Below are positions 1-64,000 of a DNA stretch of 64,000 nucleotides, one piece after another; the first letter of the stretch is position 1; every line of letters begins with the position of its first letter. The position numbers were made by a program, and so were the translations under genes. The notes beneath the pieces were generated by a model that was given only the letters and a program-made list of their open reading frames with translations, did not search any database and had not been told where the DNA came from. This DNA is from Basidiobolus meristosporus CBS 931.73. Lineage: Eukaryota; Fungi; Basidiobolomycota. The stretch is from NCBI GenBank assembly GCA_002104905.1, contig MCFE01000012.1:197009-261008 (forward strand), given 5' to 3'.

Positions 1-2400
1 TCTGGTTCCCAACTAAACTGCACTGCTAACAGCCGCAGATAAATAGTTGAACACCAGCTTGCTCTGGAATTCAGTGGAACTAGCAGGCTGCATCTAAAAA
101 AGGCCATGTTGACAGTTTGCCCACTGAAGGTAATAATGTAGACTCCTTGGGGTTTCATTCAAGTAGTCAACTGATAATCTCTGCAGAACTGCCAGCTGGT
201 CATAATACTCTGGCAGATGGGAATGTTGGAATTGCAATACCTCTAGTAAATGACCAGCAAATGACGGTCATAACATCAATACCAATAGTATTAGCAAGTA
301 TGTTGTCAACACATACCAAATTGTTAATGAGGTAAATAGGTGCAGTGGCTAACAGGATAGACACAATAGACTGGAGAAATCAGGAAATAGCTCAGAGATA
401 GGAAGAGTGGATATTATGTACAGAGCAATGAATATGCCAGTTAGCAAATGCAGTATCTAGGCTGCAAAGTAGGAACTCAAGTAGCTTAATGCCACAGCCA
501 ATAATAGAGCCATTTCCTGATGTAACAGCAGAGGATCACTGCACAGTCTTTGAAGCACAGGAACAGTGCCCCAAAGATAATGCCCACTGAGAAACCAGTT
601 TCAGAATGGGAGGGAGAGACTGCAATCTTTATAACCAGCCTAAAAATCAAAGACACAGAAGATCTGTGGGGCTTTTGAGTGCAATGATGAAGGATGGTTT
701 AAAATTCAAGAGGCTGATAGAAGTCAAGCATGGCATCACCTTAAGGCAGGCATACTATGGGACCATCAGGAACTCAAGACCAGCAGAATGTGTTTAATCT
801 ATTTCATGAGCAATACCCTGGATTCAAGCAAGTAAATGGATTTGGGCCAGCATTGGTGTGATAAGAGAGTATCTCAAGAATACCAGAAACCATCCAATGA
901 AGAACAACAAGGGTGTTACAGTTAAAAACTGGTAGCTTCCTCAAGAGCTTGTCACAAGCAGGGCTGAAAGCTCCAAATAAGTGGCAATGAAATATCAGGC
1001 AGCCAGAATAGTGTCAATAAGGGACAAGCAGGCAGAACCAAGTGCATCAGTGTAACATTTCTCAGCAAAGAAATGGAGTTCAATTCAAGATGCACTTGGC
1101 CAAAGTATTAGTGAAGTATCAGGCAGCAACAAAAGCCTGTGGCTTTCTTAGGAGCTTGTTACAAGCAGAGCTGAAGGCTTGAAATAAGTGGCTAAGCAAT
1201 GTTGGGTTACCAGGAGAGTGCCAGTAAGGGACAAGCAGGTGAAACAGATGCACCAGTGCAGCATTCATCAAAGACAAAGTGTAGTACAATACACAAGGCA
1301 CTTGGTCAAAATAGCAGTGAAAGAGTTGGAAGTGATAAAGGTAAAGGTAAAGAGAAAAAAAGCTACTCAAGCCAGAGAGAGGGAAGTGTGAAAACAAAAG
1401 CTGCAGTTGTTGCCAATTAATGCTGTCAGCCCCAAACAAGCTGAATCCTATATTAGCCAAGAAGAATTACCAACAAGACAACAGCAGATTTCTCAAGAGT
1501 TGGAAGTGGAGCCAGTTGAGCTACACTTCAGTGAGATAGATGAGCTTGCAGAGAAAGGCAATTTGTCTACCACTGCTTCCACATCCTCCATTGTAGACAG
1601 TTTGTAGATTCCACTGACAGACAAAGCAACATCAAGAACTCAAAAGACTATCACAATGGCTACAGTGGAATATTGCAACATTAATAGGCATACCAAGAGG
1701 TTGCAGCACTTCTTCAAGAGCAGTGCTCAAGAACACACACTTGAATATTGCAAGAACTTAATGCAAAGACCAGCAGATGAAGTGCTTGACCTTGCAGTGC
1801 AGGGTGAAGAACAGGACATATGAGAACCAGTGAATGAACAATTGCATAAAGCTGTTTAGTTCCTGTTAAAGTCATGGAAAGAGGGTGTTGCAGCAGAAAT
1901 ACTTACTAAATGGTGAATTTCAATGAAGTTACTTGTTCAGTGTGGGGTTGGGCTTTATGTTGGTGTTGAGTACACAGACTTGTATAAATCAGTACAACTG
2001 GCACTTGAGTCACAACTGAAGTTTAGCAGAAATAGACCATTTTGTATTCATGAAAAAGTAAGAGCATTGGTTCAGTCAGGAAGTAAGTAGTGTGAGAAGA
2101 GGCAATAACCAATCAATGAACACAAATATAGTAGGTAATTGAGTGTCCAGGATCACAAAGTGAAAGAAATGGCAGAGAACCAATTAAAAGCCACTTATGT
2201 ATCATTGTGAGGAAAATTCTGACCAAGTTTTGTGTCAAATCTGGGGGTCTATTTTCCTTTACAATGTTTGCACAGTGTCCTGATGGGATCAATATCTCTT
2301 ATTCACTGTATTTTGATTTTGTGATTGCCTTTTGATGGGATTATAATAGCAATTTTTCATTGGGGTAATGCAACAGTGTCAAGAAATTGGTGGACTAAAA
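1..2400. mobile_element. Degenerate, CpG-depleted repeat/transposon relic (family not identifiable)
   Basis: Almost no CG dinucleotides. A stop-interrupted + strand reading frame runs from ~1407 to ~2090, and there is a diverged internal duplication at ~930-1325. No diagnostic TE motif was recognised. Confidence 0.4.
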
Positions 2401-2549
2401 AAAAATTTTCAGCAGCTTTGGCATTGTGTCCTAATTGCATAAATACTGTTTAGCCACAGGATTTTAGTTTTGTATTAGCCTTTTGACAGGATCATGACAA
2501 ATATTTCCCAGGAGGTATGGCATGCTGGCAGACAAAGGTTTCAGAAGTA

Positions 2550-2720
2550 GACTAGGCCAACTAGGATATTTACCCAATTTGGTAGTCAGCTGCTCACTAC
2601 TTTGACAAATACCTGCACCTTGGGGTTTGAAGGAAAAGTAATAGTTGAAGGACAACAAAACATCATTAGAGTACCAGCAAAATACCAGGAGACTGTAAGA
2701 TAAGTTCAAAGTGAGAGATC
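2550..2720 (+). repeat. Dispersed repeat copy 1 (related to ~24160-24330)
   Basis: Shared words 'ggta(g/a)tcagctgctcactacttt', 'tttgaaggaaaa', 'taccagcaaaatacca' and 'agataa(g/a)ttc(a/c)aagt' occur in the same order in both places. Confidence 0.6.
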
Positions 2721-2880
2721 CTTCTTTATGAACTTTACCATGTTATGCAAGGTGACTTTGGGGTACAATGCAATTTTATATATGATTTGATGGACAGAAT
2801 TATATTTACCAAAAATAAGCAGTATTATAACAGAAGTTGCAAATGGAAGCATATTTACACCACTGTTGATTTAAAAGGAA

Positions 2881-3560
2881 TCATGCTACCAAGAAATTCT
2901 TTTGTGGAAACCAAACACTACTCCAAGAATTTAATCCAATGGAAGTTGGAATCAATAGCATACTATTATTGAAAAGTCCAGGTAAACTACTACCTATGAA
3001 TAAGCTCCATTGTTGATAAAAAGCCTTTGCATTATTAATACTTTCATGGACCTGTGTTTGGGTAGTATTTGTATATAAATTAAAAAAGCTACTTCCATAT
3101 CTTTGAGGAAATCTGTTAAACATATGCCATGCTATTTTATCAGCACGATCCAATACATTACCTTTGGCAACAAAAATAATACTCTTATATGACAGTTTAA
3201 TTCTACAGACTTGGCCAATAGAGTCTTTTATATGTGGAATTGTTCCTTCATTTGCTCCATATTCAGATCCGCCTGATGAACCAACCGTATCTACTATTTG
3301 CCAACCTTTTCCTGATCCTATGGTAGCCTTTTCTGTTACTTTAATTCCGCCTGCACCTATCAGAAAATAATTGATTATCAGATATAATCAACTACTGAGT
3401 TAACGCATTTACGAGAGTTGCCCCTTCCCATTATTCCTACAATAAACGTGCTGTTACTAAGTAAGCACAGAGCGCTGCAGCATGATCTGGTAGAAGAAGA
3501 CACATCTTCCTCAGCACAAACGATGAATTGTTCTCGATCAAAAAGAGAAAAGTCAACCAT
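2881..3560 (-). pseudogene. Putative degenerate AIG1/G-domain-like GTPase
   Basis: Minus-strand translation TFIVGIMGRGNS, a possible intron, then AGGIKVTEKATIG...WQIVDTVG. This resembles G1 (lacking GKS), G2 Thr and G3 'DTxG' motifs. Confidence 0.3.
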
Positions 3561-5172
3561 ATTTGGCTTGTAAGAAAACCCCCCAAGGATGCCCCATTTA
3601 GGCCGTGAGTGAAATCAGAAGAGTTGCTTGTAAGGGGAGAATCAAAAGCTACCAGGCTGCAAGACCCCGGATGTCGTTCTCAGATATATAACTTTATTGT
3701 AGAGTATAGTAAGAGAGAAGCCATATCGCTTGCATCAATAGTTCATAAACTACAGGGATGCCAGACCACAATAAGTGAAGTGCCAAATCTAGATTCCAAG
3801 AGACCCGAGAATTAGAAACTGGAGCCCCATTCAGGGGCCTTATACATAACAAAGTAGCCTCATTTATCGAAACCGAGGTTGGTACCATTATGATCACTGT
3901 TAAAACAGGATTTATACTAGTAATATGTTAATCAAGTACGGTAAAATGTCACTAGGGGCAGCATTTCTTGGAACAGTCCAACATCTTTCCTCACACAGGA
4001 TTGAGGACAAATTACGATGTATAGACTGAGGTGGCATAGTCTATTCCAACTGGACATATATCTTAGTGGGCCGATGTAGATACGGTGCCTTTCACAAAGC
4101 TTGTTCTCAGCCATACCATCGTGCTAGCCTTACCCAGAGAGCATCCCAATTGTTGCTTGCACAAGACAATGTAGAGAGCCGTATAGCCTAAATTGACCAA
4201 ACGCTCGCCGAGCTACAGAGCAGCTTCCGGTTGTAGTGAATTCCGCTGCTAGCCATGACCCCTCAGTGATGGTCAATTCATTGACCACCACCGAACCTGC
4301 ATCCACTCCTTGGATGTTCCACTTGTGCTTGAAACGTGAAAATAAATGATTTCTCACGTTGGTACCAAACCAGGCTCCAACAACCACACACAGTATCCAT
4401 TGAACCGTCTGGATCGCAGGTCGAGAGTGCAGCTGAGACCATTACAGAGCACCATTGCATCATCCTATTGTTATGCCAGCATCGAAGTTGCCATGTTCCT
4501 GATATATGCTCGTCGAGATGATTTTCATGTCGGACTTCCGTCACTCTTGGTTGTCCCTCTGTGCAGTGCAGGCATAGCGGTACTGGGGAGCAAGCGACGA
4601 TGACGTCGGTGTACTGAACAAAAACGTATCAAATCTCAGGGAATAGCTGCTGTGTCAGATTCCTGAATTGGAAAAATACAGGAGGATCTGCGTTCTACTG
4701 TCTATGTGATGTTTTCTTACCGTAATCTGGCCTGGCCATGGCAGCAGATCGTCCATGTTTATTTCGGAATCTGCGGTATATTTCAGTCAGCTCCTCAGAC
4801 CTACCACCATGACGCTATCGAAATACGAAACGTGGCAAACAACCACCAGGAAGTGATTGGAACCTTCAGTCAGGCACCAGCACTCATGTCAAAAAACTGC
4901 ATACATGCATGCAAACTTGGTTATATGAATTAAATGAGGGATAAGGTGGTAAGAACATATCAACCACTCCACCAATCAAAACGAGATGATGACATGGGTC
5001 TTATATCGTGGTTATACTACAAAACTCCCTGGATCAGGGAAATCCGATGAAGCGCTCTTCAGACTGCAAAGCGTCGGTGTAGAAATAAAAGTGTGATCGA
5101 GCATCTCAAACACTTTTCTTGCTCATAATCGCATCAGCCTTAGCTCTATAAGCTCATCCAACCCCGATCGCT

Positions 5173-6138
5173 ATGAGAGATAATTCCGGCGACATACCAC
5201 TTCCGACAGAAGCTCATTCAACAACTTTAAAGCCCATTGACAATAGCCTGATTAAGCACAGATCCCACAACTATCACGCTTCGATTACTTGCTCTGTCCC
5301 CTTTATGAACTGTACACAGCTATCGAAGATATCGATTCCAGATGGAAACGCTTTACCTCCGCCATCATTACCTCCACTTTCGGAAACACTAGGGAACCTG
5401 TTCCCTAGCTCCCCTAAATCTACATCCAATCCACTCTCTAGCCCAATATCGTTAGAAACCATACCAACTGCCTCTTTGCTAGGCTCTCCATCACATCAGC
5501 CTCTTGTACGGGATTCACACAATACCTTCAGCTCGTCTGGTGTGCGCAAACTACCACCCATTGTTCATAGTGACACCATGGAGACAAGGCCGAGTGGTAA
5601 CGGCAGTTACTATTGCCGAGCTGAACGCTCATTATCTATCCCAATGCAGCACAGCACCCAAATCCCACCTTGTTCATACACAATTACGCCACAATACCAT
5701 GCGAACACGAACCGGCACCCTGCGATATATCGATCGAGAAGCCATAACTCATCTACTCCTTGGGAACAACACAGCCAGTCAGAAGCATATTTCGCCTATC
5801 AGCAGAGTAATGATGACAGCCAAAAGGAGTTTTCCTTCGTGTCGCTCCCTGGAGTTAACAGCAAAAAGAGGCCCCGAAGACGGTTTGATGAAATAGAGCG
5901 CCTATATGCTTGTAGCTGGCCAGGATGTAGCAAAAGCTATGGAACATTGAATCACCTGAATGCCCACGTAACAATGCAAAAACACGGCTCCAAGAGACAG
6001 CCTTCCGGTTCGTAGTGCTTTCATCGTCTGAGAGAGAATCCATTGTACTAACCAACTGGAAATCTAGAGTTCAAAGAGCTACGGAAATACTGGAAGCAGC
6101 AGAAGCAAGACACTATCACTAGAAAGCAACTACTCTAG
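5173..6138 (+). CDS. Con7-like C2H2 zinc-finger transcription factor (2 exons; intron 6008-6067)
   Basis: KRPRRRFDEIERLYACSWPGCSKSYGTLNHLNAHVTMQKHG, then after the intron EFKELRKYWK, which is the signature of the fungal Con7 family. GT...CTAAC...AG intron; stop at 6136-6138. Confidence 0.85.
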
Positions 6139-9136
6139 CTAGGATAATATACTTGATGGTACGAGATATAATTTCAAATATTCTTCCGAATCATGTATAT
6201 CCAGCAAGAGCCACCTCGAAGGCATGGTGGCCTGCTTGAACCTCTTACAAGTACGTTTATTTTCATATTACTGTACCTAGTAATATTGATGAATAGGTGC
6301 TGGTACTGCAAAATAGATTTGTAATTTTACTCGTATTATATGATTGCGATGTAGACTCCATATGATAAAGAATTTAGATAATATGAATTAATGTTAGTAT
6401 TCCTGGCTACACAACATTAAATAAATAGTAGACTTGAACTCCATATAGATCAATACCTGAGTAATGATATCCACCTGGTCTCGTAAATACAAGAAGGCTA
6501 CATTCTTGCCAAGGTGTCGTTCTAATTGCTGTGGCATATATTTCAGGTATGGCTGTAATCTACAACAAGAAGCTTTCCATCCTCGGCTTTAATGCAATGC
6601 GACTGTTCCAAAGTAAGCCCGTTCCCTCTCTGCTACTCTAGAGGATCTTCTTTGCTTAATCATGGAGGTGCACGAACTTTACCAATATATGTGAAGGACC
6701 TCAAATGTAGATGTAGGGGAGTGTTCATTAAAGCAGTGGCGTACCTCTCTACGTCAAGTAGCATTGTGGTGCATACTGATCAGCGCTTTTATCATCTGGT
6801 AGCATCTGCCTGTGCGTGATATCTTTCGTCGTGCTTGAAATTAACAAGAGCGTCACACTCAGCATCACGTTATTGGCCCTCCTGAAAACATGACAATACG
6901 AGATATTCAGCGTCAATTTTATACATCTGCGTCGCTAAATTGGCCCGATTCCCGTTACTGGGGAGTTTCTGGAAGTATCGAGAGGGGAACATAGGTGTAT
7001 AATTGTCCATATACTTTATTAACTATCGGCTTTCTGCTGTGCATGCTACACAAAGTTTTGTATATCGCATTGAAATTCTCTACAAATACCAATCACTGCA
7101 ATAGCAGTATAAATCTAGCATCATAAGTAACAAGTTATCAAACCTTGAAAACGTTCCGCATTTGAAAGTTCGCATCAATTTGGCTCATATTCTGTATCCT
7201 CAATGGCTATATTACACTGGTTCTTTGGCTACGTAGACGGACCTGTATGTTAGAATATGGCACCTGCTAATACAAATTTCTAATAAGCCACTCAATGGCA
7301 CTTCTTGACTAATGTGGCACCCCACTCCAATACCAACAAAATGCTCACAATTTGAGACGATAACGGCCACTATTGAGGGTAGATTTGGTGTTAGGCTTCA
7401 TCATAATTTCCTTTTTGAGCAGTTGTGTCAAGCACCTCCCTCACTATCTATGATATCTTGAGACGTCTGAAACGATATATTTGATTCCAACATAGTAGGT
7501 CCCTTGACTGAATATATTCAATGGGTAGTTTGACGAGCATAAATGCAACCCTTTCAATGCATTTACCGAATAAAGGGATAGTAGCCGTTTGTAGGAAGAG
7601 TTGGAAATCTTCTCGCTGATCAGCCCACTTCACGAATTTGCAATATATTCGAAGAAATTAAAATACTCTGCATTGTGAAAGGTTCAACAACCCATTAATC
7701 CTGAAGAATCGTCCATAGTAAAACGGTCGACTCAATAGCATGCTAAACTCTGCGCTCGTTACAGCGTAGCCCCAACAACAGGGAATTTTCGAACGGAAAA
7801 TAGGCAACAGCGGCTGCACTTCGAAATAAACCATTCCCATCTTATCAGTATATCGGACTACAAATACAAACACAAGGACCAATCGCTCGATGTGGAACAC
7901 GATGTTTTGTTGATTATTCCCATCCACCAACCACCTCTACTCACTCATGCTTGCGTGAAAATCAAGGATCTCACTGATGCCACGCCTTATTTTGGATGAC
8001 AAGGATCCAGGATTTGAGTTCAATTTGTAAACTAACGGCTGTTCCATGGTTACTCAAGTGGATCCAAACTTATTTCTTCGAAACCAACAAGCTTTTTCCC
8101 AGTCTTCATACTTATAGTGCCATTCCCATGCTATCCAATTTGGTTATAGATATGGAGGTGAGATAGAGCTACTAAGGGCATGTATTGGTATTACCTCAGG
8201 CGATGGGTGCCCTTATGCATGTCACTTGATCCTCTTGTAATTTTACTGGGATCCACTCCAGCAATAGAGACAGCTAGCTTATAAGTAAAGTAACACAAGT
8301 AGGAGGTGCCAAGCAGATGCAAGTAGTATGATTGCGACAACTCTATTTATAACTGATCACTGGAAAATGTAGATCGCGCATTAGATGCTATTATATTGGC
8401 ATATTTTTTGTGCTCGACCACCTGAAGCTTAAGTTCTTAATCGCTGTACGGTTAGTCACGCCTATGTAGGAAGGCCTTGGATATAAGTTATTACTCTAAA
8501 ACTCATATATGCCAAAAGAAAGCAATTCATATCTTTAGTCTAGATGAAAGAGCATTAAGGAAATATTTAACCCACTCGTTACATGATTGCAACTTGATTA
8601 ACATGCTAGGAAGTGATTAAAATGAAACCAGGATTTTGATCAATTTAAATGTCGATTCGAGAAGCCAAATTTGTAGGTCCGTGATCTGTGCTTAGCCAAT
8701 AAGCTAAGAGGATAGTAATTTTAGTATGAGGTTCGAAAACAATAAGCATTACTCTGATTGATCATTTACCCAAGACAATTCAATTATATTGGAGCTCGGT
8801 CTCCATTCAAGGGAATACAAATTGGTGGTATATGTGCGGTGGCACAGTACTGGACTCAGCGAAAAATGCACACTGCATATTTCAGTTACTGGGGTTCATT
8901 TCCGAAATGTTTAAAATATAGCTCATAGGGCACTCACGTATTGTTAATACCACCCCTTTCCTTTGTTAATACTTCTCTTTGCGAGTCAAACGTGGTTTTT
9001 CAAACGGCTAGCAAATTAACCCTTTGTATTTAGCCGCTGGCTTGGACATTCCCTCTATTTCACTTCTACTTTTCAAAAGCTCAGGAAGCTCTTTCATTTG
9101 TTTACCTTTTGAAGTTTTCATCGCTGTTTGCTGGCC

Positions 9137-10665
9137 ATGATGCAAAGACCTCGTTTCAATTCATATAGCGCCGGGTCTCCGGCTTTGCCGTTAACTGAAA
9201 ATCAGGCCTTAGTTAAGCATCGGTACCTGATAAAAAAACAATACAAATCTCATGACCTGCTGAAGGAGGCCATCAATACCAATGATGCTATGAAGAGCGA
9301 GCAACCTGGAGGTCATGTGACGCTCAACCGTAGAGCATCGAAGTTACGAAGGCTATCCTCTTTATTAAATAAGAAATTCAATCGGAATCGACTGAGCCGC
9401 GACAAAATTTCACCGCCCATTCTTGTCACAGCTAGTTCATTTATCGAAGCAGTTCCCATAGAAAATCCTGCTAAAGAGTTGAGCTCTTTGGAAACACCAA
9501 ATTCAACATCCCATTTGTCAGAACATTCCAATCAAGCTGGCTTGCCCGGTCAACTTTCGAGACAATCTTCCAAGAGTAGCTCTCATACACTTCAGAGGCA
9601 GCTAAGCGATAGGGAGATCAAGCGCCTAGGATCACGTGGTTTCACCAAGCATACTCGGTTTCTATCCGAAAGCTCACTTTCCTCATTTACCTCCGATGGC
9701 TCCAGTGATAAGCATTCCAGTTATGGCCGGGAAAACATTGTATGGCCACTCACAGTACAGGTTGAACACGACTGGGAGTTGGAGAATGCATATTCAACAT
9801 TCCCAGTCCTTTCAGACTCATTCACACAACAGGCCACCGATTGGGAAATGGCAGCTCTAGCTGAAGTAGCCATTTCTGAATCCCTTTCCAACCCGAAAAC
9901 GCCCGAGAACAAACCCACCAACACTAAACCAGAGATTGCATCATTGGCGCGAAATGACCTTTTGAGAAGCAACTCACTTCCAATATCAAAAGATAAAATC
10001 TACTCGCATCGCTTTTCGGGGCCTGATACAGAAGTGGAGTCGATAGAATCCAATGCTAAAAGACGAGTAAAATCTGAGTGTGGAATGCGAGGGGATGTCT
10101 CTCTAGACTTCACCAAATGCCGTGTTCGCAGTTCATCTCTGAATCCAGTGAAAACGAAGTGGCGAGAGGCTGTAATTTATGCCAAGGATTTGGAGGACTA
10201 TGAGAGTGTACTATCGGAAATGGAAATCCCCGTAACAAACTCAAACCCGATTTCAGAAGGTACTTGGTCTAACCAACTCGCATTCGGGATTTCTTAAACT
10301 AACTTTTAACTTAAGCATCCATTTTAGAGTTTCTGTCATCTCTGTCCCCTTCGAGCTCTGAGGATTCCTCAACTGAGACAGCCAATTCTTCCCCAGATTT
10401 AAGCAGCGCGGAAAACTTGGACCTGGACCCCGAAGCAGAAGCTCACGATGATCTGTATGATGAAGCACCATCCTCATCCACCCATGCTACCACTGAGCAC
10501 GATACTTATCGGCACTCGATCTTTGATCTCTATTGTTATGACAGTGACGAAGAGGAGTATTCGATTGAATCGGATGCTGATGATTCGTCAGACAACAATC
10601 ATCAATGCGAGTATTCTGGCATTGACACGCCGGGGGATGAGTTGATTGAGCTTGATAGAATATAG
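9137..10665 (+). CDS. Ser-rich/acidic hypothetical protein (probable intron 10260-10396)
   Basis: ORF of ~375 aa from the ATG at 9137. A phase-1 GT/AG intron joins it in frame to the acidic ORF ending at 10665. Confidence 0.65.
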
Positions 10666-10815
10666 GCAAACGTAAACTAACCCTGTGGCATTGGGTGGAT
10701 TGAATTCTTGCAACGAGTACCATTCTCCTACAGACCCTGATCAGTATACTGCTTTTCGCTTGGAAGTATTTTTGTTTCATTTGTTAAATTCCATTTTCCC
10801 GTGTTCCTCGACCTG

Positions 10816-11202
10816 TTAGCACTTTTGATTCCCCGCCTTGTTCAAATCCTTCATCCAACCCACGCTCCGATCAATCACCCATGCCACATGTCGTAAAGTT
10901 ATCCCCCAATCAAATATAAATGCATTCTCCTCGAAATCACGTGATGTGGACCATTTATCTCTATGAACAGTGACCACCTCTGGAGTATTCTTTGGCCAAC
11001 CAACCCTATCCATCATTGGTGTACAGGTGGAGAAAGCATTCACCACTGGATGCCCATTAGGCAGACCCTCGACAGACTCCCTGAAAGACTGAATGGATTC
11101 CAACTGCTGGAACCCCATGGAGTACCCAGACCTGCATATTGAAGTTTGTGCTATACATGGAGTAGAATATGTGCTCAATGAGCCAGTTGAAAATCCATGC
11201 AA
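10816..11202 (-). pseudogene. Fragment of an unidentified protein, probably a pseudogene 3' part
   Basis: 128-aa ORF with globular, Trp/Gly-rich composition (GYSMG, VGWP, FIFDWG). Upstream frames contain stops and there is no clear start. Confidence 0.25.
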
Positions 11203-12768
11203 GTAATTAATGAGTTGATGGAGCTTACTAAATACGATTAGCAGGTACGATACTTTTCAGACCATCAGAGTGAGTGGATTTCACTAATGCAGACTGCCAG
11301 TACTAAATGCCAAGAGTGCCCCTGGTTCAACAATAACGATTGGGAGCCGCAAAAACACTAGCCGCATTGTCCACAACTCGATCCGAAAATCAACGTGATA
11401 TACGAGGAGCTTACTAAATAGATGCTCACATCCTTTCAGTCATCCAGCTTGGCTCCAATACAGATAATGTGGCAGGTTCATAAAACTGACATGATTTAAA
11501 TCATAGAGATCGTAATAGTAGAAAGATGCTGGAGGTTAGTAATATATTACCTATTTAGAAATCCCAATGATGCAGTGTTTTTTCATCCCGTACACTCTGC
11601 GGCTAAATGCCCGAGGGCCAATCTTGGCCGGCTCAAATGTACCTGAGTCAAAACCCAAGCTCCTAACATTCGCGATAACCCACCAATAGCGACGGCCCAT
11701 AGGCATCTAATGACTCATGTGAAAATTGCCTGGCTGCTAACCGTAGGTTTTGGCGTGGAAAGAGTGTCTTTGAAAGCTATTTGTAAGCCCCTATGACGAA
11801 TTGGGAAACAGTGTCGAAGTTCGGAAACTCTTCTCAACATGGCATGTTTTGTTTGCTATCGCCCATTTCATGAGCCAGTATGGCAAAATCAGTGCTCGCC
11901 TTTGTATTTACTCGTACTACATGCGCACTCACAAAGGCGGCAGCTCTGGTGAACCAAGTCAAGGTGTCCTCCCACCTTCCTTCCCCCCTTCCCATTTCTA
12001 CACGCAACTGGGCTTAATCCGATGGTACATTAAATCTCACAGCATGATGCAAGATCTATGTGCTACTGGTAACATTGCCTCATTACTATGCTAAAGTGAT
12101 GCGAATCTCTCCTCCAGGTTAAGACAAATGACCATTGCGTTGGTATAATTGTGGCAGTAGGGAGGAAAACACCCACAATAGGCTCAGGCATCCATTCCTC
12201 TCCATAAATATCGATATTCCATTCATCATATGCTCTGCAGTTTTGGGAATTATTAACCGCGCAAAATTGGACGAATCCGATGAATCGGGTTCAATTCTCC
12301 AATCCAAAAGCCTGATCACCCTAATACATTACACTACGTGGTGTCCCAATGCACCAGTCAGCAGATTGCCTGAGAAACTGTTAGGAAATTTGTTTCAAGC
12401 ATAATAAGCATGTTTCGATCATATCTATAGTATTTTCACTGCTCTCCGATTGGTGATTAGAAGACGAGACTTGCTGCTTATCTTGCATTCTCTCCTTGAC
12501 CGGAATATTGTGATTGTTTTAGCCGTTCGTCGTTGAGGATATGATTGTATGGTCGAAAACCACCTTATTTACTCATTTAGAAATCATGGATGACGAAACC
12601 CATCGGAAGCTACGAATTGGAGTACGATTCTGATCATCTTTGACTAATGCTGGACAATGTGGTGGACTATAAAATGTCAGGGATTTCCTTCCTTTGGTTA
12701 CTCAAAAAGTTTTTTTCATTGGTCCTGGCGGTTTTTCTAATTAGTCTTTAAATTCATATCCTTTAACC

Positions 12769-13738
12769 ATGGTTCTAAAAGTAAGCGTTGGTCCCACTTA
12801 CGATAACCTTCAGATTATCAAAGTGAATGATGACTTCCACCCTTTCTTAATCGATTCTCCCGAGTTTGTTGGCCGTGTGGCTATCCGCATTAAGGACTTC
12901 GTGGGTATTACACCTGACGGTGGCGAGCCCATAAAAAACAGCGGCTACTTTAGCCATCACAACCGTCGCTTCTCCATGCACGTCGAAGGAAGGTTTAAGA
13001 AACACGTCACTGCAGAAGACGTCTGGTTTGGAACAGATTTCGATAGAAAGGTTGGAACAGATTTGCTACCCATACTTTCGTCTAACCAGCTAACCTTTCG
13101 CTTTGCAACAGATCCCAATTCCCGATGTTTTCTGGCTGGGTCTAAAGGCCGCCGAATACATCGATCCAGCCATGGAGACCAACAACGACCTTGAAAAGCC
13201 ATGGATTTTAAGTCCTTACATTTGTGCTATCAATGCTTTTGCCAGTTGGCCTGCACCTTCTGAGGACCCCAACCCTAACCCGATCGAAGTAAGCTGCAAT
13301 TACAGGTTGTTGAACCAGACAGAGGAGCCATGACTAACCCTTTCTCAGGATCCTACATTCGAGAAAACTCTAGGACCTTGGAAGTGGGGAGGTGAGAACA
13401 GACTCGAGGAACACAACTCGATTATCACCGGAGAAGAGATGTCGGTCAGCAAACGTCGTAAATACTTCTTCGACATTAATGTCCGTCGGAATTTTGTGTT
13501 CGATACAAAGCAAGTATACGCGTTCGATTTCTTTGCTCCCCACATGGACTTCAATACATTCGACGCAAAACTCGGTATCTCCTTCAATGTCGAGAAGTAT
13601 ATGGAAGGGCATCCCATCCGGTATACATGTCGCTCCAAAGACGGGCAGACCATCTACTTCGTCCTACAGTTCGAGCAAATCCATGACGAGAAAGAGCACA
13701 AGACGAAGTCGACCAAGCGTTATTCGTTCTTTGGGTAA
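12769..13738 (+). CDS. DUF1769 family protein (multi-exon)
   Basis: MVLKVSVGP...IDSPEFVGRVAIRIKDF...FSMHVEGRFK...FGTDFDR...PWILSP...RRKYF...YAFDFFAPHMDFN...PIRYTCRS...YFVLQFE, spread over three ORFs separated by GT-AG introns. Confidence 0.85.
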
Positions 13739-16700
13739 TCCTATTTCCCCAGTTACCCTAGGACACAATGCTATGTTAATATGGAGGAGCCATACATGAT
13801 TTACCCTGGCTCCTGTACCATTCGTAGTTATTCTGTACATGAATCAACCTTGTTCAATTCCTTTCACTGTTTGCACACCGTAGATTGTTACTAATGACGA
13901 AAGTCGAATTAACGACCGGTTTATTGTATTGTTTTGTCTTGAACCTTTAACTGTAATGTTAGAATTCGATCAAGTAAAATTTGAACCCAAGATGCCGTAA
14001 TCCGTTTTCACAATGGTTATAAATGTAGAATAACAGATTTGTGGGGGGAGTGTAACCCTGGCAAACCGTGAGGAAGTAGCATTTCAGGGTGGTGATGAGC
14101 GGACTGCCTCTCTACAATCAATTGGCTCAAAAATGCTAGTTACACCAGCTATGTGGCTAGCTCATGACGTACAATGGGGGAGATCATTGGATGGCTCATC
14201 ACCAATTAGCTAGTAACTCGCGAAGAATCTAATATCGTGACTGCTAGTGACTATGACGCATCTCGTTGAGCATGAAATCATCCCTCCTAATCACACGATC
14301 TAATGCGTCCGTAACTGTTGCGATGCAATCAATTTAGATCTTATGAGATTCTTGAACGGGCAGCGAATGGTATGCAAAGTTACACTCGAATCCAAAATTT
14401 GGGTTGAAAGACCAATCCGAGCTATACGTTATGCATAATTTTGTATCCCAACAGCTTTCCACAGAGCAAAGCGGTCAAAGATCATAGCTCAAATACAGTG
14501 TGTTATGTAATATAGTCGTATAAGATTTCTCATGTAGCCTGGTGTAGATCTTGTATCCACTTCTCAAACGGCATCCGAATTGTCTTTTAGAAACCAAGTA
14601 ATACCCACTAAGTTAGCCCACTAGAGCTGGTGCCACCCCTATTTTAATTAGTACTTTTGTCGGTTTAGTGGAAAGCCATTTACTCGTGATCGGCAGAAGC
14701 CATGAGGTTCGGCCCATTTCTCATCACTATCGTAGTAGTGTACAGGTTTCCATCCGCCAATAATGGGCGAGGATGCTATCGCATATCCCGTTGAACTAAG
14801 CTCCTACGCCCAATAAATTACCGAAGTAGCTCTTTGCCAGAAGGCGCTAATGTTTCCAAGTGAGCGGAGGAATCTCATGCCAGTTACCATCTATTTGCGC
14901 ATGATCACCTAACCCCATTGGCCCCTCTATCTGATAGGCCCGTGTTGGCGATCAGGTGTGTCGCTGAGCTCATGCTGTCATCGTTTCCAAAAGAAACATT
15001 GAAGAGCCTGCCCTTCAAGCCCACTAAACTGTAATTGGGACTAGGTACCTGGCGTTTTTTCCAACACGATCGTCAGAGTGTATGATAAGCACTTTGTGAC
15101 TAGTGGCAGTATGGCTTTTGGTCCAGCATCACTCTACACGCAGTAAGTTATACTTTGCAACGGTTGTAGGAGTTCAGCTCGACCAAAAACCACTGACTAA
15201 CCGCATTGAAAACAATGGGCGTATGGGTGTGGTGGGTGGTCTCTTGAGGCGTGACTATAATCCTGACAATATATGATCACACGTGCAACATCCTGCGGAT
15301 CAATGTTTCTCAATGGCTTGAAATCGTGTATGACGCTACGTTTTATCCCTCAAAGCAAACCTGGTACCTGATTTATTTGTATAGATCGATATACACTTGG
15401 ATTTGACTATCTGGCAGGATATTTGTTGATGTCTATTGTAAATAACCAGTATTGTGACATCACCCGTAAGCTATTTCCTTAAATCTACTTTCAACCCTCA
15501 ATGATGGAATTGGTCCTGAGAGCTTACAAGTCACACTTTATTGCAGACAGCCAGAGATAGCGATAAATATTGACGAGATGCAAGTATCTCTAAGTAATAA
15601 TCTGGCAAATGCAATAAAGATTTGAAAGCGGCCTTATCAGAAATCTCAAAATTGGATTTTTCAAGGGCTGACTGTTTTCACGCCATATCAATATAGTTTT
15701 GTGATGGTATTCCTCTCCATATACTTGCTGCAAGATTATTGGAAGTATTGGATGCAATATAGTGAACCGGATGAATTGCATGATTATTGACTTCAAGCAA
15801 CGGATATATACCTTCAGGAGTACTTGATAGAATTAATGACAAGCATATGGTATTTGAGCAATTTTGAGAATCACAATAACTTCCAAGACTTGCCTGCCTC
15901 CAAGAATTACCTCATGGTATATAAACTAGATTGTAAGTGAGTAGTTCATGATATGGCAGCAAGCTAGATTGAGACTTGACATATGTATGTATAAGATAGT
16001 GGAGAAATTCAGTAATCTCTGTAATAAACATATTTCGTATTACCCATAGCTTCTCAGACACGTGACTCGAAGGGATTGATGGGGTTGAGCTCACTATTGA
16101 AATAATCTCAAAGAAATTGCTATATTACAATCAAGCTTGAGGACTATCTAACATGCCTAGATACTCCATTAACTTGGCAACTTAGGTCATAGCTCATGAG
16201 TTTTATTACTCTTTGCTCAAATTCTCTGTCGGAACTTAAAAGTTTTTTACCACTGTCATGTATTTGGAGCATCAGTGCTCTTTAAGATATCTACAGGCTC
16301 AACCCCTTATACATATATTTTGGTGCTGCTCTAAACATGTTGTGCATATGCTTTTGCCAAGATCAGGGAAAAAAATTAATACTATTACTACATTCAATAT
16401 GTCCTTAATTTAGAACCACTTAATCTGCTTGTTCACCTAATGGCCTTCAATATATCTAGGATAGTTCAGTGCATACCTAAAATGATGGAGTTAAGTATTC
16501 ACTAAACTCTCCAGGTCATAGAATTGAAGAATATCCCTATTTGATTTCTCTGATGGGCATGAAGCTGTGAGCGAAGTACTCACTGGTATTTTCAAAGATG
16601 GATCAGCAAGATCATTACCCTCACCATAAGCTTTTGATGAAGAACATTAAAATACCTCAAGAATTCTGCAGAGATTTGATGTTGATTAAACTTACAGCTG

Positions 16701-19700
16701 TTTTACGGTGAGTGTATTGGATTACATATATATTTGCCTATGACTCTACTTGCAAGATATTTGCTAATTCTTTGAAATGGTCCTGAAAATTGCCAGAGTT
16801 CTCTAACTGGTGCAAAAGTCCCTAAGCTTTGTGCGCATAGGGAGAACATTCGCAACTTAAGTTTGCTTTTGTAGCTCAAGTTCTCCCAAAGGCAAAACTA
16901 CTATAGTTGAGTTCTATAAGACACTTGGTTAGTATAATACAGTTTATATCGATCTCCAAATCACTCCAAAATCTTGCAAAAGTGGGCTCAGTCCGGCATA
17001 TTGTGAAACATCTCGAATATTTCCATAATCCAGCATGGAGGTATACTATCTGCATAAATAGAATCAGTTGGATCACAGATACATAAACGAGCACATACTT
17101 GGATTGAGCTGTGATGGAACAAATTTGGATACTGAAGACTGTAGGGATCAACAGCCAATTAACATGAATAGAAAATACATGACCATAGTAGCTGTCTAAA
17201 TACCACAGAAGAATTGGAGGATCTGTCACTCTACACAATACAACGCCTGGAGTCAAGGCCGATTTATGCAGATACATTGGTGACCATATGGCCCACTCCA
17301 TTACGTGTCATCGATTAGATAAATCTGCGAGATCAGATAAATCTGCGAGATCGAGAGGGTTTCTAATTAAGAAATGTTCGAACCCAACCAAGATCTTGAT
17401 CCTGGCATATGGAGCTAATTGATATTGCAACAGCAATGGTCGGACTAGCTACAGACGCAAGTGATGTCAGTGGTGTTTGCTTGGCAATTGGAAGTTTGGC
17501 TCGAACAAAAAAGGTTTTTAAAAAAATATTTTGCCCAACAGATGTTAGAAATTATTTGAATTTCATACTGATATTGATAGAAGCTATAATGTGAGGAAAC
17601 GATATCAACGAATGGAAAACTTCCCTATTTATAGTTTGTCCGTTGCAAACAGGACACGACAGATGTGAGATCGGAACCATTATTTCACAACTTTTGCATC
17701 ACCCAGCCTTATATAACTCATATCGACCATGCTAAAAATAGATGAACTAGGATCGTACGTTTAGGAAAGGAATATCACATGAGTGTTCCACTAGGTTTTA
17801 GGGCTAGTGAACAAAACAGCTGAAGGGCAAAGGGCAAGTATCCTGGTAGTAAAGCCCCTATGCATAACTAAGGGCACCAAGCAACATCATATTCATTATG
17901 GCAGGCGGGGAACCACTGTTCTAAAGCACCAACAAATGTATGAACTAATGAATCCAGTCGTACATACTATGCAACAATAAAATAGCCCACCCAAGCCTAC
18001 CTCGGTTGGCAAATCTTTCAGACCAAATTGTAGACTTCAGGCCTTCGTACCTTTTAAGTAAGTGCCGGCGATTCTACACAAAGTGTTACCCTTGTCTACC
18101 TGATGATTTTTAAAATGAGACAGATAGGGGTACATGCTTGGCTGGATTGTAAAAACATAGGCCCGCCGTACCAGAGGCTAACCACTCCACTGAACGTAAC
18201 GTTCCCGTTTCATCGCATCCCCAGTTTGCACGGTAGACGCATCCTGTCTAGCTGGCCGAACGTCTACATGCTACTACCAATGCACCTAACATATCAATGG
18301 TTGGAGATTTCCTTTCAAGGAAAATAGGCTATGACAACACCAAATATAGGAGATCAATGGCTAGGGGCGTGCCATTTCAACATACGGTTTTAGTTCCACT
18401 CATTCAACGGAGGCCACACGTTCAAGCACAACGCTCTGCTGGCCACAAAAATATAGAGCATTTCGATGGTCCTTTAGGTCATATTCCAGGTTGAATGCAG
18501 TAAATGCCATCAATCGGTTTGCTCACTGTGGGATAGCCATACAAGTAAGGTCTAACGCCGATCTAATTTCCATGAGCCATTGTGGACAGGCACCCCCATG
18601 CTGACATGGAGGGCCGAATAGCCTTGCTGGTGTCTACTCATCTCAGCACTATTGATCTTGAATCCGACGGAGGTTTCGATACTGCACTGGTTTGCTAGAG
18701 GATCCAGATCAACACGCATCATCAGAATCTGAAAAGCCCTCAAATGAGAACCGCTTGAGTTTGGAAATAATATCATTTGATTCTGTATAGGTCCGGTTTG
18801 CATCATAGTGTAACAAATAAATGGTCGCGCGCCACTATCTCGTATCACCAAAGAGCTGTGCGACCTCAAAGGGCCCATGATTGGCGTCTAAAAATACCCC
18901 TCTTATTGCCCCGATGTCCTAAACTTGGACCTGATGAAGAATCACTAATTGGTAGTGCTCCTATTGTTGGAACTAATCATTTTGAGGTTTAACCTTACAA
19001 CTCATTATAGAATTCATTAAACAGGACCAATTGCCGTACTATCAGTGACGTGAGTATCGAGGCTAAATGAGATTTTGTTGCGTAACATTGGGATATGTGC
19101 TGGATATGAGCGACGTTGGAGAAAAGGAATTCCCGGTTGATCAGGGTGAAATGTTTTCCCTGTCCAAAAGCAGGCGATTAGGTTTAATTTGGCTTGGTGA
19201 TACTACTGCACCATGCTGCTGCTGGTTCTGGTCAGTTCAACAGTGTGGTAACTCCCAAAGTTCCTATTCTCTGGCTTGAGAGTCCATGTCGCTGGACATG
19301 CTGTTGGGGATCCCGCCTCCGAATACATTGATGGTCTCAGCTTCTCTGTATGTAGTGTCTCAACTTGTAGTGGACTTGGATCTTTACCTGTTCGTGATAT
19401 AACCGAGGCATCGGGACTTCCTATTACGGAGGTGGGGCTCGCACTTGGTAGCCTCTCAGGATGTATTCGCCAAACAGGCCTAGAACAGCGGTGTTATGAC
19501 TGGTTTGATGAGTAAAAGGCCAGTCAGTCCTTCCACCTCCATGCTCACATTCAACCCTTACAAATAATCCAATAATGGCAGAAAAGGGATGATACATGAC
19601 GATGTTTAATGAAATATCATCACGCCAATAATTGATATTAAAATGGGTTCAGCCTTAAAAGGAAAAAGTATCACAGGTGTTTATGGGTTTTCAATGGACT

Positions 19701-19932
19701 ACATTCGCTCCACTCACGTACCAACATAAATTCATTAACAAAAAATTCCTCACTCAACATTATAGCAGTAATACAAAAACAGTGTCCCGTCCACTGAAGT
19801 CCCGATCTGAATGGTTCGAATTTGGCAATTCCAACATTGAGGCGAACTACATAAAGGCCTAGTTGCCGAACATCAACCACCAAGCTCACTTTCCTTTCCA
19901 TTTCTTCCGCTTCTTATTACTATTTGATAGGT

Positions 19933-21191
19933 ATGTTCTCCAAAGTTACACTGGCTGTAAGCTGCGCCTTGGTCGCCTCCACTGTTGCTCAGGAGTGCGT
20001 TCCCTATGCTTCACCTTATAACTTCCAGACTGGATACCCCACCGTTTGGAAGAAAGCAGATCAGACAACCTTCAGTACTCCCGAGTTTCAATCGGTGTAC
20101 AACTCCATTGACTGGACTAAGGTTCCCAACATCCAGCCCAAGAAGATGGACGCTTCAGGCGCTTTCATCTCCTCTGACTATCCCGCCAGTGATCCTGACT
20201 GTTGGTGGACTTACAAAAACTGTGTAACCCCCAAGGCTCCCAATATCCAGCCTGATATTGCCAGCTGCCCTGAACCTGAAACTTGGGGCCTGACTTATGA
20301 CGATGGGCCTAACTGCACACACACCCAATTCTACGACTTCTTGAAGGCCAATAACCAGAAGGCAACTATGTTCTTCATCGGATCCAATGTTGCTGACTGG
20401 CCCAAGGAAGCCCAACGCGGTTTGACCGACGGTCACCACATCTGTGTTCACACATGGTCACACCCATATATGACCACCTTGACAAATCAGGAAGTTGTAG
20501 CCGAGCTCTACTATACCACTAAAGCCATCAAGACTGTAGTCGGTATTACCCCCACCTGCTGGCGTCCTGTAAGTTATTTTTGGACTGATTCACACTGACC
20601 ATTGACTAAATCTATATGCCCTGGCCATTTTAGCCTTACGGTGATGTTGATGACCGAGTTCGTGCTATCGCCCAACAACTCAAATTGACCAACATTATCT
20701 GGAACCTTGACTCTGATGACTGGCAAATGGCTCCAGCTGGAAATCTCCCTCCCTCCGCTATTGATCAATTGTTCGAAGGCTTCGTTAACATGGGCAAGAA
20801 CGGAACCTTTGCCAGATCGGGCGCTATTACTTTGGAGCACGAGCTGAACAATGGTACCATGAGCATGGCTGAGAAATGGTATCCCCAAATCAAGCAGGCC
20901 TTCAAGCATGTTGTTCCAGTTGCTAGTTGTATGAACATCACCACTCCCTACCTCGAGACCAACTACACCTATCCCGACTTTGCTCAATACATTGCTGGGG
21001 ATACCAACGGCAACACCAGCAGCAACACTAGCAGCACCGCCCAGAGCTCTGCTCAGCATGCCCAATCCTCCACTACCAGTGCCTCGGCTAGCAATGTCTC
21101 GGAAGCTAGCACCAAATCTGCCGCCGTCGACAACGTAGCTCACATCAGCTTGGCCCTGTTCGCCTTGATCCCTGCTGCCCTATTATTGTAG
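19933..21191 (+). CDS. CDA: Chitin deacetylase (CE4/NodB), secreted and probably GPI-anchored; intron 20569-20633
   Basis: Signal peptide; motifs TYDDGP, HTWSHPYM, RP|PYGD and LEHE; Ser/Thr-rich linker and hydrophobic C-terminus. Confidence 0.95.
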
Positions 21192-24159
21192 TAGTACCCC
21201 ACTATTCGAATCCACTCATAATTTTTCATTGCCTACAAGGATTTTGACCATACCTCATCTAAATCTGATGAAAATTAACGCTTAAATTATTTATCCCAGA
21301 GGAAAGTGATATCTTACCCCTTTTTTGACCTTGTCATCCATCCTTCGCCCACCTCCAACATCGGAGGCAACATTTATTATAGCCTCTGATCCCATCGAAG
21401 AATAAATTAATGTCTACGTTTACATCTTGGACCTTACATTCCCTTAATTCCCGTGGACATCAATGCGACCCTTTGGGTATGAGCCAAGCATCCCAAGACC
21501 CAGAGCATATGCGCCGATGCCACCGCTGCGTGTGCACTTATTAAATGGCGACATGAGCGAATGGCACAAAGCGGACGCCTTCAGGTGCGTGCTGCTATTT
21601 TTGGCGAGAGAGCACCTGGATCATTTTTGACCCCTCACCTTAATTTCAACTTTGCCGAATCGTCAGCGATTTAATCTATTTCCAATGTTTCTTATAGTGC
21701 ATCTATTCAATGCATATAGCCCCCACCTGTCTATATATAGATATGTAAGTGATCAGCAATATGGATTAAACCAGACTCATACGTTGATTATTGATGGACT
21801 CATCTCAAACATAATGGATATTTAGAGGGAGATGATCGCGCTGCATCCTAAGCTAACTGGAGGGCGGTGGGCTGCCAATCTTAGATGGGCTCCAGTAACA
21901 TAAGGAAGCTGGTTGGGGGCTCCAACCATAGGCTCAGTCATACAGATGATGCTAACAAAGCGCCGTTGTCACGATAGAGTGGGTTTCTCATCACTGGCAT
22001 CCCACGCATATCCGAAATGGACAAGCTTGATTCAGTTAAGTGTGGCCTCCTTCACCATTCGGACCTCGTGTATCACCGACGGATATATGACTATTGATTA
22101 GGTAATCCACTCTTAATGAATTCTAGTAATCATGAGAACAACAAGGAATCGAATTTGGACCACTGCACCTCCTTTGGAGAGGCGCCCAGTCCTATCCTCG
22201 AGGATTTGTCGATACCGAGATAACTGACGAAGTGCGTATACAAGGGCTAAGAGCTGATTATCAAATACACTGCGGCATTCCAAAAGTGATCCGATTATAC
22301 GATTCGTATTCTTACCTTAAACTTTAAGGGTGTTAGTCATCCGTGGTTCTAAATCTAAAAAATGTAGGCAATCGAACAACAAAGTCGGTTTAGTGTGTAG
22401 GGCCCATGAAGCAAGGCTTGCTTGGCGGAGTCACATTCTGTTACTCTTTGGTTCAATTTGGCATGCAGGTGATCATGAGATGTGTAACAGTATGGGCCAG
22501 CTCTCTAAGGCACAATTTTGGATTCAACGAATAGCGGCGAGAGTAACGGCCGGCCCTGCATTATTGCGTGCCTCCATATAGCCTGCAATCGGACGCCTAT
22601 ATGTTCATAATCCTTGTCGCTCTAAAGAAATCGGTATGCCATCTAGTAGTAATGCAGTTGTGTTCACAGAAAGGCCTTCCAGACTCTATGCGGGTCTATC
22701 ATGGAGCAGTATTTCATCACTATTGTGCCATGTGAAACTTCACCACTTAAATAGCCTAGATAACAAACTCGATTTTGATTCCCTTACTGTGCTAGGCGAA
22801 GCTAATTCAGTTCCGTAAGTGTATTCTATATATACTTCGCTCCTACCCTTATTGCCTTTGGCTGGAGATTTTCTAAGATATAATTCTGTACTTTTCTATG
22901 ATCAACTTTTGAAGGAACGTAGACTAGCATCGCTAAGATTTTTAAGGGAAAACCTGATCATTACTTGTGCTCTATATGATCGGCCAATTTCTTCGAAACT
23001 AGATCGTAGCCCCGTGATAGTCAAAAGTGATGATTCTCAGAAATAGAATTAAAGTAGTAAACCTGGCGTGCTCAGAAGACAGCGATATTTTTGGTAAAAC
23101 TTTGCGAAACTAAATGTAAGGATATGTTGTGGAAGATGATGGAGAGATGAGGATGATGCTTATGGTCGATAATCATGACATGAAGGATTGGTGGGGATGG
23201 TGTTCATATACGATTCCTAGTAGCCCCAGCCATATACATCAGTTGACTAGTAGTCACGCAAGCAAACCATTGTTTTTCGGGGTAGGAAAAGAGTTGGATG
23301 CAGGTACGGACCAACAAAAAAAGCCCAATCATTTTTCTTACAGACAGTTGCTCCTTAAGTTGGTGAGTGGATATGGTTTACAAAGTGACCAATGGGCTTG
23401 AGAGCTTGCACGAACTAAGTAGAATTTGTACTTGGCCTAGGCTAAAGGCTAACAATGTTGCAAGACTCTAGGGAGTATTGGAAGTGATTTGGAGGACTTG
23501 AAGAAATGCATGATATCAACTTATTGAGTTCAAATAAATAATTGATACTACTAGAAGAACTTTGTAAAGCTAATGATAGAGATGTTTCGAAAAAGGTCCT
23601 AAGAAGTGGTGTGGAGGGTTTGGGAGCTTTTGAACGAGTTTGAAAGATCTGGATAACTTCCAGGCCTTCACCAATTATAAGAATTAACTGATATCCTACG
23701 TGCCAAATCCCAAGAAAGATAACTCATGATTTATCAAAAAGCTAAATAGAATCTGGTGAAAAATGAATGGTTTAGGCGGCAGATAAATCTCTATAACTAA
23801 CAATGCTTCCAGCAACCACTATTAGAAGTTTCTGATGGATATCATGAGAATACCATATGAATACTAGCCGAAATCCTACTTGAACTCATCAAGTACAAGA
23901 CTCCGCCAAGTAGGAGCTTCATGAGTATTGCGTTGTTAGAGTTATGGATACATTGAAAGTGAATGTGAGAACAAGTAGATCATGTGGTTTCACTTTAGAA
24001 TTTAATGAATGTAAAAGTCCCCTAAGAAAAAAAATCAAGAAATGGTCAGCAGAATACCATCATAATATCAGCTGAGTTCCAAGTTTCTCAAAACTGACAA
24101 CTCTCGGTATCTCAGTTACTAGCTGTTGGGCAGACAAGCAGACATATTTTCCAGGAGGA

Positions 24160-24330
24160 GACTAAGCCAAGTAGCATCCATACCAAATTCGGTAATCAGC
24201 TGCTCACTACTTTCACCAAAAATTGCTACTAAAAATTTGAAGGAAAAACACCAGCTGAATACCAGCAAAATACCATTAGAATACCAGCTGAGTACCAGCT
24301 GAAAAGCAGATAAATTCCAAGTTTGAGATT
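24160..24330 (+). repeat. Dispersed repeat copy 2 with internal 'taccagc' micro-repeats
   Basis: Similar to 2550-2720 and contains repeated (t/c)accagc(t/a) units at ~24250-24302. Confidence 0.55.
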
Positions 24331-25320
24331 TTTCATATGGGTCGTATTTATAACTTTACATGGTCTTGGCAAAGCAAATATCAAGAAACCCTCACAGTAT
24401 TATCAGGTACACAGAATGTGTTATTTCTCATGGTTGTCCAGAGACCCCAAACTTTGCACAGACGCTCTTGGAACGAAATTTACAGAAGGATCAGGCTTAT
24501 AACATTTCCAAGTGAGAATTAGGGGCCATATTTAAGCATCATATCACACTCATGTCTGGATATGGGGCGGAATACCATCATCGTATTGTAATACAAATGC
24601 CTTCGACAAATCCAATTCAAATTCAATTTTGAAGTTTCCGAGAGTTCACGCTAGATTTGGTGTATCTTACACATACATGAGTGTCCGTTCGAGGATGGTC
24701 GAGAATGACTTGCAACTTTACAAGCGTATAAAAGCCCTGATGGGTAGTAACACGCATGTGTAATGTTTACCTCCATGAAATCCAAATCAACCCTCTCGCT
24801 ACACCGTGAAATCCGCTTCCAAAACGTGAGTTGTTCGTCAGTATGAAACTCCGATTCACAAACCCACATGATCAGTTTGACCCAGCAATTCTTCCGAACT
24901 CCTGAATACTTTATAGGTGTTCGACATTAATTACTTCAGAGCCAAGGATGGCCACGGTACGTTTTGGATAATGAGCATGCAGAGCATGTATAAGCCATCC
25001 AATCTAAGCACGAAATGCTGGAGCCTGGCGTAAATCAAAGGCGGTGGAATTATTGACGAGTGGCCGTAATGTCGTTCACGTGCTTTATTCCCATCTCACT
25101 TCAACTCCACCAAAGTCTTGTTGGGATATCTAGGGGACCCCGGTGGGCATTCTGAAAGGACACAAGATACATAAGGTGATGGTGTAAGATGACAAAGCGG
25201 AACTTCCTTTAAAATAGGTATTGATACAGGCTGACCGGTTAGCTCAAATAGGGAATTAATAGTGTATTGAGGGCAAAGTAATAAGTTTCCAATATAAAAG
25301 ATATACAAGGATGACGGCTT

Positions 25321-26326
25321 TCAAGCGGAGTTTTCATTCAGTTTCGGTGGTAGATTCTCGACCTCTTGAGCGGCCGCATCAGTTCGAACCATGAGTTCCT
25401 CATACACATCCGGCTCCTTCCACTTCCTTAATGTGGCATTGAGCTTGTATCTTTCGTCGGGGGTTTTTTCCATGACAATAAACTCGCAGTGGCGAAGATT
25501 ATCTTGACTTTCAAACTCCTCCACTGAAGTGCGGAACCACCGCATGACAAACAGCCTAGCCATTAAACCGTGTGTGACCAACACCAGCACAGAGGGGAAA
25601 TCGGGTTTGTCAAAAGCTCGGTGCAGACTTTCAATGAAGGTACTCAAACGGTCATATACATCCGCTCCGGATTCACCATTTGGGATTCGATAATAACTAT
25701 TCCATAATTAGACAAAGCAGCGTAATGAAAATCATAGCAAGTCGATATTTACAAGTGGCCATATTTCTCCCGCTCCTCACATATCTTCTTCATAATTTCT
25801 GGAGGGGCCTGGAAGTTTCCCCAATCTAATTGCGGAGGTAAATAATAAGAGGGGCGTGGGAGATACGGATAAAGCTACTTTCCTTGCTCACGCAACCTTG
25901 GCTCCTCATACACAATATATTCCTTGGTGCTCAACGTGCTTGAAAGCTCCTTAAACGTTTGTCGAGTCCTTAGATAAGGGGAAACGTAGAACTGCAGTTT
26001 ATCGGTCGGCAGAATCTCCTGTTGTAGCCTCTTGCCAGCTTCTCGGGCTTGCTCGACACCTTTCTTGGTTAGCCGTATCTTGTGGTCCGGAACCACTCGA
26101 TGAATGGATTTATCTAAATTGGCTACTGATTCGCCGTGTCGTAGGAGGATAATCTTACGCGGCCTTTGCCAAATTGACGTAGTGCTAGAAAAGGGAGAAT
26201 TGCCCCAAGGAGCTCTACGACTAAAAAATGGGTTCAGACGGCTGTTCTACGGAGCTATCAATATACGACTCACCAGTGAAGCTTGTTGGGCAGAGGGAAG
26301 CCACGCTGAACAACTCTTGTGGGCAT
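25321..26326 (-). CDS. Histidine phosphatase / phosphoglycerate mutase-like protein (DET1/AT74-like), multi-exon
   Basis: IILLRHGES, FYVSPYLRTRQT, EEPRLREQ-DWGNFQ, YYRIPNGESGADVYDR and LVTHGL motifs, with canonical introns. Confidence 0.92.
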
Positions 26327-27049
26327 GTGCGAAAGCAACGATGATTTTGGGGGAGTGGTAAACAGAAAGACGGTCTGAGAAACGTGAAGCAGCAAGAAGT
26401 AATGATTGATGACTGATTACTTTATAAATCTGGTTAACGGAGATGGTTATTTACCGCCAATATCAAATACAACGAATTATCCTGCTTCCGATTTGGCATC
26501 AGCAGACCTTGCTCCGATTTAAAGCAAAAGTGACTGGGAATAGATCCCAAACAAATATGATTATCTTTGGAGTATCAAATCACTGGATTCCACAATCATT
26601 GACCGTGTGAATATTTGCCGAACTAAACCTGTGAATCAATCACACAACCTTCACACATACCCTTTTCCACTCAAAAGTACATGGACCATAGCTATCTTAT
26701 ACAATGACCTATCGGAGATGTCATTTGTTAGGTAATCATCGAAGTAAGCCACCTAGATCAATCTACAAAACCGTGCAGTTAGTTCAACTAATTTGCTGTA
26801 TGAGTTCTGATCACTGCGACACCCAACCACTCTACAACTAGCCACACGTCAACTTTTTTGAGTACTCAGATGCTAAGCGGTTTGGGTGGTTTGGGTGGTT
26901 TGTCTTTTCCAAAGAATACGGAAGAGCAGCCTGAATCTTTTGTGGCATCATTGTCGCTTGAGGTTCTACCTGATGAAGTTACCCCCGTTGAAGTTTATAT
27001 ATTCATATTGGTCGCATCTGCTGCCATATGTTTATTCTCTACATATAGA

Positions 27050-28995
27050 TCACATTACGAACATAGCATTAACATCTATAGGACGTCCTGAAGACATGGA
27101 CGGTTGTTGTGTGTATCCTTTGTCAACCATGATTTGGCGTAGAGTCTGCAGTAACTGCAAATAGGTTAGGTTCTTGGTGCGACTCAGCGCAGTAATGAAC
27201 GCATAGGACATGGCCCCCGTATTTCCAAAGCCTTCCTGAGATGTATCCGCTGAGGTTTGATAATCCTTACATCTTGAATAACAAGTTTGAGTGGAATGGT
27301 CCGATACGCAATACACACATATAGGCTTACTAACCCACTAAACATGATCACATCTGCCACCGATGATTTTGCTTCTTGGTTTCGCCTCTCCTTGCCTTTG
27401 GCATCTAGCATGTTTCCTAGCAAAGAGACCACTGCGATGGGTGACATGGCAGAGGCAGGATCCAGCATGGCCCGTTGAAGTGAATGACCTGCCAGTGCCA
27501 TTGGATTCATTTCCTTGAGTTTCCCGTGGCTACTATACACATATGGGAGGTCCATAACAGTTCCAGAATGACAAGAATCAAACACTGCAGTCAAACGTAC
27601 ACCAGGGGGAAGGCGGCGTACAAGAATTGCATTGATTTCCTTTGTGATACAATCTTCGGTGAGTAAACAGGGAACAGCATATCTAATCAAGTGCAATCAC
27701 TTCACATACGTCATCCACAATCTCCCCTGCTTGCTTGTAATCCACTGGCAAAATCGTTTCGTCCGTCCCGTCTAACTCGTCGCCATCAAGATCCTCTGTC
27801 TGTTGGAAATCCATTGAGTTGACACATCAACACACTCTACTTGAGGTGGTGCTTGATATCTTACCTGCCCCCCATGCCCAGAGTAATGTAGAAAATATGC
27901 GTCGTTAGGCTGGGCACCATTCACAAGCCAGTTCATCCCATTAATAATATTTGCTCTGGTTGGCTGGAACCTTGGATCACGTTGATCGTCCGTTAGAATC
28001 ACCATATCCTGGGATCTAAAGCCGTAATGCTCCATGAGGAATCTTTTCATATTGTGCACATCATTTATGCAGCCTAATGGAAATAGAACCTAATCAGTCA
28101 CATTGAAGTTGTATCCAGCCCGCGATGCATGCCTACCTCTGAGTTGAGCGCTTGTGCCGATATAGTTGATTCCAATTAATAAGGCCTTTCTATTTCCTGA
28201 GCATTGAGATATCATAGGGTGAAAATTGAAAGTCGGGCGTACTCCATTTTGGTAACCGCCGGGAGCAGCGCTTGGCGGAACTGGCATATTGTACGAATTA
28301 ATCGGTGGCGGTCCATAAAGATTGCCAGCATTCTGTTGCAGTGGTGGGCCGTACGAAATCTTTGGACCTGGCTGCAATGGAGCGTCATATACATTTGGAG
28401 GTGGAGTGTATGGTGGCGGTGGCGGCTCCTCTGAAGAAACCGATATTCTCGGTGGCACGTTGTAATGCGTATTTGGGGGAGCGTAGTTGCTATAGGTAGA
28501 GCATCCCGACGATAGTGGAGGATATCCGTTGTAATTCGAGTGAGATTGAGGTGGTGGCGGTGGGGGATATTCGTTATAATTGGATTGGTTTCGAGGTGGT
28601 GGTGGGGGATATCCATTATAGTTGGATTGGCTTTGAGTGGGCGGTGGTGGGGGGTATTGCATGTAATTGGATTGACTTTGAGGGGGTGGTGGTGGGGGAT
28701 ACTGGTTGTAATTGGATTGGTTTTGAGGGGGTGGTGGTGGCGGGCAATCGTTGTAGTTGGATTGACTTCGAGGTGGTGGTGGTGGGGGATACTGGTTGTA
28801 ATTAGATTGACTTCGAGGTGGTGGTGGGGGAGGAGGAGGACAATCGTTGTAGTTGGATTGACTTCGCGGTGGTGGTGGCGGCGGCGGTGGGTATCCATTA
28901 TAACCAGGCTGCGGTGGGGGTGGTTGGTTGTATTGCTGTGATGGTGGGCAGTATGGAGGCCCGCCGCCATTATAATTTTGTTGGGAATAATACAT
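27050..28995 (-). CDS. MCA1: Type I metacaspase with long Pro/Gln/Asn/Tyr-rich prodomain, multi-exon
   Basis: [26 protein letters not shown] (catalytic His), FDSCHSGT (catalytic Cys), [15 protein letters not shown] and [10 protein letters not shown] motifs. Confidence 0.95.
28515..28870 (-). repeat. Coding tandem repeat, 8 units of ~42-48 bp, (R/Q)(S/N)QSNYNx(Y/C)P5-7
   Basis: Visible directly in the DNA (ggtggtggt...gttgta(g/a)ttggattg) and in the translation. Confidence 0.9.
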
Positions 28996-31211
28996 ACTCT
29001 ACTCTATAGTAGGTTCTGGATCCTCTCCTTACACGCTACCACAATAATGCCAAGGAAAAAAGAGTCGAAAAGGCCTTTTCTCCAAGAAATTGTCCAGAGA
29101 AACGAATATGTTGTCTACAATGTGTGCCAAGCAAGTATAAAACAGCATTCATGGGTTGCTTTGACGACTTTTTATACGAATCACATGGAGATATTACCTA
29201 AGTTGGCTACCATTAGTTTTGTATGTTTGTATTTATCCAATAACTCAAGGCCATCACCTCATGGGTTTCAAACTAAGCACATGAAGATCCATTTCAAGTT
29301 AGTCGGGCCATCTTATCTCGTTTATTGGCTGATGCTAACTATCTAGAACAATCCACATTTGCAGCGGTGTTTTATTGGCTGCCCGTCACCTAATTATAGC
29401 CCGCTTAGAATGATGGAGAAAGAATTTAGGCAGCTCTTGATTCACTACCATGCGATGCCCCTGTTAACATTAAGAAAAGATAAGCAGTTTGGTAGATCAA
29501 TACGCAGATTTGTGGGCGAATTGGTCAAGCATCAATCTACTGATAAGTTAAACAATATTTGTGCAAGCTAGGGGTTACCAACTCTATGCTACAAATTCGT
29601 CAGTGACTAGGCTTTTTTGTTCATTAGCCAGGTTTGAGAATCTGAAGTTCAACCAGGAACCCTATTATGCGCCATTATTACGATGCAAAGATAGTACATC
29701 ATCCCGCAGAGGATGCACAAGCCTCTGCTGAGACAACAGCAAAAGATAGTAAATCATATTGAATTTGATGATGGATTTCTAAGAATGTCTGGAACTCGTC
29801 CTATGGATAGCAGAGGATTACTCAATACCATAAATCACCATGCATCTAAACATACTAGAATTCTGGCAAAGTCTACCAAATGTACCGAAAGCAGGCATAG
29901 ACTCCAACTTTCCGAAAATCGCTGGCCAGTAGATTCTCAGTTAACGATAAGAAAACCTGACCAATGTCCACAAGCTAGACTAAAAATTCTATAGGGTCTC
30001 TTTATTAAACTGATCCACCGGAAATATTGGGGAAAGTTAAACAAGAAATGTTGCCTTGAAATTCATCTTTTCCTCGAAACACCTAATTTGTTTAGATGGT
30101 CATTTGATCATTCATGTTAAACTAAGCAGGTATGCTTCCAAAGCAAAAACTGATCACTCATAAATACATTGTATTGACACAGGTGCTAGTCATATAAGCA
30201 CTCTCCTGTCTAATGTGAAGTATACCGGAACGGGACTAACGTAACCAGACATGTGGCTGCAAGAAAGCCATGGGGATGTATAACTTGCTTGAATTACAGA
30301 TCTGATTACAGATGCTTGGTGGGTGGAAATGTAGCCCCATGCAAAATCGCTTCTCACAAATTATCAGCCTTCAGAATACGTGAACGTGCTAATCGGCAAT
30401 GGGTTATATAGATGTAGCTTCTGCTACCTGTTGCCGTCACACTAGAAACGGGTAAACATTAATTCGTGAATTCTACTTGGACCAAATACAGAAATGGAAT
30501 AATCTAGGTTGCTTGGTACAAGATGAGTTGATCAGCTGTGCGTTATGTGGACAAGATTATATCATTTGAGGATGTCCCGGTTTCAAGTAAAACGTAGGGA
30601 TTCATGCTTATTTGATTTTAGTGGATCCTATCTGGCTATGCGCCAGTCACGATTTGATCCGCAACCTATGAGACTGCTCACCTATATCTGTGTGGCTCTC
30701 TAATGCAAAAAAGATTCCTTTCCATGTTGCTCTCCCGTGTGTTTCATCCATGGAGCTCGGATAGAACATAGGATGTTGTTTCCATTGCTCCCAAATCCCA
30801 TACTTGCATTTACATAATATCAACTATTAAGGAAATCAGGGAGTTTACTTCCAATCATTGAACTTCAGAACATCCAATTTACCAACTGCCAAGCCTTTTC
30901 TCCATTCACAGTAATTTCTAATCCTAGTTTATGTTGCGACGCAAGCCAAGCTTTATAGTCACCATTTGGCCACCGCTGATATATCATGAGGTTCGGAGAA
31001 AGGCATCTATTTATCTTTCTAACTTTTCCATTCGCTTTTGAACCTTAGCTTACCATATTCCATTCCGGAAACAAACTAATTCCCTTGCGCCTTCGAACCT
31101 TCATTGTGCTTACTCCACCTCTACCTGCCACCTAATATATAGTTGTACTGTCAGCTGGCATATTGACATTAACTTGAGAATCTTTTTCGATAGTACTATA
31201 TATTTGAATAT

Positions 31212-33411
31212 ATGGAGTATTTCATCGGAATCTATACTTGTCTTTGGGACGAGTGTGGTTTAGTATTTACCGACCCCGAAGCACTATATTCTCACTTAAC
31301 TGACGATCACGTTGGCCGTAAATCTACAAATAACCTTTGCCTTACTTGCCATTGGGGAGGCTGTAAAGTATCGACTGTCAAGAGAGATCATATAACGTCG
31401 CATTTGCGCGTCCACGTGCCCTTAAAGCCATATCCATGCAAAGTTTGTGTCAAAATACGATATTTGTCTCGATTACCTTTGCGCTAACCCTCTTCAAAGT
31501 ATTGTCGCAAACCCTTTAAACGTCCACAAGATCAAAGAAAACATGAAAAAATCCATGAACAAGCACACCGTCGGCAATCGTTGCAGCTACCGCAAACTAC
31601 TGGGAGACATAACAGATCCTGCTCCTTGTCGTCGCTGAATCCCTCGATAGGGCGGACTTCGTTTCCTTTTGGTATGTTTCGTTGAATAGCGAACGGAGAG
31701 GTTTCTGGTGCAGGCTAGCGTGGCTAGCTCACCTAGGATCTTGAGTTCGTATTCTTCATGTCCGGCTACTAATGCTTTTTTCAATACATCATCTAGGCTC
31801 TTCTCCTTATTCCGATGTTTCTGACCATCTTGACCCGGGATTTATGAAATCCAGTCACGAATATAATACGTTTGATTTGCAGCAGAAGCCTGTGTCTCGA
31901 TATCCCGACCAGTACACCTATAGTGGTTTTTCATTTGATCCCGAATTTCTGACGAATGATACTACCAAGAAGCGATCACACAGCTATGGAGTACAAGACT
32001 TCTTTCAGGATGTGAAGAAGCAGAAATTGCCGATAGAGTATAACCTCGGTAAGTGTGTATCCCGTGATTCTCCAAGAAGCCAGAATTGACCATTTCAACC
32101 TACTTAGACATGGCCAACGTGCTGAATGTTGTGGGAAAATACGTATTTGATGATGGGGTGCAGCAAATTCCCAACTCCATGTCAGATCAGGATCGCTCAG
32201 CCTATTTGAATTTCATGGAATCACTGAAGCTCCAGATAGACAGCTCGATCAACAACGACTTGACCAACTATTCACCTCCATCAAGCGCTAGCCTTCAAGG
32301 TGGTTGTGGTATCAATGTCAATGATCCAGGAACTTTGCAAGTCCCCCTATCCGAGTCATCTACTGAGCTTTCATATGGCATCGACGGCGTAAATCATAGC
32401 CTTGATCCCTACGTGTCCAGTTGCACCAGCGAATATGTGCCTGCGTTCCCAGAAAACACGCTCAGCTCGAACACAGATTTCAGCGGAAATTACAGTGCAA
32501 TGGCGCCCAGCGATGTGGACTTCACGTTCAAGTTTCCCACGGACCCTACAGGATCATATCTTGATGGGCAACAACCATACCTGGAGATTGACACCAACAC
32601 AAATACACTCACCAATAATGACCTCAACACATTACACTCCGCGAGCCCGTCGCCCTCTTCAAGCAATAGCTTTAGCTCTATTGACCCAACAAGTGTTGCA
32701 TATAATATCCCTCTGCACGGCGCCTCTCACAACAACAACGTCATCATTGCCCCCAGTCCAAAGAAGAGTAACGCCGGTCGTATGGACGATTCGCCCCTGT
32801 TCAGAGGACCAGGGCTTTCGCACCCTCTGTATACCTCTATGGGACCTCAACGACAGATTACCGACCATAGACGCCGTGCTTCTGATATTGCTCGCCTTCA
32901 ACCCTCCATTGAAACTGCCCATACGGCGCTTAACAAGACTAGTGAGAACGTGACCATTACGGTCTCCAAGCCCACTTCGCCATCATCCGATAGCGAGCGC
33001 TCCTCACGCTCAACTCATGTTGCTATTCGTGCTCGATCGGTCTCCCCCAACAGGACAGTAAATGGAAGTGCTAACCTCAAGGTCAGCTCTGAGGATCCAA
33101 GAATGAGACGGAGACTCTCTGCCGGCTCAGTCGCTTCCACCAACAAGGGTACGGCAATCTCAGAGCGCCGGGGTGTGGCTCAGCCCTATAGATCCACTCT
33201 TGATGAGCGAAAGTACCACTCCAAGCTGCTTAGCCTACTCATTCAAAAGCTCCAGGCATCAGAGAGTTCCGAGCAGGAATCAGGTGAAGGTACGGGGCTG
33301 GAGCCCAACTCCGAGGTCAAGACTACATATAGCAGAGCTGATACAGGGGATGCTATGGAGAAGCTTCAAGCCCAAATTAATGCCATTCATATTGGAGAAT
33401 GTAACAATTAG
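31212..33411 (+). CDS. pacC: pH-response transcription factor PacC/Rim101 (multi-exon; start uncertain)
   Basis: Three fingers: CLWDEC...[24 protein letters not shown]; [17 protein letters not shown]; CK|[19 protein letters not shown]. Confidence 0.9.
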
Positions 33412-33811
33412 CTCATTAATTATTAAAGAAGCATCAAAATTCCACCGCTCAAATATTGTAACATGTCTAATCAGTCTATCCATGTATCTGCCTAACTTTA
33501 TTAAATCAATTTCAATATACGGGGCTTCCGATGAATTCCCGAATCCAATTCGTGTGGACACCCATCAGAATGGTAATCAAGTGATAGCTGAAAGAAGTAA
33601 TATGAAAGCCAAAATTTCTGCTGCGAAACCATACTTTATCATGTCACACGGAATTTGAACTTCCCCTCAAATCAACCTTCACTCGGTCCAGGATTTTAAT
33701 CATACTCGTATCGCCTTCCTTCAATAGCACCAATATATTTCATTAATATCGTGACTTGGTTTGATAACTCAGCTTCTGTTCACCGGAGTGTATTAAAATA
33801 CTTCTCTAAAA

Positions 33812-36800
33812 ATGTCCTATCAGCCGATAGAGGTGACCTATTCCTCGTTTTCACACGATCTTGAGGAAGGAGTGCCCGCTCAGGACAGTGATTCTTTTGA
33901 CTCAATCATCGACTTACGACCAACCGAACTGAAATTGAGACGTCGATATACGGACACTCAGAGCTTGAACAATCCGGAGATTGATAGTATAATGCCAGTT
34001 CTGAGAGAGGGGTTCGCTACTAGCATCATGGATGGGACTATCTATGAAATGTCGTTCCAGATCTTGTGGTCAGATGTGACTCGTGCAAGCAGAGAGCATG
34101 TCCTTGCTGTATACAGTAAGGAATCCCCCGAAGCCGATTGGTCACTGATAGCGCGCACGGAGTTCACAAACAGCAAGGTAAGGCTACGCTTTCCCAGTGC
34201 TCGGTTTCCTAGTGATCTTTGATGGTGACCCTTCATTCACCCTCCTTGCACCCTACTAGGAGAATCGGTCGATATTTGTGGTGACTGTGCCCTTTGAGGC
34301 AGAAGAGGCCTCGCCAGATGCCCACTATAGATTTTCAGTACAAACCAACATGAGTAAGAAATCGGAAGTCATAGGATTCGCTGAATGCCATAGAGAACAA
34401 TTGCTACTCTGCTGCGAGAATGGGGAGCCCGGCACTTTAACTTTAGACTTGAAGCATAAAGCCTCCGAACAGCTTCTGATAGATAAGAAGCTGGGATCCG
34501 TATCGATCTTTATGGGTAACGTACGTGTCGCATCGGTTTCACTTCCATACGATTGTTGACTATGCGAGAAACTAACCGCTTTAATGATTATTTTTCAGAT
34601 TCTGCGCGTACCCAGATCCGAAGGACTGCCCTTGCTGAAAGTATTCTCACCCTCCATACAGCAAACCTACCAACTGGTAAGCAATCTGCAGACCCGCCTG
34701 AGAGTTCACGAAACGCTATCCGAGTCGCCGTTTGCATCTTCGTTGCCATGTAAGCTGTTGGGACTCTTCATTAATGAGGAGAGAGATATTATCCAAGAAT
34801 TGGAATCCCTTGATTTCTCCTACATAGACAACACGGATCTAAACAACCAGTTTCTCTCGCTCATGGAGGACTTGAAATCCGTTCAAATAGACCGTCACCG
34901 GGATCTCCTAGAATACTACGCGGATATATTCCATGAGCTAAACTACAAGCTGCAGCACAAGATCACCTCTGGAGAAGGTGACTTCCGTAGGAGCCCTGAA
35001 AAGAGGAACGAAGAGCTGCAGTGGTTGCCGCTAAACTGCTGCATACAGAAGATGAGGGTAGAGGAGATCGAGCAAGTCAAAAGTAAGAGAGGCTAATGAC
35101 CCCCAACCCCTCCCAAAGAGGAAGCTAACCTTTCGCGATGATTTTAGTCTCGAACTATTCGATTGTGACGTGCGGCGCTTTGAGTGCCCATGCCTTCGAT
35201 CGCCAACACAAAACCGAAAGACCCGAAACGAATGTTCACCAGCCCTCCTACTTTACTGGATATGTAGATCACACCGTTCAGAATTTCAAGTCGGACGTAC
35301 AGAGCCTAACCGACGCTATAAGGCGGTGCGTCCTGACGATCATGGAGAACATCCAACGTGATACCATAAACAATCCCGAGCTCAAGAAGCAGTTGAGCGA
35401 ATTGAAATTCCTGGCAAACGAGACGCGCAAATATACCGTGAACTTCCTTGACACCACCATGTTCCAAGAGGGGGTCGTTATCAAGGATCCCACTATCGCA
35501 TCCGTATGTGAAGAGGTTGATCTGATTAGCTATCAGCTGAATGAAGAGAGCTTGTCTAGTCTACACGAGTTGATCTGTTCACTAGACGAATCTCAGAAAA
35601 ACCCGCTCACCGTGCGTGTGCTGCTGCAAGAATGTCTGGACCAGATCCAGGCATCCAATCTGCATATCAAGGTGCGGCTTCTCTCGCTCATCGACTTCTT
35701 TATGCTCTCCATAGACAAGAAGCACACTCGAAATGTAACGCAAAGAAAACGAGATGATGTCACATTCTCACAAGCAATCACGGCAATCGCCACCGGCTTT
35801 GTCTGCATGGTAGACGAGTGCTTGGAAACATTGAACCCATACAAATCCGAGAGACACCAGTTCCTTTGGTCGTTGTTCTGGGAGCGGTTAGAGCAAGTGG
35901 GATTTCTGTGCCAGTTCGAAAGCCTCCTGAGTGTTCACGGTCAAGAGAACACCATGCTACACGATACTTACCAAGCACTATGTGAAGTTGAGCGCTCTGT
36001 AAAGATCGGCTTCCACGCTATACCAGAAGACTTCAAAATCGACCAATCACTAGATATCCTTGGCCACCATGGGTCTATTGTCATATCGATCGGAATCCCC
36101 GAGATCTATTTTGCAAAGATGAATTCCCCGCTGCAAAATGGGACTCAGATCTCTGTGAAGCCGATGCTTTTCACCCAGGGCATCAACCAACAACAGGCCT
36201 TGGCTAGCATGATGGGGAGCTTCAAATTCCAAAACAAAATCAACAGGGAAAACTACGAAAGATATCACCTCTACCTGATGAAGTACAAGCATTGGTGGCA
36301 AGCAAAGTCCACCTCGGATAGCTATCTTGGTTACTGGTCGAAGGCCGATCAAATGATGGTGAAGTTAAAAGAAGAAATAGGCAACGGAAACCGTACCACA
36401 GGAAAATCTTGGAGGCTTCGACCCAATGCCTCCCCAACCATTTTACAAACTGCCTCAGAACTCACTTCACTTATCGGCTCATATCCTCAACCTGACGCTT
36501 CTTCGCAATCTCTACCAGGGCCTGATCCGTGCACCAGCAGCGCACACACCTCTAGGCCCCAAATCACTGCCTATTTTACGTTACCCCGTTGTTCAATGCG
36601 CTTCACCATGTGCAAATCCGCCAAAGATCGGACATCAATGTCAGTAACCTTGGAGCAAGCAAATATCTTGGAAAAGCAACACCAGCTTTCGAAAGAATAC
36701 TATCAGCAGATACTCAAAGCAATGCGTGAAGAGTGTGGTGTAAGACTTGCAAACATCGAAAGAAATTTCAAAATTGGCTTATGGGAGGCCCAGGACCCTC

Positions 36801-36997
36801 AGACGTTGCCGTCAGGTGAGCAACAGGAGAGAGCGAAGCTAGCACTCCAGGATATTCCAAATGCCTTAACTGTCAACGAATATTCCGACCCAAGGAGAGG
36901 TGAGTCAGGCAAATATGCCTTCAGTGTTTGGCAACTTTATTTCTTTCCAGAAGAATATCGCCCTACTTCGAGAGTGATCGCAAACTTCCAAACTTAA
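33812..36997 (+). CDS. INPP4: Inositol polyphosphate 4-phosphatase (INPP4A/B-like), multi-exon
   Basis: Catalytic CX5R motif in the context RFTMCKSAKDRTSMSVTLEQ. Also QFESLLS and LFTQGINQQQ, plus an N-terminal C2-like region. Confidence 0.85.
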
Positions 36998-37428
36998 CTG
37001 TAATAATTTAAACTCTTCCTGTCTAAGCATCCCTCAACACTGCTCTACCTTATGTCGCCCTTTAACTGTACCTTCTCACTGTTTCCAGAAGTAGATATGT
37101 AAACGAATAGTGTACAAATCCAATCATGCCAGTTGACAATCTATCCCATTAGCATTACCCATCGGTTTAGAAATGGCGGTTTGGATATTTCAAAATGCGA
37201 CCTACATCGCTTTTCTTTGGAAGATCGATGCACTCTTTGAGGCATAAACTTCAATGAACAGAGGGATGCCAATATCAGTGGAGTGTGGCTGGGAAATGCT
37301 GTGTGATTTTGCAGAATTTGAGTGGTCACTTTCCTTTGAATATAACAATAATTTCTCTCGAAAAATTGCACGTGCAACAGTCATCACAATTTACATGCGT
37401 CATTCATCTGTTGAGCAAAACCATAGGT

Positions 37429-38163
37429 ATGCCACCCAAACCACCACACTCTTTCAAACTCCTCCTGTGCGATTTCAACGCCAGCTTATGTGATGCTTGG
37501 TCAAAGGAAATTCAGCGACTGATTCACAACCCACACAATACGTCATTCAGGGTTGAAGTTCAGCAAGCAGCTTTTAAAGACGTAGTCAGCAATACCAAGG
37601 TGGATTGCATTGTTTCGCCAGCAAATAGCTTTGGCTTGATGGATGGTGGTGCAGACTGGTACATTAGCAAACTGTTTGGTGGGCCTCAAAAGCTTATCCC
37701 CGTAATCCAAAATAGCATTGATGAAGAATGGTGCGGTGAGCAAAATGTCAATACGACCTTGCTGGTCAACGTTGACAGCTTAAGAGATGGAAAAGAAGAC
37801 TTGCCCAAGTATATAGCTCACACGCCTAGCATGCGTATACCTACAACGCTTAGCCCTAAGGAAGACATAGTCTACAAATGTACTTGGGCATTCTTGAATG
37901 CCGTCAGAAACCATAATCGGCATAATACACTCGATAGGATTGAAACTGTTCTCTGTTCGGGGTTTGGAACGGGTACAGGAAGGTTCCCTGTAGAAATGTG
38001 CGCCAAGCAGATGATTCTTGCTTGCTCGAACTTTCTGATTGCCACGGCCAATAGAAACACCGGTAGTAACAACCATACAACAATGCCCAATAACTATCTA
38101 CGCAGCTGGGATTATGCGCGAGCCATTCAGTCTGGCATCAAGAAACTCACTGATGAAACATAA
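37429..38163 (+). CDS. Macro-domain (ADP-ribose binding/hydrolase) protein
   Basis: IVSPANSFGLMDGGAD, YIAHTPSMR and LCSGFGTGTG macro-domain motifs; the first in-frame ATG is at 37429. Confidence 0.85.
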   Translation: MPPKPPHSFKLLLCDFNASLCDAWSKEIQRLIHNPHNTSFRVEVQQAAFKDVVSNTKVDCIVSPANSFGLMDGGADWYISKLFGGPQKLIPVIQNSIDEEWCGEQNVNTTLLVNVDSLRDGKEDLPKYIAHTPSMRIPTTLSPKEDIVYKCTWAFLNAVRNHNRHNTLDRIETVLCSGFGTGTGRFPVEMCAKQMILACSNFLIATANRNTGSNNHTTMPNNYLRSWDYARAIQSGIKKLTDET

Positions 38164-39154
38164 GAACTTTCCATCTTACATCAATGTTACAATAACCATA
38201 ATGAATAAATGGGAATCCAATACCGATGAAAACTATTTTTAAATCTCAAATGGTTGGGGCGACCACGTACATACACCAAACCCATACTCCTTCACATATA
38301 CGGAAAGTGACCGTAAACGTACAGCAATTGAAATGCCTCCATCCGTACCGTGAAGATTGGATGGTTCAGCTGTCTTTACGGATTTTGGCAATTGGCAAAG
38401 CGCTCATATGTCTCGCTCCCTATTCGTAGCAGTAGCTGGCGTATGGATGTAGAATAAAGGCTAATTTTAAAATGGCAACTCAGAACCATAGATTCAAACT
38501 GTGTGCCGAATCAAATCCCTGGCATGCTTTGGTGTAAAACCTTAAACCAATAGACAGCTGTGGCCGTGGTTACCCAATCTAGCAATTTCCAATCCCAAAT
38601 ATTTACGAACTTGCCTAATTCAAACCAACCATCATCCAGCCTCTTTTTATTGGCTCCGGTGGAGGGGTGAATTGTTCTCACATATCAGCGACCTAGAGGC
38701 CCACCTGTTGCTTTGACACTGCTCGTTGGTCTAAACCTGTACTTCTTGGGTCAATAATGAGTTTTACATCGGAGCTAAAGTCTGGGAAATTCTCAATATA
38801 CGCGCAATGGTAGTCTTGAACAACTGTAACTGTGCCAGCCAGCCCGGTCGTTCAACTAACGCCTGATTTTGTTTTAGGGTGGGACTTTTGTCCGCAATCT
38901 GTAGGAACTGAGCCCGCCCTTTCTTTATTCCCCTTGTCTAACACTAGCATTACGATGCAAATTTTACTTTAGTGCTGATAATCTTTGGAATCATCGAGCT
39001 CTTAACCGTGCCCATCTTCTCAATTCTTGGATTGTAAGTTAGAGGGTGCTAAAGTTTCTTTCCTGATGCCAAGCTGACCACTCTCGATTTTGAAGCATCT
39101 TCGCAGTACTCATCATCTTCATGGAAATCTCCTTCTTAACCAAGGTATGTTAAC

Positions 39155-39590
39155 ATGCTACAGCGAATCCCATACCTAGCTGCCTTCTTAATGTTTACTA
39201 TTCAAAGTGCTGCCCTACCAGCCCCGGCTTGTAAGTTGAAGTACTTCAGAATAGAGTCGTCTTTTTTCGGCACTCACAAATCATTACCAACCAGTGATGG
39301 ATTTATCAAAAAACTCTCCGGCAATCACATTCGTGCTGGAGTATACGCAGTGTAAGCATTTACTATATACTAAGCATCTATATCTACCCAGCTCGCCAGT
39401 ATGGCTGCTAATCTCCATCTGAAGCTTTGCGATCATCATGTGGGTCTCCCTCGTCAGCCGCTTCACCGTGCTGTTCATCGCTGCGCTGACCTTAACAATC
39501 ACCGCTATTTTCTACGGTATTCCCGATCTCATATAATGCGCCTCCATGTCTCTAATCGAACACTACCACACTATAGCCACTGGCTTCTTT
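39155..39590 (+). pseudogene. Possible small secreted/membrane protein or remnant
   Basis: Signal-peptide-like MLQRIPYLAAFLMFTIQSAALP followed by two GTAAG donor sites. I could not splice it into a clean full ORF. Confidence 0.25.
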
Positions 39591-40885
39591 AAAGGCCAGG
39601 AGAGAACTTCAAGCTCAATGACCGGTGGCACTGGAATCATGCTGTCTATGGTGTAACCGACACAATAGGACTATACCCTCCTTGAATACAGAGATCAATT
39701 CAAGCTTTCTCGAGTGCAGCAAACCATCCACTCCACATCTATGAACTTCCTTTTTTTGCGCTAACGATGCCAATGTCAGTACCTTGGGTTCCCTTTTGAA
39801 CCCTTTTTAGAACCTGGTTTATCAAATAAAGATGGGCTATTGCCAGGGGCGTGGGTGTTTTCTTCGTATGCTCGATTGCCAAAAGCTTGGCTCTGGCGCA
39901 CTAGTGGAGGAGATGCTAGTAGCGGTGTACCCGCAGTCCAATTAGTAGCTAGAGTAGGTCGTGAGGCACACAGATGTGTTTAATTGGAATTTGAACACCT
40001 GGCTTGGCTTTTGTAACAACCATGCAAACCCAGCCTAGCCAGTCAGATCAGCGATCGAGGCTGGACCGCTCTGTGCTCTGGAAATCACAGCGCCAGGTAT
40101 GCTACACGTACGCGAGGTAGGTAATGGTGTCGTCATCAATTTACCAGTGTCTAAGGTCCACGCCAACCAATGGTCTACCACAATCTCACGATAGTTGTAT
40201 GTTTGCTGAAGTTAGGAAACCCCAGGTCATTGTTCCATCATCAGAATTGGAAGAGCGCCGGAATCCATGATCCATCGATGACCCAGTGTAATGTTTCGAT
40301 AATGCACATGTGAATAAACGTCATGCGAGGATGGGGCAGTGGAGTCCCGAAATTCACAAATTGGAAAGGACAGAGTTAAATTTAACTCACATTGGAGGAG
40401 ATCCAAAATTCATTAAGCGTTTTAGATGGGCTTTCGTGTCACCCGGCCAATTGACTGCAAAATTCCGAGAAAAAAACGCGATCTCTTCAAATAAAAGTCC
40501 ACCGTCCGCGATTGATTGGTCACGACTATCTGTGACGATAAGCTATTTCACGCTGTCCTTGTGTAATTCTCCGTTCGTATTTGCTCTGACTTCGCCGCCA
40601 CCACTTGTGTACGAATTATATTCGCTCGAAACTTACCAAACTTTACCCAGGCTTTTGGCGTATGTGTGAATTGCGAGGTTGAATCAGTCTATTCCAGCTT
40701 CAACCAACGTACGCTAGACTTCGGTTTGCTTATTTCCTGACTCCTGTGGCTTGTTTATATTCTCTCCTATCCTGTTAATTATCCTACTCGTATTCTGTCC
40801 TTTACCATCCCCTTCCCTCCGAACTCTTGTAAATTCCTCTTGATTCTCTCGGTGTTCCCTCACTCACTCAAACCTGAAAATATAC

Positions 40886-42037
40886 ATGATGAGCAGATTT
40901 CTTAACCGTGCCAACATCGCGTTTGTAACGAATCTGTTGAACCTCTTGCTATTCGTACTGGTCCTCACGGCAGGTATATTGAATATTATCGAAGGTTCAA
41001 AGAATTTTGCATATATCATTTCAAACGTATACATATGGTATGAATTCAACCCGGCATGTACTCCTAGTCGGCGGACAAGCTAACCCTCGTGAATCTTTAT
41101 AGTTTGTTGGCAATCTTTCTGTTTGTAACCGAAATCGTATGCTTCAAGAAAGTCATCCAACAATGTGAATTTATTTATTCCCACCGGGGACGTGGATTCG
41201 CTTATTTTTAGTAAGTATTTCTGATCTCCAGCAAGTGTGAGAAACGGCCATGTTCGATGCGACGCACATACACCATCACTAACATAGAGCATTATTAGCC
41301 TGGGCTGTTTAATTTATCCAAAAGATTCGTTGTTCCATCAGTTTGCCGGGATTTATTGTATGACCGTAGCCTGCCTGCTCCTCGTTTTGTCATTCATCAA
41401 ACAATTTCCTGGCCGGTGCGAACTCAAAATTAGCCTACGCTGGATGAGGAGAGGACTGTCTGGGTTGGAGCCGGAGCTAAAAGACATTAACGATCAAGGG
41501 CCAGTGGCAGACTCTCAGCCCGCACGAGTGGAGGAGGCACATGGCTCACGGGACCAAACTCAGCAAGTGTCTTCCTACACATCAGCCATCGCTAACCCCT
41601 TGGTCTATCCAAAGCACGTTTACCAACCTGCGTCCAGAGCGAGCGAGCTAAATCCCAGCTTAAATCCGAGCTCTATGGCTCCACAAGCCCATGGGTACAA
41701 TGGCCCAGTGGCGGGCGAAGAGAGCACATCTAATAGAGTCTCTAGATACCCGGGGCCATACCCACCAAACTTTGTTGATAGAAATCTGTCAATCAATGCT
41801 TCCCCCTGGAATACCATTCATCCCAGTCAATATCCTTACACATCACCAAATCGATGGATGTACAACCCTTCTATCAGAACATATGCTCCCATGAATGGAT
41901 CTCCGTATTATTTACCCACGCAGTTCAAGTCCCCGACACAACTACAACCACAACCACAGCTACATTTGCCACCTTCCAATGCGGGCGGATCCAGAAATGT
42001 GGCCTCCGAAGAAGATGCTAGAGCTTCCGAGTCTTGA
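40886..42037 (+). CDS. COPI-associated/TVP15-like Golgi membrane protein with Pro/Tyr-rich C-terminal tail (introns)
   Basis: Hydrophobic helices, LFVTEI...F.YSHRGRGFAYF, then LGCL and further TM segments; GT-AG introns at ~41035 and ~41213. Confidence 0.7.
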
Positions 42038-45000
42038 GAAAGCTTTCGCTGGAACTGGTCAGAGTTTTAGTCGCTTGAGGCATTAGTTGGCATTCAGTTT
42101 TGATTTGGCTCCACCTGTCCCCTCTCACTTGATCTTACTGTCTTTCATGGGTGTAATGAATTGAAGTGCCCTTTCAAAATAAACGGGTTGAGATAACCAC
42201 CAAGATTGCTGCCCGCATCTGCATTATCGCTGAGCGTTCACCGCTGCCACCTCGAGAGATGTGGTTGCCAATATGCGTGGAATAGTTGGCAGTAGGCAAT
42301 CCGAGGGTGCAAGAGTCATGAATCCAAGAGAAAGTTCTTTTAATCACGACAATGGTACATGTGCCAGGTGAGCGGTTGCATATTCCATATGTTGGGAGAA
42401 CGTGTATGCTCCAGCTGATCACAGGGTCGATGGATCTATTTTGATAACGATGTGTACAAAAGGCATTATCGGTTGGCTCCAGTATGATTTTTTGGTGGAG
42501 GCTTGTGTCTCTATTCACAATGTTTATCCGCCTGCGAGATTCAGTTTAGCCAGAGACAGATTTGTTGGTATAGCCGATGATAACATGATCCGCAAGGAGA
42601 TATCGAGGGATAAAAGGTATACATAACAGGGTTTTCATTAATTGAAACAGGAAAAATGATAGATGAAGAACGCCACCTTCACCGTTGTACAAGTCATGGA
42701 GCAATCTGATTCCTTAGTTTCCGTTACGATACTTCCAATGCTAGCTCGCCGGTAGTGCTAACTGAGGTGTTTCCACTGGTTATGGTAGTGTGGTCCTTTT
42801 ATGTTCGACAGGTAATGTGTCCAATACATTTGTAATACTGCAGAGTGACGGTAAAGATACATATCAGTTATTTGTAAGCACATTCATGGGATTCTCTGGT
42901 AGATTTGGAGGCATGGGGATGGAGAATCAAGATGATTCCTAAACAGCCGCTTCATCATCAAGCGAAAAGGAGCCTGACCTATCTAAACACCGAGATCCAT
43001 TTCTTTCACGCATACATATGTATTAGTCTTGGCCATTTACGTGGTTTGATCATGCCCAGAGTACACTGGAAGCCTACTCATTCTGGCACATGTTTGTACA
43101 GTTTAGTACACATATATATAACGTGTTACACGGAAAATTCCCAATGAGCGGAAGAGCATGGCACCTACATACGTAGTGCACTGAGGGCAATGCCTATTCT
43201 GTCCATTTGTAAACAACTTTGGGAGCAGTGAAGTTGCTAGGAATGAACGGTCGAAGTTACTCAAGTGTCATAATTCCCACCAAAATAGATGACTATCGTA
43301 TTGGAAGTATCAAGGATCCTACCATGCTGGTCGGACCACTATGGTGTATAGCGAGGTACAATCATGGCTGTGTTGCGGTACTTGTGGCTCTAATTTCTTT
43401 ACGATCTTGTGTACTACTTCAACACAATCTGAGCCGATTGAGTCACCGTCTGGATAATATCGGATTCCAAAAAAGTCTGCTTGTCTCTTTTCTGCCCAAT
43501 TCAGCATTTGGTGGAAAGCGAGCTCGTTCTCAGTTCCAAATTGGGACTGTACATGACACCAGACTCTTCGGAATGCTGATGCTCTTCATCACCATCAATA
43601 ATGAATTAAAACGAGCCGAATAGTGGAGCCGCAGTCAACCTAATGAATTGATTCTAGTATTAACGTCAACCATCATCTCGATCGAGATTCAGCGGGGGTG
43701 CCTACAATCATGCCGAAAAACAAGAGCCCAGCGCCAGCGTGCCATGGCGGAAAACCGTTGGTTTGCCGGGGCTCATATCCCCGGATCCAGTGCCTATTCC
43801 AAAGTTAAAATTCGTTTGACGCAGTCAGGTTGAAACAGATGATGGGAATCTGAATGATCAGATAAACTACGATCCGTTTGATGTGATACATACATCTAAA
43901 AAGATGGAGATTTCTGCTTTGTGACAAGAATCGATATCACTTGATCAAACACTATGTTAAGCTCCTCAATGCGAACCGAGCCAATGGTAAGAGTACAGGA
44001 ATCCTGGCTATTCGTTGCCCCCACCCTTACCGTCCGACCAGCCGCACATGGTGCGCTAACGCTTGGCGGGAAAGACGGCCAAGGGGTGTTGGCAGTCGGG
44101 CGGCCCTCTTAAGGTTTCCCGTATGGCTACCGAAGGCGATGAGCCGTGCACCCCATCGTTCGATGCTTTCATCCGACTTGGTCAAATCACAACCCATGCC
44201 TTGGAGGCAAGGAGTGTCATCATTTGCTCATGAGGAGGTAACCCATACACTCACCGATTGTCAGAAATCAGCAGGAACGGATCGGATCGCATTTCCAAAA
44301 ACATACACTCTGATTGACTTAGAATACCTTGTAATCTCGGGCTAAACTGTGCCCAGACCTTCGCACAGCGCACGCCATAAGTATAAATCCACCTGCGATC
44401 TGGATTTGCCAAGTATTCACTGTAGTGCAATGAGCATGTACACAAAATGAAGCGCGATCATCAGTACTGAGCCTAACCCTAGCCAGCCTTCAGTCTGGGT
44501 GTGGGTCGGTGTCCACAGGGCTATCTCCTCCCCTCGCCTAACACTGACACCAACACAAAACACATTTGAAACCAGATTAGCTAACAATGAGGAGGAGCTC
44601 TATTGGCGGCGCTCCCATGAATCACTATTGAAACTTGATCAGATGGCTGAGAATCCGTTCTGTCTGATCGAGTGTAAATTATCATCCGGAGCTATGCTAG
44701 AGACAGGGACTCTGAAAGTCTCAATTTTAGATTATAGCTACGTACCTGCCATTATGATTATTTCCTTGTTTGGACAGAAGCCTTGCAAGTGTCTCCGATT
44801 GTAATCGATTTGAGAAGGGTTCTTAATATATATGCTGGCCAACTATTTAGGAAGGCTACGCTCTGTACTGAAGTGATACCTGGTTGAGCTTGGCATACCT
44901 CCATTATCCATTCCGGTTTGCAAGAGGACCATAAGAGCCATCAGGCTTCCATTCCTGCTCAATATGTTCGACCATTGAGGAGATTTTCGGCATTGTAGCA

Positions 45001-45480
45001 TGAATTGGCTGAACTGGTAATGCTACTTTTGGTCAGGAGGACTGATCATTAATGATTACTTATCATAATATCTTTGTTAGATTGCTTAATTCAATGACAT
45101 GAAAGGTTTGGCCCGTTTGATATTGTATTTTGCAAATACCCAAATACATCAATAACAGGTTTGTCGCTCCTAGAGCCTTGATCAGTATAAAAGAACGGAC
45201 CCGCAGCATCGACCGAACTACTTATTTTGCTACTTAATTCCCTTGATGCACATCTTGATTTCATCTTCGTAAATCTTATAAATTTCATCCCTTATAATAT
45301 TGAGATTGGGCAATCATTCATATTTGTAATAGTATGTCTCGCTTCTCACATTCAAAATCTGCAAGGAAAAACACGAGCCAAAACCCAACAGACACGAATG
45401 TCTCTTTCAACAACCCACACGAGGCCCCTAGCCATTCCCATATTCCATTCAATCCTCACCGGCCCGAAGCGATACCCATA

Positions 45481-46490
45481 ATGGCCAGGCCAAGTGCACA
45501 CACAAATGAGGGTGAGTGGATGCACAGATATTCTTCTGGGTGGTCGTGCTTATACTGATGTAGGTTCTTACTAACAAAGGCTGCTTATAAACAGGCTTAG
45601 GGATTCACGATGCATATATAGAGCTGGCCAATAACCTTCAGAATTCCTTGCAAACATCATCCTCAGAACCTCTCCATTGCATGCCTCAAGAATACACACA
45701 CAGTCAGAGCTGGTTAAGTGAGCCTGCTTCTGCACCTCCAATGCAGGACAGCCTACACTCTTCTGATATCCATATCCAACATCAGATACACGAACAGAAT
45801 GCGAATCTAAATCCTGGTTTAACATTTGCCTTCAATACACAATATCCAGGCAGCTGGAATACGTCGTGGGCCCATTACACCTACCCGGAAGCCCCCGAAG
45901 TCCCTTCAAATGGCGAACCTTTACTATCCTACGGCTATACGCTGCAACCAGGGCTGCCAATTAACTTGGGCTATCCGCCAGTGACAAACGGTGGATCGCA
46001 AGGAGAGGACGTCATTCGTTCAACTGCACATTATAAACCTGTAAGTACTCCGTCATTGAGTATGGCGATCTCACAGCACAGTGCTGAGGGGAATAGTGCG
46101 GGCAGCCAACCACTTGGAGCGGTCCAGAGCATAAACAGTACAGTCTCGTCTCCTATATCGGATCCGCCCTCACCATACAACTACCTCTCTGTCCAAATGC
46201 CACCAAGCCCAATCCCAGTCTACAGTTACTCTGACGATGATGTACGAAACCTACGCATGAGTTTATCAAGTAAATCATCGAGTTCTGCAAGTATGCTGAC
46301 CAGTCAGAGATCCCTAGAGAATATCCGCCATGAATGCCCGTACTGCCGAAGACAATTCCGTCGTAAGCACGATCTACAGCGACACATTAGACTGCATACT
46401 GGCGAGAGGCCGTATCGTTGCGATAATTGTTCCAAATCATTTTATCGCACTGATGCTCTGGTGAGGCATGTTAGATCTGAACATCTATGA
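45481..46490 (+). CDS. C2H2 zinc-finger transcription factor (intron 45512-45594)
   Basis: CPYCRRQFRRKHDLQRHIRLHTGERPYRCDNCSKSFYRTDALVRHVRSEH. A phase-1 intron links the ATG at 45481 in frame. Confidence 0.88.
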
Positions 46491-48793
46491 GATCCAAGAT
46501 GAAGAGTTCCAATTCAATAAAATACACTTGATGCTTTGTTAATGATGAACAATTTCATGTGATTCCAATTTCAATAGGTTGGGTGATGATGACACAATCC
46601 ATTAAAAGGCTCAGCTGGTTCACAGAAGACCAAGGCAAGCCATTCAGCCGCCATATGCGGAACATGTCTATCCGAGAGCATCACCTTGGGAAATTCTGGT
46701 AAATGGGGAGGATTCTTGCACCTGCAAGCTTATCTCAACTTACGTTAGCAATAATCACTTGGGTTGTGTAATGTGAGCCTGTGAACCAGTATATTAGAGC
46801 CAAGGAAGACACAGGACTCATTCGTCAGTTTGTGCATTGAACATGCGAAATCAGTGGAGATGGTGGGGTGCAGGTACTCTAGACAAGAGTTCGCAAATGA
46901 ATGCAATTCGGTTATGGCGTCAGAGGCATTTACTCCCTTGAGGCCAATCATCAGACGTTTTCTGGTGTACAATTAGATCTGAACGAACCATTAGGACTGC
47001 TAATGCCGAAAATGGAATTGATACGCTGGTTTTTAATGCCTGGGATTCAGTAGGTTACACACAGATGATCAACTTGGCCCGACTACAGCTCCAAGCCGAA
47101 TCACATAGCAATTGGTGAAATGATACCAAATCGAGGACTGGCTGGAGTCCTCCAAGAATGTAATCTTTTGACAAATACTATTAGCAGGGCGTGGCGAAAA
47201 AATCCGGTTTCTGTAGCCACGGACGCTACCCAATCTCTGATAACCAACGTAGCCCATGATTGAAACAGCTTATGCCTCCAATTTGTAAAACCGAAACTCG
47301 TGGCGTCAGAACAGCTTAGAGCCAAGTAAATATCATTGCGGAACGGATACCATGCTGCAGCCAATTTCGGTAGGAAGCCGCCAATGACCAGGGGATGTTC
47401 GTTTTGTGATGTATATGTAGGCCTTGAATATAACAAGCTCTAGCTGTTCAGCATAGAAAATTCAGATTTACTACAACCTGTTTTATTTCCCATTGCATGC
47501 ACGACTTACTAATCCAGACATGTAGAGCGTAGAGAGATGATACCTTGCAACCAAATAATCTCTAATAAACTCAAACCAGTGCATCTACAGTGTCCATGAT
47601 ACAATGCGCCACGCTGTGGCGGTTTGTAAGCCAATAAGACAGGTGATGCTATTTCACAAACATGCATACAGTAAGAGGTGACCTGACGAGGTGCTATCAA
47701 CAGTTGAGAATGGACCCACCGCATGCTGACAGGGCCTGAAGAAAGGTTGGCCATTCTAATAGTTGTTTTCTACACGTCAACAGTGATGTTGATCCATCAG
47801 TAACGCATCAATGTCATTACAATCACAAGGACAGACACTGTTCTGGGTGATTCGACATAATTTTTTTGGGACCATGAAGTAAAGTTCCAAGTATCATCTG
47901 ATTGCTTGCGATCAAAAATCTCGTGTCGCATGTCGAAAAATAACTCAGGAGAGGAGAGGCGTGAGTGATTCTCAAATCAATGGGTGAGTCACGTATGAGC
48001 GCAGTTGGCTATTACTGAAAGTATTCGCCTTGTGTTGGCATGTGCCTTTATTAGTCACATTCCAGGCGGCACGCGGAGCTGAGTGACGTCGCAAATATAA
48101 CATGACCGTTCAATTGGTTACAAATAGAGGGCAAGGCCAGCGTAGAACTAATTTGAATACAAGAATGTCTCCTACCGTAGTGATTTTTAAGCTCCACGCT
48201 CTTACTTTGTGCGGCTGTTAGGCTGCTGGCCTTCATGTGCTGATTTTATCATCCAGCCAGTTCTCTTGACTCAGGAATCGGTGTTCTCCCTAGACCCCGT
48301 GCTTACGGTCTTGTTTTTGCTGTCAAAGTTCGGCTGCTGTTTGGTTCCCAGATACTCGCCCATTGCTTAGGTTCACAGGCATGATCGAGTAATACGTAGC
48401 TAATGGGGGAGTTCTGATACAAGGAGACTAGGCAATCTTGAAATTGGGAATCATCACGTTAAATACGTGAATTCACCTCATTGAACATGGCTGATTCGAT
48501 CATATAATTAAGTTGATTGGAAAATTTTAACACCTGACCGCGACGATTAGAAAATCGTAACACCTTGCCATTGTTATGAATATCTAGTACATGGCCCAGC
48601 CAGCTTAGATGCAGGTGCTGAATCAGCTACTCGGACTTGAGACTTCCCGGAATATAGTTATTCAGTTTATTGGCAGAGCTGGCGTAGATCTAGGTTATGG
48701 CAGTATTCCAAAACAGATTCCCGTATATTCTAGCCATTAAATCGTGCCCAAGGTCAATCACCCTAAGGATGCCCGGGACAACGACCAGTCTGT

Positions 48794-49883
48794 TTAGGCT
48801 CTACTTAATTTCCAAGCAGTGACAAACAGAGAGGTCATAAACACTGGTGTACGGGTGCCACAGTAATGGTGTACCTTGACGAAGTAGTCCTCAATAAAGG
48901 TGCTCATATCCTCGTCACTATCGAATATATTGCACTTTGTCAAACCAGACTGCAGCTGCGGCCAGATGAATGACCTAAGCTGTTCCATACCGTGTTCTCC
49001 ATGTACCAAGGTATTCTCAAGTGAATGCGAGACACAGTCGATCAAACGAAACGAGGGGACTCTATCAAGTGCTTACTGGATATTTTCCGGTGTTCGCAAC
49101 AGGTGTGATGTGAGAGTAAAACGCAGTAACATGGGATCAACATTGTGCTCATCTCTGTGCTGCTGCCAAACGTTATCTAAATCCAATAAAGTGTCACAAT
49201 GACTAAGCATAGATGCCACCAAATAACCGCCTTGCTTCAATTCCCTTGCCCGGTGAGTGAAGAATACCACCAACTGCTCTTGGGCTTCATGTTGAACTTG
49301 TTGCATCTACTCAGGGTCTATCATGAAGGATGAAAGAGTTAATGGACGATAGAGAGGCGTGCTAACTTTATGCATCCAATGGGCACTATTAAAGCAGACA
49401 CTAAGGTCCAAGGTGTTGCGAGGGAGGCATTCATTGTAAAATGATCTTGGCGATACTAGACTCAGAATATCGTTATCCGGATGAGCTGTGACGATTTCAT
49501 GGTTTTGGTGTGTTAAACCGGGATCATTCAGGCATTTAAATAATTCCTCAAAATTGTTGGTGGGAAGATCGTTATGATAAACCTGAATAGCAAATGGTCT
49601 GGTATCCTGTCGTAAGGCAAGGAGCGTATCCAGCATAACGTTTATAGCTGCCATTGAATTTTTTCCATGGCTACAACCAAAGTCTCCTATGACAATGGTG
49701 GCAGTGATTCTTGGCAACAGGCGCGGAACTGTGAAATGCGTTAAGCTTGATTGGGAATAAAATATATGATTATGTTACCTACTTTTGCTATTTAATATTT
49801 TAATTCCAAATTGCTTGAACTGAGCCTGGAGTTCTGAACTAGTGCCAGTCTTTCATTGGTTGTGCCATAGGGTTACTTGGCAT
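48794..49883 (-). pseudogene. SABATH-family (SAM-dependent carboxyl) methyltransferase pseudogene
   Basis: IGDFGCSHGKNS, QVYHNDLPTNNF, SFYNECLP and SAHWMHK motifs. Three same-frame ORFs are split by in-frame TAG (49307-49309) and TAA (49073-49075), and exon 1 is frameshifted. Confidence 0.88.
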
Positions 49884-49895
49884 TTAGGGGGGGGG

Positions 49896-51046
49896 AGACA
49901 GTCACCAACAGGTGAAATCTTTATTTCAGTTGAAACAAAGAAGCCAGTGCTACTGTTGTAGCTTTGATACAAGAGTGTGTAGCTGAGGGGAATTTGTAGG
50001 TAAGTTAATAAGGAGAGATGATAGCTCTTCAGTGCTCAAGACACTGTTCAGTGGGAAGGGGGGTAGCAAGAGGGGTAAGAGTGATTTGTGAACAACATTA
50101 ATAAGGGGAATATGATAAGGATTGATACTCATCACAAAGGGAGTGTGCTGCTTCAGATATTGCTGCCAAAGGTCTGTCAAGTACTTCAGGAAAGGCCAGC
50201 TTGGGTTTTTCTGACTGCAGAATATATTGAGCAGACTTCTTGACTTCAGGATCTCCAAGTATAGTTCTCCAGCAGGAGCCAGGTGTAGTGTGGTGTTTTC
50301 TCTTCCAGGCCTTGATCAGTGGGTTGTTGTAGTGGTGAAGTCCAAGATATAATCTGGTTCTAAGGTAGAGAAGTCTGATCTTATAGGGTGTAGACCCAAA
50401 AGCACCAAGAATTGCATGTCTGTAGGGGCATTCAGGCAGATGAGGGACCAGGGAGGTAATGCGCCAGACTGCAAACTTGTCAAGCTCAGTGCAGTCTCTA
50501 GAAGTAAGAGAGAGAATTGGTAAGCCAAATTCCAGGACAGGGAAGACAAACTGCTTAAGTACAAGGAGGCAGCTGGGAGCTGAAGTTGTAGGAGGAGTAG
50601 CAGCCAGTAGTTGGTGGAGTGCCTGTCTTGCCAGGATAATTCTCTTCTTCAGGTGTGCTCCAGAGTCTAGTCCAGTAGGAAGGAGAGGAAAGCCAAGATA
50701 TGTAGCAGAAACCTGAGCAAGTAGAGTATAGTTCTCCTGGCCGATAGGACAGCCCAAAGATACTGTCTTTGGAGTGGAAAGTGGAGATTATTCTTCTGCA
50801 GATACTGGTGGATGGTCTGGGAGTCTTGTTGCATATTGGAGGAGGATACTCTGATGTCATCAGCAAAGAGAGTAACCAAGCAGTCAGCTGAGAGTCTAGG
50901 GAATTCATTCAGGAAGATGGCACACAGTATAAAACCAAGCACAGAGCCTTGAACCACTCCATTAGGAACTAATAACACAGCTGATTGCTCACTTGGGTGC
51001 AGAATTCCTGATTGTGGATCCAGAAACAATAACCGGACAAGAAGGG
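49896..51046 (-). mobile_element. Family A LINE copy A1, 5'-truncated within RT, frameshifted
   Basis: GVVQGSVLG...LFADDI fragments and the same C-terminus (LHTLVSKLQQ*) as A3; it ends at GGG|TTAGGG. Confidence 0.9.
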
Positions 51047-51109
51047 TTAGGGGGGAGACAGTCACCAACAGGTGAAATCTTTATTTCAGTTGAAACAAAG
51101 AAGCCAGTG

Positions 51110-53909
51110 CTACTGTTGTAGCTTTGATACAAGAGTGTGTAGCTAAGGGGAATTTGTAGGTAAGTTTACAAGCAGTGATGATAGTTCTCCAGTGCTCAAG
51201 ACACTGTTCAGAGGGAAGGGGGGTAGCAAGAGGGGTATGAATGATTTGTGAACAACATTAAAGAGGGGAATATGATAAGGATTTATATTCATCATAAAGG
51301 GAGTGTGCTGCTTCAGATATTGCTGCCAAAGGTCTGTCAAGTACTTCAGGAAAGGCCAGCTTGGGTTTTTCTGACTGCAGAATATATTGAGCAGACTTCT
51401 TGACTTCAGGATCTCCAAGTATAGTTCTCCAGCAGGAGCCAGGTGTAGCATGGTGTGTTCTCTTCCAGGTCTTGATCAGTGGGTTGTTGCAGTGGTGAAG
51501 TCTGACATATAAACTGGTTATAAGGTAGAGTAGTCTGATCTTGTAGGGCATAAACCCAAAAGCTCCAAGAATAGCATGTCTGTAAGGGCATTCAGGCAGA
51601 TGAGGCACCAGGGATGTAATGCACCAGACTGCAAACCTGTCAAGTTTAGTGCAGTCTCTAGAAGTAAGAGAGAGAAGTGGTAAGCCAAATTCCAGGACAG
51701 GGAAGACAAACTGCTTGAGTAGAAGGAGGCAGCTGGGAGCTGAAGTTGTAGGAGGAGTAACAGCCAGTAGCTTGTGGAGTGCTTGTCTTGCCAGGATAAT
51801 TCACATCAGGTGTGCTCCAGAGTCTATTCCAGTAGGAAGGAAAGGAAAGCCAAGATATGTAGCAGAAACTTGAGCAGGTAGAGTGTAGTTGTCCAAGTTG
51901 ATAGGACAACCCAAAGGTACTGTCTTTGCAATGGAAAGCTGGAGATTATTCTTCTACAGATACTGGTGGATGGACTGGGAATCTTGTTGCACATTGGAGG
52001 AGGATATTCTGATGTCATCAGCAAAAAGAGTAACCAGGCAGTCAGCTGAGAGTCTTGGGAAGTCATTCAGGAGGATGGCAATCAGTATAGCACCAAACAC
52101 AGTGCCTTGAACCACCTCATTAGGAACTGAGAACACAGCTGATTGCTCACTTGGGTGCAGAATTCTTGCTTGTGGATCCAGAATCAGAGACCTGACAAGG
52201 AGGGTGAGAAATATACTGGAGAGGCATTGCAACTTGGACCAGAGCAGATCTCTGTCAGCTGAATCAAAGGCCTTAGTAATATCAAACAGAATAGAGTGAT
52301 ACTTGCACTGGAGAGAGTGATCTTGGCTAAGTATGACTGCATATTTCAAGGAGAGGCCAGCAACAAAGCCAAACTGTGCAGGGTGAGACTTGAGGGAGTC
52401 AGTGTAGAGCTCCTGTGCAATCAGAAGCTCAAACACCTTTCTGCAGGTGGGCAGCAGAGAAATTGGCCTGTAGGAGCTAGGATCCAGGTGCATTCCTTTA
52501 CCCTTGTACAGTGGCAGAACATTGGCAAAGGACCATTCCTCAGGAATAGAAAGCTGGGTGGAGCATTGCTGAACAGTGGAAGCAGAAGAGCAGACATGGC
52601 CTTGGTACTAGTCTTCAGAAGCACATATGAGATTGTGTCCACACCTGGAGCAGTAGAATTGGGAAGCTTCTTGAGCACATTCTGGATTCTCTCTTGATCA
52701 AGTGCAAGTGGGATTGGCAGAGTCTTAAAGTAAGGATGAAAGCCAGGAGTTGAGTACTGCCTTGTAGTGAAGAAGATGTTAGTCAGCTGTTCTGTTGAAG
52801 GTAACTTCCTGGAAGAGGGCCTCATTGCCCTGTAGAGTCTTGACACTGTTCTTGTTATAGAGTTGGAAGATTGCAGAGGCAAAGAACTCATAATATGATC
52901 CCAGAGCTGAGTATGCAGAGTGTGGTGAATTGCCTTGGAGTGGTGTATGGCTGTCAGGAGGAGTTTCTCTGTTTTTGGGTTAGAGAAACTCAGGTAGCTT
53001 TGTTGCAGGGCAGAAACAATGGAATTCCATTTTCTTGAGGTAACAGCAGTAGTCTTGCATGGCAGTGAGAGAGAGGCAGAGACCAGAATCAGATGCTTCA
53101 CAAAGAGCCAGGCATAGTTAAGATCATCAGGCAGAGAAAGTAGCAAACTGGCAAGCTTCAAGTAGTTTGCAAAGTCTTTCTTCTGATTCTTGGTAGCTTT
53201 GTGGGTGAGCACAGTATGTTTTGGCAGCTTCTTCTTCATAACTGATTGCATAGAAAGGGACCAGGCTGGGTGGTCAGAGGCTTTCAAGGATCCTAGCTCA
53301 TCTCCAGAGGATTGTTTGACTTCATTCACAAAGTAGAGGGCAGCAGCAGAAGGGCAGATCCAGTCAACATATCTTTTCTCAGATGAGCACCTAGTGCTAG
53401 CAGATGGCTTTCTCTTAGGAAGTTCAGTAGGAATGTAGACCTTGGCCTCATTCTTGCAGTCAGAGAAGTCTTGTTTTCAGGATGGGGAATGTTGAAATCT
53501 CCAAGCAAGATAACAGGTGTTGATATAGATTGCTGGTATTGCTGAACTTTCTGGCATACAACTTGCACTTCCTGAAGGGGGAGATTTGGAGGCAGATAGC
53601 AGAGCACCAGACTGATAGTTGGCAACTGCAGAGCAGCACAGTAAGGGGAGTAGATAGGAACACAGAGCTGAGGAGTATTGATGGTAGAAGAGATGAAGCT
53701 GATAGAGGAGGTATTCTTTGTTCTAGGAGTAGAAAAGCAATGTTGATTAGTCAAAAGTGTAGAGGGTAGCTGGACATCAATCAAACACAGGAGGGAAAAT
53801 CTTGAAAGAAGTCTCTCTAGAGTTGGTCTTGATGGCTGTATGCTGTTGCAGTTAAGCAACAGAACTTCAGGTAGTCAGGCCAAAGTTGTAGCTTCTTCCT
53901 AGGCAGCAT
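51110..53909 (-). pseudogene. A2 ORF2 (APE endonuclease + reverse transcriptase), disrupted
   Basis: The ORF pieces 53326-53859, 52421-53329, 51954-52493 and smaller fragments reassemble into the A3 protein. The likely ATG at 53909 overlaps the end of ORF1. Confidence 0.85.
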
Positions 53910-55037
53910 TGACAATGTAACCTGCAGAGTCCCAGAGCTCTTCAAATGGTGCATCACTTAAGTCAGCAAGGATGGAGATGGCATGATTCTTGAGGAAGTA
54001 TGCCACATCATAGGAGGGGGCTTGTCTCTTGATGGCAGCAAAGAAAGACAGAATGGCAACATGAACTGGAGGCTTGTTGAACAGTAGAGTAAGAGGAATC
54101 AGCTTCTTCAGGCACTATTTTGAAGTCAGTTTTCAGCCAGTTAAGGTTCTTCTCCACAAAGGCAACAAATGGATCAGCAATGTTTTGGTCTAGGAATACC
54201 TCCAGAATCTTCCCTTTTCTCCAGGCCCAGTTGACAATTCTTGAGAGCTGGATATTGCATGCCTTGAGTGCTTTCCTGATGTTGGAAATGGGAGTCCAGG
54301 GAACTTGCTTCAAGTACACCACAATCCAGGTAGAAGCTGGTGGCAGGTTTGCTGGGGGCTTGTAAGTCCTTCTGTGTTGTAATGGAGCTGCAGTAGTCAG
54401 ATTGAAGTCCACATTCTCAGTAGAGGGTTTTCTTGATGTGTCTTGCTGAATGGTACTGGAGCTGGATGTGCTGATAATTCTTGCTAGAACAGTGCCTGCA
54501 TAAGTCTGAGGTATAGCTGAGGTGACTGTAGAGGTGGAAGCAGCTGGTACAGGTGGAGAGGCAGAAACTGAAGCAGGAACTGAGGTCACCTGGGAGAAGG
54601 CAGTAGAAGCAGATTTTCTAGGAGGAACAGAGTTCACTATCCTGTTGTTCTGTAAAACACTAGAGTAGCTTTTCTGTGGAACAGGATCTTGCTCTTGAAC
54701 AGGAACAGAAACAGGAGGCTGGGGCTGAGCAGTAGTGGTAAGGCAGTGGCACTCCAAGGAAGCTTTTTGCAAGGCATCTCTGGCAGTTTTCAGGGCAGTA
54801 TTTGCTTGATTCTTGAGCTTCTTGCATTGGGCATCCAATCTCTTGTTTTCAATAGCCAGGGCAGTATTAGCAGCTTCTAAATCAGCAGTTCTCTTCTCAA
54901 GTGCAAGAAATCTCTGAAGCAATGCATCAGTAGAAGTGCTTGCATCTAGGAGAGCAGTGGCAGGAATAGAGTCCATTAACAGTGGGCTTCTTGGAGGCAA
55001 GGAAAGTGGACTGGTAGATTCAGGCACAAAAGGAGAT
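53899..55037 (-). pseudogene. A2 ORF1 (coiled coil + conserved C-terminal domain), one frameshift near 54090
   Basis: LEKRTADLEAANTAL...PPASTWIVVYLKQVPWTPISNIRKALK...LEVFLD, then after the frameshift FAAIKRQAPSYDVAYFLKNH...ELWDSA*. Homologous to the B and C ORFs. Confidence 0.8.
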
Positions 55038-55049
55038 TTAGGGGGGGGG

Positions 55050-56009
55050 TTGATAATCACCACAGGGTGAAATCTTTATTGAAATCATAAATAAAGAAGC
55101 CAAATTTGAATATGAATATTTGAGATGCAGTAAGCCTACAAGATAAACTTAGACTTTGCTGTATCCCAAATATCCTCAATACTGAAGTCTAGAGGAGAAT
55201 GTAGCAAAACTTTCTGTTCACTGTAGCATTTCTTGAGGAAGTTTATGACTTGAAGGGAAGGAGAGTTTTTCAACAAGCTGGTAAACCTTTTGAGGAGTAC
55301 TTTCTCCAGAGAGAATGGTACAAATAGTGGAATGTCTAAATGATGTCAGAATATATGCTCTGAGAGCCCCCAATCCAGCATATTTTTGACTTCTTCTGTA
55401 AAATCTTCAACAATATCTTTGTCAAGAATAACTTCCAAGAGATCCCTGGCAATGTACTGAATGCTAATAATCTTAGGCATATGAATACCTAGGTCCTTGA
55501 GGTAGTTTCTTTGTTCTGAAATTGGGAGATATCCAGCATTTCTGAAATAGCAAACAGCCCAATTGGCAGTGGGAGGAGTATCAGGGCTGATAGGGAACTT
55601 CTTCTGGCTTTAGGGTGCACTAGCTTAGGTGACTCTCTTGTTGAAAGGGCAGCTGGCTTCGGATAAGCCTGAAGTGCTTGGGAGTATGTCTGAGTATGAA
55701 TGGCAGGAGTTGCTGGTTGCTGACAGTGTTCAGATTGACCGGAAGAAGAGCTGGTTGAGGGGTTGCAAGGTATGGAAGAAGCTGAAAGAGAAGTAGATAG
55801 TGCTGGGTGAAGTTCAGAGAGAATTTTGAAAAGAACCTGGATCTGAGATTTCAACATTGAGTTTTCAGCTTCAAGATGTGAAACTTTTTGTTCAAGGTAA
55901 GAAGTCTGTAAAGAGTGAAAGTTGCATAAAGACATGAAAGAAGTAGATAATAAGAAGAAAGGAGTAGTTTGGGTGGGAGGGTGGGAAAATAGGCAAGAAG
56001 AAAAGAGAG
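55050..56009 (-). mobile_element. Family B ORF1-only element, copy B1 (ORF 55136-55935, 1-bp frameshift)
   Basis: Collinear with B2; the shared 3' signature lies ~70-85 nt after the ORF stop; no RT. Confidence 0.85.
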
Positions 56010-56370
56010 GGTGTAGGTGCTATAGTAAGGGCTAGGAAATGGTTACAAGAGCAGGGGGTCTGGGGGATGCAGTCCCCTAGAGAATAAAAAAGCAGGGGGT
56101 TGGGGGGATGCAATCCCCCATACTGCTCCTATACTCTTTAAACTCCCTTTGGATTACTTTTCTCTCATTCTTGCTTCTGGTCCCTTAGGGTTACAAATCC
56201 TTCTCCTAACCCTTATCACCTTGACCATAAATATTTTTACCCTACAATTGGAACATTGTCTGCTCATATAGTGGGCATGTCTGGGCCAATATTTGTCTTC
56301 CTATACTGTCCATATGCTCTGTATAAGACTTGATGACTATTTAATTAATAAATTGTTACTTCTAATATAT
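56010..56370. repeat. Non-coding hairpin-rich segment F, copy 1
   Basis: Highly similar to 57464-57825. Two GGGGA(C/T)GCA(G/A)TCCCC hairpins and an AGGGTTA...TAACCCT inverted pair. Confidence 0.85.
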
Positions 56371-56449
56371 ATCAGACTTGTTCCGTTGGATAGTGCCACA
56401 TTGAGCCATGAGTGCCAAATGATGCCATAGTGTGCCAGAGGGCTAGGGG

Positions 56450-57463
56450 AGGGAAAGTCACCAAGTTGGTGAAATCTTTATTTGAGTTAAGAACTAATCT
56501 AGGTACAAATAAAGAAGCCAATTAAGAGGTCTAGAACCTCTCTAATAAGTAATCTAATTTATGTTTTGTTTCATCTCTAATGTTTGTTTCAATAAAGTAA
56601 AGCTCATCAGGGGTAAATATAAAATTCAGGGGTTTTGGGGGAAGTACAAATTGTAGATGTTTCTGATCAATATAATCCAAGACTGGAACCCAGCCTGGGA
56701 TTAGGTGTAGTAGGAAAGGTGTGTGGACTTGTAAGTAGCTCTGCCACATAGATCTTAGATGGTCCTGAGCCAGTAGTCTTGGTTTCTCAGCTTTTTGAAG
56801 TTTTGAAGCAAGCTCTGTTACTACAGCAGAGCCAACCAGGGTGTGCCAGCAAGAAGATTTCAGGGAGGAGTTAGATTGAAGCCATTGTTTGATGGAGGGG
56901 TTATGTGATTTCTGAAGTTTGACTAGGAAGGAAGCACGGAGATAGACCATTCGGATTTGGTATGGGTAGAAGCCAAAGGCTCCATTAGTTGCATGGATAT
57001 AGGGAGATACTGGAAGATAAGGTACCAAGGATCTGATACACTGATGGAGAAATTTATCCAGGCGGTGAAGTTCTCTGGAGGTTAGGGGTATAATGTGGAG
57101 ACCAAACTCAAGTACCGGCAGTACATACTGCTTCAGAAGTATAGGGATCTTTTGAATTGGAGTGTCTGGAGTGACTACTACCAGAAGCTTTTTGAGAGCC
57201 TGTTGAGCAAGACGGATCCTATTATTCAGGTGGAGCTTTGAGTCAATCCCATGTTGACAAAATGGCAGACCTAGATATATTGCAGTTTGTTGTGGCAGAA
57301 TGCTAGTGTTCTGTATAGTTGTAGTGCATCCAATTGGGACTGTCTTGGAAATTGAGAGTGAGAGGTTGTTGGCAGCCAAGTACTTCTCAATGATGGCAGT
57401 GTCTGCTATGGGATTAGGAGTAGCAATCTTGATATCATCCGCATAGAGAGTTAGTAGTGGATA
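56450..57463 (-). mobile_element. Family D LINE (second RT family), 5'-truncated at the YADD motif; ORF 56531-57463 open
   Basis: LTLYADDIKI...SISKT...YLGLPF...RIRLAQQAL...YVLPVLEFGL. Homologous to family A but clearly diverged; carries the shared 3' signature. Confidence 0.88.
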
Positions 57464-57825
57464 GGGTGTAGGTGTTATAGTAAGGGCTAGGAAAAGGTTA
57501 GAAGAGCAGGGGGTCCGGGGGACGCAGTCCCCTAGAGAATAAAAGAGCAGGGGGTTTGGGGGATGCAATCCCCCATACTGCTCCCATACTCTTTAAATTC
57601 CCTTTGGATTACTTTTCTCTCATTCTTGGTGCTGGTCCCTTGGGGTTACAATTCCTCCTCCTAACCCTTATCACCCTAACCATAAATATTTTTACCCTAC
57701 AATTGGCACATTGTCTGCTCCTATAGTGGGCATGTCTGGGCCAATATTTGTCTCCCAATACTGTCCATATGCTCTGTATAAGTCTTGATGACTATTTAAT
57801 TAATAAATTGTTACTTTTAATGTAT
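57464..57825. repeat. Non-coding hairpin-rich segment F, copy 2
   Basis: Same start (GGGTGTAGGTG) and sequence as 56010-56370. Confidence 0.85.
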
Positions 57826-57985
57826 ATTTAATAATTAATGGGATACATCCCAATCTGGCCACAATCCCATTTTTTGATAAGCTTTGGGCACCATAAATTG
57901 CGCGGCCCTAATATGATAAAAAAAATTCATGGCCAATACAAATTTTCTGTAACCCAATTGCTTTTACCAAATATAAAGTGTTAGA

Positions 57986-58104
57986 GGGGGAGGGAAAGTC
58001 ACCAAGTTGGTGAAATCTTTATTTGAGTTAAGAACTAATCTAAGTATAAATAAAGAAGCCAATTAAGAGGTCTAGAACCTCTCTAATAAGTAATCTAATT
58101 TATG
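57986..58104 (-). mobile_element. Family D 3'-end stub (~120 bp)
   Basis: Nearly identical to 56450-56565, followed by TTAGGGGGG. Confidence 0.85.
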
Positions 58105-59259
58105 TTAGGGGGGAGGAAAGTCACCAAGTGGTGATATCTTTATTTACTTATGACAAGTATCTAAAGAAGCCAAGTTAATCTGAAGTAATTCCTAGAAAGC
58201 TAGGTCTGAGAGATATCTTCCTGGTAAGCCAGGTCTGAGAGTTGAGAAGCTGAGTGGTACTATATTTCCTAGTTAGCTAGGTCTGAGAGAGGTTTCCTGG
58301 AAAGCCAGGCCTGACAAGTGAGAATCTGAATATATCTGAGCTAAGTTATACTGGTTTGCGGTAGCTGGATTGTGGCCGGAAAGGCCAGTAGACTGGGGGA
58401 ACTGAGAAGAATTTCTGGGCGATCACTGGCCAAATTTACTAGGCAAATCTGGCCAAGTAGCATTTCAAGGATTTCAGCCAATCAGAGCCTAGGGTTAGGG
58501 GGGGAGGAAAGTCACCGAGTGGTGAAATCTTTATTTACTTATGACAAGTATCTAAAGAAGCCAAGTTAATCTGAAGTTAATCCTAGAAAGCTAGGTCTGA
58601 GAGTTGAGAGGCTGAGTGGTACTATATTTCCTAGTTAGCTAGGTCTGAGAGAGGTTTCCTGGAAAGCCAGGCCTGACAAGTGAGAATCTGAATATATCTG
58701 AGCTAAGTTATACTGGTTTGCGGTAGCTGGATTGTGGCCGGAAAGGCCAGTAGACTGGGGGAACTGAGAAGAATTTCTGGGCAATCACTGGCCAAATTTA
58801 CTAGGCAAATCTGGCCAAGTAGCATTTCAAGGATTTCAGCCAATCAGAGCCTAGGGTTAGGGGGGGAGGAAAGTCACCAAGTGGTGAAATCTTTATTTAC
58901 TTATGACAAGTATCTAAAGAAGCCAAGTTAATCTGAAGTTAATCCTAGAAAGCTAGGTCTGAGAGATATCTTCCTGGTAAGCCAGGTCTGAGAGTTGAGA
59001 GGCTGAGTGGTACTATATTTCCTAGTTAGCTAGGTCTGAGAGAGGTTTCCTGGAAAGCCAGGCCTGAGAAGTGAGAATCTGAATATATCTGAGCTAAGTT
59101 ATACTGGTTTGCGGTAGCTGAATTGTGGCCAGAATGGCCAGTAGACTGGGGGAACTGAGAGGAATTTCTGGGCAATCACTGGCCAAATTTACTAGGCAAA
59201 TCTGGCCAATTAGCATTTCAAGGATCTCAGCCAATCAGAGCCTTTACTTTGCCCAATGG
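58105..59259 (-). repeat. Three tandem copies of non-coding SINE-like unit E (periods 390, 362 and 403 bp)
   Basis: Junctions at 58105, 58495 and 58857. Each copy has the shared 3' signature, internal (c/t)aggtctgagag sub-repeats and a distal cagccaatcagagcct. Confidence 0.9.
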
Positions 59260-59269
59260 TTAGGGGGGG

Positions 59270-60299
59270 ATGATCATCACCAAAGGGTGAAATCTTTATT
59301 TAAATAATAAATAAAGAAGCCAAGTTTGAATATGAATATTTGAGATGCAGGAAGCCTACAAGATAATCTTGGACTTTGCTGTATCCCAAATATCCTCAAT
59401 ATCAAAGTCTAGAGGAGAATGTAGCAAGACTGCTTGTTCACTGTAGTATTTCTTGAGGAAGTTTGTGACTTGAAGGGAAGGAGAGTTTTTCAACAAGCTG
59501 GTAAATCTTTTGAGGAGTTCTTTTTCCAGAGAGAATGGCACAAAGAGTGGAATGTCCAAATGATGTCTGAATATATGCTCTGAGAGCTCCCAATCCAGCA
59601 TATTTTTGACTTCTTCTGTAAAATCTTCAACAATATCTTTGTCAAGAATAACTTCCAAGAGATCCCTGGCAATGTACTGAATGTTAATAATCTTAGGCAT
59701 ATGAATACCTAGGTCCTTGAGGTAGTTTCTTTGTTCTGATATTGGGAGATATCCTGCATTTCTGAAATAGCAAACAGCCCAGTTGGCAGTAGGAGGAGTA
59801 TCAGGGCTGACAGGGAATCTTCTTCTGGCTTTAGAGTGCACTGGCTTAGGAGACTGTCTTGATGGAAGGGCAGCTGGTTTTGGATGAGCTTGAAGTGCTT
59901 GGGAGTAGGTCTGAGTACAAGTAGTAGAAGTTCCGGGTTGCTGAGAATTTTCAGAATGACTGGATGAAGAGCTAATTGAGGGGTTGCAAGGTAAGGAAGA
60001 AGCTGAAAGAGAAGTGGAGAGGGCTGGGTGAAGTTCAGAAAGAGTTTTGAAAAGAATTTGGATCTGAGATTTCAACATTGAGTTTTCAGCTTCAAGAAGA
60101 GAAACTCTTTGTTCAAGGTAAGAAGTCTGTAAAGAGTGAAAGTTGGGTAAAGACATGGAAGTAGTAAATAAGAAGAAAGGAGTAGTTGGGGTGGGAGGGT
60201 GGGAAAATAGGTAAGAAGAAAAGAGAGGAAAGATCTGAAATTGAAAATCTCAGAATTTATAGATGGATGGACAAGGGTAGAGGATTGATTAATCCAGGG
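59270..60299 (-). mobile_element. Family B ORF1-only element, copy B2
   Basis: Intact 266-aa ORF, short 3' UTR with the signature, and a purine-rich (on +) 5' region ending at CAGGG|TTAGGG. Confidence 0.88.
59356..60156 (-). CDS. Family B ORF1 protein (266 aa, coiled coil + conserved domain)
   Basis: Uninterrupted ORF: LEQRVSLLEAENSMLK...ANWAVCYF...PISEQR.YLK...LEVILD...FTSLLKNSPS...DIWDTA. Confidence 0.85.
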   Translation of the reverse strand: MSLPNFHSLQTSYLEQRVSLLEAENSMLKSQIQILFKTLSELHPALSTSLSASSLPCNPSISSSSSHSENSQQPGTSTTCTQTYSQALQAHPKPAALPSRQSPKPVHSKARRRFPVSPDTPPTANWAVCYFRNAGYLPISEQRNYLKDLGIHMPKIINIQYIARDLLEVILDKDIVEDFTEEVKNMLDWELSEHIFRHHLDIPLFVPFSLEKELLKRFTSLLKNSPSLQVTNFLKKYYSEQAVLLHSPLDFDIEDIWDTAKSKIIL

Positions 60300-60358
60300 T
60301 TAGGGAAAAATAGGTAAGAAGAAAAGAGAGGGTAAGAAGAAAAGAGAGGCTTAGGGGG

Positions 60359-62710
60359 AGACAGTCACCAACAGGTGAAATCTTTATTTCAGTTGAAACA
60401 AAGAAGCCAGCGCTACTGTTGTAGCTTTGATACAAGAGTGTGTAGCTGAGGGGAATTTGTAGGTAAGTTAATAAGAAGTGATGATAGTTCTTCAGTGCTC
60501 AAGACACTGTTCAGTGGGAAGGGGGGTAGCAAGAGAGGTAAGAATGACTTGTGAACAACATTAATGAGGGGAATGTGATAAGGATTGATATTCATCATAA
60601 AGGGAGTGTGCTGCTGCAGATATTGCTGCCAAAGGTCTGTCAAGTACTTCAGGTAGGCCAGCTTGGGTTTTTCTGACTGCAGAATATAGTGAGCAAACTT
60701 CTTGACTTCAGGATCTCCAAGTATAGTTCTCCAGCAGGAGCCAGGTGTTGTGTGGTGTGTTCTCTTCCAGGCCTTAATCAGTGGGTTGTTGCAGTTGTGA
60801 AGTCTGAGGTATAATCTGGTTCTAAGGTAGAGAAGTCTGATCTTATAGGGCATAAACCCAAAAGCACCAAGAATAGCATGTCTGTAGGGGCATTCAGGCA
60901 AATGAGGCACCAAGGAGGTAATGCACCATACTGCAAACTTGTCAAGCTTAGTGCAGTCTCTAGAAGTAAGAGAGAGAAGTGGTAAGCCAAATTCCAGGAC
61001 AGGGAAGACAAACTGCTTGAGTAGAAGGAGGCAGCTGGGAGCTGAAGTTGTAGGAGGAGTAACAGCCAGTAGCTTGTGGAGTGCCTGTCTTGCCAGGATA
61101 ATTCTCTTCTTCAGGTGTGCTCCAGAGTCTAGTCCAGTAGGAAGGAAAGGAAAGCCAAGATATGTAGCAGAAACCTGAGCAGGTAGAGTGGAGTTCTCCA
61201 AGTTGATGGGAGAGCCCAAAGGTACTGTCTTTGCAATGGAAAGCTGGAGATTATTCTTCTGCAGATACTGGTGGATGGCCTGGGAGTCTTGTTGCACATT
61301 GGAGGAGGATATTCTGATGTCATCAGCAAAGAGAGTAACCAGGCAGTCAGCTGAGAGTCTTGGGAAATCATTCAGGAAGATGGCAAACAGTATAGGACCA
61401 AGCACAGAGCCTTGAACCACTCCATTAGGAACTGAGAACACAGCTGATTGCTCACTTGGGTGCAGAATTCTTGCTTGTGGATCCAGAAACAGAGACCTGA
61501 CAAGGAGGGTGAGAGAGGTACTGGAGAAGCATTGCAACTTGGACCAAAGCAGATTTCTGTCAACTGAATCAAAGGCCTTAGTAATATCAAACAGAACAGA
61601 GGGATACTTGCACTGGAGAGAGTGATCTTGGCTAAGTATGACTGCATATTCCAAGGAGAGGCCAGGAACAAAGCCAAACTGTGCAGGATGAAACTTGAGA
61701 GAGTCAGAGTAGAGCTCCTGAGCAAGCAGAAGCTCAAACACCTTTCTGCAGGTGGGCAGCAGAGATATTGGCCTATAGGAGCTAGGATCCAGGTGCTTTC
61801 CTTTACCCTTGTACAGTGGCAGAACATTTGCAAAGGACCATTCCTCAGGAGTAGAAAGCTGGGCTGAGCATTGCTGAAACAGTGGAAGCAGAAGTGCAGA
61901 CATGGCCTTGGTACTAGTCTTCAGAAGCTCATAGGAGATTGTGTCCACACCTGGAGCAGTAGAGTTGGGAAGCCTCTTGAGCACATTATGGATTCTCCTT
62001 TGATCAAGTGCAAGTGGGATGGGCAGAGTCTTGAAGTCAGGATGAAAGCCAGGAGTTGAGTACTGCTTTGTAGAGAAGAAGATGTTAGCCAGCTGTTCTG
62101 TTGAAGGTAACTTCCTGGAAGAGGGCCTCATTGCCCTGTAGAGTCTTGATACTGTTCTTGTTATAGAGTTGGAAGATTGCAGAGGCAAGGAACTCATAAT
62201 ATGATCCCAGAGCTGAGTATGCAGAGTGTGGTGAATTGCCTTGGAGTGGTGTATTGCTGTCAGGAGGAGTTTCTCTGTTTTTGGGTTAGGGAAGCTCAGG
62301 TAGCTTTGTTGCAGGGCTGAAACAATGGATTCCCATTTTCTTGAGGTAACAGCAGTAGTCTTGCATGGCAGTGAGAGGGAGGCAGACACCAGAATCAGAT
62401 GCTTCACAAAGAGCCAGGCAAAGTTGAGATCATCTGGCAGAGAAAGTAGCAAACTGGCAAGCTTCAAGTAGTTCCCAAAGTCTTTCTTCTGATTCTTGGT
62501 AGCTTTGTGGGTGAGCACAGTAAGTTTTGGCAGCTTCTTCTTCACAACTGGTTGCATAGAAAGGGACCAGGCTGGGTGGTCAGAGGCTCTCAAGGATCCT
62601 AGCTCAGCTCCAGAGAATTGCTTAACTTCATTCACAAAGTAGAGGGCAGCAGCAGAAGGGCAGATCCAGTCAACACATCTTTTCTCAGATTGAGCACCTA
62701 GTGCTAGCAG
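60359..62710 (-). mobile_element. Family A LINE copy A3, 5'-truncated inside the endonuclease domain
   Basis: Begins at the TTAGGGGG junction at 60351 and ends at the TTAGGGGGG junction at 62711. Confidence 0.92.
60413..62710 (-). CDS. Family A ORF2 (EN C-terminal motifs + non-LTR reverse transcriptase), open for 766 codons, 5'-partial
   Basis: RCVDWI, SDH, APGVDTI, YRPISLL, QFGF, FDITKAFD, GVVQGSVLGP, LFADD and YLGFP motifs; no stops; no CCHC knuckle or RNase H seen. Confidence 0.92.
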   Translation of the reverse strand: MLALGAQSEKRCVDWICPSAAALYFVNEVKQFSGAELGSLRASDHPAWSLSMQPVVKKKLPKLTVLTHKATKNQKKDFGNYLKLASLLLSLPDDLNFAWLFVKHLILVSASLSLPCKTTAVTSRKWESIVSALQQSYLSFPNPKTEKLLLTAIHHSKAIHHTLHTQLWDHIMSSLPLQSSNSITRTVSRLYRAMRPSSRKLPSTEQLANIFFSTKQYSTPGFHPDFKTLPIPLALDQRRIHNVLKRLPNSTAPGVDTISYELLKTSTKAMSALLLPLFQQCSAQLSTPEEWSFANVLPLYKGKGKHLDPSSYRPISLLPTCRKVFELLLAQELYSDSLKFHPAQFGFVPGLSLEYAVILSQDHSLQCKYPSVLFDITKAFDSVDRNLLWSKLQCFSSTSLTLLVRSLFLDPQARILHPSEQSAVFSVPNGVVQGSVLGPILFAIFLNDFPRLSADCLVTLFADDIRISSSNVQQDSQAIHQYLQKNNLQLSIAKTVPLGSPINLENSTLPAQVSATYLGFPFLPTGLDSGAHLKKRIILARQALHKLLAVTPPTTSAPSCLLLLKQFVFPVLEFGLPLLSLTSRDCTKLDKFAVWCITSLVPHLPECPYRHAILGAFGFMPYKIRLLYLRTRLYLRLHNCNNPLIKAWKRTHHTTPGSCWRTILGDPEVKKFAHYILQSEKPKLAYLKYLTDLWQQYLQQHTPFMMNINPYHIPLINVVHKSFLPLLLPPFPLNSVLSTEELSSLLINLPTNSPQLHTLVSKLQQ

Positions 62711-62719
62711 TTAGGGGGG

Positions 62720-63171
62720 AGGGAAAGTCACCAAAGTAGGTGAAATCTTTATTTGATTTCAGACAAGTCTAACTACAAATAAAGAAGCCAGCTGGGAATA
62801 GAAGATTCCCAAAGTAAATACTAAGTTGAATATGAATAAATCTAAGCTAAAGTTAAGGCAGTATCCCAGAGTACACTGGAGTTCAGGTTCATAGGGGAGT
62901 GAAGTAGATAAGCTTGAGAGATATAATAATCTTTGAGGAAGTGGGTAACAGCAGGTGAAGGGGATTTTTTGATAAGTGAAGTGAATCTTGAGATCAGAGA
63001 TTCCTCTAATGAGAAGGTCTTGTAAACTGGAGAATCAGGAAACTCTTTGAAGGCATGGTCAGTAGGTTCCCAGTAAAACTGGTCAGAGACATTTTGAGAG
63101 AATTGTGTTGCAATACTTTTGTCAAGTACTACCTCCAGAGTGTGATGGTTGATAAATCTCATGTTAACAAT
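62720..63171 (-). mobile_element. Family C ORF1-only element, copy C1 (5'-truncated)
   Basis: 3' part of C2 with the shared signature; ends at T|TTAGGGG. Confidence 0.85.
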
Positions 63172-63178
63172 TTAGGGG

Positions 63179-64000
63179 AGGGAAAGTCACCAAGGTAGGT
63201 GAAATCTTTATTTGATTTCAGACAAGTCTAACTACAAATAAAGAAGCCAGTTGGGAATAGAAGATTCCCAAAGTAAACACTAAGTTGAATATGAATAAAT
63301 CTAAGCTAAAGTTAAGGCAGTATCCCAGAGTACACTGGAGTTCAGGTTCATGGGGGAGTGAAGTAGATAAGCTTCAGAGATATAATAATCTTTTAAGAAG
63401 TGGGTAACAGCAGGTGAAGGGGAGTTTTTGATAAGTGAAGTGAATCTTGAGAGCAGAGATTCCTCTAAGGAGAAGGTCTTGTAAACTGGAGAATCAGGAA
63501 ACTCCTTGAAGGCATGGTCAGTAGGTTCCCAGTAAAGCTGATCAGAGACATTTTGAGAGAACTCTTTAGCAATACTTTTGTCAAGTACTACCTCCAGAGT
63601 GTGATTGTTGATAAATCTCATGTTAACAATCTTGGATAAATTGTAACCTTGTGGCTTGAGATACATCCTATGCTCAGATATAGGAATGAACTCCACATTG
63701 GCAAAGTAGGAGACAGCCCAGTCAGCAGCAGGAGGCAAATCAGAAGTAGCAGGAAACTTTCTTTTAGTCTTGGGAGGAGCAGCAGGATGTCTTGAGGAAG
63801 CAGGAACAGGCTTTTTGACAGCTTCAGAGTAGGAAGAGTGAGCAGGAGCAGATGATTCTTGGGGAGTCTTGTTGACAGGAACAGCTGGCAGAGAGACAAT
63901 AGATTCTTGCAGATCAGAGAAGGCAGAAAACAGCTTTTGAACTTGTTTCTTGAGTAAAGCATTTTCAGCTTCAACAAGTGCAAGCCTTTCCTCAAGGAAG
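63179..64000 (-). mobile_element. Family C ORF1-only element, copy C2 (runs off the window; ORF 63301-63999 open)
   Basis: FLEERLALVEAENALLK...PPAADWAVSYF...PISEHRMYLK...LEVVLD...FTSLIKNSPS...VLWDTA*, followed by a short UTR and the signature. Confidence 0.87.

What the first reader, a model, noticed from the sequence alone, without database searches (positions are those of the whole stretch)
49884..64000. HeT-A/TART-like telomere-elongating retrotransposon array in a fungus
Seen in sequence: 12 modules in 14 kb, all in one orientation with their 3' ends facing the genic interior. 5' truncations are variable, no target-site duplications are visible, no module is nested inside another, and every junction carries a TTAGGG-type word. 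Established: Drosophila HeT-A/TART/TAHRE arrays have this polarity because the chromosome 3'-OH primes reverse transcription. SART/TRAS (APE) and Magnaporthe MoTeR (RLE) instead insert into long telomere tracts, and Athena/Coprina are EN-less Penelope elements. Inference: APE-type LINEs and their dependants were added serially onto a chromosome end here, forming a multi-family end-extension system that I do not recognise as described in fungi.
Basis: partly seen in the sequence, partly recalled or inferred. Interest (0 to 1): 0.95.

Follow-up and report, generated by a model that had tools for sequence, protein, structure and literature searches.

The report
Telomere-tailed LINE stack at chromosome end
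The last 14 kb of this Basidiobolus meristosporus contig is a one-way stack of jumping genes whose RNA ends in the telomere repeat instead of poly(A), apparently copied one after another onto a worn chromosome tip; I found no report of such elements with this cutting enzyme in fungi.

Summary
Window 49884-64000 holds 14 head-to-tail modules, all with the sense strand on minus. Twelve carry one 3' signature and two (family C) do not. They belong to two APE+RT LINE lineages (A, D), two ORF1-only families (B, F), one non-coding family (E) and C.

Each signature module ends in two conserved hairpins, a C-run and UAA(CCCUAA), with no poly(A). The window ends at the contig end, inside module F2.

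Three sister contigs (C1, C2, C22) carry the same kind of array. Each ends in 190-220 bp of (TTAGGG)n directly after a 5'-truncated module.

Between modules there are at most about 2.5 telomere repeats. The first module joins unique genic DNA directly. Junctions show 1-4 nt of microhomology. Copies get younger towards the tip.

My favoured reading (0.6) is serial reverse transcription onto nearly bare G-strand 3' ends, followed by telomerase capping. A TRAS/SART-like nick is the main rival (0.25). It is not Drosophila-like replacement of telomerase.

Related elements occur in B. ranarum. I found no paper describing them. This scan had already found the same system on other contigs of this genome (s1-222099, s1-202185, s1-192774).

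The parts
49307..49717 (-). Context: N-terminal exon of a SAM-dependent carboxyl methyltransferase gene. It is the last ordinary gene before the array, which starts 167 bp upstream of it.
   Evidence: Pfam Methyltransf_7 3.5e-23, profile positions 14-130. The flank 47000-49800 is unique in the genome apart from two weak paralogues.
49884..51046 (-). A1: 3' 1.16 kb of LINE family A. It is the most proximal and oldest copy, joined directly to unique DNA through TTTAGGGGGGGGG.
   Evidence: ORF2 is broken into pieces. Terminal branch 0.049.
51047..55037 (-). A2: 3.99 kb family A copy with ORF1 (coiled coil plus C-terminal domains) and ORF2 (APE-like plus RT). It is broken by stops and frameshifts and lacks about 430 bp of the 5' end.
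   Evidence: Terminal branch 0.036.
55038..56010 (-). B1: ORF1-only element with a broken ORF.
   Evidence: 91.7% identical to B2. ORF fragment of 148 aa.
56005..56451 (-). C1: family C module without the hairpin signature. It starts with degenerate G-strand-like words. The distal 79 nt are unassigned.
   Evidence: 93.5% identical to C2 over 368 bp. Related copy at L003:9612-9732, right after GGTTAGGGTTAGGG.
56452..57466 (-). D1: 3' 1.0 kb of a second LINE lineage, D (C-terminal half of the RT protein).
   Evidence: 45% aa identity to A3 ORF2. A 118-aa stretch with one mismatch to B. meristosporus protein P0005.
57460..57989 (-). C2: second family C module. The distal 162 nt are unassigned.
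57990..58104 (-). D2: 115-bp 3' fragment of family D.
   Evidence: 98.3% identical to D1.
58105..58490 (-). E1: non-coding, SINE-like dependant carrying the shared 3' module.
   Evidence: No tRNA and no Rfam hit.
58491..58852 (-). E2: non-coding dependant. It has the same 5' end and junction (TAGGGTTAGGGGGGG) as E1.
58853..59259 (-). E3: non-coding dependant. Its 5' end is 17 nt longer than in E1 and E2.
   Evidence: 96-97% identical to copies on contig C2.
59260..60350 (-). B2: ORF1-only element with an intact 266-aa ORF (59356-60156). Its 5' UTR is built of repeat units that each begin CCCTAA-CCCTGG.
   Evidence: Homologue of 269 aa in B. ranarum, 61% identical. 5' repeat structure.
60351..62710 (-). 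A3: 2.36 kb family A copy with a 740-aa open frame (RT and C-terminal part). It is the youngest A copy in the window.
   Evidence: RVT_1 2.2e-25. Terminal branch 0.002; 100% identical over 816 bp to a copy on contig C3.
62711..63171 (-). F1: 0.46 kb 3' part of ORF1-only family F.
   Evidence: 96% identical to F2. Its ORF is 47% identical to B2.
63172..64000 (-). F2: family F copy that runs off the contig end.
   Evidence: Short-read contigs continue the F sequence beyond 64000 (loose end at 63999).

Best explanation
This is the inner part of a chromosome-end array of telomere-specialised non-LTR retrotransposons of Basidiobolus meristosporus.

Components. Two autonomous LINE lineages (A, D) encode an ORF1 protein and a compact APE-type endonuclease plus reverse transcriptase. 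Families B and F keep only an ORF1-type gene. Family E is non-coding.

Shared 3' module. All of these families end, on the RNA, in two hairpins (UCUUUAUUU/AAAUAAAGA and UCACC/GGUGA), a pyrimidine/C-run, and then UAA or UAACCCUAA. This tail is the complement of the telomere G-strand, and there is no poly(A).

Inferred mechanism. The reverse transcriptase recognises the hairpin module. The telomere-like RNA tail anneals by 1-4 nt (or one repeat) to the 3' end of the G-strand of a chromosome end that has lost nearly all of its TTAGGG tract. The end is then extended by reverse transcription, so the 3' end of each element faces the centromere. Telomerase caps the new end with TTAGGG. When that cap is lost again, sometimes together with part of the last element, the next element is added.

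What is shown: the element anatomy, the polarity, the terminal position on sister contigs, the very short inter-module telomere words, the microhomology at junctions, and the age gradient.

What is inferred: priming from a free end without a nick, recognition of the hairpins by the RT, and any benefit to the host.
For: - Signature: 12 of 12 hits are on one strand and only in the last 14 kb. Genome-wide there are 1889 + 232 hits, against 6 + 7 for the control pattern.
- Position: on the 7 contigs of known length (1.25 Mb in total), all 37 hits lie within 22.2 kb of an end, with the G-strand pointing outward.
- Telomere caps: C1, C2 and C22 end in 190-220 bp of (TTAGGG)n directly after a 5'-truncated module.
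- Inter-module repeats: no (TTAGGG)3 or longer occurs inside any sampled array. At 36 junctions the telomere-register run before the element's G-run is 0-8 nt, with a mode of 3.
- Array starts: the arrays begin on unique DNA with no telomere tract. This is seen at window 49884, 167 bp from a gene start, at L005:3736, L010:4582 and L009:4777, and in B. ranarum (L023).
- Microhomology: 13 of 14 clean junctions share at least 1 nt and 7 of 14 share at least 2 nt. Random break points give 28% and 4%.
- Age gradient: terminal branches run 0.049 > 0.036 > 0.002 from proximal to distal in this window. The direction is the same in C1, C2 and C3 and reversed in C22.
- Intact ORF2 copies lie next to the terminal tract.
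- Short-read contigs show more than 140 joints from variable positions to the fixed module 3' starts, with AG, TAG, TTAG or TAGGG between.
- The 3' module is shared by 7 window modules and 3 modules from other samples. Two pairs in stem 1 covary, and stem 2 has a compensatory U-A to A-U change in B. ranarum.
- Enzyme: APE fold and motifs; RT domain.
Against: - The endonuclease keeps its catalytic motifs across 38-63% aa divergence. It is therefore probably used, and a nick in telomeric DNA is not excluded.
- This contig does not itself reach a telomere.
- Only seven contig ends were examined. Genome-wide positions could not be completed because the genome tools stopped being offered.
- The age gradient rests on few copies and has exceptions (C22; E2).
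- No RNA data were found, so the RNA 3' end is inferred from DNA copies.
- Microhomology at 5' junctions also arises in ordinary target-primed insertion.
Confidence: 0.6

Rival explanations
1. TRAS/SART-like targeting. The APE endonuclease nicks the G-strand of double-stranded telomeric repeats at a fixed position and primes reverse transcription there. The arrays then arise by site-specific insertion into the terminal tract rather than by extension of a free end.
For: - The APE fold has all catalytic motifs kept and looks to be under purifying selection.
- TRAS1 EN is among the best structural matches (1wdu, E 1e-10).
- The orientation is the same as TRAS1, with the 3' end followed by the C-strand repeat (established knowledge; PMC5537684).
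- Insertion into the terminal tract would also give a distal-younger gradient.
Against: - Terminal tracts are 190-220 bp or more, yet none of 36 junctions keeps more than about 2 repeats on the proximal side, and no internal (TTAGGG)3 exists.
- The first modules join unique DNA with no telomere tract at all.
- There are no poly(A) tails.
- Random nicking within a tract of about 35 repeats would leave a broad spread of internal tract lengths.
Confidence: 0.25
2. Self-targeted intercalation. The endonuclease recognises the TTAGGGGG junction word and 3' module of resident copies, and new copies insert between existing modules anywhere in the array.
For: - Every junction would then keep exactly one telomere-like word, as seen.
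- The G-run is longer than the telomeric GGG and is specific to the elements.
Against: - Ages rise towards the genes within families in the window and in 4 of 5 arrays.
- The youngest, intact copies lie next to the terminal tract.
- It cannot explain the first module sitting on unique DNA.
Confidence: 0.07
3. The arrays grew mainly by recombination (unequal exchange, break-induced copying between chromosome ends) or are partly assembly artefacts, not by repeated retrotransposition.
For: - E1 and E2 share the same 5' end and junction.
- There are three tandem 120-nt A fragments in L008.
- A3 is 100% identical over 816 bp to a copy on another contig.
Against: - Module order and truncation points differ on every contig, and junctions other than E-E are unique in the sample.
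- Independent short-read contigs reproduce the junction type at more than 140 different truncation points.
- The same architecture appears in a separate B. ranarum assembly and in Logan/ENA contigs.
Confidence: 0.03

Closest known systems
HeT-A / TART / TAHRE of Drosophila (Jockey clade)
   Same: - One-way head-to-tail terminal arrays with 3' ends towards the centromere and variable 5' truncation.
- A mix of autonomous APE+RT elements and a gag-only partner (B and F resemble HeT-A in this).
- A conserved APE domain despite apparent end addition (PMC5537684).
   Different: - Here the chromosome ends still carry telomerase-type (TTAGGG)n.
- The elements end in a telomere-repeat tail and a hairpin module, not oligo(A).
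- The host is a fungus.
- Clade relationship was not established.
Athena / Coprina endonuclease-deficient Penelope-like elements
   Same: - A short stretch of telomere repeat at the 3' end of each copy.
- Terminal position, 5' truncation, and addition to uncapped ends next to genes (PMC5537684; PMC8557442 abstract).
   Different: - The RT here is LINE-type. The best solved relatives are L1 ORF2p.
- It carries an N-terminal APE endonuclease and a separate ORF1. It has no GIY-YIG domain and no pLTRs.
TRAS / SART of Bombyx and Tribolium (R1 clade)
   Same: - APE-type LINEs specific for telomeres in a host that has telomerase repeats.
- Same orientation as TRAS1.
- The predicted EN fold matches TRAS1 EN.
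   Different: - TRAS and SART insert inside long telomeric tracts and carry poly(A).
- Here there are at most about 2.5 repeats between modules, direct joins to unique DNA, and a telomere-repeat tail.
MoTeR, FoTeR, Cnl1 (fungal telomeric non-LTR elements, CRE clade)
   Same: - Fungal chromosome-end arrays.
- Telomere-like words in the 5' region (the B family 5' UTR units begin CCCTAA).
   Different: Those elements carry a restriction-like endonuclease and cluster with CRE/SLACS (PMC12857005). The elements here have an APE domain at the N-terminus of ORF2.
Zepp of Chlorella; stringent-type LINE/SINE pairs (for example UnaL2/UnaSINE)
   Same: - Zepp is a LINE accumulated at telomeres of a telomerase-positive organism (listed in PMC10088271).
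- Stringent LINEs share a 3' stem-loop and a short repeat tail with their SINEs (own knowledge).
   Different: - Zepp has poly(A).
- In the stringent LINEs I know of, the tail repeat is not the telomere repeat and insertion is genome-wide.

Membership tests
APE-type non-LTR retrotransposon (LINE) | Reverse transcriptase domain of LINE type | tested here: met
   Pfam RVT_1 2.2e-25 on window 60413-62635(-). The best solved relatives are human L1 ORF2p, 4e-13.
APE-type non-LTR retrotransposon (LINE) | N-terminal AP-endonuclease (EEP) fold with catalytic residues | tested here: met
   - Pfam matches are weak and mostly below cutoff.
- The model has pLDDT 83.7.
- Foldseek finds ExoIII, APE1 and TRAS1 EN at E about 1e-10.
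- The N, Y, GDxN, D and SDH motifs are kept. The metal-binding E is replaced by D, and the PTYW loop is deleted.
APE-type non-LTR retrotransposon (LINE) | No LTRs, 5'-truncated copies, ORF1 upstream of ORF2 | tested here: met
APE-type non-LTR retrotransposon (LINE) | Assignment to a named clade (Jockey, CR1, L1, R1, Tad1 and others) | not testable with these tools
   No reference set of clade RTs was available. The nearest non-Basidiobolus proteins are only 25-36% identical APE+RT proteins of about 890 aa, and one carries an automatic 'jockey' name. The Atlas gives animal LINE clusters only.
HeT-A/TART/TAHRE-type telomere | Terminal one-way arrays with 3' ends towards the centromere | tested here: met
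HeT-A/TART/TAHRE-type telomere | Retroelements replace telomerase repeats at the very end | tested here: not met
   C1, C2 and C22 end in 190-220 bp of (TTAGGG)n.
HeT-A/TART/TAHRE-type telomere | Priming by the chromosome's own 3'-OH without a nick | tested here: inconclusive
   Favoured by the near absence of internal telomere tracts, by direct joins to unique DNA and by microhomology. However, a conserved APE is present.
TRAS/SART-type telomere-repeat-specific LINE | Insertion at a fixed site within long telomeric repeat tracts, with repeats on both sides | tested here: not met
   At most about 2.5 repeats lie between modules, and none lies at the array starts.
TRAS/SART-type telomere-repeat-specific LINE | Poly(A) tail | tested here: not met
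   No A or T runs occur at any of 36 junctions.
Athena/Coprina EN-deficient Penelope-like elements | Short telomere repeats at the 3' end and a terminal location | tested here: met
Athena/Coprina EN-deficient Penelope-like elements | No endonuclease, and a Penelope/telomerase-like RT | tested here: not met
   An APE domain is present, and the RT matches L1 ORF2p best.
MoTeR/FoTeR/Cnl1 (CRE clade) | Restriction-like endonuclease C-terminal to the RT | tested here: not met
   Pfam and the fold search find only an N-terminal APE plus RVT_1. The clade definition comes from PMC12857005.

The most novel reading that the evidence does not exclude
An early-diverging fungus runs a second, RNA-templated end-healing system beside telomerase. 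Several families of APE-type LINEs, gag-only elements and non-coding passengers have converged on the telomerase and Athena trick of carrying a CCCUAA template-like tail behind a protein-binding hairpin. With it they extend chromosome ends that have lost their cap, even when erosion has reached genes. The system may be genus-wide and, in an organism with very many chromosome ends, may be needed by the host.
Probability: 0.45. Interest if true: 0.9.

Novelty: new variant of a known kind. Interest (0 to 1): 0.8.

Why it matters
Telomere-specialised retroelements are the main evidence for the evolutionary link between retrotransposons and telomerase, and only a handful of systems are known.

This one combines features that so far were seen only separately:
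- an APE-type LINE with ORF1 (as in TART, TRAS and SART);
- a gag-only partner (as in HeT-A);
- a telomere-repeat 3' tail (as in the endonuclease-less Athena and Coprina elements);
- shared-tail dependants (as in stringent LINE/SINE pairs).

It works in a telomerase-positive fungus that can be cultured. That makes two open questions directly testable. One is why telomeric LINEs keep an endonuclease. The other is whether retroelement addition serves as a back-up for short or broken ends.

The arrays also mark chromosome ends in a very fragmented 89-Mb assembly, and they show genes lying within 200 bp of healed ends.

Tried and rejected
- Rfam on 49000-64000 gave only one chance-level hit, and ARAGORN found no tRNA. 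I therefore do not call family E a tRNA-derived SINE.
- The whole-RNA fold of E3 is not better than shuffles (z = -1.2).
- The bacterial-type promoter and terminator scan is irrelevant here; it merely re-finds the hairpins.
- The ORF1-only protein model shows a coiled coil, a beta-alpha-beta-beta-alpha-beta domain and a helical tail. It has no significant PDB match, so 'RRM-like' remains only a description of topology.
- The pattern scan of JGI metagenome contigs for the hairpin signature gave 3 chance-like hits with no telomere words.
- No RNA run was found, so nothing can be said about expression. Run X5 holds only two low-depth contigs, and X6 (same species label, 2013) holds only short diverged pieces.
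- Clade placement of the RT failed for lack of reference sequences.
- To learn contig lengths I sent fetch from genomes out-of-range coordinates. I did not try other routes, so the genome-wide map of all 2121 signature copies was not completed.
- I considered whether family C might be a telomerase-RNA-derived copy. I rejected this as unsupported: there is no Rfam hit, and its orientation implies the RNA carries G-strand words.

Full report
**Where the window lies and what organism it is.** The window is G000:C224:197009-261008, and contig C224 is 261008 bases long, so the window ends at the contig end. The genome has 89.5 Mb in 1366 contigs. A protein search with the RT ORF returned a Basidiobolus meristosporus CBS 931.73 protein (P0005). 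Part of P0005 matches family D in the window over 118 residues with one mismatch. Earlier notes of this scan name the same organism and describe the same system on other contigs. I used those notes as leads and re-tested the claims that matter here.

**The observation.** The word GGTGAAATCTTTATT (up to 2 mismatches) occurs 12 times in the window, always on the + strand and only between 49911 and 63212; 0.32 hits are expected by chance.

Self-BLAST and the junction listing give 14 head-to-tail modules. In order they are A1, A2, B1, C1, D1, C2, D2, E1, E2, E3, B2, A3, F1 and F2; coordinates are in the parts list. Twelve carry the signature. The two family C modules do not.

No family matches window 1-49800. 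Ten of the 12 signature junctions read exactly TTAGGG, and two read CTAGGGG or TTAGAGGGGG. The + strand of the array is G-rich, with GC skew +0.16 to +0.30 against about +/-0.1 in the genic part.

The array starts 167 bp upstream of the N-terminal exon of a Methyltransf_7 gene. That flank is unique in the genome.

**What the modules are.**
- *Family A* is a LINE. A2 has an ORF1 with a coiled coil, followed by an ORF2. A3 has a 740-aa open frame with RVT_1 at 2.2e-25. A full-length copy on contig C3 is about 4.4 kb (L010:4587-8998), so A2 lacks about 430 bp at its 5' end.
- *The ORF2 N-terminus* matches Pfam endonuclease families only weakly. A model built on 25 aligned sequences is confident (pLDDT 83.7). 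It matches exonuclease III, APE1 and the TRAS1 endonuclease at E about 1e-10. The alignment with ordinary LINE endonucleases shows the N, Y, GDxN, D and SDH motifs conserved. The metal-binding Glu is replaced by Asp, and one DNA-contact loop is deleted. These residues are invariant across relatives that are 38-63% identical, so the domain is probably active.
- *Family D* is a second LINE lineage, 45% identical in protein to A.
- *Families B and F* encode only an ORF1-type protein. It has a coiled coil, a disordered linker, a beta-alpha-beta-beta-alpha-beta domain and a helical tail. It is homologous to the C-terminal domains of the LINE ORF1. A 269-aa counterpart exists in Basidiobolus ranarum, 61% identical, so this gag-only design is maintained.
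- *Family E* is non-coding, with no tRNA or Rfam match.
- *Family C* is unexplained; see the passing notes.

**The shared 3' module.** On the sense strand, all signature families end in the same order of parts:
1. a hairpin UCUUUAUUU / AAAUAAAGA enclosing a variable loop;
2. a hairpin UCACC / GGUGA with a variable 4-6 nt loop;
3. a pyrimidine stretch and a C-run of variable length;
4. UAA or UAACCCUAA.

RNAalifold on seven window modules and three modules from another sample recovers both stems, with two covarying pairs in stem 1. The B. ranarum copy has ACACC / GGUGU, a compensatory change in stem 2. No copy has poly(A).

Related LINEs (48-66% aa identity) on Logan and ENA contigs carry the same module and have head-to-tail neighbours.

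**Are these chromosome ends?** The signature occurs 1889 + 232 times in the genome, against 6 + 7 for a control word. For the seven contigs whose length I know (1.25 Mb together), all 37 hits lie within 22.2 kb of one end, with the G-rich strand running outward.

All three contig ends that I read through to the last base (C1, C2, C22) finish with 190-220 bp of (TTAGGG)n directly after a 5'-truncated module. The present contig stops inside F2, and short-read contigs continue the F sequence beyond it. Its terminal position therefore rests on analogy with the sister contigs.

**How the array grew.**
- *Age.* In a tree of the 3' 1 kb of 14 family A copies, terminal branches in this window are 0.049 (A1), 0.036 (A2) and 0.002 (A3) from the genes outward. 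C1, C2 and C3 show the same direction and C22 the opposite. Proximal A and B copies have broken ORFs and distal ones are intact. The ORF2 copies that touch the terminal tract on C1 and C2 are open over 892-930 codons. Median identity to copies on other contigs rises from about 93% to about 98% along the window, with E2 as an outlier. This argues against random intercalation.
- *Telomere repeats between modules.* At 36 junctions the telomere-register run before the element's own G-run is 0-8 nt, most often just TTA. The longest internal tracts seen are 14 nt. No (TTAGGG)3 occurs inside any sampled array, although terminal tracts hold 30 or more repeats.
- *Array starts.* Arrays start directly on unique DNA, with no telomere tract, in this window, on three other contigs and in B. 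ranarum.
- *Microhomology.* Where a longer copy shows how the older module would have continued, 13 of 14 junctions share at least 1 nt and 7 of 14 share at least 2 nt between the older module and the incoming tail. Random break points give 28% and 4%.
- *Independent data.* Short-read contigs of the same sample show more than 140 joints from variable positions to the fixed 3' starts, with AG, TAG, TTAG or TAGGG between.
- *Block copying.* Module order and truncation points differ on every contig, which argues against copying in blocks.

**Mechanism.** These facts fit reverse transcription primed by a G-strand 3' end that has lost almost all of its TTAGGG tract, and sometimes part of the last element or subtelomere. 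The RNA's CCCUAA-type tail supplies a few base pairs. Telomerase then rebuilds the tract.

Insertion by an endonuclease nick at random positions in a tract of about 35 repeats should leave long internal tracts, and these are not seen. The conserved endonuclease nevertheless needs a role. The same puzzle is on record for TART and TAHRE (PMC5537684). I give free-end priming 0.6, a TRAS/SART-like nick 0.25, self-targeted intercalation 0.07, and recombination or artefact 0.03.

**Comparison with known systems.**
- A 2023 survey lists telomeric retroelements in insects, Giardia, Chlorella, Anolis and rotifers. For fungi it lists only MoTeR1 (PMC10088271).
- FoTeR, MoTeR and Cnl1 form a CRE-clade group with a restriction-like endonuclease (PMC12857005).
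- Cnl1 forms large subtelomeric arrays in Cryptococcus (10.1101/2021.08.11.455996).
- Searches for Basidiobolus or Zoopagomycota together with telomere terms found no description of these elements. The library is incomplete, so this is absence of evidence only.

The system works like HeT-A/TART in array form and in its partner set, and like Athena/Coprina in tail logic. It is a member of neither group, and its LINE clade remains open. I therefore rate it a new variant of a known kind.

**Limits.**
- Only seven contig ends were sampled.
- There are no RNA data.
- Ages rest on few copies.

Noticed in passing
window 56005-56451 and 57460-57989; L003:9612-9732: Family C modules sit in the array in the common orientation but lack the double-hairpin tail. 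They begin with degenerate G-strand-like words (GGGTGTAGGTGYTATAGTAAGGGCTAGG). They carry two G5/C5 hairpins and internal C-strand telomere words. Their distal 79 and 162 nt match nothing else I hold. What mobilises them is unknown.
   Followed up: partly
genome-wide: Signature hits are 1889 on the + strand and 232 on the - strand, so about nine in ten arrays lie at the right end of their contig. This is probably an effect of how the assembler orients dead-end paths, but I did not check it.
   Followed up: no
L004:4843-4880 (contig C1, inside the terminal tract): A 38-nt non-telomeric insert lies between GGTTAGGGGTTAGGG and the long terminal (TTAGGG)n. It matches nothing else in my sample.
   Followed up: partly
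L008:1-340 (contig C2): Three tandem 120-nt 3' fragments of family A are all cut at the same point, each followed by a telomere word. They could be repeated abortive additions, template jumps or a tandem duplication.
   Followed up: no
window 60230-60350; L023:1-230 (B. ranarum): The 5' UTR of ORF1-only family B is made of units of about 100 nt that each begin CCCTAA-CCCTGGATTAATC. The TTAGGG at 60300 is therefore internal to B2. This recalls the telomere-like 5' repeats of MoTeR-type elements.
   Followed up: partly
L010:8999-9176; L014:1-90; L019:1-150: A segment of about 170 nt with a CATCCATCCATCC motif lies just distal to (5' of) full-length LINE copies. Sometimes it is separated from them by AACCCTAACCCTAA and sometimes it is fused to them. 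It may be a separate module or a promoter-bearing leader.
   Followed up: no
window 49307-49717 (-): The first exon of a SAM-dependent carboxyl methyltransferase gene (Methyltransf_7) lies only 167 bp from the array, so this chromosome end was healed almost at a gene start.
   Followed up: partly
window 45648-46490 (+), 37285-38163 (+): Ordinary genes lie in the interior: a C2H2 zinc-finger protein and a macro-domain protein. No array families occur there.
   Followed up: no
run X6: A 2013 run with the same species label holds only short pieces of the E and B 5' regions, 90-95% identical, and none of the A3 sequence. The array content seems to differ strongly between isolates.
   Followed up: no
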